Of a stretch of 64,000 nt of DNA, positions 1 to 64,000 are shown piece after piece (the first letter of the stretch is position 1; each line of letters opens with the position of its first letter). The DNA lies in IMG/VR virus record IMGVR_UViG_3300034375_006485. One strand, written 5' to 3'. This DNA is from an uncultured virus (IMG/VR IMGVR_UViG_3300034375_006485). Lineage: Duplodnaviria > Heunggongvirae > Uroviricota > Caudoviricetes. The position numbers and the translations under genes are program-made. The notes below the pieces were generated by a model that saw only the letters and a program-made list of their open reading frames with translations, did not search any database and was not told the origin of the DNA.

Positions 1-183
1 ATTGGAAATAGTCAGTTCACCAGTAACTTCACATGTAGTAACGTTACCAGCGAAGATCCATCCTCGGTCAATCACCACAACGGCACGATTGCCAACTGGA
101 GTACTACTAATTCCAACTGAATCAGCAGGGACATAGGTAATACCATTCACTTCAATGGAACCAAGGTTAGCAGAGATAGACAT
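1..183 (-). CDS. Hypothetical early protein, runs off the window edge (MSISANLGSIEVNGITYVP...)
   Basis: Hand translation from ATG at 183 is open to position 1; sigma70-type promoter directly upstream. Confidence 0.7.
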   Translation of the reverse strand, partial: MSISANLGSIEVNGITYVPADSVGISSTPVGNRAVVVIDRGWIFAGNVTTCEVTGELTISN

Positions 184-210
184 AATGTTTGTTTGGTTGT
201 TTACTTTATA

Positions 211-267
211 AGTATAGGATGAAATGGCGAGACCGTCAAGGAGTGCTGTGACAGTTGTGGAAGTGGT
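211..267 (-). promoter_or_regulatory. Early sigma70-type promoter (TTGACG-17-TATACT) with upstream motif ACCACTTCCnnAACTGTC
   Basis: -35 at 234-239, -10 at 211-216, motif at 250-267 also present at 953-970. Confidence 0.75.
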
Positions 268-528
268 TTACTCTCCCCCAAAATGACTTGTTGGTTTTCC
301 ATCTGGATCACGGGATACACTTTCAACCCACTCCTTACCATCATATACTACAGGAAAATAAACTCTCGTTTTAGTCCATAGAGTAAATGGTTTTCCTTCA
401 CTACCACCGTAACCATCATCAAACTGTTCACAAAGTTCTTCTTCGGTGAGAGTGCATGAAACAACACTATCCCATGAATCATCACGGTTATTCATTTCTT
501 GTGTGATAAGAGATTTCCAATCAGTCAT
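268..528 (-). CDS. Hypothetical phage protein
   Basis: 86-aa ORF with AAGGAG RBS upstream. Confidence 0.75.
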   Translation of the reverse strand: MTDWKSLITQEMNNRDDSWDSVVSCTLTEEELCEQFDDGYGGSEGKPFTLWTKTRVYFPVVYDGKEWVESVSRDPDGKPTSHFGGE

Positions 529-564
529 CTGTCAACTCCTTAGTCCTTTGTGTGTATGAAGTCA

Positions 565-891
565 TTAGAGTGCCTCCACATCATAAGAAAGTTCTTTGAT
601 TTCTTCTACATTCAAAATTTTAGTATAACCAGAAGGATAATCATTCATACCAGCATCAAAGATAAACACAGGAATGTTTCGTTCTTTACAGAGTTCTTTG
701 AACTTTTCTTCGTCAAGTTCAAACTTACCAACATACTTAACATTTGGATACCTGTCCCAAGATGTTACAAGTCCTCCTGGATAATAACTCCACTCAAACT
801 TATCAAGTTCTTGAATGATGTTTTCTGCCTCTTGAATATGCTCTGGATTAGTGTAGATGCGTCCGTATCCTTTGTAAGTGAAGGCAGTCAT
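565..891 (-). CDS. Hypothetical early phage protein
   Basis: 108-aa ORF directly downstream of the promoter at 915-943. Confidence 0.75.
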   Translation of the reverse strand: MTAFTYKGYGRIYTNPEHIQEAENIIQELDKFEWSYYPGGLVTSWDRYPNVKYVGKFELDEEKFKELCKERNIPVFIFDAGMNDYPSGYTKILNVEEIKELSYDVEAL

Positions 892-914
892 TTCAGTTCT
901 TTGTGTATGAGAGT

Positions 915-970
915 ATTATACAATAAAAAACCACCCCTGTGAAGAGGTGGTAGACAGTTTAGGAAGTGGT
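915..970 (-). promoter_or_regulatory. Early sigma70-type promoter (TTCACA-17-TATAAT) with the same upstream motif, overlapping a terminator-like hairpin (CCACCTC..GGGGTGG-TTTTTT)
   Basis: -35 at 938-943, -10 at 915-920, motif at 953-970. Confidence 0.7.
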
Positions 971-1003
971 CAGCAATATTGATTGTTTCAAACAGAGACC
1001 TTA

Positions 1004-1150
1004 TCATTGCTCTTTCAACTCTGGATTATTGGGGCAGTTTGCCTCATGCTTTTCTAACCAAGTTGTAGGTCTCCAATGACCCTTGGGGGGAGTGACGCCA
1101 CAGTGCTTACATTTGAATTCGTCACCCTCCCACATTTTCACCTCAGCCAT
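1004..1150 (-). CDS. 48-aa protein with a CxxC-x17-H-x3-C zinc-finger-like motif (not in ORF track)
   Basis: Hand translation MAEVKMWEGDEFKCKHCGVTPPKGHWRPTTWLEKHEANCPNNPELKEQ; overlaps the stop of the upstream gene. Confidence 0.65.
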   Translation of the reverse strand: MAEVKMWEGDEFKCKHCGVTPPKGHWRPTTWLEKHEANCPNNPELKEQ

Positions 1151-1682
1151 AATGGTATGCTCCTTTAGTTGTTTTCTCAGGAAGTTTGCCGCTTCTTATC
1201 TTGGTGCCAGATGTTTCACCGTAACCTTTGGGATGCTTGCCCGCTTTAGTCTTACCGAGTGAATCAGACTTTGCCTTACTACCTTTCTCAGTATAGTGCA
1301 GTTTTGCTGATTTGTCAGCATCTTTGGTGATAACAGATTCTTGACCATGCTTACGACCAAGGCGACGCATTACCTTCCCGAAACGACGCTTGGACATCTT
1401 ATCGGGTTTAGAAGTTTGGTATGAAACCTCACGACCAGTTTCGCCGCTACCATACTTATACTCGCCCACACCTTTCTTGTGACCGATACCGTGCTTCTTA
1501 AGGTCCTTCTCAAGACCCTTACGCTTCCCACGGTTTGCCTTCTCATTATTGCCACGGTCAGCAGAGATGTGACCAGTAACTTGAGTATTAGACTTCTGCA
1601 TCATGCGACCAGTGCGGTTGCCTTCTGCGATGAAATCCTGAACATTATTACATTCAATCATAAATTGTTGAAATGTCTTCAT
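1143..1682 (-). CDS. Basic late protein with a T4 internal-protein-like N-terminus; possible T3 SAMase/SAM-lyase-like fold
   Basis: MKTFQQFMIE..DFIAE leader; ISAxR, GxY, RE, GQESV motifs; TATAAATA upstream. The CDS is secure, the function tentative. Confidence 0.55.
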   Translation of the reverse strand: MKTFQQFMIECNNVQDFIAEGNRTGRMMQKSNTQVTGHISADRGNNEKANRGKRKGLEKDLKKHGIGHKKGVGEYKYGSGETGREVSYQTSKPDKMSKRRFGKVMRRLGRKHGQESVITKDADKSAKLHYTEKGSKAKSDSLGKTKAGKHPKGYGETSGTKIRSGKLPEKTTKGAYHYG

Positions 1683-1704
1683 TGTATCTCTAAATGCTTC
1701 TTAC

Positions 1705-1712
1705 TATTTATA
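1705..1712 (-). promoter_or_regulatory. T4-type late promoter TATAAATA
   Basis: Exact gp55 consensus upstream of the ATG at 1682. Confidence 0.7.
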
Positions 1713-1723
1713 TTTTATGACAT

Positions 1724-1749
1724 AAAAAAAGAGACCCGAAGGTCTCTTT
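1724..1749 (-). terminator. Intrinsic terminator after psbA with a UUCG loop
   Basis: AAAGAGACC-TTCG-GGTCTCTTT followed by a T-run. Confidence 0.9.
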
Positions 1750-1773
1750 CCTGTTTATTCAGTTTTTACTTTA

Positions 1774-2853
1774 TCAACCAACGGTTGGTGCGGTAAGTGC
1801 AACTTCTGTAGTTTTAGCAGTAGCTAAATCCAATGGAAAATTGTGGGCATTCCTTTCATGGGACACCTCTAAACCCAGACCAGCACGGTTGAGAATGTCT
1901 GCCCAAGAGTTGATTACACGACCTTGATGGTCAAGAATACTCTGGTTAAAATTCCATCCATTCAAGTTGAATGCCATCGTAGAAACACCAAGTGCGGTGA
2001 ACCAGATACCAACAACAGGCCATGCAGCAAGGAAGAAGTGGAGTGAACGGGAGTTGTTGAATGAAGCGTATTGGAAGATCAAACGACCAAAGTAGCCATG
2101 GGCTGCAATGATGTTATAGGTCTCTTCTTCTTGTCCGAACTTGTATCCGTAGTTCTGGGATTCTGTTTCAGTTGTCTCTCTTACGAGTGAAGAAGTAACA
2201 AGTGAACCATGCATCGCTGAGAACAATGAACCACCGAAGACACCTGCGACTCCCAACATGTGGAAGGGGTGCATAAGGATATTGTGTTCTGCCTGGAATA
2301 CAAGCATATAGTTAAAAGTACCAGAGATACCCAAAGGCATCGCATCAGAGAATGAACCTTGACCGAAAGGATAGACGAGGAATACTGCACTCGCAGCAGC
2401 GACTGGAGCAGAATATGCTACACAGATCCATGGACGCATACCTAAACGGTATGAGAGTTCCCATTCACGTCCCATGTAAGCATAGATGCCGATGAGGAAG
2501 TGAAAGACTACCAGTTGGAAAGGACCACCATTATACAACCACTCATCGAGTGATGCTGCTTCCCAGATTGGGTAGAAGTGGAGACCGATTGCGTTTGAAC
2601 TTGGGACAACTGCACCAGAGATGATGTTGTTGCCATACATGAGTGAACCTGCTACGGGTTCACGAATACCGTCAATATCGACGGGTGGTGCTGCAATGAA
2701 TGCAATAATGAAGCAGGTAGTTGCTGCTAACAGTGTTGGGATCATCAGAACACCGAACCAACCAACATACAAACGGTTGTTAGTTGATGTCACCCACTCA
2801 CAGAAATTCTGCCATGGGGATGTAGATTGTTGCCTTGAAAGAGTTGTAGCCAT
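1774..2853 (-). CDS. psbA: Photosystem II D1 protein
   Basis: Unmistakable D1 sequence ([37 protein letters not shown]); start most likely ATG 2853 (MATTLSR); no intron. Confidence 0.99.
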
Positions 2854-2859
2854 TGTTTT

Positions 2860-2965
2860 GAACAAAAAAGTAAGACCATCAGGGAATGGTGGAGTTACTA
2901 TTTCCCAGACACCCTAAGTCTGGGATATGAAAGACGTGTTTAGACACCCTAGAGGTCTTGGTTTA
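2860..2965 (-). ncRNA. Structured psbA 5' leader, PhotoRC-II-like cis-regulatory RNA
   Basis: Two TAGGGTGTCT copies, hairpins TCCCAGAC..GTCTGGGA and ACCAT..ATGGT just upstream of psbA, where PhotoRC-II is known in cyanophages; boundaries approximate. Confidence 0.6.
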
Positions 2966-3016
2966 CGGGGTGTTACAGACAGTTAAGAAATGTGTTGATT
3001 CCTTAACTTGCTGATG

Positions 3017-3050
3017 TATTTATCATACCACTGTCATGAAATCCTGTCAA
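3017..3050 (-). promoter_or_regulatory. psbA composite promoter: TTGACA-17-TATGAT overlapping late ATAAATA
   Basis: -35 at 3045-3050, -10 at 3022-3027, ATAAATA at 3017-3023. Confidence 0.75.
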
Positions 3051-3095
3051 TAGGTGTTTTCTCCTATACCAAAATTTATAAATAAGGACTGAAAA

Positions 3096-3392
3096 TTACC
3101 AAGTAGTAGTATCCCACTTAACCCTTTCCCAAGTGTCAGTATCTACACAAACATAAAAATATATTCCATCTTTAGCAACTTCACCAATAGTTCCAGTGTC
3201 ATTAGATGATGATGGAACATTAGAAAATGTCAATTTATCTGAAACTTTACCGACAGGAACTATGCTCGCACCTTCACGAAGATAAATTATTTTGTCTGCA
3301 CTATTCACTGCCAACTCTCCATCGACAAGATTGCTAGTTGTTGGTATAGAAGATGCTACGCTAGATCTTTTTGGTTTTAGTATGTTTGCCAT
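3096..3392 (-). CDS. Small structural protein with an Mtd_N-like N-terminal domain
   Basis: KPKRSS..PT...L.DGELAVN.AD..IY motif; C-terminal YFYVCV.TDTW.R motif typical of fibre-associated proteins. Confidence 0.7.
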   Translation of the reverse strand: MANILKPKRSSVASSIPTTSNLVDGELAVNSADKIIYLREGASIVPVGKVSDKLTFSNVPSSSNDTGTIGEVAKDGIYFYVCVDTDTWERVKWDTTTW

Positions 3393-3412
3393 TATTAAAA
3401 GATAATATTTTT

Positions 3413-3649
3413 TCAGTTATAATCGATTACAGTATCAGTTTTTGATTCTGTCTTTTTAGTTCTTGTTGGTTTTGCAGTAGAAAGTTTTTGGTTTTCTGCT
3501 TCCAACTCTTTAGTTCTTTGTTCTAGTTTATTAATATAATCTGCAGAGGCATGAAGTTTTGCCTCTGCAGTAATCAGTTGATTTAAAAAATCATTGGTTC
3601 TCGCCTGATATGCTCTAATGATATCAGTGTACTCAACTTCAAAGTTCAT
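3413..3649 (-). CDS. Small coiled-coil protein, paralog of 36819..37106
   Basis: Y..I..YQ..T.....I..EAK pattern shared with the paralog; translationally coupled to the upstream fibre gene. Confidence 0.7.
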   Translation of the reverse strand: MNFEVEYTDIIRAYQARTNDFLNQLITAEAKLHASADYINKLEQRTKELEAENQKLSTAKPTRTKKTESKTDTVIDYN

Positions 3650-5175
3650 TAGCTATAAGTTCCTCCATCAAAAATAAGGTTCACTGCCTCTTTGGAACTA
3701 TTTATGACTTCATCTCCAGCAGTGATTCCACCAATGTAGAGTCCATTAGATGCCAATGGAGCAAATGATGTGATAGAAATTTGAGGATCGGCAGTTCCAG
3801 TATCTGAAGATTCAGAAATCTCAGAAGCAGCAACCATAAACTGATTATTCAACCATACAAGTGCCGACTTCTTAGCACTAGTTGCATGATAGTTGAATGC
3901 AATACCAGTATCCCATGTAGTAGCAGAACTTGGTGCTGCACCATTAACAAGACCGAGTTCGATTAATCTATCTTCAATTTTTGTGGTCTCTACACTGAAT
4001 GTTACTGCAGTACCAATAACTCGAAGATTACCAGAAACAGTCAGATCATTTCCAATAGTTACATCATTAGGAAGACCAATGGTTACAGTTCCATTTGATC
4101 TGGATACTTCTACTTCGTTTGTAGTTCCACTGACTGCAAGTACAGCACCATTAGCACTGTCTGCAAGAGTTACGTTACCAGAAGAAACAGAGAAATCACC
4201 AGAATCGAATGATGCAATACCTTTATTTGCATCAGTAGCGTCTTCGCCAGCAACAGTTACAGTAGTTCCAGTATGGGTAACATCCATACCTTCTCCACCA
4301 AGGATGCTAAGTCCATGGGAAGAAGGAGTCAGAGCACCACTATCAGTGGTTACGGTCTTGACAACTGTATCTACAAGTGTTACTGCACCAGAAGTTACAC
4401 CAAAGTCACCAGAATCGAATGATGCAATACCTTTATTTGCATCAGTAGCGTCTTCACCAGCTACAGTAATGGTTGTTCCAGTATGGGTAACATCCATACC
4501 CTCGCCACCCAGAACACTGAATCCATGTGAAGAAGGAGTCAGAGCACCACTGTCAGTGGTTACGGTCTTGACAACTGTATCTGCAAGAGATACATCACCT
4601 GAAGATACACTGAAGTCAGTAGTATCGGAGAATGATGCAATACCTTTATTTGCATCAGTAGCATCTTCGCCAGCAATAGTAATGGTGTTATCAGTTACTG
4701 TGGTGTCAATACCTTCACCACCAGTAAACGTAAGAGTATCAGTGAGAAGAGAAACTGAGTCATTAGTTCCACTATCTGCACCGACTGTCAGAGATGCAAC
4801 AGCATCAATGAATGAAAGATTACCTGATCCATCTGTTGCCAGAACCTGAGATGCAGATCCATCAGTTGCTGGAAGTGTGAGATCCAGATCAGATGCCATT
4901 GTAGCAGGAGCAATCAGACGAACTTTGTTAGTTCCGTTATCTGCATCCTCATAAAAATTAACAGCACCTGGACCAGCAGTCGTTGCTCTAGAAAGGATCT
5001 GAAGACTTGCTAAGAATGTTTCAGCATTGGCAATAGATGTTCCAGCACCTGTACCATTGGCACCGCTATCGCCGACATATAGTGATTTATCAGATAAATC
5101 TAATACTGGTTCTCCCTCATAAAAAATACTTCCAGGGACTCCTGTACCTCTTTTGAGTTGTAATCTATTTGCCAT
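3649..5175 (-). CDS. Tail fibre-like structural protein with ~70-aa tandem repeats
   Basis: Mtd_N-like start, G/T/S/D-rich, repeats of GGEGMDVTHTGT..AGEDATDANKGIASF; ends in FDGGTYS; late promoter at 5209-5216. Confidence 0.8.
   Translation of the reverse strand: MANRLQLKRGTGVPGSIFYEGEPVLDLSDKSLYVGDSGANGTGAGTSIANAETFLASLQILSRATTAGPGAVNFYEDADNGTNKVRLIAPATMASDLDLTLPATDGSASQVLATDGSGNLSFIDAVASLTVGADSGTNDSVSLLTDTLTFTGGEGIDTTVTDNTITIAGEDATDANKGIASFSDTTDFSVSSGDVSLADTVVKTVTTDSGALTPSSHGFSVLGGEGMDVTHTGTTITVAGEDATDANKGIASFDSGDFGVTSGAVTLVDTVVKTVTTDSGALTPSSHGLSILGGEGMDVTHTGTTVTVAGEDATDANKGIASFDSGDFSVSSGNVTLADSANGAVLAVSGTTNEVEVSRSNGTVTIGLPNDVTIGNDLTVSGNLRVIGTAVTFSVETTKIEDRLIELGLVNGAAPSSATTWDTGIAFNYHATSAKKSALVWLNNQFMVAASEISESSDTGTADPQISITSFAPLASNGLYIGGITAGDEVINSSKEAVNLIFDGGTYS
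4200..4720. repeat. Near-identical tandem coding repeats with a 210/213-bp period
   Basis: GAATGATGCAATACCTTTATTTGCATCAGTAGC recurs at ~4207, ~4417 and ~4630. Confidence 0.85.
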
Positions 5176-5217
5176 GGTAAAATAGTCTCTTATAAATTAT
5201 GTCTATCTTATTTATAC

Positions 5218-6903
5218 CTAGTTATAAGTTCCATAGTCGTCCATATTAGGATCTGGGTTAGCATCCGCATTAATGCCCATCGTAGATGGTGAAATAAATA
5301 CAAACTTTTCTGAAGATGCATTGTAAGCGATCATGTCTCCATCAGCCAATCCAGTTTCATCAACATCAAATAGACCCGTCAATTTTCCAGTAAAGTCTCC
5401 CGATCCACCAACAACAGTAGTAAACTCAAACTTACGAATAGCATGATTATATTTTAGATATTTACCATCGTATGCTTCTGGATTAGATGAAATGCCAACA
5501 ATATCATCCAAATATTTCAGTTGCGTTTCACCGCCACCTCCTAGTGTAGATATTTGTTGTTGAATCCTATTGATAAAAGTTCTGTAATGATCTTGCAGTT
5601 GCTTGAATGTTACGAACTCTTGGTTTAATGGAGTTAATGGATCACTATTTTTTGTCTCAGGAGGTTCAGCAAGCTCTTCATTTAGTGCCTCTTCTTGAGA
5701 CTTATTAAAGTACTCAAAAATTTCTTCTAAGTTTTTAATCTTTTCATTTAATATTTCATTATTTTTTTGATAATCATCTTGAAGTTTTTCAATCTGTTTT
5801 CCATCAGTTATTTTAATCAAAGAAACTTTTTTAAATAAATCATTAACATCAGATTGTAATGTACGGATTTCATCATCATAGTATTTTACTTCAGGCATAA
5901 CCTGAGGTTTTGGAATAGACTCTTTGATTTCTTTTAGTTTGAAATCTAAAGATTTTATTTCATCGTCATAGTATTTGGGTTCGGGTAAATCTAAAAGAGA
6001 AGATTTAAGATGACCAATCTTTTCTAACAACGACTTTATATCAGAATCATAGTACTTTACCTGAGGTAAAGTATCAATACTTTTCTTTAGATTTTCTATC
6101 TGGTTTTCAATGAGTTCGATCTCACCATCATAGTATCTTACTTCAGGTACTACAGGTATAGATTTTTTAACAGAATCAACTTTATCTTCAAGATAGGTTA
6201 TATCATCATCATAATATTTTATTTCAGGTACTACAGGAATACATTTATTAACTTCTTCAATCTTTTCTTCAATCTTAGTTAGTTGATAATCATAATACTT
6301 TACTTCTGGTAGATTTTCTACTTGACTCCTAACATCTTTTATACTGTTTAATAACTCATCAATCTGATCATCATAATATTTTACTTCTGGAACCTCTGGA
6401 ATAGATTTTTTTACTTCTATAATAATATTTTTAAGTTCTTTTAAATCATTATCATATCTAATAGGTTCTGGAACTTCTGGGATTTCTTTTCTAATATTTT
6501 CAATAGTTTCTTTTAAGTCACAAATATTTGTGTAGATATAAGTTGCATCAAACTTTTCTTCTTCATCAATTTCTTTTTTAAAGTTATCAATAGTTCTTTT
6601 TAAAAACTTTATTTCTTTACCATACTTTTTATCAGAATCAATACGTTCTTTTAAGTAATCTACATCACTGAGAAGCAGATTAAACTTTTCATCAAAATCT
6701 TCTTCTTGTGTTTCTTCTACATTTACAGTCTCTTGTATATTTTCTTCGACTATATTTTGTTCGCCAAATAATGTTCTAGGACTTACTATCCTCTTAGACA
6801 TCTGTTTGTCTCTAAGAGATTGTTCTTCTATTATTTTTTGTCTTTCCAATCTATCTAAAAGATCCTGCCCTTTTTGTTCGAATAATTCTTTTGGTGACTT
6901 CAT
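5218..6903 (-). CDS. Repeat-rich coiled-coil protein (about 8 PEVKYYD repeats), probably structural
   Basis: Start probably MKSPK at 6903; C-terminal STLGGGGE..L.YLDD motif and DDYGTY end. Confidence 0.75.
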   Translation of the reverse strand: MKSPKELFEQKGQDLLDRLERQKIIEEQSLRDKQMSKRIVSPRTLFGEQNIVEENIQETVNVEETQEEDFDEKFNLLLSDVDYLKERIDSDKKYGKEIKFLKRTIDNFKKEIDEEEKFDATYIYTNICDLKETIENIRKEIPEVPEPIRYDNDLKELKNIIIEVKKSIPEVPEVKYYDDQIDELLNSIKDVRSQVENLPEVKYYDYQLTKIEEKIEEVNKCIPVVPEIKYYDDDITYLEDKVDSVKKSIPVVPEVRYYDGEIELIENQIENLKKSIDTLPQVKYYDSDIKSLLEKIGHLKSSLLDLPEPKYYDDEIKSLDFKLKEIKESIPKPQVMPEVKYYDDEIRTLQSDVNDLFKKVSLIKITDGKQIEKLQDDYQKNNEILNEKIKNLEEIFEYFNKSQEEALNEELAEPPETKNSDPLTPLNQEFVTFKQLQDHYRTFINRIQQQISTLGGGGETQLKYLDDIVGISSNPEAYDGKYLKYNHAIRKFEFTTVVGGSGDFTGKLTGLFDVDETGLADGDMIAYNASSEKFVFISPSTMGINADANPDPNMDDYGTYN

Positions 6904-6922
6904 TTTTCTCACAGGTTTTTAA

Positions 6923-7165
6923 TCAAAAGGGAATTACACCACCAGTTTTGTTAGGAACCTCTGGTATTTCAGGCATTTCTGGGAGTGCTGCATCAATAAT
7001 ACCAGGCAGTGCTTCTGTAATTGCTTTTGTAACTTGCTCTGTTGCTTGCTTACGAATGTCTTCAATCATTGCATCCTTATTTGCATAAAGATAGTATCCA
7101 CCACCAACTACTGAGAGTGATACAAGTCCTGAAAGAAGTGCGATTGTGTTAATGACTTTTTGCAT
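6923..7165 (-). CDS. Small membrane-anchored cyanophage hypothetical protein
   Basis: N-terminal hydrophobic helix, Pro-rich tail. Confidence 0.75.
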   Translation of the reverse strand: MQKVINTIALLSGLVSLSVVGGGYYLYANKDAMIEDIRKQATEQVTKAITEALPGIIDAALPEMPEIPEVPNKTGGVIPF

Positions 7166-7407
7166 TACTTTTTCCTGTAAAATTTCTTTTCCATTACAGA
7201 ACGAAAATCATAATATCTTTGTCTACACTTATACCACTTCAGTTCTTTTATAATAGAGGGAGATTTCCAGATAGTGAGCAATAATCCAGATGTACTTAAA
7301 ATTAAGATTAAATGTAATGTGCCAAAATCACCTAAACATCCCTCAATAGGACCCATTCTAACATAACCATTACATTCTTGCTGCTGGATAATATTTTGCC
7401 CCATCAT
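7165..7407 (-). CDS. Hypothetical membrane protein
   Basis: 80-aa ORF with one TM segment, coupled to the downstream gene. Confidence 0.6.
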   Translation of the reverse strand: MMGQNIIQQQECNGYVRMGPIEGCLGDFGTLHLILILSTSGLLLTIWKSPSIIKELKWYKCRQRYYDFRSVMEKKFYRKK

Positions 7408-7410
7408 AAT

Positions 7411-7557
7411 TTATTCTACTAAAGTTCCATGCTGTCTGCGAATTTCTCTTAACTGCTCAAAATCTTTCACCTTTGTACCACCATCGACTACTCTATCTAT
7501 GCTGATCACTCGGAAGTTGTAACAACTCTTCCGACTCGGTGGTGTCATCACCCCCAT
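7411..7557 (-). pseudogene. Internally deleted thermonuclease (SNase)-like gene; 48-aa in-frame fusion of the N- and C-termini
   Basis: MGVMTPPSRKSCYNFRVISIDRVVDG joined directly to GTKVKDFEQLREIRRQHGTLVE, recognised as the two ends of a ~150-aa cyanophage nuclease. Confidence 0.7.
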
Positions 7558-7693
7558 CTTCTAACTCCTGATATGCTAATGACATTAATGTATATATGTA
7601 ATAACCTACTCCAAACAACAATATCAATAATGATATAATAACACTCCAAGTAGGATTATTAATATCAGATAGAGGACGAAGTAGTAAGTTCAT
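7493..7693 (-). CDS. Small membrane hypothetical protein
   Basis: 66-aa ORF with one TM helix. Confidence 0.7.
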   Translation of the reverse strand: MNLLLRPLSDINNPTWSVIISLLILLFGVGYYIYTLMSLAYQELEDGGDDTTESEELLQLPSDQHR

Positions 7694-7695
7694 TT

Positions 7696-8028
7696 TTATT
7701 TAGCACTTTCTTCTTCTTTTTTCCTAGAAGTTTCTACTGATTTGTTGTTACCATTACCATTACCATTACCATTACCATTAGACTTAGATGGAGTCACTCC
7801 AAAAGTAGCTAAAGTTCCAGTAAAAACACTAGCGATAAAAGTTGGATCAATTTTTTGCTGTGGTATACCTGGAATAGAAACATAGTTAAGTGTTAATATA
7901 GCACCAGTCCATCCTAAAACAACAAGTCGCACTAGACTTGATATACCTTCTTCTCTCCAATCAAAATCATGATCATCTTCACCATCTTTTCTTTTTTTGG
8001 GAAGCATGGACTTTAATAGTGATTTCAT
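7696..8028 (-). CDS. Two-TM hypothetical protein with an (NG)n tail
   Basis: DPTFIASVFTGTLATFGV motif; late promoter ATAAATA at 8032-8038. Confidence 0.75.
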   Translation of the reverse strand: MKSLLKSMLPKKRKDGEDDHDFDWREEGISSLVRLVVLGWTGAILTLNYVSIPGIPQQKIDPTFIASVFTGTLATFGVTPSKSNGNGNGNGNGNNKSVETSRKKEEESAK

Positions 8029-8034
8029 ATCTAT

Positions 8035-8703
8035 TTATTTAATAAAGCCATTCTCTTTTAACCACTTATTAGTAAGTGGTGTTGGTTTATAATCAGTCCA
8101 CATAGTGCCAGCAGCGCATGATTCAAGTGCTTTCATTGTCATGCCTTCGGTTCTACCTGCCCACGATGCTTCTGCCTCCCAGGGAACAGAGTGTTTAGGA
8201 TAAGTTTTCTCTGTCATATTACGCCAAATCTTAGGCACATCCTCTTCTGGTTTGATGATAGCAATCATATTATTCTCAATGCTACCTGCCATACAGTCTT
8301 GTGCTGCGTGCCATCCTTCATGGCGCATGACTGACATAAGTGTTGATTGTCGATGCATAAAAGCATCATTCAGAAAAAAGTTATTAGAAACTGTATGATA
8401 AACACCACGATGCCCAACTGGAAAATATTTTTGATCTGCTAAAAAAACCATAACTCCGATCTTATCAAGGGATAGAAGCATTTGGTTAATCTCATGCCCA
8501 ATAGCAGAATAAATAGAATCAGGATAAGCAGATTTAATATCTTCGATACTTCGGATTCGTCTAACATTGTCGGTGCATTCTTGTAGTAACATGCAACCCA
8601 TGGAACCCATAGTATTGAATTCTTTAAACCCATTTTCTTTTGCTAATGCTGCTTGAGATGTTGCTGCTAATCCCGCTAAAAGAATAGAGAATACTTTATT
8701 CAT
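8035..8703 (-). CDS. Secreted zincin-like metallopeptidase-domain protein
   Basis: Signal peptide, HEGWH (HExxH) and a downstream E.EA motif. Confidence 0.65.
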   Translation of the reverse strand: MNKVFSILLAGLAATSQAALAKENGFKEFNTMGSMGCMLLQECTDNVRRIRSIEDIKSAYPDSIYSAIGHEINQMLLSLDKIGVMVFLADQKYFPVGHRGVYHTVSNNFFLNDAFMHRQSTLMSVMRHEGWHAAQDCMAGSIENNMIAIIKPEEDVPKIWRNMTEKTYPKHSVPWEAEASWAGRTEGMTMKALESCAAGTMWTDYKPTPLTNKWLKENGFIK

Positions 8704-8730
8704 AGTGATAAAATCATTTATTAGTATTTA

Positions 8731-9336
8731 TCACACATAAATCATCTTTTTAGTATAATCGTAGGCGTATTGCTCACGATACCCTTTAATACCCCATCCT
8801 AACCAATAGTAGGCAGGAACCATGTACTGAGAGACAGTTTGCCCACTGCCCTCAAACTCGGGCAGGTGACGTTGAAAGACTGATTCGTTAATCATATAGC
8901 GAGTCTGCCCTTCAAGACTGCTCGGGTCGCAGTCATACTTATTACAGAACTTTCCAAGGTTATTATAACGATTTATGCTGGTCCATTGAATCAGTCCGTA
9001 ACCACCGCTATAACAACGGTCGTAAGGAACTCTAGCCCCTCCCTCGCATATATTGGGAATGAACTTGCTTTCCTGTTTAATGTTACCCATGATCGTTGCA
9101 AGAGCATTACGATCTGAGATCTTGGTGTGTTCTTGGAGTTGTTCGAGGACATACTGTTCGTTGGGGGAGCAAGTGGGGCAAGTCCAAGTCTTGTTGTCCA
9201 CCTCAAGAGCGATTGCCTTGTCTTTGTTGACGCTGACATCAACAGTGGGGGGAGCGTCAATCTGACTGATGCTCGGGTAAGCACCAGCAGAACTCGTAAG
9301 TCCCAAACTCAAAAATATTAGAACTCGTTTTAACAT
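8731..9336 (-). CDS. Phage tail-type lysozyme / cell-wall hydrolase
   Basis: Signal peptide; A.IMGNI.QES and GYGLIQWT lysozyme-like motifs. Confidence 0.7.
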   Translation of the reverse strand: MLKRVLIFLSLGLTSSAGAYPSISQIDAPPTVDVSVNKDKAIALEVDNKTWTCPTCSPNEQYVLEQLQEHTKISDRNALATIMGNIKQESKFIPNICEGGARVPYDRCYSGGYGLIQWTSINRYNNLGKFCNKYDCDPSSLEGQTRYMINESVFQRHLPEFEGSGQTVSQYMVPAYYWLGWGIKGYREQYAYDYTKKMIYV

Positions 9337-9339
9337 ATA

Positions 9340-9396
9340 AAAAAATAGGAGACCATTGGGTCTCCTTATAGTAACGTATTTTATTTAGGTTGTCAA
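9340..9396 (-). promoter_or_regulatory. Promoter TTGACA-17-TACTAT abutting a terminator hairpin (AGGAGACC-CAAT-GGTCTCCT plus T-run)
   Basis: -35 at 9391-9396, -10 at 9368-9373, stem at 9347-9366. Confidence 0.6.
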
Positions 9397-9518
9397 GGGG
9401 TGTAGACAGAAGCAGGAACCATCATTCCTCCTTGATGATCATCGTCATCGTCAATATCTTCCGAAAATACAGCATGAATTATAAAAGCACCCAACATAAA
9501 GGTTGCTAATAACATCAT
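9393..9518 (-). CDS. 41-aa membrane peptide with an acidic DDDDD-GGMM tail (not in track)
   Basis: Hand translation MMLLATFMLGAFIIHAVFSEDIDDDDDHQGGMMVPASVYTP; GGAG RBS; late promoter at 9554-9561. Confidence 0.65.
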   Translation of the reverse strand: MMLLATFMLGAFIIHAVFSEDIDDDDDHQGGMMVPASVYTP

Positions 9519-9585
9519 TTTATTTCTCCATATATTACGCAACTACTTTTAATTATTTATAAAAATAAGTAGTTGCTTATTAAAT

Positions 9586-9705
9586 CTACCAAATACCAGG
9601 AATTAAATCTCCGGTAAGGGTATAAGTTCCGACAGCAATCACGAAACCGAGCATTGCCAGACGGGAGTTGAGGATCTCTGCCTCAGGGGTGAATCCGAAT
9701 TTCAT
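9586..9705 (-). CDS. hli: High-light-inducible protein, 39 aa (not in track)
   Basis: MKFGFTPEAEILNSRLAMLGFVIAVGTYTLTGDLIPGIW: AExxNxRxAMxGF and TGxxxPG motifs. Confidence 0.92.
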   Translation of the reverse strand: MKFGFTPEAEILNSRLAMLGFVIAVGTYTLTGDLIPGIW

Positions 9706-9851
9706 TGGTTTTTCTCCAGTGTAGTGTTTGTGATGATGATCTTTTGACCATCGTGAGTAAATTGTAACTCATCGTCAGGATGCCATAGAAGTTCTTCATA
9801 CATGTCATCCAGCTTTTGCATATCTTCGCGTAGTTGATTGGGGTTAGGCAT
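9702..9851 (-). CDS. 49-aa hypothetical protein (not in track)
   Basis: MPNPNQLREDMQKLDDMYEELLWHPDDELQFTHDGQKIIITN...; overlaps the genes on both sides. Confidence 0.7.
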   Translation of the reverse strand: MPNPNQLREDMQKLDDMYEELLWHPDDELQFTHDGQKIIITNTTLEKNQ

Positions 9852-10134
9852 ATTTTTCTACAGCAGATCTAATGTTTTGCGTGATTCCCATACCCCCAAC
9901 ATATTGTACAAGTTTATTACCTTCACTGTCAGTAATAACTAATACAGGTGTTGCAGTCACACCATATTTTTTAACAAGATCTAGATTTTCTTGTGGAATA
10001 GGAATATCAGTAAAATCTTCCAAATCAATTTTTTCAATCATACTAGTATCTACTTTAATGTTATTAAAGTATTTCTCAACTAAAGCACAAGGTCCGCAAG
10101 ATTTTTTGGAAAAAAGATAAAACTTGTTCATCAT
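9844..10134 (-). CDS. Thioredoxin/glutaredoxin-like protein
   Basis: CGPC motif and YGV..TP cis-Pro motif. Confidence 0.85.
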   Translation of the reverse strand: MMNKFYLFSKKSCGPCALVEKYFNNIKVDTSMIEKIDLEDFTDIPIPQENLDLVKKYGVTATPVLVITDSEGNKLVQYVGGMGITQNIRSAVEKYA

Positions 10135-10424
10135 TAAATATTTTCTTCCTGTTCAGTCAGAACGGTAACATCACTAGTGGGATATGCAACACAGAGAAGT
10201 GTAAATCCTTGCTCTAGTTGTTCATCATCAAGAAAAGTTTGGTCACTATTATCTACAGAACCAGAGATAACTTTACCAGCACAGGCAGAACAAGCACCAG
10301 CACGGCAGGAAGAAGGAAGGTCTACACCTGCTTCTTCAGCAGCATCAAGGATGTACTGATCATCTTCACATTGAATAACACTTTCGGTGCCATCAGGTGT
10401 ACGAAGAGTAATATTAAAATCCAT
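10134..10424 (-). CDS. petF: Plant-type [2Fe-2S] ferredoxin
   Basis: [13 protein letters not shown]...LLCVAYP. Confidence 0.97.
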
Positions 10425-10510
10425 TAGTAAGTTTCGGATAGTTTTTCTACAGAGTATGCCAACAATACAAAGAAGGCAATGCTAGTTATTGTAAACAAAA
10501 TTGAAGTCAT
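10424..10510 (-). CDS. 28-aa hydrophobic peptide (not in track)
   Basis: [33 protein letters not shown] coupling to petF. Confidence 0.55.
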
Positions 10511-10519
10511 TGTCAATAT

Positions 10520-10723
10520 TCAAAAGATACCGAAGAAGAACTTACCATTAATGGCATATGCAACGAATCCCATAATGAGACCCATCATAGCCCAGCGTCC
10601 ATTATACATCTCCTTCTGTTGCCAGGGAGAGGAAAGACCCTTCTTATTGTAGTTTTCAACTACCATTTGAGGTTCGACAGCCCACATATTTTGTTGACCG
10701 TGCTCGTTAGTTGTAACAGTCAT
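10520..10723 (-). CDS. hli: High-light-inducible protein
   Basis: ExxNGRWAMMG motif. Confidence 0.92.
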   Translation of the reverse strand: MTVTTNEHGQQNMWAVEPQMVVENYNKKGLSSPWQQKEMYNGRWAMMGLIMGFVAYAINGKFFFGIF

Positions 10724-10732
10724 GATACGTTT

Positions 10733-10788
10733 TGTAATGAATCTTTACATATTATATAGTAAGAAGGGGGGCGTTGTCAATCCCCCCC
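10733..10788 (-). promoter_or_regulatory. hli promoter TTGACA-18-TATAAT inside a G6/C6 hairpin, with a downstream TGTAA-N7-TTACA palindrome
   Basis: -35 at 10775-10780, -10 at 10751-10756, palindrome at 10733-10749. Confidence 0.6.
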
Positions 10789-10800
10789 GTCTCATTATTA

Positions 10801-10989
10801 TCAGTAATCACTTACATAACTGGCACATATGTCCTTGTTCTTCTTACAGAACTGACGAACATAGGAGTCAGCATCTTGTTCCATAGTATGGTGAGCATGG
10901 TTATGAACGATACCCACCGCAATAAAAAATCCAACCAGTAACAAGTTAATCTGTGTTACTGGATGGAAGATTACCTTTAAGTATTTCAT
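10801..10989 (-). CDS. Small membrane hypothetical protein
   Basis: One TM segment, His-rich segment, two Cys. Confidence 0.7.
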   Translation of the reverse strand: MKYLKVIFHPVTQINLLLVGFFIAVGIVHNHAHHTMEQDADSYVRQFCKKNKDICASYVSDY

Positions 10990-10996
10990 GGTTTAA

Positions 10997-11012
10997 GGGG
11001 ACCGAAGTCCCC
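10997..11012 (-). terminator. UUCG-capped hairpin (terminator or stabiliser)
   Basis: GGGGAC-TTCG-GTCCCC, weak U-tail. Confidence 0.65.
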
Positions 11013-11022
11013 CTAGGAAGGA

Positions 11023-11394
11023 TCAGAAGCTGTACGTCACACCTGCCTTAGCACCGTATCCACGGTCGATGTCGCTATCGCCGGAACCAACGAACGAGAC
11101 TTCACCATAGAAACCAAGTTGCTCGGTAGCAGCGAAACCAAGACCTGCCTTACCAGAAGGAACAGTGTCAGCATCACCACCGTCAGGAGTCACTAGGGTA
11201 GCACCACCTTGGACGTAGTAGGAAGTACGCTCGCCAAGAGCACCTTCGTAACCGATGTGGAGATCAGTCGCGGCACCATTATAGTCCGAACCGGTCCAAC
11301 CAGCATTGGTTTCGACGTTTACATAAGGACCAGCGACAGCAGCGCCAGCGAACAGGGGAGCAGCAGCAAGGGCTGCGAAAGCGGATTTGATCAT
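11023..11394 (-). CDS. Small outer-membrane beta-barrel-like protein
   Basis: Start at ATG 11394 (MIKSAF) with GAGG RBS; signal peptide; amphipathic strands; C-terminal Y-x-F. Confidence 0.75.
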   Translation of the reverse strand: MIKSAFAALAAAPLFAGAAVAGPYVNVETNAGWTGSDYNGAATDLHIGYEGALGERTSYYVQGGATLVTPDGGDADTVPSGKAGLGFAATEQLGFYGEVSFVGSGDSDIDRGYGAKAGVTYSF

Positions 11395-11502
11395 GTTTAT
11401 ACCTCTTAGATTTTTGCTTGTGGAATGGTTACCCACAGATGACAAAAGACTCGACGTGCCTTCGTTTGTTACAGTTCGTGAAGCAAGTGCTCTACGAATG
11501 TT

Positions 11503-11536
11503 TATTTATAATACTTGATATTTTGAACCTTGTCAA
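11503..11536 (-). promoter_or_regulatory. Composite promoter TTGACA-17-TATTAT overlapping late TATAAATA
   Basis: -35 at 11531-11536, -10 at 11508-11513, TATAAATA at 11503-11510. Confidence 0.75.
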
Positions 11537-11541
11537 CCCCC

Positions 11542-11961
11542 TTACAGGATCCCAAAAGGAAGGTTGCTGAGTCCTTTAAGAGCAGATCCACCTGAAGTGG
11601 GTGGTCTCATTGGCAAGTTTGCTTTCTCTCTCTTTTCAGCTTTAAGTTCTAGCTCATAGATTCTTTCTTCCATAACTTCAATAGAAGCATGTAGATTTGT
11701 TAGATACTCAATCAAGTCTTCCTTATTTTCTACAACTTGTTTAATATCTTCTCTAAGTTCTTTTTCCTTTTTCTCAACATCAAGTTGATCTGGATCTAAA
11801 GCTCCACTTTTTGCCATGTAGTAGTCGGCAATCTCTTGACTATTATCAAGATCAATACCTTCTAACTTGGGCGAAACTTCTTCATTTTCTTGTTCTGGAT
11901 ATTCATCCTCAGCATATTTAATACTGTGGATTACTTCAGTGCGTCTTGGTTCTTCTGTCAT
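11542..11961 (-). CDS. Acidic coiled-coil hypothetical protein
   Basis: 139-aa ORF coupled to pcyA. Confidence 0.7.
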   Translation of the reverse strand: MTEEPRRTEVIHSIKYAEDEYPEQENEEVSPKLEGIDLDNSQEIADYYMAKSGALDPDQLDVEKKEKELREDIKQVVENKEDLIEYLTNLHASIEVMEERIYELELKAEKREKANLPMRPPTSGGSALKGLSNLPFGIL

Positions 11962-12665
11962 CAGATCTCTGGGTAATCAAACAACATTTCTTTGATGTAT
12001 TTATCGGCAAACTCTTCACCAAAAATACTCCTCAATACAGCTCTGGTCTTAGTATTTTGCCTCTGCTTATCACAATAATACTTATGACCTTCGTAGTTTT
12101 CTTTAATATTTTCTGAAATAGGTTTAGTATTATATGCAATAGCACAATGATAGTTTAAATATGTGAATGCAGTATTAATAAACTTCTGATATTCATCCTC
12201 GTTTGGACTCACAAAAACGCAGTACTCAGAAAATACATCTCCCCAGTCAGGCATCTTTTTATCTTTTTCAAACTCTGTATCGAGGATGTTTAAGATTTCA
12301 TATTGCTGTGGCAAAGACCTGTCTGGTCTAATAGAGCTAATATCTACGATTGCTGCACCAACTGCTTTTTCTGATGCAACAATATCTGCACCATAAATGG
12401 GAATATCATATTGATATCTTGGGTACATATTAGTGTGAAGAATATCAAGACCCGATTTCATTTGAGCGACTTCCAAATGAATCTTTCTAAACTTTTCAGT
12501 CTCCCACACATAGTTTTCAACATAAACTTCTTCTTCGTCACCAGAAGACATCTCAATGAGTTTAAACTCATCAGCAATCTCTACTTCTTGAAGATCAAAA
12601 TTCTCTTGCCAACTATCCAGAATAGAATCTGCTAGTCCTTGAATAAGTGGATGTAAGTCTCTCAT
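11961..12665 (-). CDS. pcyA: Phycocyanobilin:ferredoxin oxidoreductase (ferredoxin-dependent bilin reductase)
   Basis: LHPLI start, FRKIHLE, LDILH, P.YGAD, P.WG.VFS, Q..N.KT..VL motifs as in PcyA. Confidence 0.85.
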   Translation of the reverse strand: MRDLHPLIQGLADSILDSWQENFDLQEVEIADEFKLIEMSSGDEEEVYVENYVWETEKFRKIHLEVAQMKSGLDILHTNMYPRYQYDIPIYGADIVASEKAVGAAIVDISSIRPDRSLPQQYEILNILDTEFEKDKKMPDWGDVFSEYCVFVSPNEDEYQKFINTAFTYLNYHCAIAYNTKPISENIKENYEGHKYYCDKQRQNTKTRAVLRSIFGEEFADKYIKEMLFDYPEI

Positions 12666-13087
12666 AATAGTCCCATATACTTTTCAGGTGGTGTACTGAG
12701 AACATAAAGTTCTCTTACTTTTGGAAGTTCTTCCTTAGTCAAATCAATACCATTGTCCCAAACATATCCCATTAAAAACATTTGTTTATTTATCGAATGA
12801 TCAAACTGTTCTGTGTAGATATTGCCCCACATATAGTCATCATGATAGTCAGTAACCTCTACATATAATGTTCCAACTAAATCATCTTTTATGAAATGAC
12901 GAAGTTTATTCATAGCATTATATGCATAAAACTTTGTCTCTCGATCAGTAGACTTTGGGTCTGGAGAATCTATTCCAGACAAATATATAACTTTCTTGAG
13001 ATAGACTCCCATACCCAAATCTATAACTGCTTCAAATGAAGATCCATCAAATACCTCAAGAACTCTGCTTATTTGGTATTTGTACAT
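12662..13087 (-). CDS. Divergent thermonuclease (SNase)-like protein
   Basis: V..V.DG....IDLG....L.GID.P and S+N..M...GY pattern; DGDT replaced by DGSS. Confidence 0.6.
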   Translation of the reverse strand: MYKYQISRVLEVFDGSSFEAVIDLGMGVYLKKVIYLSGIDSPDPKSTDRETKFYAYNAMNKLRHFIKDDLVGTLYVEVTDYHDDYMWGNIYTEQFDHSINKQMFLMGYVWDNGIDLTKEELPKVRELYVLSTPPEKYMGLL

Positions 13088-13095
13088 TTAAGTTT

Positions 13096-16077
13096 TTAAT
13101 CGGTAAACATATACTTAACAACATTAACGGTTTTATCTGATACAGTCTTCATCTCATTAACTACTTCTGGATCGATGAGATCAGGATGATACCACCAATC
13201 CTCAAAAGGACTGTTATCGTTTGGAGAAACATTAGCGACTAACATTTCATATCCCATTAACTTAAGATATCTCCTAGACTTATCACGATAAGATCTAGTC
13301 ATATCAACATAATGATCATGTTCATATGTAATAATACTAAACCTATACTTCTCGAATGGCATTGCTAACAAGCATTCAAAAGTAGTCCTAGAGGGTTCAA
13401 CATCTAGTTGAAGATAATCAAAATCAGTTCCTTTATCAAAGTTATCAAGCAACTTCAAATAATCGATAGTTGTTGCATCTTTGCAAATGATCTGATTTTT
13501 GCGCTCTCTTGAAAACTGAGCGCACAAATCAGGAAGAATCTCAATAGAAATACCATCCCATTCATATTTAGTCTCAAGAAGAGCAGTGTTATTTTGATAG
13601 AAAGGTTGCTGAGCACCTATTTCAAGATAAAGTCCATTAGTTTTACCTTGAGTTGCAGCAAGAATAAACATGTCCTGGAATGCTTGAGAATGATTTTTTT
13701 CAATCGTTTCTGATCCAGGGAACTTAAACCTCAATCTATCATGCTTTCTCTTCTGATACTTAATCACTTCATCTGGGATATGTCCAGATCCCATTCTCAT
13801 TAGATTGTTAGCAACCATGTCATAGTGGCGATCATCCATTTCATAGTTGTTCTTCATGTCTTGAAGAAGCGTTCTGGACTCATCACCTTTACCCCACCAC
13901 CAAGCAGCAAGTTGCTTCTCAAAAAGAAGACCATACTTACCAGGATATTCCACATCAGTCTTCAATGGTTTACAATCAAAATCACAGAAGTCTATTGCCC
14001 ATTGAGAAAAGATATAGCAATCTTGCCACCATTGACGTTTCTCAGCAAACCTCGCTAGAAGGTAATACGCTTCAGGTCTTTTAGGACGAATACAAAGTGC
14101 TTGCTGAAGAAGTCCTTTTGCTGTTTGATCTCTCGTCCCTTGCCTGTCATAGGCATTGGAAGCATGGATCAATGCTTCATAAGCAAGATCAAGATCATCT
14201 GTACGCTCAGCACATCTCAGGAAGAATGATAGTGCTGGAGCATTATGTCTGTAATGCTCGTACCACATACCAATGTTAAAGTTCTTCACTGGGTTCTCAG
14301 TATCTAATGCATACTCTAAAAGTAAATCATTTAGATTTGCATTAGAAGCATCCGTCAATAATAGATCTTTCTTTACAACAAACTCAGAAGCAACTCTTAA
14401 TTCTTCTTCTACTTGTTGCTCTTTAACTTCAAATGATTTTCCCATAAGTTCCTCAACTGTTCTATTAGAACCATTATCTTTCCACCAGTTTATAACATAG
14501 TCGTGGGTATAATAGTGATTACGTTTCTGACCATATTTTACATCTCCATCTCCACCTTCAAAGGTAGAAGTAAAACGAACATCCTCTACAAACATTGAAA
14601 TAGTATAAACTTTTCCAGCATTGGTATAAAGAATATTTTCAATAAGTGGTTGAACTCCATTATCTAGTTGAAGATGATATGTGCCGTCAACGATATAAGT
14701 ATCTATAATATATTTTGCATAGTCTCTTTTAATAATATATGCAGTAACTGACCAATCATCCCAGTACCTGTCTCGGATTTTAATATCTTCAAAATCACCA
14801 CGAATAGGAAGCATTTGAACACATCCCCAATCTTCTGGAAGTGCATCAACAAACTGTTTCCAAGTGAAGTTCCAGTAATCAACAGTATCAAGACTCAGAT
14901 CATCTTCACAAAAGAAACCATACTCTTCCTCAGTTTCATAATACCAGTTTAAAATAGATTTTAAATGGGAAACACAACACCCTTTCGTACCATCATTTAA
15001 TGTGTGAACATACTCACCCGTAACTACATCATCACACTCTGCAAATCTTTTTGAGATCAATGGTCTAATGTTTGTAACTCCATGATCTTTGAGAGATTGA
15101 TCAAGTTTCTTACGTCGTTCTACACTTTCTTCTAAACTAACATAAGAAACACTACTTAGTTCTAATAACTTTTTCATTTTTTCTTTTCTAGTAGCAACAT
15201 AGTTTTGGTCATCAATGTTCATCACATCCCATTCATATATCCTATCAATATAATAGTAATCTAAATCAGAAAATCTTTTCTCATTTTCTTCTACATTCAT
15301 TTTTGCTAGAAGATATTCAAGATTCCAACGATCAGAGTCACTTGTATCAGGATTAGCAATCTTTCTTTTTACATTTTCAATATTGCTATCGTCAGAATCT
15401 TCACCATACCCCTCAAAGTTTTCGTATCTTTTCTTATCTGGATGTGGCAAATGAATAATATTATAGTTTTGAGTTAGTTTTTTGCACTCTAGACCCATCA
15501 TAGTAAGTCTTTTAGTCATTTGATCATCTTCATAGGCATAATACTTACCCATGCGTTCATCATATCCACCAACTTTCCAAAAGTTTTCTCTAGTCACAAA
15601 ACATAGTCCAGTCAAATATTTAAACAAAGGACTATAGGTATGAGAATATTTCATCAACTCCCCAACATCCATGTTATGGAAGTTAATCGCATATCCTTTT
15701 AGATTCCCATCCCAATACTCATGATTACACACATAATCATCTTGTCCACATAGGAAAGAGTTTTCATCAACTTTATAAAACTGAAAAAAATCAAAGTAAG
15801 GATTAATAATATAATCAGTATCTACTTTAATAATATAATCTCCAGTAGCAATACTGGCAGCAAGATTTAATGGTTGAGGTTGGTTAAAATACTTTTCATC
15901 ATTGACTCGTATAACTTTTATTCTTTTATCCAGTTTTGTAAGATGACTGATTGGTTCATCAGAACTCCAATCAACCACAATAATCTCTTTTATTTCATAA
16001 AAAGATAACCAAGAGTTTAAAGAAACTCTCAGTGCATTATAGCGATTTTTACATGCACAAATTAAAGAAACATTCAT
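13096..16077 (-). CDS. Multidomain fusion: GT2/GT7-like + GT25-like + TPR + FkbM-like methyltransferase
   Basis: VVDWSS, DTD, GGYDE..YEDD; GC..SH..CEDD; RPEAYY.LAR; SQ..QD.F..YLEIGA..DYLQLDVE; start at 16077 by ATGA overlap. Confidence 0.75.
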   Translation of the reverse strand: MNVSLICACKNRYNALRVSLNSWLSFYEIKEIIVVDWSSDEPISHLTKLDKRIKVIRVNDEKYFNQPQPLNLAASIATGDYIIKVDTDYIINPYFDFFQFYKVDENSFLCGQDDYVCNHEYWDGNLKGYAINFHNMDVGELMKYSHTYSPLFKYLTGLCFVTRENFWKVGGYDERMGKYYAYEDDQMTKRLTMMGLECKKLTQNYNIIHLPHPDKKRYENFEGYGEDSDDSNIENVKRKIANPDTSDSDRWNLEYLLAKMNVEENEKRFSDLDYYYIDRIYEWDVMNIDDQNYVATRKEKMKKLLELSSVSYVSLEESVERRKKLDQSLKDHGVTNIRPLISKRFAECDDVVTGEYVHTLNDGTKGCCVSHLKSILNWYYETEEEYGFFCEDDLSLDTVDYWNFTWKQFVDALPEDWGCVQMLPIRGDFEDIKIRDRYWDDWSVTAYIIKRDYAKYIIDTYIVDGTYHLQLDNGVQPLIENILYTNAGKVYTISMFVEDVRFTSTFEGGDGDVKYGQKRNHYYTHDYVINWWKDNGSNRTVEELMGKSFEVKEQQVEEELRVASEFVVKKDLLLTDASNANLNDLLLEYALDTENPVKNFNIGMWYEHYRHNAPALSFFLRCAERTDDLDLAYEALIHASNAYDRQGTRDQTAKGLLQQALCIRPKRPEAYYLLARFAEKRQWWQDCYIFSQWAIDFCDFDCKPLKTDVEYPGKYGLLFEKQLAAWWWGKGDESRTLLQDMKNNYEMDDRHYDMVANNLMRMGSGHIPDEVIKYQKRKHDRLRFKFPGSETIEKNHSQAFQDMFILAATQGKTNGLYLEIGAQQPFYQNNTALLETKYEWDGISIEILPDLCAQFSRERKNQIICKDATTIDYLKLLDNFDKGTDFDYLQLDVEPSRTTFECLLAMPFEKYRFSIITYEHDHYVDMTRSYRDKSRRYLKLMGYEMLVANVSPNDNSPFEDWWYHPDLIDPEVVNEMKTVSDKTVNVVKYMFTD

Positions 16078-16910
16078 ATTGAAATCCAATGTGGTAATCT
16101 TAATCCATCAGAATCGATGTAATCGCAGTATGGCAAAAACCACTGCTTAGGTGAAATAGTTTTTTTACTTTTTGCTAACCAAGAACCCCACCAACTAAAA
16201 GAGCTGTTGGCAATAATATGATAATCACATTTAGACATTAAGCACATATCAACATAAGTGTTATTAGTTTTTATTATAATAAACCTATCGTCTTGGAATA
16301 TTTTTTGCTCTTTACACCACTCAGTATCGTCAGAAAATACTAGAACTGGTAAAGATTTGTCGAAAAAACTTAATGCTTCCTCATAATAATTTATATCCAA
16401 ACTATTGAGGACATGTGAGTTAACGTAGTCAGTCCTCCTTACATGCATCGAGATTACTTCAGTATCAGAAAACATCTGAGAAAAATACTGTTCTGATATA
16501 TCAAAATATTTTTTTCTGAATACAAACTTGTTTCTTAGTTTATCTTCGACATGAGAAAAATATTTATGATTTTGAAAAAAACCTAAGATACTTTTATTGT
16601 CATGATTAGTATTTAAAAACTCTTGATCAAAATGTGTTGATAAGAACTTTGCATTCTCTTCTTCTGAAGGAATGTAAATAACATGCCCATCAACCACAAC
16701 ATTAGAATTTAGTTTATTTGGACAATGAAACTCTTTATTATAAAATGAAAATATTTTTGTGTCAATATCAAAGCATTCATAGAGTTGTATATTTTTTCTT
16801 GCTAAAGCATAATCTAAACCATATTTATCTGCTATGCCTACCAAGGCAGAGTATTGGAACATTTGATTTCCAAGTCTTCCAATAAATCCTATATGTGGAA
16901 ATGTAATCAT
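16074..16910 (-). CDS. GT11 alpha-1,2-fucosyltransferase-like
   Basis: GRLGNQMFQY, HVRRTDY, NSSFSWW. Confidence 0.9.
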   Translation of the reverse strand: MITFPHIGFIGRLGNQMFQYSALVGIADKYGLDYALARKNIQLYECFDIDTKIFSFYNKEFHCPNKLNSNVVVDGHVIYIPSEEENAKFLSTHFDQEFLNTNHDNKSILGFFQNHKYFSHVEDKLRNKFVFRKKYFDISEQYFSQMFSDTEVISMHVRRTDYVNSHVLNSLDINYYEEALSFFDKSLPVLVFSDDTEWCKEQKIFQDDRFIIIKTNNTYVDMCLMSKCDYHIIANSSFSWWGSWLAKSKKTISPKQWFLPYCDYIDSDGLRLPHWISI

Positions 16911-17653
16911 AGTTCCAATATCTTATGCATATATTCTCTAGTCAGTTTCATATTATAATCCAACTCTTGTACAAAATAGTTTCCTGGTCTTATTCTGTGA
17001 TGATGATAAAACCCATCAACGATAGTGAATGTGTTTTTATATCTCAACCAACAATAAGAAAATAGTAAAACATCAGCACCTTTTGGATCTTTAAACTTTT
17101 TACCTCCTCTCCTTAAACTTTGAACAGCACTTTTTTGAGAATCAATATAGCTATTTTTATTTACAATAAAGTTACCAGTATTTAATAACCAATCAATATA
17201 GTTAGTGCTTTCTTGAATATTTTTCTTTGCTACTGAAAGATCTATAAAGTTATCTCTATAGTCAAAGTTAACAATATTTCCACCAGTCATATGAAGTTGT
17301 TTCACATGATAACACGTATCTTCTTTTGAAAAATCTATATTTCTTACGACATCCAATACTGATTTATCAAACCAGTTATCGCTATCTATAAGATAAACCC
17401 AATCATTTTTACATTTTGATACGGCAAGATATTTATTAATATATGCTTTTTCATTTTTAGAACCACGATACAACTTTATTTTATTAGTATCAATATTTGA
17501 AATCGTTTCAATAAGATTATAATATTCTACTTCAGAAGATTTATCATCGTGAATAATAATCTCAGATATAATATCGCTATCAATGGCAGGTTTAATACAA
17601 TCCCAAAGATATTGAGAACTATTATAAGTTGGTATTGCTAATGATATTGTCAT
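16907..17653 (-). CDS. GT2 glycosyltransferase
   Basis: IPTYN, IIHDD.S, IDSDN; start probably MTISL. Confidence 0.8.
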   Translation of the reverse strand: MTISLAIPTYNSSQYLWDCIKPAIDSDIISEIIIHDDKSSEVEYYNLIETISNIDTNKIKLYRGSKNEKAYINKYLAVSKCKNDWVYLIDSDNWFDKSVLDVVRNIDFSKEDTCYHVKQLHMTGGNIVNFDYRDNFIDLSVAKKNIQESTNYIDWLLNTGNFIVNKNSYIDSQKSAVQSLRRGGKKFKDPKGADVLLFSYCWLRYKNTFTIVDGFYHHHRIRPGNYFVQELDYNMKLTREYMHKILEL

Positions 17654-17654
17654 T

Positions 17655-18308
17655 TTAAACAAAGATTGTGTTTATATGATCACGATATACTTCAGTATAT
17701 CCCACACTGTTTATGTATTCCCTCAACTTTCGACATGACGTTATCAGTTTTATATTATCTTGAAAATAAGAATGATCATCAACAAGTTCAATGATCATCA
17801 TCTTTGGTTTCCACAAATCAAGTCTAAAAGAGTTAAAAACATCTTCCTCTCTTCCTTCAACATCAACAACTAACAAATCAAAGTTTTTAGGAACATCTGC
17901 CATTTGCATATAAGTATCCAATCTTACTTGTTTACATTCTGATTCTGTAAACTGAGGATAACCAAATAGATGCATTGAAGAAACAATATCAGCTTGTTCT
18001 TTATCTAAAGTTGAGACTATTCCAGAACAATAAACTGGTTTATATCCAACTTCTGTTCCAATAGCATAGTTAGATACTTTAATCTTTTTGTTATTTTTGT
18101 GCCTGTTAACACACTGATTAAAGTGCTCTTTTACAGGTTCAATATAAAACCCTTTCCATCCAGCATCAGCAAGACAAGATGTGTTGGATACAGATTCACC
18201 ATCAAAAGCACCAACTTCTACAAAGGTTCCTTTTTTTGATCCAAAATATTTTAGATAAATCTGATCAAGATCAGGTATCTGACAAGTAGGAGATAAGTTA
18301 TAGATCAT
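17655..18308 (-). CDS. FkbM-family methyltransferase
   Basis: FVEVGAFDG..SN, IEP, DVEG.E. Confidence 0.88.
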   Translation of the reverse strand: MIYNLSPTCQIPDLDQIYLKYFGSKKGTFVEVGAFDGESVSNTSCLADAGWKGFYIEPVKEHFNQCVNRHKNNKKIKVSNYAIGTEVGYKPVYCSGIVSTLDKEQADIVSSMHLFGYPQFTESECKQVRLDTYMQMADVPKNFDLLVVDVEGREEDVFNSFRLDLWKPKMMIIELVDDHSYFQDNIKLITSCRKLREYINSVGYTEVYRDHINTIFV

Positions 18309-18954
18309 AATACTCTTTATGTGTCCACAGTTGTTCTCTACCAGAAGTTAAAACTTCTTCGTAACCACAATATTTTAACGATCTTGCGACTTCATGTGCA
18401 GGGGGAATATTTTTATCTGGAAGTCCATACTCAAACTGAACATATTTAATATTATGTCTCATTAAAAGATCTTTAGCTCCTTGAATGATTTTTAACTCAG
18501 CACCTTCGGCATCTATTTTTAAATAATCAATATGATCTAAAGATAGTTCTTTACATAAAGTATCAAGTGTTTTGCATTCTACTTTTTCGGTATGTAATGA
18601 TTCTCCCAAAAAATCATCTTGCATATAAAAACTTGATAAGACGTGACGATCTCCAGGATAAAAAATAAACTCATGTCCATTTTTATTTGAAAGAGCAAGT
18701 TTTATTAACTCAACCCTTTCATCATCTCTCCATCTATTTTCAAACTCTTGCCAATGCAAAGGTTCTACAGCATAGCATTTAGCGTCTTGAAATCTATCTA
18801 GAAATAATAAAGTAAAATCATCATTCCAGTTTTCAATCCATACTGCATTATCTTCTTCTACAATTTTATTAATGTTACATCCAATATCAAATACAATAGG
18901 ATTAGATGGAAGATATGGAACTGTTTCAATACATTTACGATAATCAAAACTCAT
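18298..18954 (-). CDS. FkbM-family methyltransferase
   Basis: VFDIGCN, LKIDAEGAE, QFEY. Confidence 0.88.
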   Translation of the reverse strand: MSFDYRKCIETVPYLPSNPIVFDIGCNINKIVEEDNAVWIENWNDDFTLLFLDRFQDAKCYAVEPLHWQEFENRWRDDERVELIKLALSNKNGHEFIFYPGDRHVLSSFYMQDDFLGESLHTEKVECKTLDTLCKELSLDHIDYLKIDAEGAELKIIQGAKDLLMRHNIKYVQFEYGLPDKNIPPAHEVARSLKYCGYEEVLTSGREQLWTHKEYYDL

Positions 18955-18955
18955 A

Positions 18956-19573
18956 TCACATAAATGCTCCTTTCTTTACATACCAAATGTGAACTGGACC
19001 ATCAATACCAACAAGTTGATCTTCATCATAATGATTTTTTAGGAAGGAAGTAATATTTCCAAATGAAGGGTGATTCCAATCATGACCCATGATATATCCA
19101 CCATCACGAACTTTTGTTTCCCAATACTTTAGATCATTTTCAAGATCAAAATGATCGCCGTCAATAAAAATAAAATCTAAACTTTCATTCTTAAACTTCT
19201 TTGCTGCTGCTTCAGATGTCATACGAGCAATTTTTCCTCTAGTTCCATACGGCTTAAGCATAGCAACAACGTGCTGATATAAACCCTCAAAGGATACAAA
19301 GTCATTTTTTATATTTACATCACCAACATTCCACCTTTTTTCAGAATAAGTATCTACTCCCCAAAGTTTAGTCAGTTTTGTTTCTTCGAGAAGAAGTTTC
19401 ATATTAGATCCAAAAGCAACTCCAATCTCAACACCTGTTGAAATATCATCACTTCTTTCATTAATAAAATCTTTTAACCATTGATGGGATTCATCCCAAT
19501 ACTGATGATACTTGTAAAGGTTTTCTAGATTAATATCTACTGTAGTAGTCGTAGTTGTTGCCATTGTAATCAT
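18956..19573 (-). CDS. Class I SAM-dependent methyltransferase (Methyltransf_24-like)
   Basis: VEIGV..G, FIFIDGDH, GGYIMGHD. Confidence 0.85.
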   Translation of the reverse strand: MITMATTTTTTVDINLENLYKYHQYWDESHQWLKDFINERSDDISTGVEIGVAFGSNMKLLLEETKLTKLWGVDTYSEKRWNVGDVNIKNDFVSFEGLYQHVVAMLKPYGTRGKIARMTSEAAAKKFKNESLDFIFIDGDHFDLENDLKYWETKVRDGGYIMGHDWNHPSFGNITSFLKNHYDEDQLVGIDGPVHIWYVKKGAFM

Positions 19574-20190
19574 TTCTCCTGTTTTGTATAAAGGGCATCA
19601 CCCCAATCATGATCTTGCCACCAGTTAGTTTCAGTTCTTTCAAATGAATACTGTAACAAAAACTTATCGATGTCTTCTATATATGCGTTGTTCTCATATA
19701 TCTCTGCACGATTAACTTCACAGTAAACATAATCAATATGATTTAAAGTGTTTTTAGCACCTTTTAGAACCTCAAGTTCATATCCCTGTACATCCATATT
19801 TAAAAAGTTATACTTTGTAAAGTTATAATCATCTAATAACTTTACTTCAATAGTTTCAGTTTCATTAAATGTAATGTCTGGATATAAATTGAGATGTTCT
19901 TTAGGTTTGAGAATAGAACTACTCTCACACATATTACTGCTTAGATACATATCAACTGTTTTATGTTCACTACCTAAAGCAACTTGATACCCTAAAATAT
20001 TTGCATCGTAGTTTGCTGCATGTTTAGCAACAATATCAAAGTTTCTTTCTACTGGTTCAAACAAGACAATATTTTTAATTCCATTATTGATATATAAAGG
20101 AATCTCTTCTCCATGATGAGCCCCTACGTGAATAACTCCATTAATATTCATATCATACTTTGTAGTAATATTATTAAATGTTAGAATCAT
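19570..20190 (-). CDS. FkbM-family methyltransferase
   Basis: IHVGAH.GEE, MDVQGYELEVLKG, WGDALY. Confidence 0.9.
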   Translation of the reverse strand: MILTFNNITTKYDMNINGVIHVGAHHGEEIPLYINNGIKNIVLFEPVERNFDIVAKHAANYDANILGYQVALGSEHKTVDMYLSSNMCESSSILKPKEHLNLYPDITFNETETIEVKLLDDYNFTKYNFLNMDVQGYELEVLKGAKNTLNHIDYVYCEVNRAEIYENNAYIEDIDKFLLQYSFERTETNWWQDHDWGDALYTKQEK

Positions 20191-21203
20191 GTTTCACTAT
20201 AGATAAACTTTTTGACATAATCAATATTCACTCTTAAAAGATAAGCAGAGTTATCTTGGAATCCAAATGTAATCAAATAATCATCACCATATTCACACAT
20301 ACCAACAGCAAACTCAATCTCTGCTTCCATAAAAGAAAACTGTTTAGACACTGTTTCAATCTGCCAGTTCTTATCCCAAACAATAAATCTATGTCTATAG
20401 ATACCATCTTTACGATCTTGTTCACTTTTGGTTAAGTATGTTTCATGGCAAAGTGTAATATGTTTACCGTCACCAAAAGGAAGAACCTGAGATCCTCCTC
20501 TTAGATCAATACAACCAATATCTTTCCAATCAGTAATAACTACTGTCTCAGTTGTATTGGTTTCAATATCATATCTTACAACTTCTGTGCCATTAGTCCA
20601 CTTAACAAAATGCCATGGCATATCAACAATAGGCATCCAGTTCTTTTCACAATAAGATTGCCTATTACCTGGTGTAGGAATACGATATTGAGCAATCTCT
20701 TTCACATAATCAGGACCAATCTCAATCTCAGATAGTTCCATTCTACCAGTACCAACAGTGTCTAGATCTCTTCTGACACCACACATAAAAAGTCTTCCAT
20801 CCCAACGGAAAATCCTGGAATCTTCAAGACCTACAAAATCCCAAAGCTCTTTATCGGGGAAGTCTGATGTATCAATATGTCTTTGCCATACTGGATTCAT
20901 ATTAGAATCATACTCACACAGAATATTCTTTGTGCGAAGCTTCCAATCATTTTCTGGATGAATATAAACTAAAGGACCCCATGGATGTTCATAGGTCTTC
21001 TTCTCAGAATGATATAATGTATAGTTAATATTTCTTAGATTTACTAGAATCTTATCCCCATCCAAATAAATCGAAGGATTTGTTAGAGAAGGTCCTTTAA
21101 GAATAGAAGAATCTGTTACCAGTGGATGAATACTACCTCCATTCTCAATACACTCTTTCACAAAATTCATACTATGTGATGATTCATGCAATGGTCTGTT
21201 CAT
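20187..21203 (-). CDS. Beta-propeller glycoside hydrolase/phosphorylase-like protein (GH130/GH43 superfamily-like)
   Basis: NPSI, GLED.R, EKNWMP, RGGSQ, EF..G motifs. Confidence 0.6.
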   Translation of the reverse strand: MNRPLHESSHSMNFVKECIENGGSIHPLVTDSSILKGPSLTNPSIYLDGDKILVNLRNINYTLYHSEKKTYEHPWGPLVYIHPENDWKLRTKNILCEYDSNMNPVWQRHIDTSDFPDKELWDFVGLEDSRIFRWDGRLFMCGVRRDLDTVGTGRMELSEIEIGPDYVKEIAQYRIPTPGNRQSYCEKNWMPIVDMPWHFVKWTNGTEVVRYDIETNTTETVVITDWKDIGCIDLRGGSQVLPFGDGKHITLCHETYLTKSEQDRKDGIYRHRFIVWDKNWQIETVSKQFSFMEAEIEFAVGMCEYGDDYLITFGFQDNSAYLLRVNIDYVKKFIYSET

Positions 21204-21279
21204 ATTATTTCAATAATAACAAAGTATCTATAAGATTTTTAAAGGTCTTAAATTAATCCCAATCAAACCTGACAAAGGT

Positions 21280-21308
21280 ATTATATCAATATCTGATTAC
21301 TATGTCAA
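21280..21308 (-). promoter_or_regulatory. Perfect sigma70 promoter TTGACA-17-TATAAT for the methyltransferase/GT operon
   Basis: -35 at 21303-21308, -10 at 21280-21285. Confidence 0.85.
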
Positions 21309-21328
21309 TATCAAAAGAAAATAAGATT

Positions 21329-21358
21329 AAGTGAAGTGTCTAAATTAACACTTTACTT
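21329..21358 (-). terminator. Possible terminator hairpin after the giant collagen-like gene
   Basis: AAGTAAAGTGT..ACACTTCACTT stem with one mismatch, followed by a T-rich tract. Confidence 0.45.
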
Positions 21359-24300
21359 ATTTTCAAGATTACTAACTCTATTCTCCAATACTTTTATGTA
21401 ATTGTGGTCTTCAACAAGAGCATTAATTAGGAATGGAATTAATCCAGAATAATTTACAGTTTTATTATTTCCATTATTATTAACTAGTTCTGGAATAATG
21501 TTTTCCAATTCTTGTGCTATAACACCATAACTTACATTTCCATTATCTTTCCAAGTAAATCTTATTGATGAAATTTTTTCTAATTTGTCAATACTATTAC
21601 TCAGATAACTGATATTTTCTTTTAACTGTATATCGGATGTAGAATTAAAATCAGTTGCTGACAGTTGACCAGTACTTGGATTGAATTGGAGTTTTGTTGA
21701 AGAAACATATTCTGTTGATACTGTCCCAGAAGTCTGGTTTACAAACGTAGGATATCTTGTGGCATTTGTTGTTGTGTCATTAGTAATTGAAATTTCAGTT
21801 CCCGATTTACCTTGAACACCCTGAGATGATTGTGTACCTTGAACGCCTTGAGTACCTTGGAGACCCTGGTTTCCTTGAACACCTTGATTACTTAAACCTT
21901 GGAGACCCTGATTACCTTGGAGACCTTGAGTACCTTGAGTTGCTTGTGTACCTTGAGTACCTTGGCGTCCTTGTAATCCCTGGTTACCCTGGTTACCTTG
22001 GTTACCCTGGTTACCTTGGCGGCCTTGTGTACCTTGAGTTGCTTGTGTACCTTGAGTACCTTGGTTACCTTGGTTACCTTGGTTACCTTGAGTTGCTTGT
22101 GTACCTTGGTTACCCTGAACGCCTTGGTTACTTCTACCTTGGTTACCTTGGTTACCTTGAGTTGCTTGTGTACCTTGGTTACCCTGAACGCCTTGGTTAC
22201 TTCTACCTTGGTTTCCTTGATTACCTTGATTACCTTGGCGTCCTTGGTTACCTTGAAGACCTTGGTTTCCTTGGTTTCCTTGGTTACCCTGAGTTCCTTG
22301 GTTACCCTGGTTACCCTGGCGTCCCTGACGACCCTGGTTTCCTTGGTTGCCCTGTAGACCTTGGTTTCCTTGATTACCTTGATTACCTTGGCGTCCTTGG
22401 TTACCTTGAAGACCTTGGTTACCTTGATTACCTTGATTGCCTTGATTACCTTGATTACCTTGGCGTCCTTGGTTACCTTGAAGACCTTGGTTACCTTGAT
22501 TACCTTGATTGCCTTGATTACCTTGGTTACCTTGGCGTCCTTGGTTACCTTGGAGACCTTGATTACCCTGATTACCTTGGTTACCCTGGTTACCTTGATT
22601 ACCTTGGTTACCCTGGTTGCCTTGGTTGCCTTGAAGACCTTGGACACCAGATCTTGTAAATGCTAATGTTACTTCTTCACTTACTGATGGCGAAGCACCT
22701 GCAAGATAGTTGACTGGAATGGTATAGTAAGAACCATTATCAGTTATATTTCCATCAACTTCAAAAATAACAACAGTATTATCTGAAGATAGAGCTGAGA
22801 TTATGTAAATATAACCCCTGTTTAATCCACCAGTTAATGTAGTATCATCCCAACTTGCAATCCATCCCGATTGATTATTGCTTAAAGCGTCAATATCATT
22901 AACTGTAATAGAAGTTACAGAAGATGCTGTGGCATTATTAAATCTAATCTGACCAGAAGATGGTGCTCCAGTTCCTCCATATGCATAAGGAACTCCACCA
23001 CGGTTACCGATGTTACCCTGGTTACCCTGGTTACCTTGGTTACCTTGGTTACCTTGGTTACCTTGGTTACCTTGAAGACCTTGGTTACCTTGATTACCTT
23101 GATTTCCTTGGTTTCCTTGGTTACCCTGGTTACCCTGTAGACCTTGGTTTCCTTGGTTGCCCTGATTACCTTGATTACCCTGGTTTCCTTGGAGACCTTG
23201 ATTACCCTGGTTACCTTGGAGACCTTGATTACCTTGGTTTCCTTGGAGACCTTGATTACCTTGGTTTCCTTGATTGCCTTGGAGACCTTGGTTTCCTTGA
23301 TTGCCTTGGAGACCTTGATTACCTTGGTTACCTTGGTTACCTTGAAGACCTTGGACACCAGATCTTGTGAATGCTAAAGTAACTTCTTCACTTACTGATG
23401 GTGTAGATCCACTAATGGGATTAACTGGGATAGTATAATATGTACCATTATTTGTTGCAGAACCATCAACTTCAAAAATATTAACGGTATTATCGGATGA
23501 AAGTGCCGAAATAACGTAAATATAACCTCTATTTAATCCACCAGTTAACGCTGTATCATCCCAACTTGCAATCCAGTTTGATTGATCATTACTTAACTGA
23601 TCAATATCATGGACTTGAATCGCAGTGATGCTAGCAAATGTAGAGTTATTATATCTGATCTGTCCACTAGAAGGAGCTCCAGTTCCACTATAAGTATAAG
23701 GAACTCCACCACGGTTACCAATATTACCTTGGTTACCTTGGAGACCCTGGTTTCCTTGGTTACCTTGGTTTCCTTGATTACCTTGATTTCCTTGGTTACC
23801 CTGTAGACCTTGGTTACCTTGGTTGCCCTGATTTCCTTGGTTTCCTTGGTTGCCCTGATTTCCTTGATTACCTTGAAGACCCTGAAGTCCTTGATTACCT
23901 TGATTACCTTGGTTACCCTGATTACCTTGGTTACCTTGATTACCTTGAAGACCCTGAAGTCCTTGGTTACCTTGGTTACCCTGTAGACCTTGATTGCCCT
24001 GGTTGCCTTGGTTTCCTTGATTACCTTGATTTCCTTGGTTACCTTGGAGACCTTGGTTACCTTGATTACCCTGGTTGCCTTGGTTTCCTTGATTGCCTTG
24101 GTTTCCTTGGTTTCCTTGGAGACCCTGAACACCCTGAACACCAGATCTTGTAAATGTTAAAGTAACTTCTTCACTTGCAGTAGGAGTACTACCAGATAAG
24201 TAGTTGACAGGAATAGAATAATATGAACCGTTATCAGTTATATTTCCATCAACTTCAAGGATTGTTACAGTATTGTCAGAAGATAGTGCAGAAATAATAT

Positions 24301-27300
24301 AAATGTAACCTCTATTCAGACCACCATTTAATGTAGTATCATCCCAACTTGTAATCCAGTTTGATTGATTGTTACCAAGATCATCAATATCGTTAACATA
24401 AACTACTGTAGGATTGGATCCATTGTTGAATCTAATCTCACCAGATGTTCCCGATGATGTTCCCGTACCAGCATAGGTATAAGGAACTCCACCACGGTTA
24501 CCAATGTTTCCTTGTAGACCTTGGTTGCCCTGATTACCTTGGTTACCCTGGTTGCCCTGGTTTCCTTGATTACCTTGGCGTCCTTGGTTACCCTGTAGAC
24601 CTTGGTTGCCCTGATTACCTTGGTTACCTTGATTACCTTGGCGTCCTTGGTTACCTTGGCGTCCTTGGTTACCCTGTAGACCTTGGTTGCCCTGGTTGCC
24701 CTGGTTACCTTGATTGCCCTGGTTGCCTTGATTACCTTGGCGTCCTTGGTTGCCCTGTAGACCTTGGTTTCCTTGGTTGCCCTGGTTTCCTTGGTTTCCT
24801 TGGTTGCCCTGGTTTCCTTGGTTACCTTGCAGACCCTGGACACCTTGAACACCAGATCTTGTGAACGCTAAGGTAAGTTCTGTTCCATTTGAGGGAACAG
24901 TACCACTAATAGGATTGACTGGGATGGTCCAATATGTTCCATTATTTGTCGCAGTACCATCAACTTCAAAGATATTAACCGTATTTGCATCAGATGAAGC
25001 GGAGATTAGATAGATATAACCCCTATTCAATCCGCCAGTTAATGCTGTATCATCCCAACTTGAAATCCAGTTAGTTTGGTCATTACTTAACTGGTCAATA
25101 TCATGAATTCTAAGTTGAGTAATAGAACTAAAAGTTGAACTGTTATAAGTGACTGTACCTGATCCAGGAACTCCTCCAGTCGATCCTTGGAAGTCATAAG
25201 GAACTCCACCACGGTTACCAATGTTTCCTTGCAGACCCTGAACACCTTGGTTACCTTGGTTTCCTTGGTTACCCTGGTTTCCTTGGTTACCCTGGTTTCC
25301 TTGGTTACCTTGAAGACCTTGGTTACCAACTGGTTGAATAACAACAAATACTCTGTCACCATCGGTAAATGTACCAGTCTGTGCAATCTTTGTGACAGTA
25401 AAGTATCTCCAAGTACCTTGATCATTTCTATAAGATTCAACGGAGAAGACAATATAATCTAAGTTATTTGCTTCTCTTTGAACTGTAATAACCGATCTTG
25501 GGCTGTTATTTGAATAGTCAATAGAAGAAAGAATACCCTGCACATCAGTAGTTTCAATATCAATCTCACTGATTCTAAACTGTGTAAAGTTTGCTGTTGG
25601 TGCAGCGTTAAATCCAATATGACCATTTCCAGGATTAGTATTAGCCGTTGACGAGTTATATTCAAATACAGAACCTAGGGATCTTGCTGCAGAAATACCT
25701 TGTAAACCTTGGAGACCTTGGTTACCCTGATTACCCTGGTTGCCTTGGTTACCCTGGTTTCCTTGGTTACCCTGATTCCCTTGTAAACCCTGGTTGCCCT
25801 GGTTACCTTGGTTTCCTTGGTTACCCTGGTTTCCTTGGTTACCCTGATTCCCTTGTAAACCCTGGTTGCCCTGGTTACCTTGGTTGCCTTGATTACCTTG
25901 GCGTCCTTGGTTGCCCTGTAGACCTTGGTTTCCTTGGTTGCCCTGGTTGCCTTGATTTCCTTGGTTGCCTTGGTTACCCTGATTACCTTGATTGCCTTGT
26001 AGACCTTGTATTCCAGAAGCAACAAAGTTTAATGAAAGTTCTTCATTATTTGCTGGTAATGAACCAGATACATGACTGACTGGAATCTTATAATATCCAG
26101 AAGCAACTGTTACTGCACCAGTAATCTGGAATACATCAACAGTTGTTTCATTACTATCAGATGATGTTAGATATAAGTAACCTCTAACAAGACCTGGGTT
26201 GACCTGAGTATCATCCCAAGTGTTATACCATCCTGTCTGATTGTTTCCTAAACCATCTAGGTTATCGATAAAGATCTGTGTTACAGATCCAATAGTGCCA
26301 TTATTATATCTTATAGTTCCATTTCCAGGATCAAAATCTCCAGTTGCTGTAGAGAAGACATATGGAGTTCCACCGCGACTACCATAGTTACCTTGTAGAC
26401 CTTGGTTACCCTGGTTTCCTTGGTTGCCTTGGTTTCCTTGCAGACCTTGGTTACCTTGATTACCTTGATTACCCTGGTTGCCTTGATTACCTTGTAGACC
26501 TTGATTACCCTGGTTACCCTGGTTTCCTTGGCGTCCTTGGTTGCCCTGTAAACCTTGAAGACCTTGAAGACCCTGGTTTCCTTGATTACCCTGGTTTCCT
26601 TGGTTTCCTTGGTTTCCTTGGTTACCTTGTAGACCCTGTAGACCTTGGTTTCCCTGGGGTTGAATGCTAAAGAAACAATCTTCAAGGTTATTAAATGTTC
26701 CGTTAGAGATTAAAATCTCAACAGTATATTGTCTCCAAGTACCTTGATCAATTCTATCTGATTTAATAACACCAACAACATAAACAGATGCATCTCCAAT
26801 CTTTTGGATTGCAAAGGTAGATTTAAGTTCATTGTCGGAATAATCTAATAGATTTAATACTGCACTTTGATCTACTCCAACAGTATCAAACTCACTGATC
26901 GCAAGAGTAGTTGCACTTGTAAATGTAGTATTATTTAATCTAAAATTTCCACTACCAGGATTTGCGATTGTTGTATTATTGCTGTATCTTACGTTACTTC
27001 CTAACGTTCTTGCTGCAGCAACACCCTGCAATCCTTGTAGACCTTGGTTTCCTTGGTTGCCCTGGTTGCCTTGATTGCCCTGGTTGCCTTGGTTGCCTTG
27101 GTTACCTTGCAGACCTTGGTTACCCTGGTTGCCTTGATTTCCTTGATTTCCTTGGTTACCTTGCAGACCTTGGTTACCCTGGTTGCCCTGGTTACCTTGA
27201 TTTCCTTGGTTGCCTTGGTTACCTTGGTTACCTTGTAGACCTTGGTTGCCTTGATTGCCTTGTAGACCTTGGTTACCCTGGTTGCCCTGGTTACCTTGAT

Positions 27301-30300
27301 TTCCTTGGTTGCCTTGTAGACCTTGGTTGCCTTGGTTGCCTTGATTACCCTGGTTTCCTTGGTTACCTTGTAGACCTTGGTTGCCTTGGAGACCCTGAAC
27401 ACCCTGAATGCCTGTCTTAGTGAAGAAAACAGTTACCTCTTGTCCATTTGAAGGCAGAGTACCTGTCAGATAGTTGACAGGGATAGTGTGATAAGTGGTA
27501 TTATCTGTTACTGCACCATCTACTTCAAATACTGCACTGACATTAGTTGATGAATCTGCAGAAGTAATATAAATGAATCCTCTATTGAGGCCAGGGTCCA
27601 TTGTTGTATCATCCCAAGTTTCATACCATGCAGTCTGATCAATACCAAACTCATCAGTATCATCAAAATACATGCTTGTGACACTTGCAATACTTGAAGC
27701 ATTAAATCTAAGTCTTCCTTGACCACCAGATCCAGCAGTGGTAGTGGTATCAAAGAGATAAGGAATACCACCACGATCTCCAAGCATACCTTGTAGACCC
27801 TGTAGACCTTGGTTACCTTGGTTTCCTTGATTACCCTGGTTGCCCTGGTTGCCTTGGTTGCCTTGATTACCTTGTAGACCTTGGTTACCTTGATTGCCCT
27901 GATTACCTTGATTGCCCTGGTTTCCTTGGTTGCCCTGGTTTCCTTGCAGACCTTGATTGCCTTGATTTCCTTGGTTTCCTTGGCGTCCTTGGTTGCCTTG
28001 TAGACCTTGAAGACCTTGAAGACCTTGGAGACCTTGGTTACCCTGATTACCTTGGTTTCCCTGGTTTCCTTGGTTTCCTTGATTACCCTGATTACCTTGT
28101 AAACCTTGGCGTCCTTGGTTACCCTGTAGACCTTGATTGCCCTGGTTACCTTGATTGCCCTGGTTTCCTTGGTTACCTTGATTTCCTTGGTTACCCTGTA
28201 GACCTTGATTACCTTGGTTACCTTGGTTGCCCTGGTTTCCTTGATTGCCCTGGTTACCTTGGTTTCCTTGGTTACCCTGAACACCCTGAACACCTGTTTT
28301 GGTGAAGAATATAGTTAACTCTTGATTATTTGTTGGTAGAACACCTGTCAAATAAGTAACTGGAACTGTATAATATGCTCCATTATCAACTACAGAATCA
28401 TCTACAAAAAATACGGCAGATACATTAGATGATGCATCAGCAGAAGTTATATAAACGTAACCTCTATTAAGACCTGAGTTAACAATCGTATCGTCCCAAG
28501 TGTCATACCAAGCAGTTTGATCTACACCAAATAAGTCGGTATCATCAATATAAAGTTGAGTTACTGATCCAATAGTAGAGTTGTTGAATCTAAGTCTTCC
28601 TTGACCACCAGAATTTGCTGTAGTTGTTGTGTCAAAGAGATAAGGAATACCACCACGATCTCCAAGCATACCCTGGTTACCCTGGTTTCCTTGGTTACCC
28701 TGGTTTCCTTGGTTACCTTGCAGACCCTGGTTGCCTTGATTACCTTGATTACCCTGGTTACCTTGATTGCCCTGGTTTCCTTGATTGCCTTGTAGACCTT
28801 GGTTACCCTGGTTTCCTTGGTTGCCCTGGTTGCCTTGATTTCCCTGTAGACCTTGATTGCCTTGATTACCCTGGTTTCCTTGGTTGCCCTGGTTGCCTTG
28901 ATTTCCCTGTAGACCTTGATTGCCTTGATTACCCTGGTTTCCTTGGTTACCTTGATTTCCTTGGTTGCCCTGGTTACCTTGTAAACCTTGTAGTCCTTGA
29001 TTGCCCTGGTTTCCTTGGTTACCTTGATTTCCTTGGTTGCCCTGGTTACCTTGGTTACCTTGTAAACCTTGGAGACCTTGGTTTCCTTGGTTGCCCTGGT
29101 TTCCTTGGTTGCCTTGAGTACCTTGAATACCTGCTAAACCAAAACTAATAAAGATCTCATCATTATTACTAAATCCAGATCCAACTGAAACAGAATCAGT
29201 TAAATCTAAAGTACTCCATCCATTAACACCAGCAGACTCTAGAGTAACTCCACCAAGTCTAAAAATATAGAAGTTATTTGAATTTGTTTGGGACTGGATT
29301 TTAATAAATCCTTTGTTACCTGGTGATCCATATGCATTAACAAAACTATAAAAGTCACTTAAATCTGAACCATTTTGATCTGCGTGGTCCAGATACATTT
29401 CTGTAGAGTTTTCAATAGTAGTATTATCAAATCTAAAGTATCCGCTTCCAGGATCTCCTGATGTAGTGCTTGTTGAATAGAAGTATTCAAAAGTATCTCC
29501 AGAACTTACACCATCTGGACCCTGAAGACCCTGTAAACCTTGAAGACCTTGGACACCAGATCTTGTAAAGTTAAATACTAATTTTTCAGAGTTGGTTGGT
29601 AAAGATCCAGATACATATGCAACAGGAACTCTGTAATATCCAGTTTCTGCTGTAACTGCTCCTACAACATTAAAGACATTTACGTTGGTTCCAGTAACAT
29701 CTGCAGATGTTATTACAAGATTACCACGACTTAAACCTGCATTTAGTTGAGTATCATCCCAAACATCATACCAAACGGTCTGATCATTACCTAAGTCATC
29801 TAAGTTATCAATATAAATTTCAGTTACAGATCCAATGGTTGCGTTGTTATATCTAAAGATACCATTGCCAGGATCCGCATTAGTTGTAGTTGTAGAGAAG
29901 ATATAGGGAACTCCACCACGGTTACCAATGTTTCCTTGTAGACCTTGTAATCCTTGATTGCCCTGATTACCTTGGTTACCTTGATTACCTTGGTTGCCTT
30001 GATTACCTTGGAGACCCTGGTTGCCCTGGTTACCTTGATTGCCCTGGTTGCCTTGATTACCTTGGCGTCCTTGGTTGCCCTGTAGACCTTGGTTTCCCTG
30101 GTTACCTTGGTTACCTTGGTTTCCTTGGTTGCCCTGTAAACCTTGGAGACCTTGTAATCCTTGATTGCCCTGATTACCTTGGTTGCCCTGGTTTCCTTGG
30201 TTGCCCTGGTTTCCTTGCAGACCTTGATTGCCTTGATTTCCTTGGTTTCCTTGGTTACCCTGATTACCTTGATTACCCTGAAGACCTTGTAAACCTTGTA

Positions 30301-33300
30301 CACCTTGTGGACCAATCAGTGAGAATGATAAGAATACCGTATCATTTGCACTGAAGTTGCCAGAAGATGCATAGAATGATTCAATATCAAATGAGAACCA
30401 TCCAGTAGCACCACCAGTTTGTAGTGTAGTATTACCAACAACAAACAGATGATACTGAGATGAATCAACAGGATCTACAATCTTACATAGTGCCTGTCTT
30501 GTTGGAATGCCATATGCCGAAATATCAGCAAAGAAATCTGCTAGAGATGTTCCGCCTCCATCACTATTTGAAACATACATCTCAGTAGCACTTGACTGAG
30601 TTGTAAAGTTATCAAATCTTAAGTTACCTGAACCTGGATTGGCAGATGCAGTTTGTGATGTAAAAGTATAAACATAAGTAGTTTCAGCATTTCTACCACT
30701 TAAACCTTGTAGACCTTGTAGACCTTGAGCACCACTCTGGGTAAAAAATGCTGTTAAATCTTGCCCGTTATTAGGTGCAGTACCAGTCAAATATTCAACA
30801 GGAACAGTATAATATGTTCCATTACTTGTCACTGCTCCATTGACGGAGAAGATCATACTAATATTATTAACACTATCTGCAGAAGTTAGATAGATATAAC
30901 CACGATTTTCTCCAACAGATACTTGGGTATCGTCCCAAGTATCATACCAAAGTGATTGATCAATACCGAATAAATCATTATCATTAAAATATAGAGCAGT
31001 AATATTTGATGGATTACTATTATTAAATCTTAAGTCTCCGTCTGATGTTGTACCAGCAGTAGTCGAAGTGTCAAAGTTATAAGGAATACCACCACGATCT
31101 CCAAGCATACCTTGCAAACCTTGGAGACCTTGGTTGCCCTGGTTTCCTTGATTACCTTGGTTGCCCTGGTTACCTTGGTTGCCCTGGTTACCTTGGAGTC
31201 CTTGTAATCCCTGGTTGCCTTGATTACCCTGATTACCTTGGTTACCCTGGTTACCCTGATTACCTTGAGTGCCTTGGTTACCTTGGAGTCCTTGTAATCC
31301 CTGGTTACCCTGATTACCTTGGTTACCCTGATTACCTTGGTTACCTTGGAGTCCTTGATTACCTTGGTTGCCCTGAACACCTTGAGTACCACTCTTAGTG
31401 AATAGAACTGTTATTTCTTGACCATTTGAGGGAATATCTCCACTTACATAAGTAACAGGTACAGTCCAGTAGGTAGTATTATCAGTTACAGCACCATCAA
31501 CATAGAATATTGAGGTTACATTACCACCAGAATCTGCTGATGTTACATAAATATAACCACGATTTAAACCACTATTAAGAATAGTGTCATCAAAAGTATC
31601 ATACCAACCAGTTTGATCTGATCCAAATGAATCAGTATCATCAAAATAGATTTCTGTAATGCTTGCAGCAGTTGCATTATTGTATCTTAGTGACCCTTGT
31701 CCGCTAGTACCTGCTGCGGTAGTAGAATCAAAGTCATAACGAACACCGCCACGATCTCCAAGCTTACCTTGCAAACCTTGGAGACCTTGATTGCCTTGAT
31801 TTCCTTGGTTACCTTGGAGACCTTGGTTACCTTGATTACCCTGGTTGCCTTGGTTTCCTTGATTTCCCTGGAGACCTTGATTACCCTGGTTACCTTGGTT
31901 ACCTTGGTTACCCTGGTTGCCTTGGTTACCTTGGTTACCTTGAACACCTTGAATACCTGTTCTGGTATGGAACAGGGTTAAGATGTCTCCATTAGATGGT
32001 AAAGTACCAGTTACATACTCTACAGCAATCTTATAATATCCAGATGCTACTTGATTAGCACCATTAATTCTAAAAATATTTACTGTAGTTCCAGATAAAA
32101 TATCTGCAGAGATAAAGTATAAGTATCCCCTATCTGGATTCTCAGTATCATCCCAAACATCATACCAGTTAGTTTGGTTGTTACCTAAATCATCTTCATT
32201 ATCAATATAGATTTCTGTTACTGCGCTGATTGAAGAGTTGTTATATGCAAAGTTTCCTAATCCTGGATCAGCATCGGTAGTTGATGAAACATACTGGAAT
32301 CTAATACCACCACGGTCACCAATACCACCTTGCAGACCTTGAAGACCCTGAGAACCTACACCTTGGAGACCTTGGTTGCCCTGGTTGCCCTGGTTGCCTT
32401 GGTTACCTTGTAAACCTTGATCTCCAACACCCTGTAGACCTTGATTACCCTGTAAACCTTGGAGACCTTGATTGCCTTGATTACCCTGGTTACCTTGGTT
32501 TCCTTGGCGTCCTTGGTTACCCTGTAGTCCCTGGTTACCTTGGTTACCTTGATTACCTTGATTACCTTGATTACCTTGGCGTCCTTGATTACCTTGATTT
32601 CCCTGACGACCTTGTGTTCCCTGAACACCCTGAATAGATACATCAGTGATAGTTGCTTTCTTTAAGTTACCAGCACTCGTATCATATAAGAGTAAATAAT
32701 CAGATCCTTGAATGTCACCAGTTAACTGAGGCCTATCAAAAATAAGATTTGGATTGACATTTCTTAGATTAGAATCAGTGACTCCAGTTCCAAGAGAGGT
32801 TGAATCTACTACAACATTACCGCCAATCTTATAAGCTTCTGTAGCAGGAATATTTACATTTGCATTGATACCAATAGATTCGGTTGCATATTCCCAGACA
32901 ATAGTTTTCTCAATACTGGTTGAACCGATACCAATACCAGCGCCATCAAGTAAAACTTCACTACTAACACTTTTTGCAATAGCAACTTTGAAGTCGGGAA
33001 TATCAAGTGTACCACTACTAATTGTAATAGTTTCACCGTCAACAACTAGGTTACCCTTAATCCTAACAAGACCTGTATTATCACCAACTCCTGCTGGGTC
33101 AATAAGAATAGTTCCTGGACCAGTAATAGAGTTACTGGTAACTATGATTGCTTGTCCCTCTTCACCTAACTCAAGAGAAGATGCACTGACAATACCTGCA
33201 ACATATAAGTCTTGATTATTAAAGAATCTTAGGTTATCATTACCTACAGGTAGATTAGAAGCATTTTTGTATATGATTTGATCAACATCACCTTCTACTG

Positions 33301-34600
33301 GACCTGCAACACCTTGCAAACCCTGTAGACCTTGTAAACCTTGGTTACCTTGTAGACCCTGTAAACCCTGGTTGCCTTGTAAACCTTGTAAACCTTGGTT
33401 ACCTTGTAGACCCTGCATACCTTGCAGGGCAGCACTTAAGATAGTATCTTTCTTAAGTTGACCATCATCCTGATCATAAAATAAGATATAATCTTCAGGA
33501 GCTGCTTGTGTTTGTATTCTATCTGAGATTGCACCTGGGTTAAAACTAGTTAAGTTTGATGCTGTAACACCAGATCCTAGTGTTGTAGCACTAAGAACTT
33601 CGTCGATATCAACATAATATTTTCCTCCGGCGGATGATACTCCTATATTTGCATTTGACTGCCATGCATCAATATCATATTCATAAAGAAGAGCTCTTCT
33701 GATGCTTGTTGAACCAATACCAATAAAATTACCATCAAGATTCTGTAGATCAGTTTCCCTAGCATTAAAGATAATAGATTCAGTAGTTAAAATAACGTCA
33801 TCATTAAAGAAACTAATGCCATCACTGTTAAATCCAATAGGTGTTCCTTTAATAGACAAGTCACCTTCAATATATACCAAACCATCTGAGAATGGTGCGA
33901 TAGTAATAGAAGCAGGACCAGTAATCCTTGTTTGAGTAATACTTAGTGATGAAGTAGTATCAAATCCAGTATAAAATGCATCTGCAGTTAGAATACCAGA
34001 AACTACGTTTTCAAATGATGGACTAGATCCAGAGGTAACTACACCAAAGTCGCCAATGTAGCGATAGGCAACAATGTAAATATTACTTGAAGTTACTCCA
34101 CTCGGAACAACTGATCCATTAAAGTTTAGGATGCCCGATGAATAATCAAAAAACCAAGTATCGTTTGATCCTGCACCAGCAGCAGATAGCTGCACCCCAC
34201 CAGATGCAGGATCCCCTCTATAAACTTTAACAATGTAATCTGGACCAAAGCTAGGATCAATCCAGTTATTAACAGTACTTGAACTATTATTTCCGTATAT
34301 TGATCTTGCAATAAATGCTCTATTACCACTAACAGTAGGGTCTACTGTCATTCTAAGGGCACTACTAGTGCCATACACCTGTACAACAGGACCAGATGAT
34401 GAAGGCGGTGTAGAAGGAATAAGACTAGATTCTGCCCAAATAGTATCTGCGCGTGTTACTATAGGGGAGGGTATAGCTTCTGCGAAAGGAGCTTTTTTAG
34501 TACCTGATAAAGTAGAATCCTCAGCTATACCAGTTTTGGATGCGGTATAACCTATCTTTTTTAATAGAAAATCTAGCTTTTGTTCTTGAGATGCTGCCAC
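21353..34600 (-). CDS. Giant collagen-like tail fibre (4415 aa) with Gly-X-Gln tracts, 15 interspersed ~120-aa domains and a C-terminal peptidase S74 chaperone
   Basis: GTG start; (QGN/QGL)n; C-terminal SD..LKENI..YGVIAQE.E...PELV..VNY..LIP. Confidence 0.9.
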   Translation of the reverse strand: MAASQEQKLDFLLKKIGYTASKTGIAEDSTLSGTKKAPFAEAIPSPIVTRADTIWAESSLIPSTPPSSSGPVVQVYGTSSALRMTVDPTVSGNRAFIARSIYGNNSSSTVNNWIDPSFGPDYIVKVYRGDPASGGVQLSAAGAGSNDTWFFDYSSGILNFNGSVVPSGVTSSNIYIVAYRYIGDFGVVTSGSSPSFENVVSGILTADAFYTGFDTTSSLSITQTRITGPASITIAPFSDGLVYIEGDLSIKGTPIGFNSDGISFFNDDVILTTESIIFNARETDLQNLDGNFIGIGSTSIRRALLYEYDIDAWQSNANIGVSSAGGKYYVDIDEVLSATTLGSGVTASNLTSFNPGAISDRIQTQAAPEDYILFYDQDDGQLKKDTILSAALQGMQGLQGNQGLQGLQGNQGLQGLQGNQGLQGLQGLQGVAGPVEGDVDQIIYKNASNLPVGNDNLRFFNNQDLYVAGIVSASSLELGEEGQAIIVTSNSITGPGTILIDPAGVGDNTGLVRIKGNLVVDGETITISSGTLDIPDFKVAIAKSVSSEVLLDGAGIGIGSTSIEKTIVWEYATESIGINANVNIPATEAYKIGGNVVVDSTSLGTGVTDSNLRNVNPNLIFDRPQLTGDIQGSDYLLLYDTSAGNLKKATITDVSIQGVQGTQGRQGNQGNQGRQGNQGNQGNQGNQGNQGLQGNQGRQGNQGNQGNQGNQGLQGLQGNQGLQGVGDQGLQGNQGNQGNQGNQGLQGVGSQGLQGLQGGIGDRGGIRFQYVSSTTDADPGLGNFAYNNSSISAVTEIYIDNEDDLGNNQTNWYDVWDDTENPDRGYLYFISADILSGTTVNIFRINGANQVASGYYKIAVEYVTGTLPSNGDILTLFHTRTGIQGVQGNQGNQGNQGNQGNQGNQGNQGLQGNQGNQGNQGNQGNQGLQGNQGNQGNQGLQGLQGKLGDRGGVRYDFDSTTAAGTSGQGSLRYNNATAASITEIYFDDTDSFGSDQTGWYDTFDDTILNSGLNRGYIYVTSADSGGNVTSIFYVDGAVTDNTTYWTVPVTYVSGDIPSNGQEITVLFTKSGTQGVQGNQGNQGLQGNQGNQGNQGNQGNQGLQGLQGNQGTQGNQGNQGNQGNQGNQGNQGLQGLQGNQGNQGNQGNQGNQGNQGNQGLQGLQGMLGDRGGIPYNFDTSTTAGTTSDGDLRFNNSNPSNITALYFNDNDLFGIDQSLWYDTWDDTQVSVGENRGYIYLTSADSVNNISMIFSVNGAVTSNGTYYTVPVEYLTGTAPNNGQDLTAFFTQSGAQGLQGLQGLSGRNAETTYVYTFTSQTASANPGSGNLRFDNFTTQSSATEMYVSNSDGGGTSLADFFADISAYGIPTRQALCKIVDPVDSSQYHLFVVGNTTLQTGGATGWFSFDIESFYASSGNFSANDTVFLSFSLIGPQGVQGLQGLQGNQGNQGNQGNQGNQGNQGLQGNQGNQGNQGNQGNQGNQGLQGLQGLQGNQGNQGNQGNQGNQGLQGNQGRQGNQGNQGNQGNQGNQGLQGNQGNQGNQGNQGNQGNQGLQGLQGNIGNRGGVPYIFSTTTTNADPGNGIFRYNNATIGSVTEIYIDNLDDLGNDQTVWYDVWDDTQLNAGLSRGNLVITSADVTGTNVNVFNVVGAVTAETGYYRVPVAYVSGSLPTNSEKLVFNFTRSGVQGLQGLQGLQGPDGVSSGDTFEYFYSTSTTSGDPGSGYFRFDNTTIENSTEMYLDHADQNGSDLSDFYSFVNAYGSPGNKGFIKIQSQTNSNNFYIFRLGGVTLESAGVNGWSTLDLTDSVSVGSGFSNNDEIFISFGLAGIQGTQGNQGNQGNQGNQGLQGLQGNQGNQGNQGNQGNQGNQGNQGLQGLQGNQGNQGNQGNQGNQGNQGNQGLQGNQGNQGNQGNQGNQGNQGLQGNQGNQGNQGNQGNQGLQGNQGNQGNQGNQGNQGNQGNQGLQGNQGNQGNQGNQGNQGMLGDRGGIPYLFDTTTTANSGGQGRLRFNNSTIGSVTQLYIDDTDLFGVDQTAWYDTWDDTIVNSGLNRGYVYITSADASSNVSAVFFVDDSVVDNGAYYTVPVTYLTGVLPTNNQELTIFFTKTGVQGVQGNQGNQGNQGNQGNQGNQGNQGNQGLQGNQGNQGNQGNQGNQGNQGNQGLQGNQGRQGLQGNQGNQGNQGNQGNQGNQGNQGLQGLQGLQGLQGNQGRQGNQGNQGNQGLQGNQGNQGNQGNQGNQGNQGNQGLQGNQGNQGNQGNQGNQGNQGNQGLQGLQGMLGDRGGIPYLFDTTTTAGSGGQGRLRFNASSIASVTSMYFDDTDEFGIDQTAWYETWDDTTMDPGLNRGFIYITSADSSTNVSAVFEVDGAVTDNTTYHTIPVNYLTGTLPSNGQEVTVFFTKTGIQGVQGLQGNQGLQGNQGNQGNQGNQGNQGLQGNQGNQGNQGNQGNQGLQGNQGNQGLQGNQGNQGNQGNQGNQGNQGNQGLQGNQGNQGNQGNQGNQGLQGNQGNQGNQGNQGNQGNQGNQGLQGLQGVAAARTLGSNVRYSNNTTIANPGSGNFRLNNTTFTSATTLAISEFDTVGVDQSAVLNLLDYSDNELKSTFAIQKIGDASVYVVGVIKSDRIDQGTWRQYTVEILISNGTFNNLEDCFFSIQPQGNQGLQGLQGNQGNQGNQGNQGNQGNQGLQGLQGLQGNQGRQGNQGNQGNQGLQGNQGNQGNQGNQGNQGLQGNQGNQGNQGNQGLQGNYGSRGGTPYVFSTATGDFDPGNGTIRYNNGTIGSVTQIFIDNLDGLGNNQTGWYNTWDDTQVNPGLVRGYLYLTSSDSNETTVDVFQITGAVTVASGYYKIPVSHVSGSLPANNEELSLNFVASGIQGLQGNQGNQGNQGNQGNQGNQGNQGNQGLQGNQGRQGNQGNQGNQGNQGLQGNQGNQGNQGNQGNQGNQGNQGLQGNQGNQGNQGNQGNQGNQGNQGLQGLQGISAARSLGSVFEYNSSTANTNPGNGHIGFNAAPTANFTQFRISEIDIETTDVQGILSSIDYSNNSPRSVITVQREANNLDYIVFSVESYRNDQGTWRYFTVTKIAQTGTFTDGDRVFVVIQPVGNQGLQGNQGNQGNQGNQGNQGNQGNQGVQGLQGNIGNRGGVPYDFQGSTGGVPGSGTVTYNSSTFSSITQLRIHDIDQLSNDQTNWISSWDDTALTGGLNRGYIYLISASSDANTVNIFEVDGTATNNGTYWTIPVNPISGTVPSNGTELTLAFTRSGVQGVQGLQGNQGNQGNQGNQGNQGNQGNQGLQGNQGRQGNQGNQGNQGNQGNQGNQGLQGNQGRQGNQGRQGNQGNQGNQGNQGLQGNQGRQGNQGNQGNQGNQGNQGNQGLQGNIGNRGGVPYTYAGTGTSSGTSGEIRFNNGSNPTVVYVNDIDDLGNNQSNWITSWDDTTLNGGLNRGYIYIISALSSDNTVTILEVDGNITDNGSYYSIPVNYLSGSTPTASEEVTLTFTRSGVQGVQGLQGNQGNQGNQGNQGNQGNQGNQGLQGNQGNQGNQGNQGNQGNQGLQGNQGNQGLQGLQGNQGNQGNQGNQGNQGNQGLQGLQGNQGNQGNQGNQGNQGNQGNQGLQGNQGNQGNQGNQGNQGNQGLQGNQGNIGNRGGVPYTYSGTGAPSSGQIRYNNSTFASITAIQVHDIDQLSNDQSNWIASWDDTALTGGLNRGYIYVISALSSDNTVNIFEVDGSATNNGTYYTIPVNPISGSTPSVSEEVTLAFTRSGVQGLQGNQGNQGNQGLQGNQGNQGLQGNQGNQGNQGLQGNQGNQGLQGNQGNQGLQGNQGNQGNQGNQGNQGLQGNQGNQGNQGNQGNQGNQGLQGNQGNQGNQGNQGNQGNQGNIGNRGGVPYAYGGTGAPSSGQIRFNNATASSVTSITVNDIDALSNNQSGWIASWDDTTLTGGLNRGYIYIISALSSDNTVVIFEVDGNITDNGSYYTIPVNYLAGASPSVSEEVTLAFTRSGVQGLQGNQGNQGNQGNQGNQGNQGNQGNQGLQGNQGRQGNQGNQGNQGNQGNQGLQGNQGRQGNQGNQGNQGNQGNQGLQGNQGRQGNQGNQGNQGLQGNQGNQGRQGRQGNQGNQGTQGNQGNQGNQGLQGNQGRQGNQGNQGNQGRSNQGVQGNQGTQATQGNQGNQGRSNQGVQGNQGTQATQGNQGNQGNQGTQGTQATQGTQGRQGNQGNQGNQGNQGLQGRQGTQGTQATQGTQGLQGNQGLQGLSNQGVQGNQGLQGTQGVQGTQSSQGVQGKSGTEISITNDTTTNATRYPTFVNQTSGTVSTEYVSSTKLQFNPSTGQLSATDFNSTSDIQLKENISYLSNSIDKLEKISSIRFTWKDNGNVSYGVIAQELENIIPELVNNNGNNKTVNYSGLIPFLINALVEDHNYIKVLENRVSNLENK
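21805..33430. repeat. 9-bp-period coding tandem repeats (e.g. CCTTGGTTA) in many blocks
   Basis: Encode Gly-X-Gln triplets on the minus strand, with synonymous variation. Confidence 0.95.
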
Positions 34601-34620
34601 AGATCTTACTTTCCCTTAAC

Positions 34621-36750
34621 TTATGTAGACGTGAATGACATGGTAGTTATTGACTGCCCAGAGTTCAATCTCCAACGAATCAAAATGCGATTATTCGAAT
34701 CATTAGATGAAGATTCTGTACCAAATACGCAAGTAAATGTTCCACTATTACCATTCATCGCTCCACCTGAAGAACATCCTGGTTCTGCTGATGTTGGCAC
34801 ACCAGCACCTCTGTATGCTTGGAACATATCTGCCCAACCATTTGTTCCTGACAAAGATGATGTCCAAGTAGAGTTGTTTGGCATACAAACCCAACAACCA
34901 GCATAAGAACCAGTTACGACAATTTTAAACTCAGATACCTGAGATCTAATAAAATCCATTTGAAAATACTGTGCCCCAGTTCTACCAGAAGAATAATCTG
35001 GTCCTGCTGGTAACCAAGATCCATTTGAATAATCAGTTACATCATGACGCAGTACAGCACCTCTAACGATAGATTCATATGTAGCAGCAGTGTTAGATGC
35101 TGTAAATGTTGTAAAGACTGGTGATGGATTATCACCAGTAGAACCTGCATTTACTCTTTTAGCGTTACCAGAACCAGTTCCTAAAGAACTCACTAAGATG
35201 TTATCCTCATCAATTTTATTAGTTCTTGCAGTTGTTCCCATCATATTAACTGCCTGAGTTATAGTTGCTCTGACAGAATTTGATCCATAAGGAGTAGTTG
35301 CAGTATAGTTAGAGAACCTTGTCGTATCAGTATTAACAGTTTGATGGAGATCTCTGGGTGTCTGAGAAACTAAGCAGGTTACACCAGTACCTACACCATA
35401 ATTCTGGACTGGTGGATTCGTCCCACCATCAAAATCTGTATAACTCTTAGTACCTCCATTTTGGAATCCTGTGGTTTGACCACCAGATGCCAAGAAAGTG
35501 TTCTGAGTGTACATATCACCACTAGCATTCTCACAAGTTATTACATAAGTGAATGCATTGCTAGAAGATTGTGTGTAATGTGGTACACCTGAAGAATAAT
35601 TTAAGGTTGGTGAAGGTGGTGTTACTGGAGTAGTAGCACTTAATACAGGTGCAGAGACTGTACTTGGATCTTCATACCAAAAAGCGCGTTGAGTTTTATA
35701 TCCAAACTGCTGAATATATCCTCTATTAAACCCATTTGGAGATGTGGCATTAATCAATCTAGCATCATAAACTTCATAAAACTCTGAGTTAATACCAGGA
35801 TTTCTAGTTGAGAAAAACGCATCCTTATCATTTGAAATCTGTAACGCACCGTAAATGCCGTCATTTGATCCAGTTGTCAGAGTAACTACTCCAACAGAAC
35901 CATCATTTATATACCCCGTTACAGTCCCTGCATCACCAGGACCATACTCTGTAATGTAGTTTGAAGTTACTGAGTTAGTGATGTTCCTATTATATTGTGT
36001 ACCTGCTGATGGAGTTAACTCTCCACTAGTACTATTTGTTGGCGCAAAACCAGCACATAATCTACCAACACCTGTCAATCCAGTCATAGTAAATACTACG
36101 TTTGAAATAGTATCGGGTGGTTTTGGTACTAGTTTTCCTAAAATAAAGTTGATTTCATTAACAGAATCTTTTGTATAATCTGCAGTCTCAATGCCAACTG
36201 CTCCTGGAAGGAATCCTCCGTTAGGAGTTCCAATGACTTGATCACCATAAAACTCTGAAGCTGTTATAAATCCAGTTACTTTTACGTCATCAATAATAGA
36301 TAATCTATGATCTGGTAAGGGAAAAGATGTTCCAATACCTACACTATTTGTAGAAGGAGAAAAAACAAATAAAGGATCAACAGATAATGATGTAATAATA
36401 CCAGAAGTTGCTGTTAAAAACCCAACATACCTAGCATCATTACCAGTGGGATCTGCTAGTTTATTTGATAAAACATTAGATAATGTGGATCCATCACCAT
36501 AATATTCCGTTGCAGTAATAAATCCAGATACTATGGCATCACCATCAACGGTGATATCATTAGATACATTAATATCTGAGGCAGTTAGTGCCCCAGATAC
36601 TAAAACATCTCCTGTAACGGTTAGATCTGCGGATGCATATGTTGTACCAATGCCAACCCTACCAGTTACCTCAAGTACAGTAGAGTTTTCGGTATAAGAA
36701 GATATACCGACGCTAAGATTCCTTTTACGTTCGCTTAAAAACTTTGGCAT
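34621..36750 (-). CDS. Virion structural/fibre-associated protein, paralog of 49771..51789
   Basis: Shared INFILGKLVPKPP...FTCVFGTESSSND..NRILIR body. Confidence 0.8.
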   Translation of the reverse strand: MPKFLSERKRNLSVGISSYTENSTVLEVTGRVGIGTTYASADLTVTGDVLVSGALTASDINVSNDITVDGDAIVSGFITATEYYGDGSTLSNVLSNKLADPTGNDARYVGFLTATSGIITSLSVDPLFVFSPSTNSVGIGTSFPLPDHRLSIIDDVKVTGFITASEFYGDQVIGTPNGGFLPGAVGIETADYTKDSVNEINFILGKLVPKPPDTISNVVFTMTGLTGVGRLCAGFAPTNSTSGELTPSAGTQYNRNITNSVTSNYITEYGPGDAGTVTGYINDGSVGVVTLTTGSNDGIYGALQISNDKDAFFSTRNPGINSEFYEVYDARLINATSPNGFNRGYIQQFGYKTQRAFWYEDPSTVSAPVLSATTPVTPPSPTLNYSSGVPHYTQSSSNAFTYVITCENASGDMYTQNTFLASGGQTTGFQNGGTKSYTDFDGGTNPPVQNYGVGTGVTCLVSQTPRDLHQTVNTDTTRFSNYTATTPYGSNSVRATITQAVNMMGTTARTNKIDEDNILVSSLGTGSGNAKRVNAGSTGDNPSPVFTTFTASNTAATYESIVRGAVLRHDVTDYSNGSWLPAGPDYSSGRTGAQYFQMDFIRSQVSEFKIVVTGSYAGCWVCMPNNSTWTSSLSGTNGWADMFQAYRGAGVPTSAEPGCSSGGAMNGNSGTFTCVFGTESSSNDSNNRILIRWRLNSGQSITTMSFTST

Positions 36751-36818
36751 TAGTCAACCTATACATTTGTGGTATATACCGCAGATCCAGTTATATAACT
36801 GAATATAATAATATTTAT

Positions 36819-37106
36819 TCAATTAAATATTTCTTCATTATCCAAAATACTTTCTTCTTCGTCTTGTTTTGCTAACGTTACTTTAGTTTTTCTGGAGGTT
36901 CTTTTCTTCAGTTTTTCTTGTTCTTTAGTAATATCTCCAATAGTTTCGTTGAGATTTTCTACCATAGAACTAAGAGTTGCTACCTTAGCTTCCAATGAGA
37001 TGTTTTCATTAAACAACTTAAAAGTTTTTTGTTGATATACTGAGATTAAAGTTTTATAGTCATCCTCAGAGATATACTGAAACTCATCTTCTTTATTTCT
37101 AGACAT
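36819..37106 (-). CDS. Small coiled-coil protein, paralog of 3413..3649
   Basis: Start probably ATG 37106 (MSRNKE), after the hairpin. Confidence 0.7.
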   Translation of the reverse strand: MSRNKEDEFQYISEDDYKTLISVYQQKTFKLFNENISLEAKVATLSSMVENLNETIGDITKEQEKLKKRTSRKTKVTLAKQDEEESILDNEEIFN

Positions 37107-37138
37107 AAAAAAATAGGTGTAATAATACACCTATTTAT
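37107..37138 (-). terminator. Terminator hairpin overlapping a late promoter
   Basis: ATAAATAGGTGT-ATTATT-ACACCTATTTTTTT immediately before the ATG. Confidence 0.7.
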
Positions 37139-37166
37139 GTGGATTTGATTATATTATTTTTTTAAA

Positions 37167-37508
37167 TCAGTTTAGGGTCTCAAGAACTGAAACGATAAAC
37201 TTGACATCACTACTTGTACTTCCTTCAACCTTGAGGGAATCTCCCTGCTCCATAACTAGTTTTCCTGCTAATAGATTGACAGCATCATTTGCTGGGATTG
37301 GAAACTCACGGAATAGTTCGGTTGTTACCGCAATACCAGATTTGGTTCTTACATGAGAAACGCTAATATCTTGACTAGATGCTCCCACGTTTGATGCTTG
37401 TGCCAGGAGGAGTACTCCCGTGTAACCCACGGGAGCAGTATAAATTCCTACTGGTTCTGTTGAGACAACATTAGTGATTGTCTTGAATACGTTAAGGGCT
37501 AATGCCAT
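37167..37508 (-). CDS. Conserved small beta-rich cyanophage structural protein
   Basis: IYTAP.GY...LL...N and KLV.E.GD motif; coupled to the giant gene. Confidence 0.7.
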   Translation of the reverse strand: MALALNVFKTITNVVSTEPVGIYTAPVGYTGVLLLAQASNVGASSQDISVSHVRTKSGIAVTTELFREFPIPANDAVNLLAGKLVMEQGDSLKVEGSTSSDVKFIVSVLETLN

Positions 37509-37511
37509 GGA

Positions 37512-40500
37512 TTACTCTCCTCCGAGTGCTAGAATGAATGGGGTTAGGGTTGAGAACAACGACTTGGAATATGCCGTTCCAGAGATAGTACCAGTATTCT
37601 GGTTAATGATTAGTCCGTCACCAATCTTGAAGTTACCTGACTGATCAGTACTGGTGAATACGACCAGACCACCATTCAGATTCACAGTTTCATTTTCAGC
37701 AATAGTAACGCCACCATTCTGAGGAAGTGCAGCTTTTACATCGATACCAGAACCAATGTATTCAAATGCATGAGATGATGCGAGAACTCTACTTTGCTTG
37801 TAGAACTCAACTTCCATTCCAGCGGTTACTTCATATGGAACCTGTGCGTCAAGGGTGATTGTTGAGATTCCTGCAGAAGGATATGTTGCCTTATTAACTG
37901 TGTAGTAACTTGGATACATATCAATCACGATTCTTGCAGGTGTTCCTCCACCTATAGGAGCACCGATTGTAACGGTTGGAGGAACAATGAATCCTCTACC
38001 GCTAGAAACAACTTCAACTCCAGTTACCTGACCATTCTCGACTGTTGCGATTGCCTGTGCAGGTACGCCCCAAGCAGTTGTTGGATTACCAATAGTAACT
38101 TCTGGAGTACTGGTATAACCAGAACCTTTAGTTGTTACTCTAATCTTGTCAACCTGATAGTATAACTTATCAAACACAGTTACTTGACCGTCGAATGGTC
38201 TCTGTGGATTAATCTGTACTGTACCACCAGAAGTATAGAAGTGTGGGAATGGACCTTTACCTACGTTAGCGGTAAAGTCTGTTGAAGTTGTAGCAACCGA
38301 GCATGTGGTTGGTTGACCCTTAACGATTGCGTCAGTTGCGATACCAATGAGGTTATCAATAGTATCTTGAACATTTTGGCAAGCGTCTGGATCGTTATTG
38401 GAGTTAAGAACAGGATCAGGAGCGAGCTTGAAGTTCTTGCTATTTAGTTGATTATTGATAGCAAGTTGCATATAGTCAGCAGATGCACGGAAAGCAGTTA
38501 CGGTTTCAACTTCTTCACCGATTAGTGCATCAGAGAGTGGCTTGCCAGTCTCTTGATCGAAGTAGTAGTTGGTTGCACTAATGATATTTTTATTAGTGAA
38601 GTTAAGAAGATCATTCTTAACTGCATCAACGATGTAACCAATGTCTCTTCTGCACTTAGTCTCTTGATCTAGGAGTCTACCTGCATTAGGTAAGAAGTTA
38701 TCTAGTTCAGTTAGAGTACCGATTCCGATTACAGTTGTAACGATTCCGATTCTATTGTCAACTACGTCCTGAACATCTTGACAGGTTTCAGGATTACCCG
38801 ATCTTGTATAAGTGATTACTGGACCAACACCGTAGTTTGCACCACCGAAGGATAGAGTTAGATCCTTAGTATAGAGTTGGTTAGTTAGAGCACCCTTCAT
38901 GTAATCACCTGCCTTACCGAAAGCAGTTACAGATTCAGATCTTTCACCATACAGACCTGGAGTTAGTGGTTGACCAGTTCCAGTGAAGTATTGCTTAGTG
39001 AAGTCTCTTGAATAAGTATTACCTCCGAGGAATACGTCAGTTGAAACAGCGTCAACTAGGTATCCAATGTCTCTTGCACACTTATAACCACCTGGGGAAG
39101 AAGTAGTTCCGAGACCAACGAAGTCATCTGCATCAGTTCCATAACCAACTGTCTGACCAAACTCGCCTGGTTGTAAGTAGAAATAACCATTGTTGATACC
39201 GTATGTTCCATCATAAAGTGCTGCAGTGTTACCTGCGGCAACTACGACTGTTACAATACCAACTAGGTTTTCAATGTTTGCCTGAACATCTGCACAGGTT
39301 TCACCATTACCCGAAGCATTATACTGGATATTACCACCAGCACCATTGTAAGATGCAGGACCGAAGGTTAAAGTTAGATCCTTAGAATATAGTTGGTTAG
39401 TTACTGCTCGCTTCATGAGAGGTTCAGCAGCTTCAAATGCGGTTAGTGAAGGTGCGAGTTCACCGTCTAGTCCGCCTCTGATTACTGATCCATCAGCGTA
39501 GTAGTATTGCTCAGAGAATCCTCTGGAATATCTATTACCACCAGTAAACACGTCAGTTGATACTGCATCAACTAAGAATCCAAGGTCTCTAGCACACTTG
39601 TAACCGCCAGGGTTCTCAGTGGTTCCGATACCAGTTCCTCTGTCGAAGATTCCAGTATCATAAGTTAGAGCGCCGAATGAAGCAGTGCTTCCAGCACCAA
39701 GAGAAACAGTTACAATACCAACCAGAGTATCAATGTTATCCTGAACATCTAAGCAGGAATTCTCGTTTCCAGACTGTAGAACAGGGATAGAGGAACCGAT
39801 ACCATAGTACTGAGGACCAGATGAAATACCAAGATCCTTAGTATAGAGTTGGTTAGTGATTGCATCCTTCATCCACTCACCGCCACCCATTAAACCAACG
39901 ATTGTTGGAGCAACTTCATTTCCATCAATGTGAATAGCACCAGACTGGTTGAAGTATTGCTTGGTAAACTCTTGTGAGTATCTGTTACCAGAAGTGAATA
40001 CGTCGGTTGCGACGGCATCAACAAAGAATCCAACGTCTCTTGCACACTTATAACCACCTGGAGTGTTAGTTGTACCAACACCAACTGATTGATCAAATAG
40101 ACCAGTGTTGAGTGGGAATGTAATAGAAGCAGTGCTTCCAGCACCAAGAGAAGATGTTACGATTCCAGCGAGAGTATCAATGGTATCTTGAATATCCTGA
40201 CATGCAGTTGAAGAAGTGTTAGCAACGTCTGAACCCTCATTTCCTGCATTATATGTTGGGTTACCAACTGAGATTGTTAGATCAGAGTATGTAGCGCCAA
40301 CTAAAGAGTTAGTAATTGCATTGAGCATGTACCCTCTTGCTTGATCAAAGACATAGAGTGACTCATCCATCTCACCCTGTAGACCATTAGAGATTAGTGA
40401 ACCATTTTCAAAATATTGGAAGGTGAACTCAGAAGCATAAGTATTACCACCAGTTAGTACATCAAGAGCAACTGCATCAATGAAGAATCCAGTATCTCTC

Positions 40501-43500
40501 TTACACTTCTCTTCAACTGAAGCGAAGTTGAATGAACTGAATAGTGGGTTATTGACTGCATCGGTGAACGCTGCGCCAACGATTACCTCCTTATTGAGTT
40601 GAATCATTCTGTAAGCATCATAATATCTTGATCTTCCGTTAGACTGTGCGTCACCTGGGAAGTAGAATGCATCATAAGCATCATAACCTTGAGCAATAGA
40701 ACCGATAGATCTATCGATAACTTCTTGCTTGTTCTGTTGGATTAGACGATATGAATCGAAGTATCTGTACTGCTCATCATCTCTCTCATCAAATCCAGTG
40801 TTAAGAGTTGGGAGTTGTGAAGTGGTTCCTAGACCAACTGCAACAGTTGCAATACCAACTAGGTTCTCGATTAGGTCTTGAACATCTGCACAAGATGATG
40901 CGCTTCTGTTATCATTAGTGACGTAATCGGGAGAAATAGTTAGGTCTTGAGCATTGAGTTGGTTAGTTACTGCTCCTCTTGCGAGATCGCCAAGTGCAGT
41001 GAATGCGGTAACTGACTCAGACTCTTCACCGAGTAGACCATCAGAGATTGGATTACCATTACCATCGAAGTATGATAGAGCGAATCCAACAACATTATCG
41101 TTAGAACCTGCCCATACATCCTCTGCGAGTGCGGAGTGTAGATAACCAAGATCTCTAGCACACTTAAATCCGCCTGGGGATGCTACAGTACCAACACCCG
41201 ACTGGTTAAAGTAACCAACATTTAATGTTGGAAGACTATTGGTTGATCCAAATCCTACTGCAGTGGTAACCACTCCAACTAGGTTTTCAATGTTTGCTTG
41301 GACATCAACACAAGCTTCAGCATTACCAGAAGGTAGTACAGGGATGGAAGAACCAGCGCCTGCATAAATCGCTTTACCTGGTGAGATTGTTAGATCTTTG
41401 ACGTTGAGTTGGTTAGTGATTGCCTTTCTTGCATAGAATCCTGCGTAATCGAAGGAAACAACACTTGGAGACTCTTCGCCAGTCAGACTTGCTGTTGGTG
41501 AACCTGCCCCATCAAAGTAGAATAGAGTGAAATCTCTTGTGTAGCTATTACCACCTGTAAATACATCAGTTGCAACGGCATCAACAAGGTAACCAATATC
41601 TCTTGCACACTTAGTACCACCAGGAGATAGAGTACCGAAGTCTTCCATCTGGAGTGATAACTTGGTGAATGGATCAGTGTTGACTACAAAGTTACCAGTA
41701 TTGAGAGCATCGCCAGAAGGTAGTTGTGTAGTGGTTCCGAGACCAACTGCAACTGTTACGATACCAACTAAGTTCTCAATAGCAGACTGAACATCAATAC
41801 AAGCATTAGCATTACCAGAGATTAACACAGGTAGTTTAGTATCATCGGTACCGTATCTAGCAGTACCAGAAGAAATGCCAACATCCTTAGAGTTAAGTTG
41901 GTTGGTAACTGCCTTCTTCATGAAGGTCTCTGCAGAATCAAATGCTACAAGTGATTGTGCTTCTTCACCAACCAGACCATTGCTGATTGGAAGTCCAGCG
42001 CCATCAAAGTATTGAAGAACGAACTCTCTAGAATAGCTGTTGCCTCCAGTAAATACGTCGGTTGAAACTGCATCAACTAAGAATCCAATATCTCTAGCAC
42101 ACTTGAATCCACCTGGGGATGAAGTAGTACCAATACCAGATTGTGAGAAGTAACCATCGTTGATTGATGTAGGAACGTCTGCGAATGTTGCGGTTGTACC
42201 AATAGAAACAACTGCAGTAACAACTCCAACGAGAGTATCAATGTTATCCTGAACATCAATACATGCTGCTGCATTACCCGAAGGAAGAACTGCAATATCT
42301 CCACCAGCACCACCATAAGTAGCAGCACCAGAAGAAATGCCAACATCCTTTCTATAAAGTTGGTTGGTGATTGCGTCCTTCATGAACTCACCAGCAGCAA
42401 TGAATGCAGTGTTTGAAGGAGCTTCTTCGCCTAGTAGACCTGTCTTAATCCATCCACGATAGGTTGGTTCATATGACTTGACAGAATCGATTGTTGTTCT
42501 TACGAATGTATGTGCAGACTGTGGAAGATGCTTGATTGCTCCAGCGATTGCACTTACAAATGTATGTGCTGTTTGTGGTTCATGTCTAATAGCATTACAC
42601 TCAGCACGTACAAATGTGTGTACAGAACCTGATGCAGAACCAGCATTTCCAACATTAACTGTGAATGTACCAGTCTGCCTCTCAAGACCGTTTGCAGATG
42701 CACTTACAAATGTGTGAGTTCCAGTGTAGTCAGCAGCACCAATATTAATCTTGAAGGTGTTATCAGTCTTCTCACTGATCTGTAACCAGCGACCTGATGG
42801 ATAATCATATCCAGCGCGTGGATATGACTTAGATACTGTGTTACCATCTAGTTCGCAAGTGAAGGTTAGTGAACCATCATCAAGTTTAATATAATCTTCA
42901 TTAGCAAATCCATGAGAAGCAACTGTTAGAACAACATCTCCAGTTGCAGGGTCATAAGTTGCTGCAGTTACAGTATGAGTGGAAACGCCAACTTCATTGA
43001 TCGCAGTTGCGATACCTGAGATTGGATTGCCTGCTGCAGGATATGCATGTTCAGTAGCATTTCCATCCTGGTCACAAGTGAAGATCATTGACTCATCTTC
43101 AATAATGACTGCACGACCAACGCCAAGACCATGCTGACCAACAGTAACAGTTAGATCACCAGTTGCTGCATTATAAGTAGCAGCAGTTGGATCAAAGTAC
43201 TTGTTAGGACCAGACTTACCTACATTAACGGTTAGAGAATCATCTGTAACACCAGTAATCTTGATTGATCTACCTGCGTATGGATCGATTCCTGGACGTG
43301 GATATGTCTTCTGTGCTTGATTATTATCAAATGCACAAGTGAAGGTGAAAGAGTTGTCCTCGATGATAACACCCTCTCCAACACTCAGTGAGTGCTCACC
43401 AACAGTAACGGTGAAGTCACCAGTTGCAGGATCATATGTTGCTGCAGTTGGGTTGAATGACCAGTCAGTACCAGAAGCACCAACATTAACAGTCACTGAT

Positions 43501-46500
43501 GTTGCACTAGTTCCAGTAATCGTTAGAGGAGAGTTATATGCAACTTGACCTTTTGCTGGTAGAGAGTGCTCACTCTTATTGCCATCCATTGCACAAGTGA
43601 AAGTGAAGCTTTCCTTGTCTAGGAAGATAACATCAGATGTTTGTAGTGGGTGATCTGCACCAACAATCATCGTGAAGTCGCCAGTTGCAGGATTATAAGT
43701 TGCAGAAGTTGGTGTCCAACCTGCTGCCTCTTGGAAGTTATTTTGTAGATAACCAATAGCGTAGGAGTTACCTCCAGTAAATACGTCAGTTGAAACAGCG
43801 TCAACTAAGAATCCAAGATCTCTAGCACACTTAAGTCCACCAGGAGAATAGGAGCTAATACCAAGTGCCTGGTTAAACTCACCTACGTCTAGAGTTCCTT
43901 GACTTGTAGGTAGTTCTGAAGTTGTACCGATACCTACAGCGTAAGTAACAATTCCGACTAGTGCATCAATACTATCCTGAACATCTAGACATGCATTTGC
44001 ATTACCAGATCTTAGAACCTCAATGTTAGGACCGCCACCTCCGAAGTATGCTTTACCCGAAGAAATGCCAACATCCTTATTGAAGAGTTGGTTAGTTACT
44101 GCATCCTTCATGTATTCGCCAGCAGATTCAAATGCGACGACTGAAGGACCTTCTTCACCTAGAAGACCATTAATGATTGGAGCAGCATTATCAAAATACT
44201 GCAATGCAAATCCATCTGCATAGTAGTTACCAGCAGTGAATAGGTCAGTTGAAATAGAATCGATGAAGAAACCAAGGTCTCTTGCACACTTATAACCACC
44301 TGGTGATGAAGTAGTACCAACACCAACAGACTGGTTGAAGTAACCATAGTTGATAGTTGCCGTTACATCAGATGCAGTTGCAGTGGTTCCTAGACCAACA
44401 ACTGAAGTAACGATACCGATTAGGTTATCAATGTTGTTCTGAACGTCAATACATGAAGCTTCGTTACCAGATCTTAGAACAGCAATATCACCTCCACCAC
44501 CACCATAAGAAGCAGGACCAGATGAAATACCAAGATCCTTAGTATAGAGTTGGTTAGTGATTGCGTCCTTCATGAACTCACCAGCTCCGATGAATCCATA
44601 TAGAGACTGTAGTTCTTCTTCGTATAGACCCTCACTGATTGGATTACCAGTTCCATCATCGAAGTACTCAAGGATAAACTCTCTAGAATAGAGGTTACCG
44701 CCAGTAAATACGTCAGTTGAAACTGAATCGATTAGGAATCCGATGTCTCTAGCACACTTGAATCCTCCTGGAGTTGCAGTGGTTCCGATACCTGCTTGGT
44801 TGAAGATACCGAGATTTCTTGTACCAGCGAAGGAGGTTGTATTTGCCTCAGTAATAGCATCAGTTACGATTGTAACTAGGTTTTCAATGTTTGTTTGTAC
44901 GTTAGCACAAGCACCAGTATCAGTATTTGAAGATGCTAGAGGATCAGTTGTAATACCAACATCAGTATAGGTTAGGTTGTTAGCAATAGCTAACTTCATT
45001 CTGTCTCTTGCTTCATTGAAAGCGTAGATGGATTGAACCTCTTCGCCACCAATACCATTATCATAGATAGCATCATTCTCAAAATATTGTAGAGTAAAGT
45101 CTTGAGAATATGCGTTACCACCAGTTAGAATGTCAAGAGAAATGGCATCAATAAAGTAACCAAGGTCTCTCTTACACTTAGTTTCAGTGCTAAGGATACC
45201 AGGATACTGAGTTCTTGTAGCATTCCAAGAACCATTAATAATCTCATCTTTGTTTTTCTGGATCAGACGATATGAATCATAGTATCTGGAACGTGCATTT
45301 GTCTCTTCATCACCAGGGAATACCCAATCAGTTGGATAAAGATCATAGTTAACAGTGATGTTACCAATAGATCTATCAATAATTTCTCTTCTGTTCTGTT
45401 GGATTAGACGATATGAATCGAAGAATCTTGATCTTTCATTAGTTTGAAGATCGTTAGGGAAGTAGAAATCAGGATAACTGATAGAGATAGATGCTAGTGA
45501 CTTATCAATAATCTCCTGTCTATTCTGTTGGATTAGACGATATGAATCATAGTATCTGGATCTTGCTGTAGTTTGAGAATCGCCTGGGAAATAAAAGTCT
45601 GGATGCTCTAATGAAATAGCAGCAAGTGACTTATCAATAACTTCTTGTCTGTTCTGCTGGATTAGGCGATATGAATCGAAATATCTTGAGCGAGCATTGG
45701 TCTCAAGATCTCCAGGGAAGTAGAATTGATCATACTTAGTTGCAATAGAAGCAAGTGACTTATCAATAATCTCTTGCTTGTTCTCATTGATTAAACGATA
45801 TGCATCATAGAATCTTGATCTTGCATTGGTCTCTGTATCGCCAGGGAAGAAGAAATCGTCATAGTTGTCATAATCTAATGAGATAGAAGCAAGGGACTTA
45901 TCAACAATTTCTTGCTTGTTCTGAAGGATTAGACGATAAGAATCATAGAATCTAGATCTATCAGTCGTCTCTGCATCATCAGGGAAGTAGAAATCTGGGT
46001 GATATAGACCGATAGTCGCAAGAGACTTATCAATGATTTCATCTTTATTTGAGTTAATAAGATTAAATGAATCTTTAAATCTGTTTCTTGAAGTATCTGG
46101 GAAGTAGAAATCTGGGTGGCCAATAGCAATCTGTGCTAGCGACTTATCAATAACTTCCTGTCTGTTCTTCTGGATCAGACGATATGAATCAAAGAATCTT
46201 GATCTTGCGTTTGTCTGATTATCATTAGGGAAATAGAAATCAGGATGCTCAACAGCAATCTCTGCAAGTGATCTATCAATGATCTCTTGCTTATTATGTT
46301 GGATTAGACGATATGAATCAAAGAATCTTGATCTTGAGTTAGTCTCTTCTTCGCCTGGGAATACAAAATCAGGATGCTTATAAGAGATAGAAGCAAGTGC
46401 CTTGTCAAGAATCTCAGTTTTGTTTGCTTCGATTGACTCGCTAGCATCACTATATCTACCAGGAGCAACAGACTTAACTTCAAAAATAGTACCGTAGTTA

Positions 46501-47561
46501 CCTGTTGGATATAGAAGTGTCTCCTGACCACCGTCTGAAGTGCAAGTAAATCCTAAACCTGCAATGGTAACACCCATACCAACACTTAGTTCGTGTTGTC
46601 TGTCGAGTGTGAATGAAGTAACTCCTGTTACATGATCATAAACAGCATCAACAACATTCATTACAGGGGCGTTTGCATCAATCTTAATCTCAAAAGTAGA
46701 TGCATCTACACCTGCATTTGATGTTACGACACCAACATATTTGAGAGGTCCGACGCCATCAGCGACAAGACCGAAGTTGCCGAATGATGAGTTAGAGTTG
46801 GTAAGGTCGCAAGCACCACCTGACTGGCAGAGGATTGCGGTATCTGAACAGATGGTGAACATGGACACCAACTGAGCGAATGCTTCGTTGAAGATTTTAG
46901 CACCTAAACCACCTGGGTTAATCTGGGTATAGGAGTCAAGAACCATGGACTTAATAGGTCCAATGGCATACTTACCATCAATGTTTAGACCAATAGTGCC
47001 TGGAATGAAGTTTGTACAGTTCTGAATATATGGCGATTGGTCAATATAAGGAACAACTTCTGGGTTAAATGTAACGATTGCGCCATCGGATTTTTGTGCT
47101 GGTCCAATGAATGACATCTCTGCGATGTAGCATCCATTGTCTAACCAGAACAAGTCTCCTTGATTTTTTGGTGTAACCGTAACTTCACGAAGTGAGTCGC
47201 CAACGACTGACACATTGTCGGGAAGTACGATTGGGTTATCTTCTAGATAAACTCCAGCACTAATTTTAATAACAGTTCCTGGGACAGACTCTGCGACGGC
47301 AGCTTTAATGGTTCTTTTTGCGTCTCCGAGTTTCTTACCTGTGTTGTTGTCGTTACCATCTTGTGTTACATATAGGACATTAATAACGGTCGCACCAGCA
47401 CCAACTCTTACAATGTCTGTTCCAATACCTGGCCTATTTCTGGCCATGTAAAGTTCGCCATCATTAGTATTAATGGCCATTTCTCCTAGAGGGAGATCAG
47501 AGACTGTAGGTTTTTTGTTAGGTACTGAAGACCTTTTGAATCTAATTTTAGGACTTGCCAT
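37512..47561 (-). CDS. Giant virion structural/fibre protein (3349 aa) with nested helical KCxRD domains and nested beta domains
   Basis: Mtd_N-like start, YV...G.D.N.G pectin-lyase-like region, 12 RxxDxxxLI half-repeats and 12 KCxRD half-repeats; late promoter at ~47597-47603. Confidence 0.88.
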   Translation of the reverse strand: MASPKIRFKRSSVPNKKPTVSDLPLGEMAINTNDGELYMARNRPGIGTDIVRVGAGATVINVLYVTQDGNDNNTGKKLGDAKRTIKAAVAESVPGTVIKISAGVYLEDNPIVLPDNVSVVGDSLREVTVTPKNQGDLFWLDNGCYIAEMSFIGPAQKSDGAIVTFNPEVVPYIDQSPYIQNCTNFIPGTIGLNIDGKYAIGPIKSMVLDSYTQINPGGLGAKIFNEAFAQLVSMFTICSDTAILCQSGGACDLTNSNSSFGNFGLVADGVGPLKYVGVVTSNAGVDASTFEIKIDANAPVMNVVDAVYDHVTGVTSFTLDRQHELSVGMGVTIAGLGFTCTSDGGQETLLYPTGNYGTIFEVKSVAPGRYSDASESIEANKTEILDKALASISYKHPDFVFPGEEETNSRSRFFDSYRLIQHNKQEIIDRSLAEIAVEHPDFYFPNDNQTNARSRFFDSYRLIQKNRQEVIDKSLAQIAIGHPDFYFPDTSRNRFKDSFNLINSNKDEIIDKSLATIGLYHPDFYFPDDAETTDRSRFYDSYRLILQNKQEIVDKSLASISLDYDNYDDFFFPGDTETNARSRFYDAYRLINENKQEIIDKSLASIATKYDQFYFPGDLETNARSRYFDSYRLIQQNRQEVIDKSLAAISLEHPDFYFPGDSQTTARSRYYDSYRLIQQNRQEIIDKSLASISISYPDFYFPNDLQTNERSRFFDSYRLIQQNRREIIDRSIGNITVNYDLYPTDWVFPGDEETNARSRYYDSYRLIQKNKDEIINGSWNATRTQYPGILSTETKCKRDLGYFIDAISLDILTGGNAYSQDFTLQYFENDAIYDNGIGGEEVQSIYAFNEARDRMKLAIANNLTYTDVGITTDPLASSNTDTGACANVQTNIENLVTIVTDAITEANTTSFAGTRNLGIFNQAGIGTTATPGGFKCARDIGFLIDSVSTDVFTGGNLYSREFILEYFDDGTGNPISEGLYEEELQSLYGFIGAGEFMKDAITNQLYTKDLGISSGPASYGGGGGDIAVLRSGNEASCIDVQNNIDNLIGIVTSVVGLGTTATASDVTATINYGYFNQSVGVGTTSSPGGYKCARDLGFFIDSISTDLFTAGNYYADGFALQYFDNAAPIINGLLGEEGPSVVAFESAGEYMKDAVTNQLFNKDVGISSGKAYFGGGGPNIEVLRSGNANACLDVQDSIDALVGIVTYAVGIGTTSELPTSQGTLDVGEFNQALGISSYSPGGLKCARDLGFLVDAVSTDVFTGGNSYAIGYLQNNFQEAAGWTPTSATYNPATGDFTMIVGADHPLQTSDVIFLDKESFTFTCAMDGNKSEHSLPAKGQVAYNSPLTITGTSATSVTVNVGASGTDWSFNPTAATYDPATGDFTVTVGEHSLSVGEGVIIEDNSFTFTCAFDNNQAQKTYPRPGIDPYAGRSIKITGVTDDSLTVNVGKSGPNKYFDPTAATYNAATGDLTVTVGQHGLGVGRAVIIEDESMIFTCDQDGNATEHAYPAAGNPISGIATAINEVGVSTHTVTAATYDPATGDVVLTVASHGFANEDYIKLDDGSLTFTCELDGNTVSKSYPRAGYDYPSGRWLQISEKTDNTFKINIGAADYTGTHTFVSASANGLERQTGTFTVNVGNAGSASGSVHTFVRAECNAIRHEPQTAHTFVSAIAGAIKHLPQSAHTFVRTTIDSVKSYEPTYRGWIKTGLLGEEAPSNTAFIAAGEFMKDAITNQLYRKDVGISSGAATYGGAGGDIAVLPSGNAAACIDVQDNIDTLVGVVTAVVSIGTTATFADVPTSINDGYFSQSGIGTTSSPGGFKCARDIGFLVDAVSTDVFTGGNSYSREFVLQYFDGAGLPISNGLVGEEAQSLVAFDSAETFMKKAVTNQLNSKDVGISSGTARYGTDDTKLPVLISGNANACIDVQSAIENLVGIVTVAVGLGTTTQLPSGDALNTGNFVVNTDPFTKLSLQMEDFGTLSPGGTKCARDIGYLVDAVATDVFTGGNSYTRDFTLFYFDGAGSPTASLTGEESPSVVSFDYAGFYARKAITNQLNVKDLTISPGKAIYAGAGSSIPVLPSGNAEACVDVQANIENLVGVVTTAVGFGSTNSLPTLNVGYFNQSGVGTVASPGGFKCARDLGYLHSALAEDVWAGSNDNVVGFALSYFDGNGNPISDGLLGEESESVTAFTALGDLARGAVTNQLNAQDLTISPDYVTNDNRSASSCADVQDLIENLVGIATVAVGLGTTSQLPTLNTGFDERDDEQYRYFDSYRLIQQNKQEVIDRSIGSIAQGYDAYDAFYFPGDAQSNGRSRYYDAYRMIQLNKEVIVGAAFTDAVNNPLFSSFNFASVEEKCKRDTGFFIDAVALDVLTGGNTYASEFTFQYFENGSLISNGLQGEMDESLYVFDQARGYMLNAITNSLVGATYSDLTISVGNPTYNAGNEGSDVANTSSTACQDIQDTIDTLAGIVTSSLGAGSTASITFPLNTGLFDQSVGVGTTNTPGGYKCARDVGFFVDAVATDVFTSGNRYSQEFTKQYFNQSGAIHIDGNEVAPTIVGLMGGGEWMKDAITNQLYTKDLGISSGPQYYGIGSSIPVLQSGNENSCLDVQDNIDTLVGIVTVSLGAGSTASFGALTYDTGIFDRGTGIGTTENPGGYKCARDLGFLVDAVSTDVFTGGNRYSRGFSEQYYYADGSVIRGGLDGELAPSLTAFEAAEPLMKRAVTNQLYSKDLTLTFGPASYNGAGGNIQYNASGNGETCADVQANIENLVGIVTVVVAAGNTAALYDGTYGINNGYFYLQPGEFGQTVGYGTDADDFVGLGTTSSPGGYKCARDIGYLVDAVSTDVFLGGNTYSRDFTKQYFTGTGQPLTPGLYGERSESVTAFGKAGDYMKGALTNQLYTKDLTLSFGGANYGVGPVITYTRSGNPETCQDVQDVVDNRIGIVTTVIGIGTLTELDNFLPNAGRLLDQETKCRRDIGYIVDAVKNDLLNFTNKNIISATNYYFDQETGKPLSDALIGEEVETVTAFRASADYMQLAINNQLNSKNFKLAPDPVLNSNNDPDACQNVQDTIDNLIGIATDAIVKGQPTTCSVATTSTDFTANVGKGPFPHFYTSGGTVQINPQRPFDGQVTVFDKLYYQVDKIRVTTKGSGYTSTPEVTIGNPTTAWGVPAQAIATVENGQVTGVEVVSSGRGFIVPPTVTIGAPIGGGTPARIVIDMYPSYYTVNKATYPSAGISTITLDAQVPYEVTAGMEVEFYKQSRVLASSHAFEYIGSGIDVKAALPQNGGVTIAENETVNLNGGLVVFTSTDQSGNFKIGDGLIINQNTGTISGTAYSKSLFSTLTPFILALGGE

Positions 47562-47643
47562 TAACCCATCCAGAAAAATTTTCGGTACTTTTACTTTATT
47601 TATGAAATATCTTTATTAAGTTACATTACAATATTATAAATCT

Positions 47644-48156
47644 TTAAAGTCCGTAGAGTCCACAATCAACAGTAATATTCTCCATCAATCTCTCACCATC
47701 TTCACAGGTGATGACTTGAGACTGACCAGCGCAATCATTCAACCATAGTGCTCCAATTTCAAGAGCAGCATATGCTTCTGCAAGAACACTATTACTATTT
47801 AATATAGCTCTCTGAGCAAACTTCATTCTATCATCATCATTATCATAATACATTGCTGCTTTCTCTGAAGAGTTAGTAGCAGTATCAAAATAGTTCAGAA
47901 CAACGCCAACATCATTACCCAAATCTTGAGTTGGAGGAACTAACTCTCCAGTAGCCTCATCTAATATTAAACCAAGTTCGATTAAAGGATCTCTGAGCGT
48001 GAAAGTTTCAGAATCTACAAGGAATCTTCCACCATCAATAAGCAAATCACCAGTAATATTGGCATTACCAATAACTGTTAGTACAGTTTCAAAGTCAGTG
48101 TATCCCTGAACACCAAGTGTTAACTCCCTTTGAGTAGGACTTAAATATTTTGTCAT
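47644..48156 (-). CDS. Small fibre-associated structural protein
   Basis: MxKYLS N-terminus; DPLIELG..D.G..LNY segment shared with 3649..5175. Confidence 0.7.
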   Translation of the reverse strand: MTKYLSPTQRELTLGVQGYTDFETVLTVIGNANITGDLLIDGGRFLVDSETFTLRDPLIELGLILDEATGELVPPTQDLGNDVGVVLNYFDTATNSSEKAAMYYDNDDDRMKFAQRAILNSNSVLAEAYAALEIGALWLNDCAGQSQVITCEDGERLMENITVDCGLYGL

Positions 48157-48205
48157 TTAGAAATAACCCTTCTTAACCGTAAAGTTATTTAGTGAAATAA
48201 TGTAC

Positions 48206-48772
48206 TTAATATTCCCCACCATCAAAATCGATACGGTTATCAAGATCTGTGTCAAGTTGATCAATAAAGACTTCTGGTAGACCTGGATTCTCGGGTTCTT
48301 CAACAGCAGCAGAAAGAACGTTGTCTGGGTTTTCCGCTCTCCACTTATCGAGTAGTTCATTATACATGAGAGTGTATCTATCTTTAGCATCATCGACATC
48401 AGTATCGACAAGATCGGATAGACGAAGACCACTAAGTTTATCAAGGATAGCTTGCAGAAGCTCGTTAGATGAGTCTAGTTGTAAGTTAGATCTTAAGTAT
48501 GCTAAGAAATCTTCAGGTAATCCTGGTTGAGTAGTTTCAGTTAAAGCAGCAGCACTAAAAATCTCATCGGGGTTAACTGATTCATATTTTTCAGTATTCT
48601 CATTAAACATTAACACATATTTATCCAATGTGTTGTCTATGTCAACATCCTGAAGATCGGAAAGTTTCCTTGCCATTACTATTCCTGATTTAGTAACTAC
48701 TTTAATATTTCCTAATGGGAGTTTACTTTTTACATTAAATAGTTTTTTTCTTACTCTGACTTTGATTGTCAT
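48206..48772 (-). CDS. Structural protein with an internal two-fold repeat, ending in FDGGEY
   Basis: LSDL.D.D....D.Y.LM.N....NPD...SAA....PGLPE.F occurs twice. Confidence 0.7.
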   Translation of the reverse strand: MTIKVRVRKKLFNVKSKLPLGNIKVVTKSGIVMARKLSDLQDVDIDNTLDKYVLMFNENTEKYESVNPDEIFSAAALTETTQPGLPEDFLAYLRSNLQLDSSNELLQAILDKLSGLRLSDLVDTDVDDAKDRYTLMYNELLDKWRAENPDNVLSAAVEEPENPGLPEVFIDQLDTDLDNRIDFDGGEY

Positions 48773-49101
48773 ATGGTAGTATCCTCGACAATTATTGTTC
48801 CAGTTACAACTCTAGTGACAAAATCTAACTCACTATTTTGAATAAACACATCAAAATAGTTTCTTCCAGAGCTCAACTCCGTTGTCATGGATCTCCCCAT
48901 GGAGATATTTACCTCTGCATCTGCTGTAGTAATACCAACAACAAAACTATGCGACTTAGTTGCTGTTGGATGTTTTTTGATCTTTGCAAATGCAGTAGTA
49001 TATAGCAAGTTGAGCATGTCGCCGTCATCACCAGTTAGATAGAATGATGCTTCAAAATCTGCACCTTTTTCTATTGTTAGGTTAACAACAGATGCACTCA
49101 T
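48769..49101 (-). CDS. Small Ig-like structural protein (BppU_N-like)
   Basis: NLTIEKGADF...T.EL..GR.Y+DV...RVV.G.I.V pattern. Confidence 0.6.
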   Translation of the reverse strand: MSASVVNLTIEKGADFEASFYLTGDDGDMLNLLYTTAFAKIKKHPTATKSHSFVVGITTADAEVNISMGRSMTTELSSGRNYFDVFIQNSELDFVTRVVTGTIIVEDTTI

Positions 49102-49131
49102 TTTCTTATACCTTTACCGTAATTCTATTTA

Positions 49132-49758
49132 TTAAAAAGCACCGCCATCAAAATCTGTGATTGCTCCTACTGTTCCAACATACCTCCATCCTTTAATATA
49201 AACACTTGCGCCGCCAGTAACTAAAGTTGGTACATTTGTTCCCGCAAAGTTTAATATCCCAGATGAGTAATCAAAAAACCATTCATCATTATTACCGCTA
49301 CCTCCAGCAGAAAGTTTCGTCCCCCCAGATGCTGGATTTCCTGCATAAACTTCTACAATATAATCTGACCCAAACTGAGTATCAATCCAGTTAGTTACAT
49401 TGGCAGAAGTATTTACTCCAACTATCTCTCTGGCAATAAAGCTTCTTCTACCACCAACAGTGTTATCCTCTGTCATTGGATAAGCATTGGATGTTCCATA
49501 TGTTTCAATCAAAGTATATGATGGATATCCTTCTCCAGGAACAATGATCAAATCTCCTGTCGGTGGAGTTGATGGTATCCTAGCAGACTCAAACCAAAGA
49601 CCGTTGTTTGGTATTATTATGGGTGATGGTATTGGTTCCGCAAACGGAGCTTTTTTAGTCCCCGAAAGAGTGGAATCCTCAGCAATACCAGTTTTACTTG
49701 ATGAATATCCTAACTTCTTTAGAAGAAAGTCAACCTTTTGCTGTTGAGATAATGCCAT
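49132..49758 (-). CDS. Stand-alone paralog of the N-terminal domain of the collagen fibre
   Basis: QK+DFLLKK+GY..SKTGIAEDSTLSGTKKAPFAE and WFFDYSSGILNF shared with 21353..34600. Confidence 0.8.
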   Translation of the reverse strand: MALSQQQKVDFLLKKLGYSSSKTGIAEDSTLSGTKKAPFAEPIPSPIIIPNNGLWFESARIPSTPPTGDLIIVPGEGYPSYTLIETYGTSNAYPMTEDNTVGGRRSFIAREIVGVNTSANVTNWIDTQFGSDYIVEVYAGNPASGGTKLSAGGSGNNDEWFFDYSSGILNFAGTNVPTLVTGGASVYIKGWRYVGTVGAITDFDGGAF

Positions 49759-49770
49759 TAGATCCTAGTA

Positions 49771-51789
49771 TTAAGTATTGCGGAATGACAATGTGTTAAT
49801 CTGATCTCCAGAATCCAATCTGATTCTTATGAGTATTCTATTAAAAGCATCATTAGACGATGACTCAGTACCAAATACGCATGTAAAAGTTCCTGTCCCT
49901 CCAGTCATATTTCCTGCAAAAGCGCATCCAGGAAGGGCGCTATTAGGAATACCAGAACCTCTATATGCTTCGAACATATCTGCCCAACCATTGGTTCCAG
50001 ATAGGGATGTATTCCATTGGGTATTGTTTGGCATACAAACCCAAAATCCACCATAAGATCCATTGATTGAAATCAAAAACTCTGAAACGTTTGTTCTAAA
50101 CATTTCAAGTTGAATGTATTGAGCTCCAGTCCTACCAGAAGAATAATCTGGTCCTACTGGAAGATATCCAGTAGAATAGTTTGTTTGATCGTGTCTTAAA
50201 TCACCACCAACAACAACAGCTTCATAAGTTGCTATTGGGTTTGATGCAACCCAAGAAGTAGTAACAGGTGTTGGATTATCTCCAGAAGAACCAGCATTAA
50301 CTCTTCTAGCATTTCCAGATCCCGTTCCTAAAGTTTGAATGAGAATATTATCTTCATCTATCACATCAGTTCTAGCAGTTGTACCCATGATATTTACATT
50401 CTCAGTTATAGTTGCACGAACACTATTTGATCCATATGGAGTGGTTGCAGTATAGTTTGAGAATTTCTGAGTGTTGGTGGTTACAGTGACATGAGAATTT
50501 CTAGGAACTTGAGACAATGTACATGTAACTCCAACACCAACACCAAAGTTTCTTACTGGTGGATTAACACCGTCAGTAAAATCTGGATATGATTTATTTC
50601 CCCCATTTTGAAATCCAGTAGTTTGACCAGAAGAAGTCAAGAATGTATTTGTAGAATACATATCTCCAGTTGCATTCTGACAAACAATCTCATATACAAA
50701 AGCATTATTTGTTGCTTGTGTATAATGAGGAATACCCGAAGAATAGTTTAGTGTTGGTGATGCAGGTGTTACTGGAGTAGTTGCTGCCAAAACAGGAGCA
50801 GGTACTACACTAGGATCTTCATAATATAAGTATTTTTGAGATTCATATATGATAGTTCCAACTTGATGTTTAATATAACCCATATTAAATCCATCAGGTG
50901 ATGAAGCATTTAATATTCTTGAGTCGTATACCTCATAAAAGTTTGATGTAATACCAGGATTTCTAGATGATAAAAATGCGTCTTTATCATTTGCAATCTC
51001 CAATGATGTGTAAACACCATTATCACTGTTAATATCATTAGAGATACTATTATCAGGATTGATAACATCATTTGTTATCATCATCCTAGTTCCTTTAGGA
51101 TCAAAGTTTATCATAGCAGAAACATCACCATCATCACCAGGACCATACTCAGTCAACCAGGTTGATGTAACACTGTTGCTAGTATTTCTTGGATATTGTG
51201 TTCCTGCTACTGGAGAAAATACCCCAACAGTATTATTAGTAAAAGAAAATCCTGAGCACAATCTACCAACATTAAGTCCAACTATACTAAAAGAAGCGTC
51301 AAGAATAGTTGCTGGTGGTTTTGGAACTAGTTTTCCTAGAATAAAGTTAATATCATTAATAGAGTTTTTTGTAAACTGAGTTTCATCTATTTCAATAGCG
51401 CCAGGTTTAAATCCACCAGCAGGTTCACCAAATCTTAAAGGACCATTATATTCACCAGCAGAAACAGCATTACTTATATCAACGGTTCCTCTGAATAGTG
51501 AAGGACCATTAACATCAAAATCTGTAGTAGGTTCACTATCAGTATTTCCAATAGCAACCTTACCCCTAAAACTACTTATTCCAGTTGCAAACGTATCTTT
51601 TGGTTTTAATGTAGTATCAACACTCAAAACGCCAGAGACTAAACCGTCTCCAACGACATGAAAATCTGATCTGGCAATATCAGTTTTAACTCCAACATTG
51701 CCAGTAACTTGTAGTGCTGTAGTGTTGTCAGTATATGATGGTATACCAACCCTAAGTGTTCTGTTAAGTTGACTTAAATACTTTGCCAT
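49771..51789 (-). CDS. Virion structural/fibre-associated protein, paralog of 34621..36750
   Basis: High similarity over roughly the C-terminal three quarters. Confidence 0.8.
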   Translation of the reverse strand: MAKYLSQLNRTLRVGIPSYTDNTTALQVTGNVGVKTDIARSDFHVVGDGLVSGVLSVDTTLKPKDTFATGISSFRGKVAIGNTDSEPTTDFDVNGPSLFRGTVDISNAVSAGEYNGPLRFGEPAGGFKPGAIEIDETQFTKNSINDINFILGKLVPKPPATILDASFSIVGLNVGRLCSGFSFTNNTVGVFSPVAGTQYPRNTSNSVTSTWLTEYGPGDDGDVSAMINFDPKGTRMMITNDVINPDNSISNDINSDNGVYTSLEIANDKDAFLSSRNPGITSNFYEVYDSRILNASSPDGFNMGYIKHQVGTIIYESQKYLYYEDPSVVPAPVLAATTPVTPASPTLNYSSGIPHYTQATNNAFVYEIVCQNATGDMYSTNTFLTSSGQTTGFQNGGNKSYPDFTDGVNPPVRNFGVGVGVTCTLSQVPRNSHVTVTTNTQKFSNYTATTPYGSNSVRATITENVNIMGTTARTDVIDEDNILIQTLGTGSGNARRVNAGSSGDNPTPVTTSWVASNPIATYEAVVVGGDLRHDQTNYSTGYLPVGPDYSSGRTGAQYIQLEMFRTNVSEFLISINGSYGGFWVCMPNNTQWNTSLSGTNGWADMFEAYRGSGIPNSALPGCAFAGNMTGGTGTFTCVFGTESSSNDAFNRILIRIRLDSGDQINTLSFRNT

Positions 51790-51845
51790 TTATTCGTTTA
51801 CTAAAATGCAATGACAAAAAGATTATTATAGTTATATGTTTTTAT

Positions 51846-52370
51846 TTAGTCAATTTGTTTGTCGAACTCAAACATCCCATACTCTGATCCCCATACCATT
51901 TTTTTAGTTACAGGATCATATCCCCTATCAATAACTCTATAAGTATTTTTTCTCAATTCAGACATGGTAAATAAGAACGATTCTTTACCATTTTTATTTA
52001 CCATACATTCACACCCCATGATCATACCATAATAAACACCATTCTGTTTAGTAAAAATACAATCACAGTTCTCATTCTTTTCTAAATCATCTTCAGTGAT
52101 TTTATCTATATCAGTGAAATATAAAAATCTTTTACCATCCTTCACTTTATAACTACTAACTATTAGTTTATCTTCATACTGATTTATCTCCAGAACAAAC
52201 TGTCTATAAGGAGGTTGTTTGCGAACAGAATATTTCTGTTCTCCATAAATCATATTATTACTTAATAACTCATGACGTAAACTAATCTGAGAATATTGTG
52301 AAGGGTATGAAAATGCTTGTTTTCGATTATGAAAAGATCCAAGTAACCATTCTGTAAACTCCTCAATCAT
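51846..52370 (-). CDS. cpeT: T-type phycobiliprotein lyase (CpeT/CpcT-like)
   Basis: G.F.N..QA...P, PYRQ, DRGYD....VWGS..G.FEF. Confidence 0.85.
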   Translation of the reverse strand: MIEEFTEWLLGSFHNRKQAFSYPSQYSQISLRHELLSNNMIYGEQKYSVRKQPPYRQFVLEINQYEDKLIVSSYKVKDGKRFLYFTDIDKITEDDLEKNENCDCIFTKQNGVYYGMIMGCECMVNKNGKESFLFTMSELRKNTYRVIDRGYDPVTKKMVWGSEYGMFEFDKQID

Positions 52371-53062
52371 TCAGTACTACCTCTTCTTTGATGACGTATT
52401 AATGTAGAAAATAATACCTTACCAATAGCAGATATTAGATTACCTTCAATTTCATTAAAGACATTCATATTTAGTTTGAATGCTAGATTAGCTTCTTTGA
52501 TAATCTCATCGATTTCATTTTGATCGAAAGGAAGAGTATCTAATACATCTCTATAATCTCCCTTAAAAACTTTTTCATCTTTAATATCTTTAAAAATATA
52601 AAAGTTCATCCCAACATCAGGAACTTTTAAAGCAGATTGAGCAATATTTTTCAATACTTGTCCACCAGAAAGATCGCCAATATACCTAGTATAATGATGT
52701 GCAATCAATAAGTCTTGATTTTCATTAGATACCTCTTTAATCCTGGCAACATATTCTTTGCAAGATTTTGTTTGAGTAATCCTTTCTTTCCAATCATATC
52801 CTAGATAATATTCTAAATCTTTTTCTAAAGATTTTTTTCTGAAGAGTTGTGGAAAATAAATGTTTGACACAATCATATCATCTTTGTGTCTTTCAAACTC
52901 TTCTTCCATCGCGGAATAGATATGGTACAAGTCTGATAGTAATCTTACATAAGATTTCTTTTCAACCACACCTTTGAGAAAACAGGTAATGAAACCTGTA
53001 TTCTCTGCCATAGTGTGAGATTTTTTAGTACCTTCTCTTATTTGTTGTGATAGGTTAGACAT
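52367..53062 (-). CDS. ho1: Heme oxygenase
   Basis: REGTKKSHTMAEN, AH.YTRY.GDLSGGQ. Confidence 0.97.
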   Translation of the reverse strand: MSNLSQQIREGTKKSHTMAENTGFITCFLKGVVEKKSYVRLLSDLYHIYSAMEEEFERHKDDMIVSNIYFPQLFRKKSLEKDLEYYLGYDWKERITQTKSCKEYVARIKEVSNENQDLLIAHHYTRYIGDLSGGQVLKNIAQSALKVPDVGMNFYIFKDIKDEKVFKGDYRDVLDTLPFDQNEIDEIIKEANLAFKLNMNVFNEIEGNLISAIGKVLFSTLIRHQRRGSTE

Positions 53063-53067
53063 AAGCT

Positions 53068-54837
53068 CTACTTGGTATTAGAATCCGACACCTTTCCAAG
53101 ATATGGATCATAATCAGTAATCATGTTTACATCAATATCTGATCCGTTCGCTTTCCAGAAGTTTAAAACTCCTCGATAAGAAGCTTTATGGAATTTATCA
53201 ACATGATCTGGGTGGATTGTCGATCCTAGGTCTGTTTTATAAAGTAAAAGTGGAGTGGCGTAAGTCGCACCAGAGTTGTAGATTAGATCATCTGCAACAG
53301 GTCTTGGTTTAACACCATTGTCAAGTTTATATTTAGCGCCTCTCACATGATTTTTTATGATTTTTTCTGCATGATGCCTTGTAATGACATAACATGCGGT
53401 TGAAAAATCATTAACAAACCTGTTATGTACGGGAACTACGATATTACCAGTACAAATAATAGCTAGTTGTAAAACATCCCAAGAGTAAGGTGCTTTAGCA
53501 ATAAAGTCTTGCCAAGTAAAGTTCCAATAGAGAACAGTCTCTAAACTACAATCATCTTCCATGATGACTGCATAAGGAGAATCTGATGTTTCATACCAAT
53601 GTTTGATTGCTTTAATATGAGAAGTAACACATCCAATCTCACCTGATGACATCATCGGAGGATAAGTTCCTTTGATAATATCACTTAGATCATCTTCTCT
53701 ACCATCGTATGCAGAGATACGCTCATAGTTTTCAATTTCCCAATACTTAAACTGATCTTCCATCCACTTACGACGCTCAGGTTGACCATCTAGATTTAGA
53801 TAATAGATAGGACCAAAGTTTTTAAGTTTGTAAGCTGCTTTGTTTTTTTCTGAGAAATCAAAATCCAACTCCATTTTTTCCTCTTCTTTAGGAACATAAG
53901 ATTCAATAAGTTTTTCCATGAAGGGAATGTGATATTTCTCTAGAGTATTTTTCCACTCAAACTGTTTTGCATACTCTAGGATTTCTTGACGATTAGCGAC
54001 TGAATACTCTCTGTTCTTGATGATTTCGGATTCAACATATTCAATGTCGTTGATTTTATCTTCAGGGATTACAGTAATAAATCCTCTATCAATATCAAGA
54101 TTTGCTTTACCCCATTCGCTAACAACAACACCTAGTCCTGCAGCGAATGCTTCCATACACACTAATGGATGAGCTTCTCCATCAGAAAGAAGAACTAGAT
54201 TTCCATATTCAGTCAACTCATCATATAGAGTTTCTTTAGTCCATTCCCCAAGATAGTTTTTGTTAATATCAAACTTTTTATCATCAACAATACCAGCATA
54301 ATAAAGAGAACTAATAGACTGGAATAGATGCTGTCGTTTCCGATAGTCTACCTTTGCGACATAAATGCTTTTATCACTTTGTTTTGGTTCTTCAGTTACT
54401 CTAAAGTTTTTCGAGTTTACGCCATTAGGAGTAACGAATACTTGATCTTCTGGAATATTATTATTGACGTATACTTCTTTAATGCCTTCAGAAAGAGCAA
54501 ATACATTTGGTTTGTAAACCTTGAATGCATCTAGTACAGCTCGATAACCGCCAATCTTTTCTGGTTGCTCAAGATATGCATAATGTGTTGTAATCGCTGT
54601 CGGATATTTAAGATGGGGATATAGTCCGACCATATTGTCAAACTCGATATGAACAAAATCTGGATTAAACTCATCAATCTGCTTAATCGCATCAGATCCA
54701 TTTGTAGTATTGACAATCTGAACTTCATGTCCAAGTTCTTCATAGCAACACTTCATGTCCCAAATAAGAATTTCTACAGCACCCCACCCTTTAGGTGGAA
54801 TAGGCATCACGCCAGGACCTACGATTGATACTTTCAT
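53068..54837 (-). CDS. GT4-like + GT25-like glycosyltransferase fusion
   Basis: IPP.GWGAVE, EAHPLVCMEA; NLD...ERR, EIGC..SH, EDD. Confidence 0.8.
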   Translation of the reverse strand: MKVSIVGPGVMPIPPKGWGAVEILIWDMKCCYEELGHEVQIVNTTNGSDAIKQIDEFNPDFVHIEFDNMVGLYPHLKYPTAITTHYAYLEQPEKIGGYRAVLDAFKVYKPNVFALSEGIKEVYVNNNIPEDQVFVTPNGVNSKNFRVTEEPKQSDKSIYVAKVDYRKRQHLFQSISSLYYAGIVDDKKFDINKNYLGEWTKETLYDELTEYGNLVLLSDGEAHPLVCMEAFAAGLGVVVSEWGKANLDIDRGFITVIPEDKINDIEYVESEIIKNREYSVANRQEILEYAKQFEWKNTLEKYHIPFMEKLIESYVPKEEEKMELDFDFSEKNKAAYKLKNFGPIYYLNLDGQPERRKWMEDQFKYWEIENYERISAYDGREDDLSDIIKGTYPPMMSSGEIGCVTSHIKAIKHWYETSDSPYAVIMEDDCSLETVLYWNFTWQDFIAKAPYSWDVLQLAIICTGNIVVPVHNRFVNDFSTACYVITRHHAEKIIKNHVRGAKYKLDNGVKPRPVADDLIYNSGATYATPLLLYKTDLGSTIHPDHVDKFHKASYRGVLNFWKANGSDIDVNMITDYDPYLGKVSDSNTK

Positions 54838-54956
54838 TCTACTTCTCCCATGTCATAGTCACACATTTCCTTTACAAGATCTTCAAAAGAATATTTTGGA
54901 TCCCAGTTTAGAGTTTTTTTGGCAAAACTGGGATCTCCAACAAGAGTATTTATCTC
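54834..54956 (-). pseudogene. C-terminal remnant of a second GDP-mannose 4,6-dehydratase
   Basis: EINTLVGDPSFAKKTLNWDPKYSFEDLVKEMC aligns to [32 protein letters not shown] of gmd; no start codon, in-frame stop upstream. Confidence 0.75.
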
Positions 54957-55762
54957 TTAGATAACTCCTGAATAAACTCGTAGTCTCTATGCTTTCCAGC
55001 ATGATTTTCAAAGGCAATAAACATATCTGGATTATTTTTATAAACATATGCCATAGCACTTTGCTCATTGTTGATTAGATTGTTAGCGATCATTTTGTTT
55101 TGAAGGACATCATCTACAAGATCACAGAACTTACTCATGACTTCTGCTCCTCCACACCAAAGACCTCCCATTACCCACGTTCTACCATCCCACAAATCTT
55201 CTAAGGTATATGATTTAGCATTAACCAAATCTCCATAGTAAGACATGAAGGTTTGTATTATAACATGGTCTTTGCAATCTAGCAATGTTTCCATGGCAGT
55301 CTGTGATGGATACTCCAAATCCATGCCAAAGAAAAATCTAGATAGACCAGCATCCATCCACATAAAAAGTTCAGTATTAAAGGGATTGTCGGAAATAATC
55401 CGATTTACCCATCGAAACTTAGAATAGATAACTGAGTTATAAAGAGCTAGTTTACATTCTACTCTGTTGGGAGCTTGAACTTTTTCCTTAAAGTTATCAG
55501 AGTTTAAAATACCATCAATCTTCTCAGTTAAATGATAGTAAGGAATATCTTCCAATGCTTGGGTGATTATCTTTGTAGGCAACCCTTCCCTACATTTTTC
55601 TACAAATGAAACAAGAGACTCTTCTACAAAGATTACCATCGGTCTGGTAACTTTTAGAGTTTCTTCAAACCAAGAAAGATATTCTTGAAACTTTCTACCA
55701 TCTCCATCTTGTTCTCTATTGATATCATAAAGAGCAGTTACTATTGTGATAGAATCAGACAT
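54950..55762 (-). CDS. HtrL/YibB (WlaTC)-family glycosyltransferase-like protein
   Basis: TIVTALYDI.R, SK, NPF.T..F.WMDAG, NEQ. Confidence 0.75.
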   Translation of the reverse strand: MSDSITIVTALYDINREQDGDGRKFQEYLSWFEETLKVTRPMVIFVEESLVSFVEKCREGLPTKIITQALEDIPYYHLTEKIDGILNSDNFKEKVQAPNRVECKLALYNSVIYSKFRWVNRIISDNPFNTELFMWMDAGLSRFFFGMDLEYPSQTAMETLLDCKDHVIIQTFMSYYGDLVNAKSYTLEDLWDGRTWVMGGLWCGGAEVMSKFCDLVDDVLQNKMIANNLINNEQSAMAYVYKNNPDMFIAFENHAGKHRDYEFIQELSKR

Positions 55763-56471
55763 GATATTTTGAATTATTTTTACTTAAATGAACAATCTTA
55801 GGTTCAAAATCACAGTATTGACCGAACATTTCTGGGTATGCAAACTGTGGTCCTAAGACATTTGTATTATCTCGGTTTTCTATAAGAAACTTATTAAGGT
55901 GACTTTCATCATGCCACTGAGCAATTACATCATTATCTAAATCTATTTGAACTCGACGATCGAGTTCACAAATAAGATTCATAATCTTTGAAGACTTTCC
56001 TCCCCATAAGCATCCTTGGAAATACACAGATAAATCATCATCCTCTGAAATGGCAGATGTAGATTTTTTATTCGTCTCAAACGCACCAAACTTCTGATTA
56101 TGTGGGGGCATCTTAAGAAAATGGCAAGGATGATGAACACCAAAGAAATCTTTAGTATCATCAAAGAACTCTTCTTCAGTTACAGTATCTACAACTAAAG
56201 CATCCGCATCAATAAAAACAAACCAATCTGTTTCTGAGATTACATCTTTTGCTTTTTGAATAATCTCAAATCTTTTTAGTGTGATATAAGGCCATTCAAT
56301 ATGCTCATAGTCATAGGTATTAATATCTTCAGGAAAATCTCCATCACCATCAGTAAAAACTAAAAACTGTTTTTCGGTATTAGGCAAAAAATATTCATGA
56401 ATATTTTCATAGTATCTGGGAAGAAAGTTTAAATACTTTCCTGTTCCAATAAAACAAATAGCAACTTTCAT
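55755..56471 (-). CDS. GT6-family glycosyltransferase (ABO/alpha-Gal-like)
   Basis: I.TGKY, VFTD, DAD, HP, WHDESHLN. Confidence 0.9.
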   Translation of the reverse strand: MKVAICFIGTGKYLNFLPRYYENIHEYFLPNTEKQFLVFTDGDGDFPEDINTYDYEHIEWPYITLKRFEIIQKAKDVISETDWFVFIDADALVVDTVTEEEFFDDTKDFFGVHHPCHFLKMPPHNQKFGAFETNKKSTSAISEDDDLSVYFQGCLWGGKSSKIMNLICELDRRVQIDLDNDVIAQWHDESHLNKFLIENRDNTNVLGPQFAYPEMFGQYCDFEPKIVHLSKNNSKYHV

Positions 56472-57097
56472 CGTTTTAAAAAATCATAGTTTACATGTTT
56501 ACCTGCAATGTCAGAGAAGTCACTTCTTTGCCATGCCAAATGAGGTCTGAAAATATAAGTCCTTAAGTAAGATTGCAGTTTTGTATATATTACATCTAAT
56601 GGTCCTTCCATCTTAGACACAAAATCAATAAGCAGATCATAGCAACTACTGTTTATTGCATATGCATGAGTAGCGTGAGCATTATAAACTTTATATACAT
56701 GATCCGTTACTTTGATTGGCGGTCTATTCATGTATGGATAGCATAATGCATGAGTAGCACCAAGATATAAAATATCCCATTCAGGAACTTCTTTTATATA
56801 CTCTGAGAAAAGTTTATCAAAGTTTGAACAAAACTCAACATCATCTTCTAAGATCAAAACATTTGACACATTATCTTCTTTACACTTTTTTAAAATGTTT
56901 AAATGTGAAAGAAGACACCCTACTTCTCCATGACTCATTTTTCCAACACGATCATGTTTAGTGCCATCTACGGCTTCATACCTTTCAACATTAATATTAT
57001 ATTGAGAGAATACTTCTTTACAAATATCCCATCGTTCTGGTCTTCGTTCTAGATTGACACAATAGATTTTTTCAAAGCAGTCATTAAGAGTTTTCAT
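56468..57097 (-). CDS. GT25 glycosyltransferase
   Basis: NLERR.ERW, AVDG, GC..SH, ILEDD. Confidence 0.88.
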   Translation of the reverse strand: MKTLNDCFEKIYCVNLERRPERWDICKEVFSQYNINVERYEAVDGTKHDRVGKMSHGEVGCLLSHLNILKKCKEDNVSNVLILEDDVEFCSNFDKLFSEYIKEVPEWDILYLGATHALCYPYMNRPPIKVTDHVYKVYNAHATHAYAINSSCYDLLIDFVSKMEGPLDVIYTKLQSYLRTYIFRPHLAWQRSDFSDIAGKHVNYDFLKR

Positions 57098-57740
57098 CGT
57101 ATCTTGTTAAATATTTTCTAAAAATAGAAGATCCTGCATTAAATTTTACTGCTTGAGTAAACAAATCTTTTTGCCCACGATCATGGGCACTAATGTTATT
57201 ATAGATTCTAATATATCCCTTCTTTGATTTGCTGTTTAACTCTTCAATATTATCCAAGTATCTTTGCCAATTTGGACGCTCTACAATATCATTACTGTCT
57301 AGTATTTTTTTAATACAGTCTGGTTGCAACTCAAGATTAATCAGATCTTCATAGTAAATAAAAGTTGCTTGATTTTTGCTCCAGTCATAATAACGAAGAA
57401 GATTGCAATAATCTTTTATTTGATCATTTAAAGATCTAGATGATCCTCTCTTTGAATGAGAAACAATAGCATCATAATAATCTCTAATAATAAGAGTTAC
57501 TTTTGAATCTTTGATAAGTTCTTTTTCATTGAGTGTTGGATCTACCAAATGAAACTTCCTAAGAATCGGAGGATTCTTAGGTTTAACTTCTAGGTTTCCA
57601 CCAACCAGATAGTCGATTGCACTATCTGGAATGTCTTCATTAAAATCAACAACAACCCTTTCGGTAATGTATTCAATCAAAAACCTCAATAAAGTATTAC
57701 CACTTCTAGGGTAAGATATTAAACAGTTTGGTTCACTCAT
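57084..57740 (-). CDS. Sulfotransferase-like protein
   Basis: SYPRSGNT PAPS-binding loop, IRD..D..VS, YEDL; start 57740 by ATGA overlap. Confidence 0.75.
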   Translation of the reverse strand: MSEPNCLISYPRSGNTLLRFLIEYITERVVVDFNEDIPDSAIDYLVGGNLEVKPKNPPILRKFHLVDPTLNEKELIKDSKVTLIIRDYYDAIVSHSKRGSSRSLNDQIKDYCNLLRYYDWSKNQATFIYYEDLINLELQPDCIKKILDSNDIVERPNWQRYLDNIEELNSKSKKGYIRIYNNISAHDRGQKDLFTQAVKFNAGSSIFRKYLTRYDENS

Positions 57741-58525
57741 AACACAATCCAATCACTACAATATATATCCTTAGTTTCAAGGTGTGCATTATTTGGACCA
57801 AACCATTCCTTAGGAGCAACAATAGTTTTTGCCTCCGATATATAAGCTCCCCACCAACTAAAAGTACTACTAGCAGTAATGATATATTGACACTTTGTCA
57901 TCAGACATAGGTCAAGATATGCATCATCAGTTTCAGAAACTAAGAACCTATCAGAAGAAAAAATAGATTGCTTTTTGCACCATGCAGGATCATCAGAAAA
58001 GATTAGAACCTCACAATCTCCAGGAATCTGATTCAAAGCTAGTTGAAAATAGTTTTCATTCTGAGAGTTATGACTCGGATTATTTACATAATCAGTTCTT
58101 CTAATGTGAATAGCGGCAACGTTTTCACTAAAAGAATCTCTTACTTCAGTTGCAACAGATTCATATTCCGATTTAAATTTAAAATCTTTTTTGATTTCAT
58201 CTTTAATATGATCAAACCATTTAGCACTTTGAAAGAAACCAAATAAGTTTACGTTTCCTTCTGGTAGATTTTCAAATAACTCTGGATCAAATCCAAACCC
58301 TTTCTCCTGAACAGTAGGAAAATCAGAGATACCACGTTGGCAAACAATGTCAAAGCAATCGTCAATATTACTTCTAAGTTTTGTATAATAATGTTTACCA
58401 AATACCTCAGTTGGAGGAATCATAAAATCCTTACCATGCTTTACAGCAATACCTTTAGTAGCTGCGTACTGGAACATTTGATTTCCCAAATGTCCATTAT
58501 TACCAAGATGATTAAACGATATCAT
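57737..58525 (-). CDS. GT11 alpha-1,2-fucosyltransferase-like
   Basis: G.LGNQMFQY, HIRRTDY, STFSWWGA. Confidence 0.9.
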   Translation of the reverse strand: MISFNHLGNNGHLGNQMFQYAATKGIAVKHGKDFMIPPTEVFGKHYYTKLRSNIDDCFDIVCQRGISDFPTVQEKGFGFDPELFENLPEGNVNLFGFFQSAKWFDHIKDEIKKDFKFKSEYESVATEVRDSFSENVAAIHIRRTDYVNNPSHNSQNENYFQLALNQIPGDCEVLIFSDDPAWCKKQSIFSSDRFLVSETDDAYLDLCLMTKCQYIITASSTFSWWGAYISEAKTIVAPKEWFGPNNAHLETKDIYCSDWIVL

Positions 58526-59321
58526 AGTTTTCTAAAATAAAATCTTCTAGCACTCCAATCTTTTTAACACGCTCTAGATTATCTTCTATAGCATCCATTT
58601 TATCATAATAGATTTCTTCAGAAACTTCAAACTCCTCAGTGAGTTCAATAATACCTTCTGCATTAAAATACTCACTGATAGAAGGAGATCCCATATAGAC
58701 TGGAATAGTTCCAGTTGCAAAACAATCTAAAATCTTTTCAGTATGATAGGAATCGTAGAATCCATTCTCAATCGCCACTGAAAACATATAATCACAAAGT
58801 CCTTCTTCTTTCAAAGGGATTTCATTAAATCCTCTACCAAAAAGATCCACTTGATCACCAATCATATCAACCCATTTTAGTCTGAGTTTATGTCCTGGTG
58901 TACTATTTTTATTTGATGTAATAAAAGATAGCATCTTTGTTTTTGGATATACTTGTGGATCTTTAATCCAAGTTCCATTTGGAGGACACCATTTAAATCT
59001 CTCATCAAGATCCAATAGTTCTTTATTGTGAGTGAAAATATATCTAAAAACTTCTAGATATTCTTTATAATCTCTTTTTACATCATTAACAATATCTGGA
59101 GTAACATACTTTGACTCTAGCAACCACCCATATTTAATACCTTTTACATTATCAGAGAATGCTTGTGTCATGCTCCGATCAACATAAAATGAAATCCCAT
59201 TGCTATCATCAAAAACCCACTCTACAGTTTTTGCTTCTTTCCCATGAACAGAGTATCCTTTATTTCCATGAGTGAGATGGGTAAAAGAATCTCCAACCAA
59301 ATTTAACTTAGTTTTACTCAT
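58512..59321 (-). CDS. GT10 alpha-1,3-fucosyltransferase-like
   Basis: Y.FSVAIEN....Y.TEKI.D.F..GTIPVY.G; start MSKTK at 59321. Confidence 0.8.
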   Translation of the reverse strand: MSKTKLNLVGDSFTHLTHGNKGYSVHGKEAKTVEWVFDDSNGISFYVDRSMTQAFSDNVKGIKYGWLLESKYVTPDIVNDVKRDYKEYLEVFRYIFTHNKELLDLDERFKWCPPNGTWIKDPQVYPKTKMLSFITSNKNSTPGHKLRLKWVDMIGDQVDLFGRGFNEIPLKEEGLCDYMFSVAIENGFYDSYHTEKILDCFATGTIPVYMGSPSISEYFNAEGIIELTEEFEVSEEIYYDKMDAIEDNLERVKKIGVLEDFILENYDIV

Positions 59322-59667
59322 CAAATACACCCTTGTAAAGTTTAACACTATCTTCCCTGATAGGAGTTCCATTAACAATGGAATCTTCAACTAGAAGATT
59401 AATAGCTTGGACCAGTTTAGGTCTTTTTACTTTGAAGCAGATATCGATCTTTTTCTTTAGTTGAGCAATCTCTTCATCAGTTGTTGCTTCCTGAATGGCA
59501 TCTTCTAACATCCAAGTTCTAATATGAAGAATAGCAAGTTTCTCCACAACTTCCCCAAGATTATCTGTTGCAATATACTCAACATCAGGGATCTCTCTCT
59601 TGGAAAGAAATGTTTTAATAGTTTCTTGAAGACAATCTTCTAAAAGTGTTCCGAATGTAGTAATCAT
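59314..59667 (-). CDS. Small helical protein (DUF4254-like)
   Basis: KLAILHIRTW..ED...R..L+..IN; start MITT at 59667. Confidence 0.55.
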   Translation of the reverse strand: MITTFGTLLEDCLQETIKTFLSKREIPDVEYIATDNLGEVVEKLAILHIRTWMLEDAIQEATTDEEIAQLKKKIDICFKVKRPKLVQAINLLVEDSIVNGTPIREDSVKLYKGVFDE

Positions 59668-59668
59668 T

Positions 59669-60535
59669 TTAGTACATAATAGGTTTTTTGATTTCAGTTT
59701 CAATCAAATCATATACAACATTTAAGTTGTGTTGATCTGTATTAACTTGCTTTGCTACTGAGTTGTCATACCAAATGCCTTCACTAGGATACTTAGAAAA
59801 ACTAATATAAGTTTTTGTCTTATCCAAAAGATTTTTTTTAGTATGTGTGTAGCAATATGGACCAGATGCCCTTCCAATTATTATATCACATGATATTGAA
59901 ATATATGATATTAGGAGAAGGTCGCAATCGATATTACCAGTTATCTGAGGAACTCTGATAATGCTTTCATGATTTATCTTTGTTTTATTAGTCATCAAGA
60001 AAGCAACCTTAGGATATTCTTTAGCAAGGCGCTCTATAACTGGATCAAAATCAAAGTTTTTAATCTGACCAGACATGCAATCATTATTACATACCAAAAC
60101 TATTTTGTCATAACAGGCTCTTATTGTACACAAATCATTGATTACATTATCTGGAACATATGGATCCATATCAAAGAACTTTACTGTAGGCAAAAGATCT
60201 TCTTCATGATCATATTTAATGCCATAGTATTGAAAGATTTCATCTGCTAGAGGAACATATCCCCTAAAAGAACATGCATCTTTTTTAACAAACTTTGCTT
60301 TTTCTTTCCCAATCCAAGTGTTGATAAGATTTTCCTTATAGTTGTTTGCACCTCTTGGGATATGAATATTTGGGTTTGTGGGACCAGCATACAATCCTGG
60401 ATAATCATTTAGAATTTTAGGATTCATTCTATGATAATACTTTACATCAAAATCATTTTTTAAAAACTGATCGATGATTATCCTAGAATAAAAAACATCA
60501 CCATTATGAAAATCATTATAAAGTTTAATAGTCAT
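59669..60535 (-). CDS. Hypothetical protein, possibly a GT-B glycosyltransferase
   Basis: HNGD start motif, CD.IIG..SGP; position within the operon. Confidence 0.55.
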   Translation of the reverse strand: MTIKLYNDFHNGDVFYSRIIIDQFLKNDFDVKYYHRMNPKILNDYPGLYAGPTNPNIHIPRGANNYKENLINTWIGKEKAKFVKKDACSFRGYVPLADEIFQYYGIKYDHEEDLLPTVKFFDMDPYVPDNVINDLCTIRACYDKIVLVCNNDCMSGQIKNFDFDPVIERLAKEYPKVAFLMTNKTKINHESIIRVPQITGNIDCDLLLISYISISCDIIIGRASGPYCYTHTKKNLLDKTKTYISFSKYPSEGIWYDNSVAKQVNTDQHNLNVVYDLIETEIKKPIMY

Positions 60536-61692
60536 AATACTTCTAAAATATCAGATAAAAGTTGTAGATGATCTGGACCAACAAACTGACTGTTACCAAT
60601 ATAAATCCCATTTTCATGAATAAGATCTACATTTAAAGTACCTTCTTTGTTACTGCAGATTTCATAGTTTAAGTATGGTTGTCGTAACAAGTTTCCACCA
60701 ACAACTGGTCGATATTCAACTCCACGGTCAATAAGAAGATCAATAAGACGCTTCTTAACTTCAACCGTTTTACAGATTAATGGAAAGCAAAAAGAACTAT
60801 TTCCAAGGTTATGTGCAATGGGGTAAAGTTTAGAGCAGTTGTTTACAATATCAACATACTCATCATAGTTTTCTCTCCTAATATCAATAATTGTATCAAG
60901 ACGTTTTAGTTGAGAAGATCCAAGCACGGCACCTAACTCAGTATTCCTAAAGTTATACCCATCAGTTACAAACAAAAAAGACTTTTCAATCTCTGGGTTT
61001 TGTTTAGAATAATAGTCAAAATGATCAGATGCTCTAGCAAGACCATGCGTTCTTTTCATCTTCATCAGATCATATAGCTCACTATTGTTAGTAGAAATCA
61101 TTCCACCTTCAATGGTTGACATATGGTGTCCAAAGTAAAAACTGAACGTAGATCCTAGACTATTAGAACCAACTTTTTCTCCAAGTAGTTCACATCCATG
61201 AGATTCGCATACATCATCTAAAAAGATGGCGTCTGGAAAATAGGACTTATATACAGGAACATTGGCAGGAATACCAAGCAAGTGTGTTACAAAAACTAAC
61301 TTAATATCTGGATGTTGTTCTTTAACATACTGCAAGGATTCTAAATCAAATCCATAATCTTCCAAACTAACGTCACAAAAAATAGGAGTAAGTCCAAGTT
61401 GAAAGATGGGATTAATATTTGTCACCCATGTACATGCTGGTAGCAAAACTTTATCTCCTCTCTTGAGTCCATAAAGTTCCATAACTGCAGCAATAAGAAG
61501 AAAGTTTGCCGTACTGCCAGAGGTTACATAAAGAGAATGTTTACAACCTAACCAGTTAGACCACTCATCCTCAAACTTTTTTACTCTTTCTCCTTGAGTA
61601 AATCTATCTGACGTAAGAATAAACTTTGCTAATTTTAATCTGTCCATAAAAGACAGAGTATTTTTCATCAATGGCCAGTTATACCCTTTCAT
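60532..61692 (-). CDS. DegT/DnrJ-fold PLP enzyme, ColD-like GDP-4-keto-6-deoxymannose 3-dehydratase
   Basis: SGS.AN, D.CESHG, SFYFGHHMSTIEGG with His at the usual Lys position. Confidence 0.8.
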   Translation of the reverse strand: MKGYNWPLMKNTLSFMDRLKLAKFILTSDRFTQGERVKKFEDEWSNWLGCKHSLYVTSGSTANFLLIAAVMELYGLKRGDKVLLPACTWVTNINPIFQLGLTPIFCDVSLEDYGFDLESLQYVKEQHPDIKLVFVTHLLGIPANVPVYKSYFPDAIFLDDVCESHGCELLGEKVGSNSLGSTFSFYFGHHMSTIEGGMISTNNSELYDLMKMKRTHGLARASDHFDYYSKQNPEIEKSFLFVTDGYNFRNTELGAVLGSSQLKRLDTIIDIRRENYDEYVDIVNNCSKLYPIAHNLGNSSFCFPLICKTVEVKKRLIDLLIDRGVEYRPVVGGNLLRQPYLNYEICSNKEGTLNVDLIHENGIYIGNSQFVGPDHLQLLSDILEVL

Positions 61693-62623
61693 ATGTGCTC
61701 CTATTCTTCAAGAACCAATCAATAGTAATCTTAAGACCATCTTCTAAATTTGTTTTAGCAGACCAGTTTAATGATTTCATTTTAGAAGTATCCAACGCTC
61801 TCCTCGGAGTTCCGTTGGGTTTTGACGTATCCCATGAGATAAGTCCTTCATAACCAACATACTTTGCAACGATTTCTGATAACTCCCTGATACTAACTTC
61901 CCGATCTGGTCCAATATTTATAATCTCTGGATCATCATAGTTATTCATCAAAAAGATAAGACCATCTGCTAAATCATCAGAGAATAAAAACTCTCTAGTA
62001 GGACTACCATCACCAAAACAAGTTACAATAAGACTATTATTATCTTTTGCAGTGATAAACTTATTAATAAAACTTGGAATAACATGACACTTTTCGATAT
62101 TGAAGTTGTCATTGATTCCATATAGATTGTTTGGCATTACAGAAATAGTATCAAAACCATATTGCTCTGAATACTTTTTACACATAATGTAACCAGAGAT
62201 TTTTGCCAGTGAATATGCAATGTTAGTCTCCTCTAAAGGAGAAGTCATTAAATATTCTTCTTTGATTGGTACTGGAGCATGTTTAGGATAGATACATGCT
62301 GATCCAAGAAATGCAAGTTTTTTAGCTGCGTTTTGATATGCTGCATCTATAACATTTGTTTGGATCTGTAGATTATCTCTAATAAAATCGGCAGGGATTG
62401 CTTTGTTATAACTAATACCACCTACTCTTGCAGCAGAAAGAAACACATACTCAGGTTTATGATATTCAAAAAAGTCTTCTACATCAACTTGACGAGTAAG
62501 ATCTACTTTTGATTTATCTGCTGTAATAATATTGGAATATCCTTGGTTTGTAAGTTGCCTGATTAGAGCAGATCCTACTAGACCTTTATGTCCTGCAACA
62601 TAAATTTTCGAATCATGATTCAT
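61679..62623 (-). CDS. fcl: GDP-L-fucose synthase / ColC-like reductase
   Basis: VAGH.GLVGSA, AARVGGI, GS.CIYP, Y..AK, REFL..DD. Confidence 0.9.
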
Positions 62624-63614
62624 TTTGACACATCTCCATAACTAGATCACAAAAAGATACAGTTGGTTCCCAACCAAGTTGTTCTTTTGCTTTTGTTGGA
62701 TCTCCCAAAAGAGTTTTTACTTCTGCTGGTCGATAATATTTTGGATTAACTGTAACAATGGTTTTTTTAGTCTTTTGATCCATACCAATCTCATCTTCAC
62801 CACTACCATGCCACTCAATATCCATTCCAAAATAAGGAGCTGCTTTTTCTACAAACTCTCGAACAGAATGCTGAACACCAGTAGCAATGACATAATCTTC
62901 AGGAGTTTCTTGCTGGAGCATCATCCACATTGCTTTACAATAGTCTCTGGCATGTCCCCAATCCCTCTTTGCATCTAGATTTCCAAGTTGCAGAAGAGTT
63001 TGCTTCCCTTCAGAGATTGCTTTTAGTCCTCGTACAATTTTACGAGTTACAAATGTCTCACCGCGTCGTGGAGATTCGTGATTAAAAAGAATACCACTAC
63101 AGGCATACATTCCATATGACTCACGATAGTTCTTTACAATCCAATATCCATACAGTTTTGCAACACCATATGGAGAACGTGGATAAAAAGGTGTCGTTTC
63201 TGTTTGAGGAATCTCTTGCACCTTTCCATAGAGTTCGCTAGTAGATGCTTGGTAAATACGAATCTTATCTTCCATACCCAGAAGACGAACTGCCTCAAGG
63301 ACTCTAAGAGTGCCCAGTCCATCAGTCTGTCCTGTGTACTCAGGCATCTCAAACGATACCTTGACGTGACTCTGAGCGCCAAGATTATAGATTTCGTCTG
63401 GTTGAACTTGCTGAATAACCCCTACTAGGTTAGTAGAATCAGTCAAATCTCCATAATGAAGATTAAGTTTATCGTAAATATGATCAATACGATGTGTGTT
63501 GATCAAAGAAGCACGACGAACAATACCATGAACTTCATAACCTTTTTCAAGGAGAAGTTCTGCGAGGTATGAACCGTCTTGTCCCGTAATACCAGTGATT
63601 AAAGCTTTTTTCAT
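62613..63614 (-). CDS. gmd: GDP-mannose 4,6-dehydratase
   Basis: [43 protein letters not shown]. Confidence 0.97.
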
Positions 63615-63617
63615 AAA

Positions 63618-63971
63618 TCAAACTCTTCCAAAATCATCTTCAAGTCTAACAATGTCATCCTCATCGCAAGGATCACCAATCTGAACTTCAATAAGGGTTA
63701 TTCCTGTTTCGCCTCCCGTAACTCTATGCACAGTAGTTCTTGGTACAAAAATAAAGTCTCCAACTTTTACATCTCTTTCAGACTCACCCACAATAACTTT
63801 AGCATCTCCTTGAACAACTGTCCAGTATTCGTTTCTTAAGTTATGATACTGGAGAGAAAAACTTTTTCCAGGATCGACATAAAGTCTTTTACATTTATAG
63901 TTGGAGGTTTCGGAAAAAACTTCCTCATACCACCCCCAAGGTTTTTCAACTCTTTCCATGTACATAAACAT
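63618..63971 (-). CDS. Cupin-type mannose-6-phosphate isomerase domain protein
   Basis: KPWG.Y, SLQYH..R.E.W, IEVQ.G...EDDIVRLED.FGR; exact start uncertain (63971, 63965 or 63959). Confidence 0.88.
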   Translation of the reverse strand: MFMYMERVEKPWGWYEEVFSETSNYKCKRLYVDPGKSFSLQYHNLRNEYWTVVQGDAKVIVGESERDVKVGDFIFVPRTTVHRVTGGETGITLIEVQIGDPCDEDDIVRLEDDFGRV

Positions 63972-64000
63972 AGTGACTATGATATGTATACAAGAAAAAA

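What the first reader, a model, noticed from the sequence alone, without database searches (positions are those of the whole stretch)
38320..46460. Matryoshka protein: 12 opening and 12 closing half-domains in balanced nested order, implying a branched out-and-back stalk
Seen: the 3349-aa protein has two repeat types. A is RxxDxxxLIxxNxxE+IDxxL..FP (~43 aa). B is KCxRD+G+++DA+xxD..GN..E..AF..A+xN..ACxDVQ (~120 aa). Their order is A x10, B x7, A x2, B x5, giving 12 of each and parsing like balanced parentheses. A and B abut directly only at the two innermost points (A10-B1 'ILSTET-KCKRD', A12-B8 'ASVEE-KCKRD'), which shows the intact domain is A+B. The most deviant halves pair as predicted: A1 (RYSDASES) with B12 (KCRRD..KNDLLNF), and A4 (RFKDSFNL) with B7 (YLHSALAED). 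The whole stack also splits a beta domain (..IFEVKSV / TSTDFTANVG..HFYTSGG). Inference: each helical domain is inserted into a loop of the previous one. This gives a 3-domain trunk that forks into 7-domain and 2-domain arms, with the chain returning to its base. Two Cys per B unit might form a disulfide. I do not know of this recursive architecture being described for a phage virion protein.
Basis: partly seen in the sequence, partly recalled or inferred. Interest (0 to 1): 0.88.

Follow-up and report, generated by a model that had tools for sequence, protein, structure and literature searches.

The report
Self-nested phycobiliprotein-like domains in cyanophage fibre
A giant tail-fibre-type protein of a marine cyanobacterial virus appears to be built from twelve copies of its host's light-harvesting pigment-protein fold inserted one inside another, up to ten deep with one fork, which is deeper nesting than any I found described and raises the testable idea that virus particles carry pigment.

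Summary
The gene at 37512-47561 (-) encodes 3349 aa with 12 A units and 12 B units in the order A10 B7 A2 B5.

A followed by B is one phycobiliprotein-type globin domain. The natural tip A10+B1 models at pLDDT 92 and best matches phycoerythrin beta (Z 16.6, 1.9 A over 137 residues). KCxRD aligns with the Cys84-x-Arg-Asp bilin site of phycocyanin alpha.

Four lines support nested pairing:
- Relatives carry the same domain unsplit, in tandem.
- 115 of 118 nested-type relatives, and 31 of 34 distinct architectures, read as balanced brackets.
- A/B covariation is highest under nested pairing (0 of 100 controls reach it).
- A chain-pair fold puts A1-A3 on B10-B12 (ipSAE 0.61, controls 0.00), with the best contacts between A1 and B12.

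The stack sits inside a beta domain. An intradomain disulfide is unlikely: the second Cys maps by offset to the beta-153/155 bilin site.

ho1 and cpeT (a T-type bilin lyase) lie 4.3 kb upstream. Nothing is shown experimentally.

This scan reached the same reading earlier on other genomes. I found no published description.

The parts
37512..47561 (-). Whole gene, 3349 aa: tail-fibre/tailspike-type virion protein carrying the nested stack.
   Evidence: ORF list and translation. PHROG hits to 'short tail fiber protein', 'tail fiber protein' and 'virion structural protein' families. An identical protein cluster has 25 member sequences.
46662..47561 (-). N-terminal region, aa 1-300: fibre N-terminus plus a right-handed beta-helix-like part.
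   Evidence: Pfam DUF1565 at 24.0 bits against a cut-off of 20.3, aa 69-124. phrog_17885 tail fiber protein, aa 5-296.
46467..46646 (-). First ~60% of the host beta domain (aa 306-365), ending ..IFEVKSV just before A1.
   Evidence: An HMM of the four intact copies matches aa 306-355 to model positions 2-52 of 87, at E 1e-5 and 2.5e-8.
45180..46466 (-). A1-A10 (aa 366-794): ten helix hairpins. These are the N-terminal halves (helices A and B) of domains 1-10, forming the outward leg.
   Evidence: In the AF2 model each A forms two 15-residue helices. A10 aligns to phycocyanin alpha residues ~39-62.
40791..45179 (-). B1-B7 (aa 795-2257): C-terminal halves (helices E, F, G, H). They close domains 10, 9, 8, 7, 6, 5 and 4 in that order, forming the return leg of the 7-domain arm.
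   Evidence: AF2 model of aa 662-1243: pLDDT 79.6, pTM 0.85. VIA alignment of model residues 94-243 to phycobiliprotein beta residues 32-172, Z 15-16.7.
42447..43724 (-). Extra insertion in B4, between its F and G helices (aa ~1280-1705): four intact beta domains (1286-1622) followed by short HTFV-type repeats.
   Evidence: Orthologues of ~2920 aa lack about 420 aa. One search aligned them with this protein, but I did not locate the gap.
40509..40790 (-). A11-A12 (aa 2258-2351): the outward leg of the 2-domain side arm.
38310..40508 (-). B8-B12 (aa 2352-3084). B8 and B9 close the side arm. B10, B11 and B12 close the trunk domains A3, A2 and A1.
   Evidence: Chain-pair fold: ipSAE 0.61, 0.61, 0.51 against controls of 0.00. 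The lowest-error contacts link A1 residues 370-389 with B12 residues 2974-3068.
38217..38309 (-). Putative remainder of the split host beta domain (aa 3085-3115, ..TSTDFTANVGKG..).
   Evidence: Matches model positions 66-78 at only 3.6 bits, not above shuffled controls. The position is complementary to the pre-stack piece.
37512..38216 (-). C-terminal region, aa 3116-3349, plus the stop codon.
   Evidence: phrog_3442 matches aa 3117-3346. No Pfam family.
51846..52370 (-). cpeT, a T-type bilin lyase (174 aa), 4.3 kb upstream on the same strand. A candidate partner, not shown to act on the fibre.
   Evidence: Pfam PF06206 at 125 bits. cpeT lies upstream on the same strand in 24 of 76 related loci.
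52367..53062 (-). ho1, haem oxygenase (231 aa). Its end overlaps the cpeT start by 4 bases.
   Evidence: Pfam PF01126 at 264 bits. Found in 8 of 76 related loci, all of them carrying the A10 B7 A2 B5 architecture.

Best explanation
The gene encodes a cyanomyovirus tail-fibre-type protein with a tree-shaped appendage grown out of a loop of one small beta domain.

The appendage consists of 12 phycobiliprotein-fold (globin-like) domains. Eleven of them sit in the helix B-helix E loop of another copy. The first sits in the beta domain.

Because of this, the N-terminal hairpins (A = helices A and B) of successive domains come first in the sequence. The C-terminal four-helix parts (B = helices E, F, G, H) follow in reverse order.

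The bracket parse gives this tree:
- Trunk: A1/B12, A2/B11, A3/B10.
- Long arm: A4/B7 through A10/B1, seven domains.
- Short arm: A11/B9 and A12/B8.
- Side twig: four beta domains inserted in the F-G loop of A7/B4.

The chain runs out along the hairpins, turns at each tip, and returns through the bundles. Both ends therefore re-enter the host beta domain at the same point.

Shown here by sequence, comparison or prediction: the unit order, the fold of the tip, the bracket rule in relatives, mirror-order covariation, and predicted A1-B12 packing.

Inferred:
- Every level pairs as the parse says.
- Neighbouring domains are joined by two linkers, which should make a stiffer rod than beads on a string.
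- Folding must proceed from the tips inward.
- The protein sits on the virion as a fibre or baseplate appendage.
For: 1. Fold and homology.
- Pfam PF00502 scores 36.4 bits over the whole protein against a cut-off of 22.2.
- phmmer and a 48-row profile align A10+B1 to phycocyanin alpha residues 39-112, with KC(K/A)RD on KCARD. E-values are 0.008 and 2.5e-4.
- The tip model has pLDDT 92.3.
- In a search of 48,161 chains that does not depend on Foldseek, the top 8 hits are all phycobiliproteins or ApcE (Z 16.6-13.2). Other globin folds score 12 or less.
- Foldseek's best hit is 3v57_B at E 5.1e-4, and every listed row is a biliprotein of this fold.

2. Unsplit tandem copies of the same domain exist in relatives.

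3. Bracket rule.
- 115 of 118 nested-type proteins and 31 of 34 distinct strings are balanced.
- Maximum depth is 10 in this orthologue group (26 proteins) and 2-6 in the others.

4. Covariation.
- Total A-B mutual information is 328.8 under nested pairing. Architecture-consistent random pairings give 263.2 +/- 6.2, and 0 of 100 reach the nested value. Parallel pairing gives 260.0 and shift-by-one gives 284.9.
- With the outermost pairs also removed, nested gives 249.1 against 226.6 +/- 4.1, again 0 of 100.
- The top covarying pair of 1080 variable column pairs, A+9 with B+13, is one of 11 low-error predicted contacts.

5. Structure prediction.
- aa 662-1243 (A8-A10 plus B1-B3), with a 26-row alignment, gives pTM 0.85. 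The A8 and A9 helices reach pLDDT 83-94.
- The chain-pair fold of A1-A3 against B10-B12 scores ipSAE 0.61, 0.61 and 0.51. The best of 3 controls scores 0.00.
- The tool's pass mark was reached by 116 of 157 solved complexes and by 2 of 215 mismatched pairs.
- The runs share at least 73% of contacts and partner pLDDT is at least 69.
- The interface covers all three A units and all three B units.
Against: - No experiment supports any of this, and no coordinates were available to me. Pairing of A9/B2 and A8/B3 rests on pTM and pLDDT, not on contacts I could read.
- The predictors know the phycobiliprotein fold, so they may complete it from memory. The pass may therefore show likeness rather than real packing.
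- My own alignment was used, so the calibration counts hold only roughly.
- Covariation may partly reflect A and B halves being duplicated together, not physical contact. The 31 architectures are not phylogenetically independent.
- One orthologue, P0026, stays unbalanced (9 A, 10 B) even at lax thresholds. P0099 balances only if a hit at E = 2 is accepted.
- Contact pairs as a set covary only modestly more than the rest (median z 2.3 against 1.05, one-sided p 0.033).
- Virion location rests on the annotation of homologues, not on data seen here.
Confidence: 0.85

Rival explanations
1. Two independent repeat arrays. The A units form a separate helical rod (solenoid or coiled coil) and the B units are self-sufficient four-helix bundles. 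The equal counts of 12 and 12 are then coincidence.
For: A and B occupy separate tandem blocks, as ordinary repeat arrays do. A B-only profile finds no PDB sequence, even at E up to 10.
Against: The balance recurs in 31 of 34 distinct architectures. Relatives carry A-like and B-like parts fused in one ~108-aa unit. The phycobiliprotein alignment spans A10 and B1 together. A1-A3 are predicted to pack on B10-B12 while controls score 0.00. Covariation follows the nested order.
Confidence: 0.05
2. Same domains, but completed between chains. In an oligomeric fibre the A hairpins of one chain pair with the B bundles of a neighbouring chain (3D domain swapping). The rod would then be an intertwined multimer, not a single-chain out-and-back tree.
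For: Phage fibres are commonly trimers (general knowledge, not tested here). Nothing in my calls distinguishes intra-chain from inter-chain pairing, because supplied the halves as separate chains.
Against: Swapping needs only equal totals. The strict never-negative bracket order and the forks (A10 B7 A2 B5; A4 B2 A2 B1 A2 B3 A2 B4) are what intra-chain insertion predicts. The tips are contiguous and fold alone.
Confidence: 0.08
3. Assembly artefact. Repeat-rich metagenomic assembly produced a chimeric or mis-ordered gene.
For: The sequences are metagenome-derived and highly repetitive. One relative, P0026, has an odd count that could reflect repeat collapse.
Against: The identical protein cluster holds 25 member sequences. 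The same A10 B7 A2 B5 order appears in 26 distinct proteins at 65-88% identity and on several independent viral contigs. The family is also present in 317 phage isolate records.
Confidence: 0.02

Closest known systems
Phycobiliprotein alpha/beta subunits (Pfam PF00502: phycocyanin, phycoerythrin, allophycocyanin)
   Same: The six-helix globin-type core, helices A, B, E, F, G and H, is shared (Z 16.6, rmsd 1.9 A over 137 residues to 5aqd_M; beta chains 32-172 aligned at ~2.0 A). The K-C-x-R-D-x-G-[YF] motif matches the Cys84 bilin site of CpcA. A second near-invariant Cys lies at the N-cap of the last helix.
   Different: There is no N-terminal X-Y hairpin; alignments start at chain residue 30-32. 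The domains are covalently chained and nested in a virion protein, not free alpha-beta heterodimers in rings. Sequence similarity is confined to helices A, B and E. No bilin has been shown.
ApcE (core-membrane linker) bilin-binding domain with its PB-loop
   Same: It is a phycobiliprotein-fold domain interrupted by a loop insertion. ApcE chains are among the top structural matches (4xxi_A at Z 15.3; 7eyd, 7sc7 and 9wg7 at Z 13.4-13.5). Their aligned ranges are about 40 residues longer than the model. That the PB-loop lies between helices B and E is my recollection, not a tool result.
   Different: ApcE has one unstructured-loop insertion at one level. Here whole copies of the same fold are inserted recursively, and a second permissive site (the F-G loop) is also used.
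Si3 insertion of cyanobacterial RNA polymerase beta' (RpoC2), built from sandwich-barrel hybrid motifs
   Same: It shows recursive insertion of copies of one small fold into each other, giving an elongated arm whose chain ends return to the insertion point. Passages of PMC10895346 describe eight SBHMs, four of them built from distant parts of the chain. Passages of PMC13114784 describe a 'six-level recursive insertion architecture' with bifurcating nodes.
   Different: The fold is a beta sandwich-barrel, not a helical globin. Depth is 6 there against 10 here, or 11 counting the host beta domain. Si3 sits in a cellular enzyme's trigger loop, not in a virion fibre.
Tandem (non-nested) form of the same domain in related giant cyanophage proteins (e.g. 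P0022, P0034, P0074)
   Same: The same domain family appears: an A-like helix pair followed directly by C-[KSRY]-R-D..GGN. 497 of 499 units keep the first Cys.
   Different: The units are contiguous, ~108 aa, and arranged head to tail (A n A n ...). I saw no obvious second Cys in the units I read.
T-type bilin lyases (CpcT/CpeT, PF06206) with their substrate site, beta-Cys153/155
   Same: cpeT lies upstream of the fibre gene on the same strand, in this window and in 24 of 76 related loci, some only ~120-160 bp away. The same holds in S-PM2 and, by coordinates, in S-RIM44, Syn1, S-CAM1, S-CAM3 and others. A review passage (PMC10452541) states that T-type lyases serve the position equivalent to beta-Cys153.
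   Different: No enzyme-substrate relation is shown. The fold occurs in 275 phage records, but cpeT was detected in only 87 at tblastn E <= 1e-5. In many phages the two genes are far apart.

Membership tests
Phycobiliprotein family (Pfam PF00502) | Score at or above Pfam's gathering threshold | tested here: met
   The whole protein scores 36.4 bits against a cut-off of 22.2, E 6.3e-9, but no single stretch passes on its own. The tip piece alone scores 18.4 bits, below the cut-off. Precomputed PF00502 labels sit on many homologues.
Phycobiliprotein family (Pfam PF00502) | Globin-type core of helices A, B, E, F, G, H | tested here: met
   The tip model (pLDDT 92.3) has six helices. The top 8 of 48,161 chains are phycobiliproteins or ApcE, Z 16.6-13.2, rmsd 1.9-2.6 A over 117-137 residues. 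This is a predicted model, not a solved structure.
Phycobiliprotein family (Pfam PF00502) | N-terminal X-Y helix hairpin that builds the alpha-beta heterodimer | tested here: not met
   Structural alignments begin at chain residue 30-32. The unit has no helices ahead of helix A. In some rows the neighbouring A9 helix overlays chain residues 3-30.
Phycobiliprotein family (Pfam PF00502) | Cys84-x-Arg86-Asp87 chromophore site on helix E | tested here: met
   12 of 12 units carry K-C-x-R-D, aligned residue by residue to KCARD of CpcA. Across relatives, 847 of 904 nested-type units carry CxRD and 898 of 904 keep the Cys.
Phycobiliprotein family (Pfam PF00502) | Second bilin Cys of beta subunits (beta-153/155; 158 or 165 in phycoerythrins) | tested here: inconclusive
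   The Cys lies 19 residues before the last aligned residue in the model. That offset gives 153 in 172-aa phycocyanin beta, 158 in 177-aa phycoerythrin beta and 165 in 184-aa phycoerythrin beta (range ends). No residue-level alignment was printed. The site numbers 158 and 165 are recalled; 153 is in a review passage (PMC10452541). 849 of 855 full-length Bc units have a Cys there.
Phycobiliprotein family (Pfam PF00502) | Covalently bound bilin | not testable with these tools
   This needs spectroscopy or mass spectrometry of virions or recombinant protein.
Recursive (nested) domain insertion, as in cyanobacterial RNAP Si3 | Domains built from two distant chain segments that flank an inserted domain, applied repeatedly | tested here: met
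   Bracket parse, predicted A1-B12 packing across ~2600 residues, and covariation in nested order. All of this is prediction or comparison.
Phage tail fibre / tailspike-type virion proteins | Fibre-type N-terminus and beta-helix, with membership of tail-fibre protein families | tested here: met
   DUF1565 at 24.0 bits against a cut-off of 20.3. phrog_4527, phrog_5342 and phrog_17885 are 'tail fiber' families. Homologues in isolates are annotated as short tail fiber, tail protein or virion structural protein.
Phage tail fibre / tailspike-type virion proteins | Detected in virions | not tested
   I could not read any virion proteome table. The supplements of PMC3037559 are closed and the S-PM2 proteome paper is not held.

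The most novel reading that the evidence does not exclude
The nested domains are true biliproteins. The phage's own CpeT would attach a bilin to the second Cys of each unit, the beta-153/155-type site. The bilin would come from haem via the neighbouring ho1 and a bilin reductase, phage or host. The Cys84-type site would be loaded by host lyases or spontaneously. The virion would then carry a branched antenna of up to 24 pigments per chain. That would give the long-unexplained cyanophage cpeT, ho1, pebS and pcyA genes a phage-own substrate. It would also open the possibility of light-dependent behaviour of the free particle or of adsorption.
Probability: 0.22. Interest if true: 0.95.

Novelty: new variant of a known kind. 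Interest (0 to 1): 0.84.

Why it matters
1. Protein architecture. A survey of 2.7 million classified domains names the six-level nest in cyanobacterial RNA polymerase as its most complex case (PMC13114784, passages read). This protein would be ten levels deep, self-similar and branched, and relatives show the design is tunable from 2 to 10 levels. That makes it a natural system for studying how deeply discontinuous domains fold, and how rods can be stiffened by double linkers.

2. Phage biology. A host light-harvesting fold, with its pigment-site residues kept, has been recruited into virion fibres across hundreds of cyanomyoviruses (317 phage records).

3. An old question becomes testable. 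The role of phage cpeT was called 'unresolved' (PMC3037559, passage). The gene sits next to a gene full of candidate T-type lyase sites.

Four literature searches found no description of either the fold or the nesting in phage proteins.

Tried and rejected
- A B-unit-only profile against PDB sequences found nothing, even at E up to 10. Residue-level support for the second Cys could therefore not be obtained.
- Foldseek on the 582-aa model gave no hit at E <= 1e-3. The single-domain model was needed.
- The first HMMs, built from this protein alone, parsed only 53 of 124 proteins as balanced. Many divergent halves were missed. Three rounds of rebuilding, blind to balance, raised this to 127 of 160 overall and 115 of 118 for the nested type.
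- My first covariation null shuffled partners independently in each protein. I rejected it because orthologues inflate any fixed pairing, and replaced it with one permutation per architecture.
- Within this one protein the rank correlation of A and B deviance is only 0.48 (permutation p 0.054). The Mantel r is 0.60, reached by 201 of 20,000 permutations.
- The post-stack piece of the host beta domain scores 3.6 bits, not above shuffles.
- The promoter and terminator scan between cpeT and the fibre gene matched shuffled expectation: 51 sites found against 50.5 expected. No exact TATAAATA lies within 150 nt upstream of any of the 12 gene starts checked. Nothing can be said about co-transcription.
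- The ESM Atlas look-up gave only sub-0.9 hits to unnamed eukaryotic clusters, so no lead came from it.
- The window's own assembly is not held. A near record, G001, carries cpeT.
- Gasper et al. 2017 on phage CpeT is not held. I do not rely on my memory of its results.
- A search for the S-PM2 gene-cluster numbers in PMC3037559 found nothing in the main text.

Full report
WHAT IS THERE

The window is a stretch of a T4-like cyanomyovirus. It carries:
- psbA (1774-2865).
- ho1 and cpeT.
- Many glycosyltransferases.
- Fibre-type genes, all on the minus strand.

tblastn relatives are Synechococcus and Prochlorococcus phages.

The finding lies in one intact ORF, 37512-47561 (-), of 3349 aa. PHROG families label it short tail fibre, tail fibre or virion structural protein. 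Its N-terminus carries a DUF1565 beta-helix signature.

THE OBSERVATION

Motif scans and alignments confirm 12 A units and 12 B units in the order A10 B7 A2 B5. A and B abut directly only at A10-B1 and A12-B8. No other frame of the window holds such units.

- B4 is itself split. It carries a ~430-aa insertion holding four intact ~87-aa beta domains.
- B1, B7 and B12 lack a 10-residue loop.
- The two tip units read KCKRD, whereas internal units read KCARD. In 55 non-redundant natural tips from related loci, the tips I read have K, Q or R at that position.

WHAT THE UNIT IS

Pfam's phycobilisome-protein model (PF00502) scores 36.4 bits on the whole protein, against a cut-off of 22.2.

Sequence alignments:
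- phmmer against PDB sequences aligns a stretch spanning A10 and B1 to phycocyanin alpha residues 42-112.
- K-C-K-R-D-L-G-Y falls on K-C-A-R-D-I-G-Y, which is the Cys84-x-Arg86-Asp87 chromophore site.
- A 48-row profile of natural tip domains improves the E-value to 2.5e-4.

Structure:
- AlphaFold2 on that alignment gives a six-helix domain with pLDDT 92.3 and pTM 0.89.
- In a structural search of 48,161 representative chains that does not rely on Foldseek, the eight best are all phycobiliproteins or the ApcE bilin domain (Z 16.6 to 13.2, rmsd 1.9-2.6 A over 117-137 residues).
- Other globin-type folds follow: stressosome RsbR at 12.0, photocobilin at 11.4, globin sensors at ~11 and haemoglobins at ~7.
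- Foldseek agrees. Its best hit has E 5.1e-4 and every listed row is a biliprotein of this fold.

So A corresponds to helices A and B, and B corresponds to helices E, F, G and H. The X-Y hairpin of true phycobiliproteins is absent.

IS THE INTACT DOMAIN REALLY A+B?

Besides the two natural tips, related giant proteins (P0022, P0034, P0074 and others) carry the same domain unsplit. They have ~108-aa tandem units in which an A-like helix pair is followed directly by C-x-R-D..GGN.

THE BRACKET RULE IN RELATIVES

I collected two sets:
- 120 homologous proteins (521 passed E <= 1e-3 among 2415 candidates scored).
- 76 viral loci.

I built unit HMMs and widened them by three rounds of re-alignment, without reference to balance.

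Results, counting distinct sequences only:
- 118 have at least two consecutive A units.
- 115 of those parse as balanced brackets: depth never goes negative and ends at zero.
- 31 of 34 distinct A/B strings are balanced.

Examples are A2B2, A3B3, A4B4, A5B5, A4B4A3B3, A4B4A6B6, A3B3A2B2 and A4B2A2B1A2B3A2B4. There are also forms where a stack sits between the two parts of a B unit, such as 'A1 n1 A2 B2 c1'.

Given equal counts, a random order is balanced with probability 1/(k+1). The product over the 31 strings is 10^-26.7. This overstates independence, because the architectures share ancestry.

The three exceptions:
- L050 balances once a weak hit (E 0.5), followed by a strong C-part hit, is accepted.
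- P0099 balances only with a hit at E = 2.
- P0026 remains at 9 A against 10 B. It may be a real variant or a collapsed assembly.

Depth 10 occurs only in this orthologue group (26 proteins). All other groups reach 2-6.

MIRROR-ORDER PAIRING FROM SEQUENCE ALONE

I paired A and B units by bracket matching and dropped the trivially adjacent tip pairs. I then summed mutual information over all column pairs.

| Pairing | Total MI | Total MI, outermost pairs also dropped |
|---|---|---|
| Nested | 328.8 | 249.1 |
| Parallel order | 260.0 | 221.9 |
| Shift by one | 284.9 | 226.5 |
| Random, one permutation per architecture | 263.2 +/- 6.2 (max 281.0) | 226.6 +/- 4.1 |
| Random runs reaching nested value | 0 of 100 | 0 of 100 |

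The strongest covarying pair of 1080 variable column pairs is A+9 with B+13 (z 9.8). A+5 with B+14 lies in the 99th percentile. Both are among the 11 lowest-error contacts of the independent chain-pair model.

As a set, the contact pairs are only modestly enriched (median z 2.3 against 1.05, p 0.033).

Within this protein, the four most deviant A units pair with the four most deviant B units.

STRUCTURE PREDICTION OF THE NESTING

Hairpin model:
- aa 662-1243 (A8-A10 plus B1-B3), with a 26-row alignment of tip-centred three-level pieces, gives pLDDT 79.6 and pTM 0.85.
- The A8 and A9 hairpins reach pLDDT 83-94.
- Coordinates are not returned, so I could not read contacts.
- The VIA re-alignment covers only the contiguous tip, model residues 64-243.

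Long-range test:
- I supplied A1-A3 (aa 362-491) and B10-B12 (aa 2641-3090) as separate chains, with a 15-row orthologue alignment.
- ipSAE was 0.61, 0.61 and 0.51. All three controls scored 0.00.
- The pass mark was reached by 116 of 157 solved complexes and by 2 of 215 mismatched pairs in the tool's calibration. That calibration holds only roughly here, because I used my own alignment.
- The runs share at least 73% of contacts, and partner pLDDT is at least 69.
- The interface covers all three A units and all three B units.
- The 25 lowest-error pairs all join A1 (370-389) to helices E, G and H of B12 (2974-3068).

Because phycobiliprotein structures are well known to the predictor, this pass may reflect likeness to them.

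THE HOST DOMAIN

An HMM of the four intact beta domains matches aa 306-355, just before A1, to positions 2-52 of 87.

The piece just after B12 matches positions 66-78, but at only 3.6 bits, which is not above shuffles.

RESULTING PICTURE

- A beta domain hosts D1 (A1/B12), which hosts D2 (A2/B11), which hosts D3 (A3/B10).
- D3 hosts two children in the same loop. One is the seven-domain arm, D4 (A4/B7) through D10 (A10/B1). The other is the two-domain arm, A11/B9 and A12/B8.
- D7 (A7/B4) carries four beta domains in its F-G loop.

Two linkers join each pair of neighbouring domains. I infer that this stiffens the rod, and that folding must start at the tips.

THE CYSTEINES

In the chain-pair model, A1 residues 370 and 373 touch both B12+16 on helix E and residues 3 and 7 places after the second Cys. 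The first Cys sits at +1 of the same helix, roughly 15 residues (~22 A) away. An intradomain disulfide is therefore unlikely, although this is an inference.

The second Cys lies 19 residues before the last aligned residue. Using the range ends, that position corresponds to:
- 153 in 172-aa phycocyanin beta.
- 158 in 177-aa phycoerythrin beta.
- 165 in 184-aa phycoerythrin beta.

This is the second bilin site of beta subunits. The numbers 158 and 165 are recalled. The number 153, and its service by T-type lyases, is stated in a passage of PMC10452541.

Both Cys are nearly universal in relatives: 898 of 904 first sites and 849 of 855 second sites (not corrected for orthology).

NEIGHBOURHOOD

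ho1 (52367-53062) and cpeT (51846-52370) overlap by 4 bases. They lie 4.3 kb upstream of the fibre gene on the same strand.

Across related sequences:
- cpeT is upstream on the same strand in 24 of 76 related loci. Only 45 of the 76 hold at least 3 kb of upstream sequence.
- In about ten loci cpeT is directly adjacent.
- In S-PM2 it is 1.4 kb upstream.
- By coordinates, it is 1-4 kb upstream in S-RIM44, Syn1, S-CAM1, S-CAM3, S-RIM32, S-H9-2, S-WAM2 and S-RSM4.

Against a tight link:
- The fold is found in 275 phage records, but cpeT in only 87 at tblastn E <= 1e-5.
- In many phages the fold sits in baseplate-wedge-type genes far from cpeT.
- Cyanomyovirus genomes are broadly collinear, so linkage may be inherited passively.

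Sullivan et al. 2010 call the role of phage cpeT 'unresolved' (PMC3037559, passage read).

COMPARISON WITH WHAT IS KNOWN

The fold is that of phycobiliproteins. The protein fails one of their defining features (the X-Y hairpin), and a bound bilin is untested. I therefore call it phycobiliprotein-like and do not file it as a member.

The architecture is recursive domain insertion. The closest described case is the Si3 arm of cyanobacterial RNA polymerase:
- It has eight SBHMs, four of them discontinuous (PMC10895346, passages).
- A 2026 survey calls it a six-level recursive insertion, its most complex example among 2.7 million domains (PMC13114784, abstract and passages).

Four full-text searches found no paper describing this fold or this nesting in a phage protein. 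BFVD holds predicted models of cyanophage proteins with the same domain, none of them named as such.

EARLIER NOTES OF THIS SCAN

Look-ups show that the scan reached the same two readings before on other genomes: self-nested phycobiliprotein-like domains, and the second Cys as a possible CpeT target. One of those cases has the same 12-unit, 10-deep, one-branch form.

I reached the fold, the nesting and the Cys mapping from my own calls before reading those notes. The Si3 comparison came from them, and I then checked it in the papers.

VERDICT

No experiment has been done.

It is a new variant of a known kind (nested domain insertion), extreme in depth, self-similarity and branching. It uses a host photosynthetic fold in a virion protein.

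Noticed in passing
window 51846-53062 (-): ho1 (haem oxygenase) and cpeT (T-type bilin lyase) overlap by 4 bases and lie 4.3 kb upstream of the fibre gene on the same strand. In about ten related loci cpeT ends only ~120-160 bp before the fibre ORF (for example L034, L036, L039, L072, L076).
   Followed up: partly
window 21353-34600 (-): A second giant ORF of 4415 aa carries long collagen-like G-N-Q triplet runs alternating with repeated globular modules. Its C-terminal end looks like a fibre chaperone/peptidase domain, though that resemblance is my recollection. It hits many 'tail fiber' and 'collagen like minor tail' PHROGs. The region has a strong AT skew (-0.2 to -0.27 at 22-28 kb).
   Followed up: partly
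window 42447-43724 (-), aa ~1280-1705: The insertion in B4 holds four ~87-aa beta domains of the same type as the domain that hosts the whole stack. These are followed by three or four short repeats around an H-T-F-V motif (aa ~1612-1690) of unknown fold.
   Followed up: partly
window 49771-51789 (-) and 34621-36750 (-): Two paralogous proteins of phrog_8578 (672 and 709 aa, function unknown) flank the fibre gene. An LtfC-like fibre-assembly beta-sandwich protein sits at 48769-49101.
   Followed up: no
window 53068-63614 (-) and 13096-21203 (-): Two large clusters of sugar-modifying genes. They include glycosyltransferase families 4, 6, 10, 11 and 25, GDP-mannose 4,6-dehydratase, epimerases, an aminotransferase, a sulfotransferase-like protein and several methyltransferases. 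They may glycosylate the fibres or the host surface.
   Followed up: no
P0001 units; tips in loci: Some residues depend on position in the stack. Tip units read KC[KQR]RD while internal units read KCARD. The units at a tip or base (B1, B7, B12) lack the 10-aa G-rich loop before the second Cys.
   Followed up: partly
P0026 (2483 aa orthologue): This is the only clear break of the bracket rule: A7 B5 A2 B5, with 9 A against 10 B, in a protein whose N-terminus is complete. It may be a real orphan half-domain or a repeat collapse in a metagenome assembly.
   Followed up: partly
L078 (S-PM2 NC_006820, 165928-177267): The RefSeq 'short tail fiber protein' CDS of S-PM2 is drawn across a block of 15 tRNA genes and shares their locus tag. 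This looks like an annotation error in the record.
   Followed up: no
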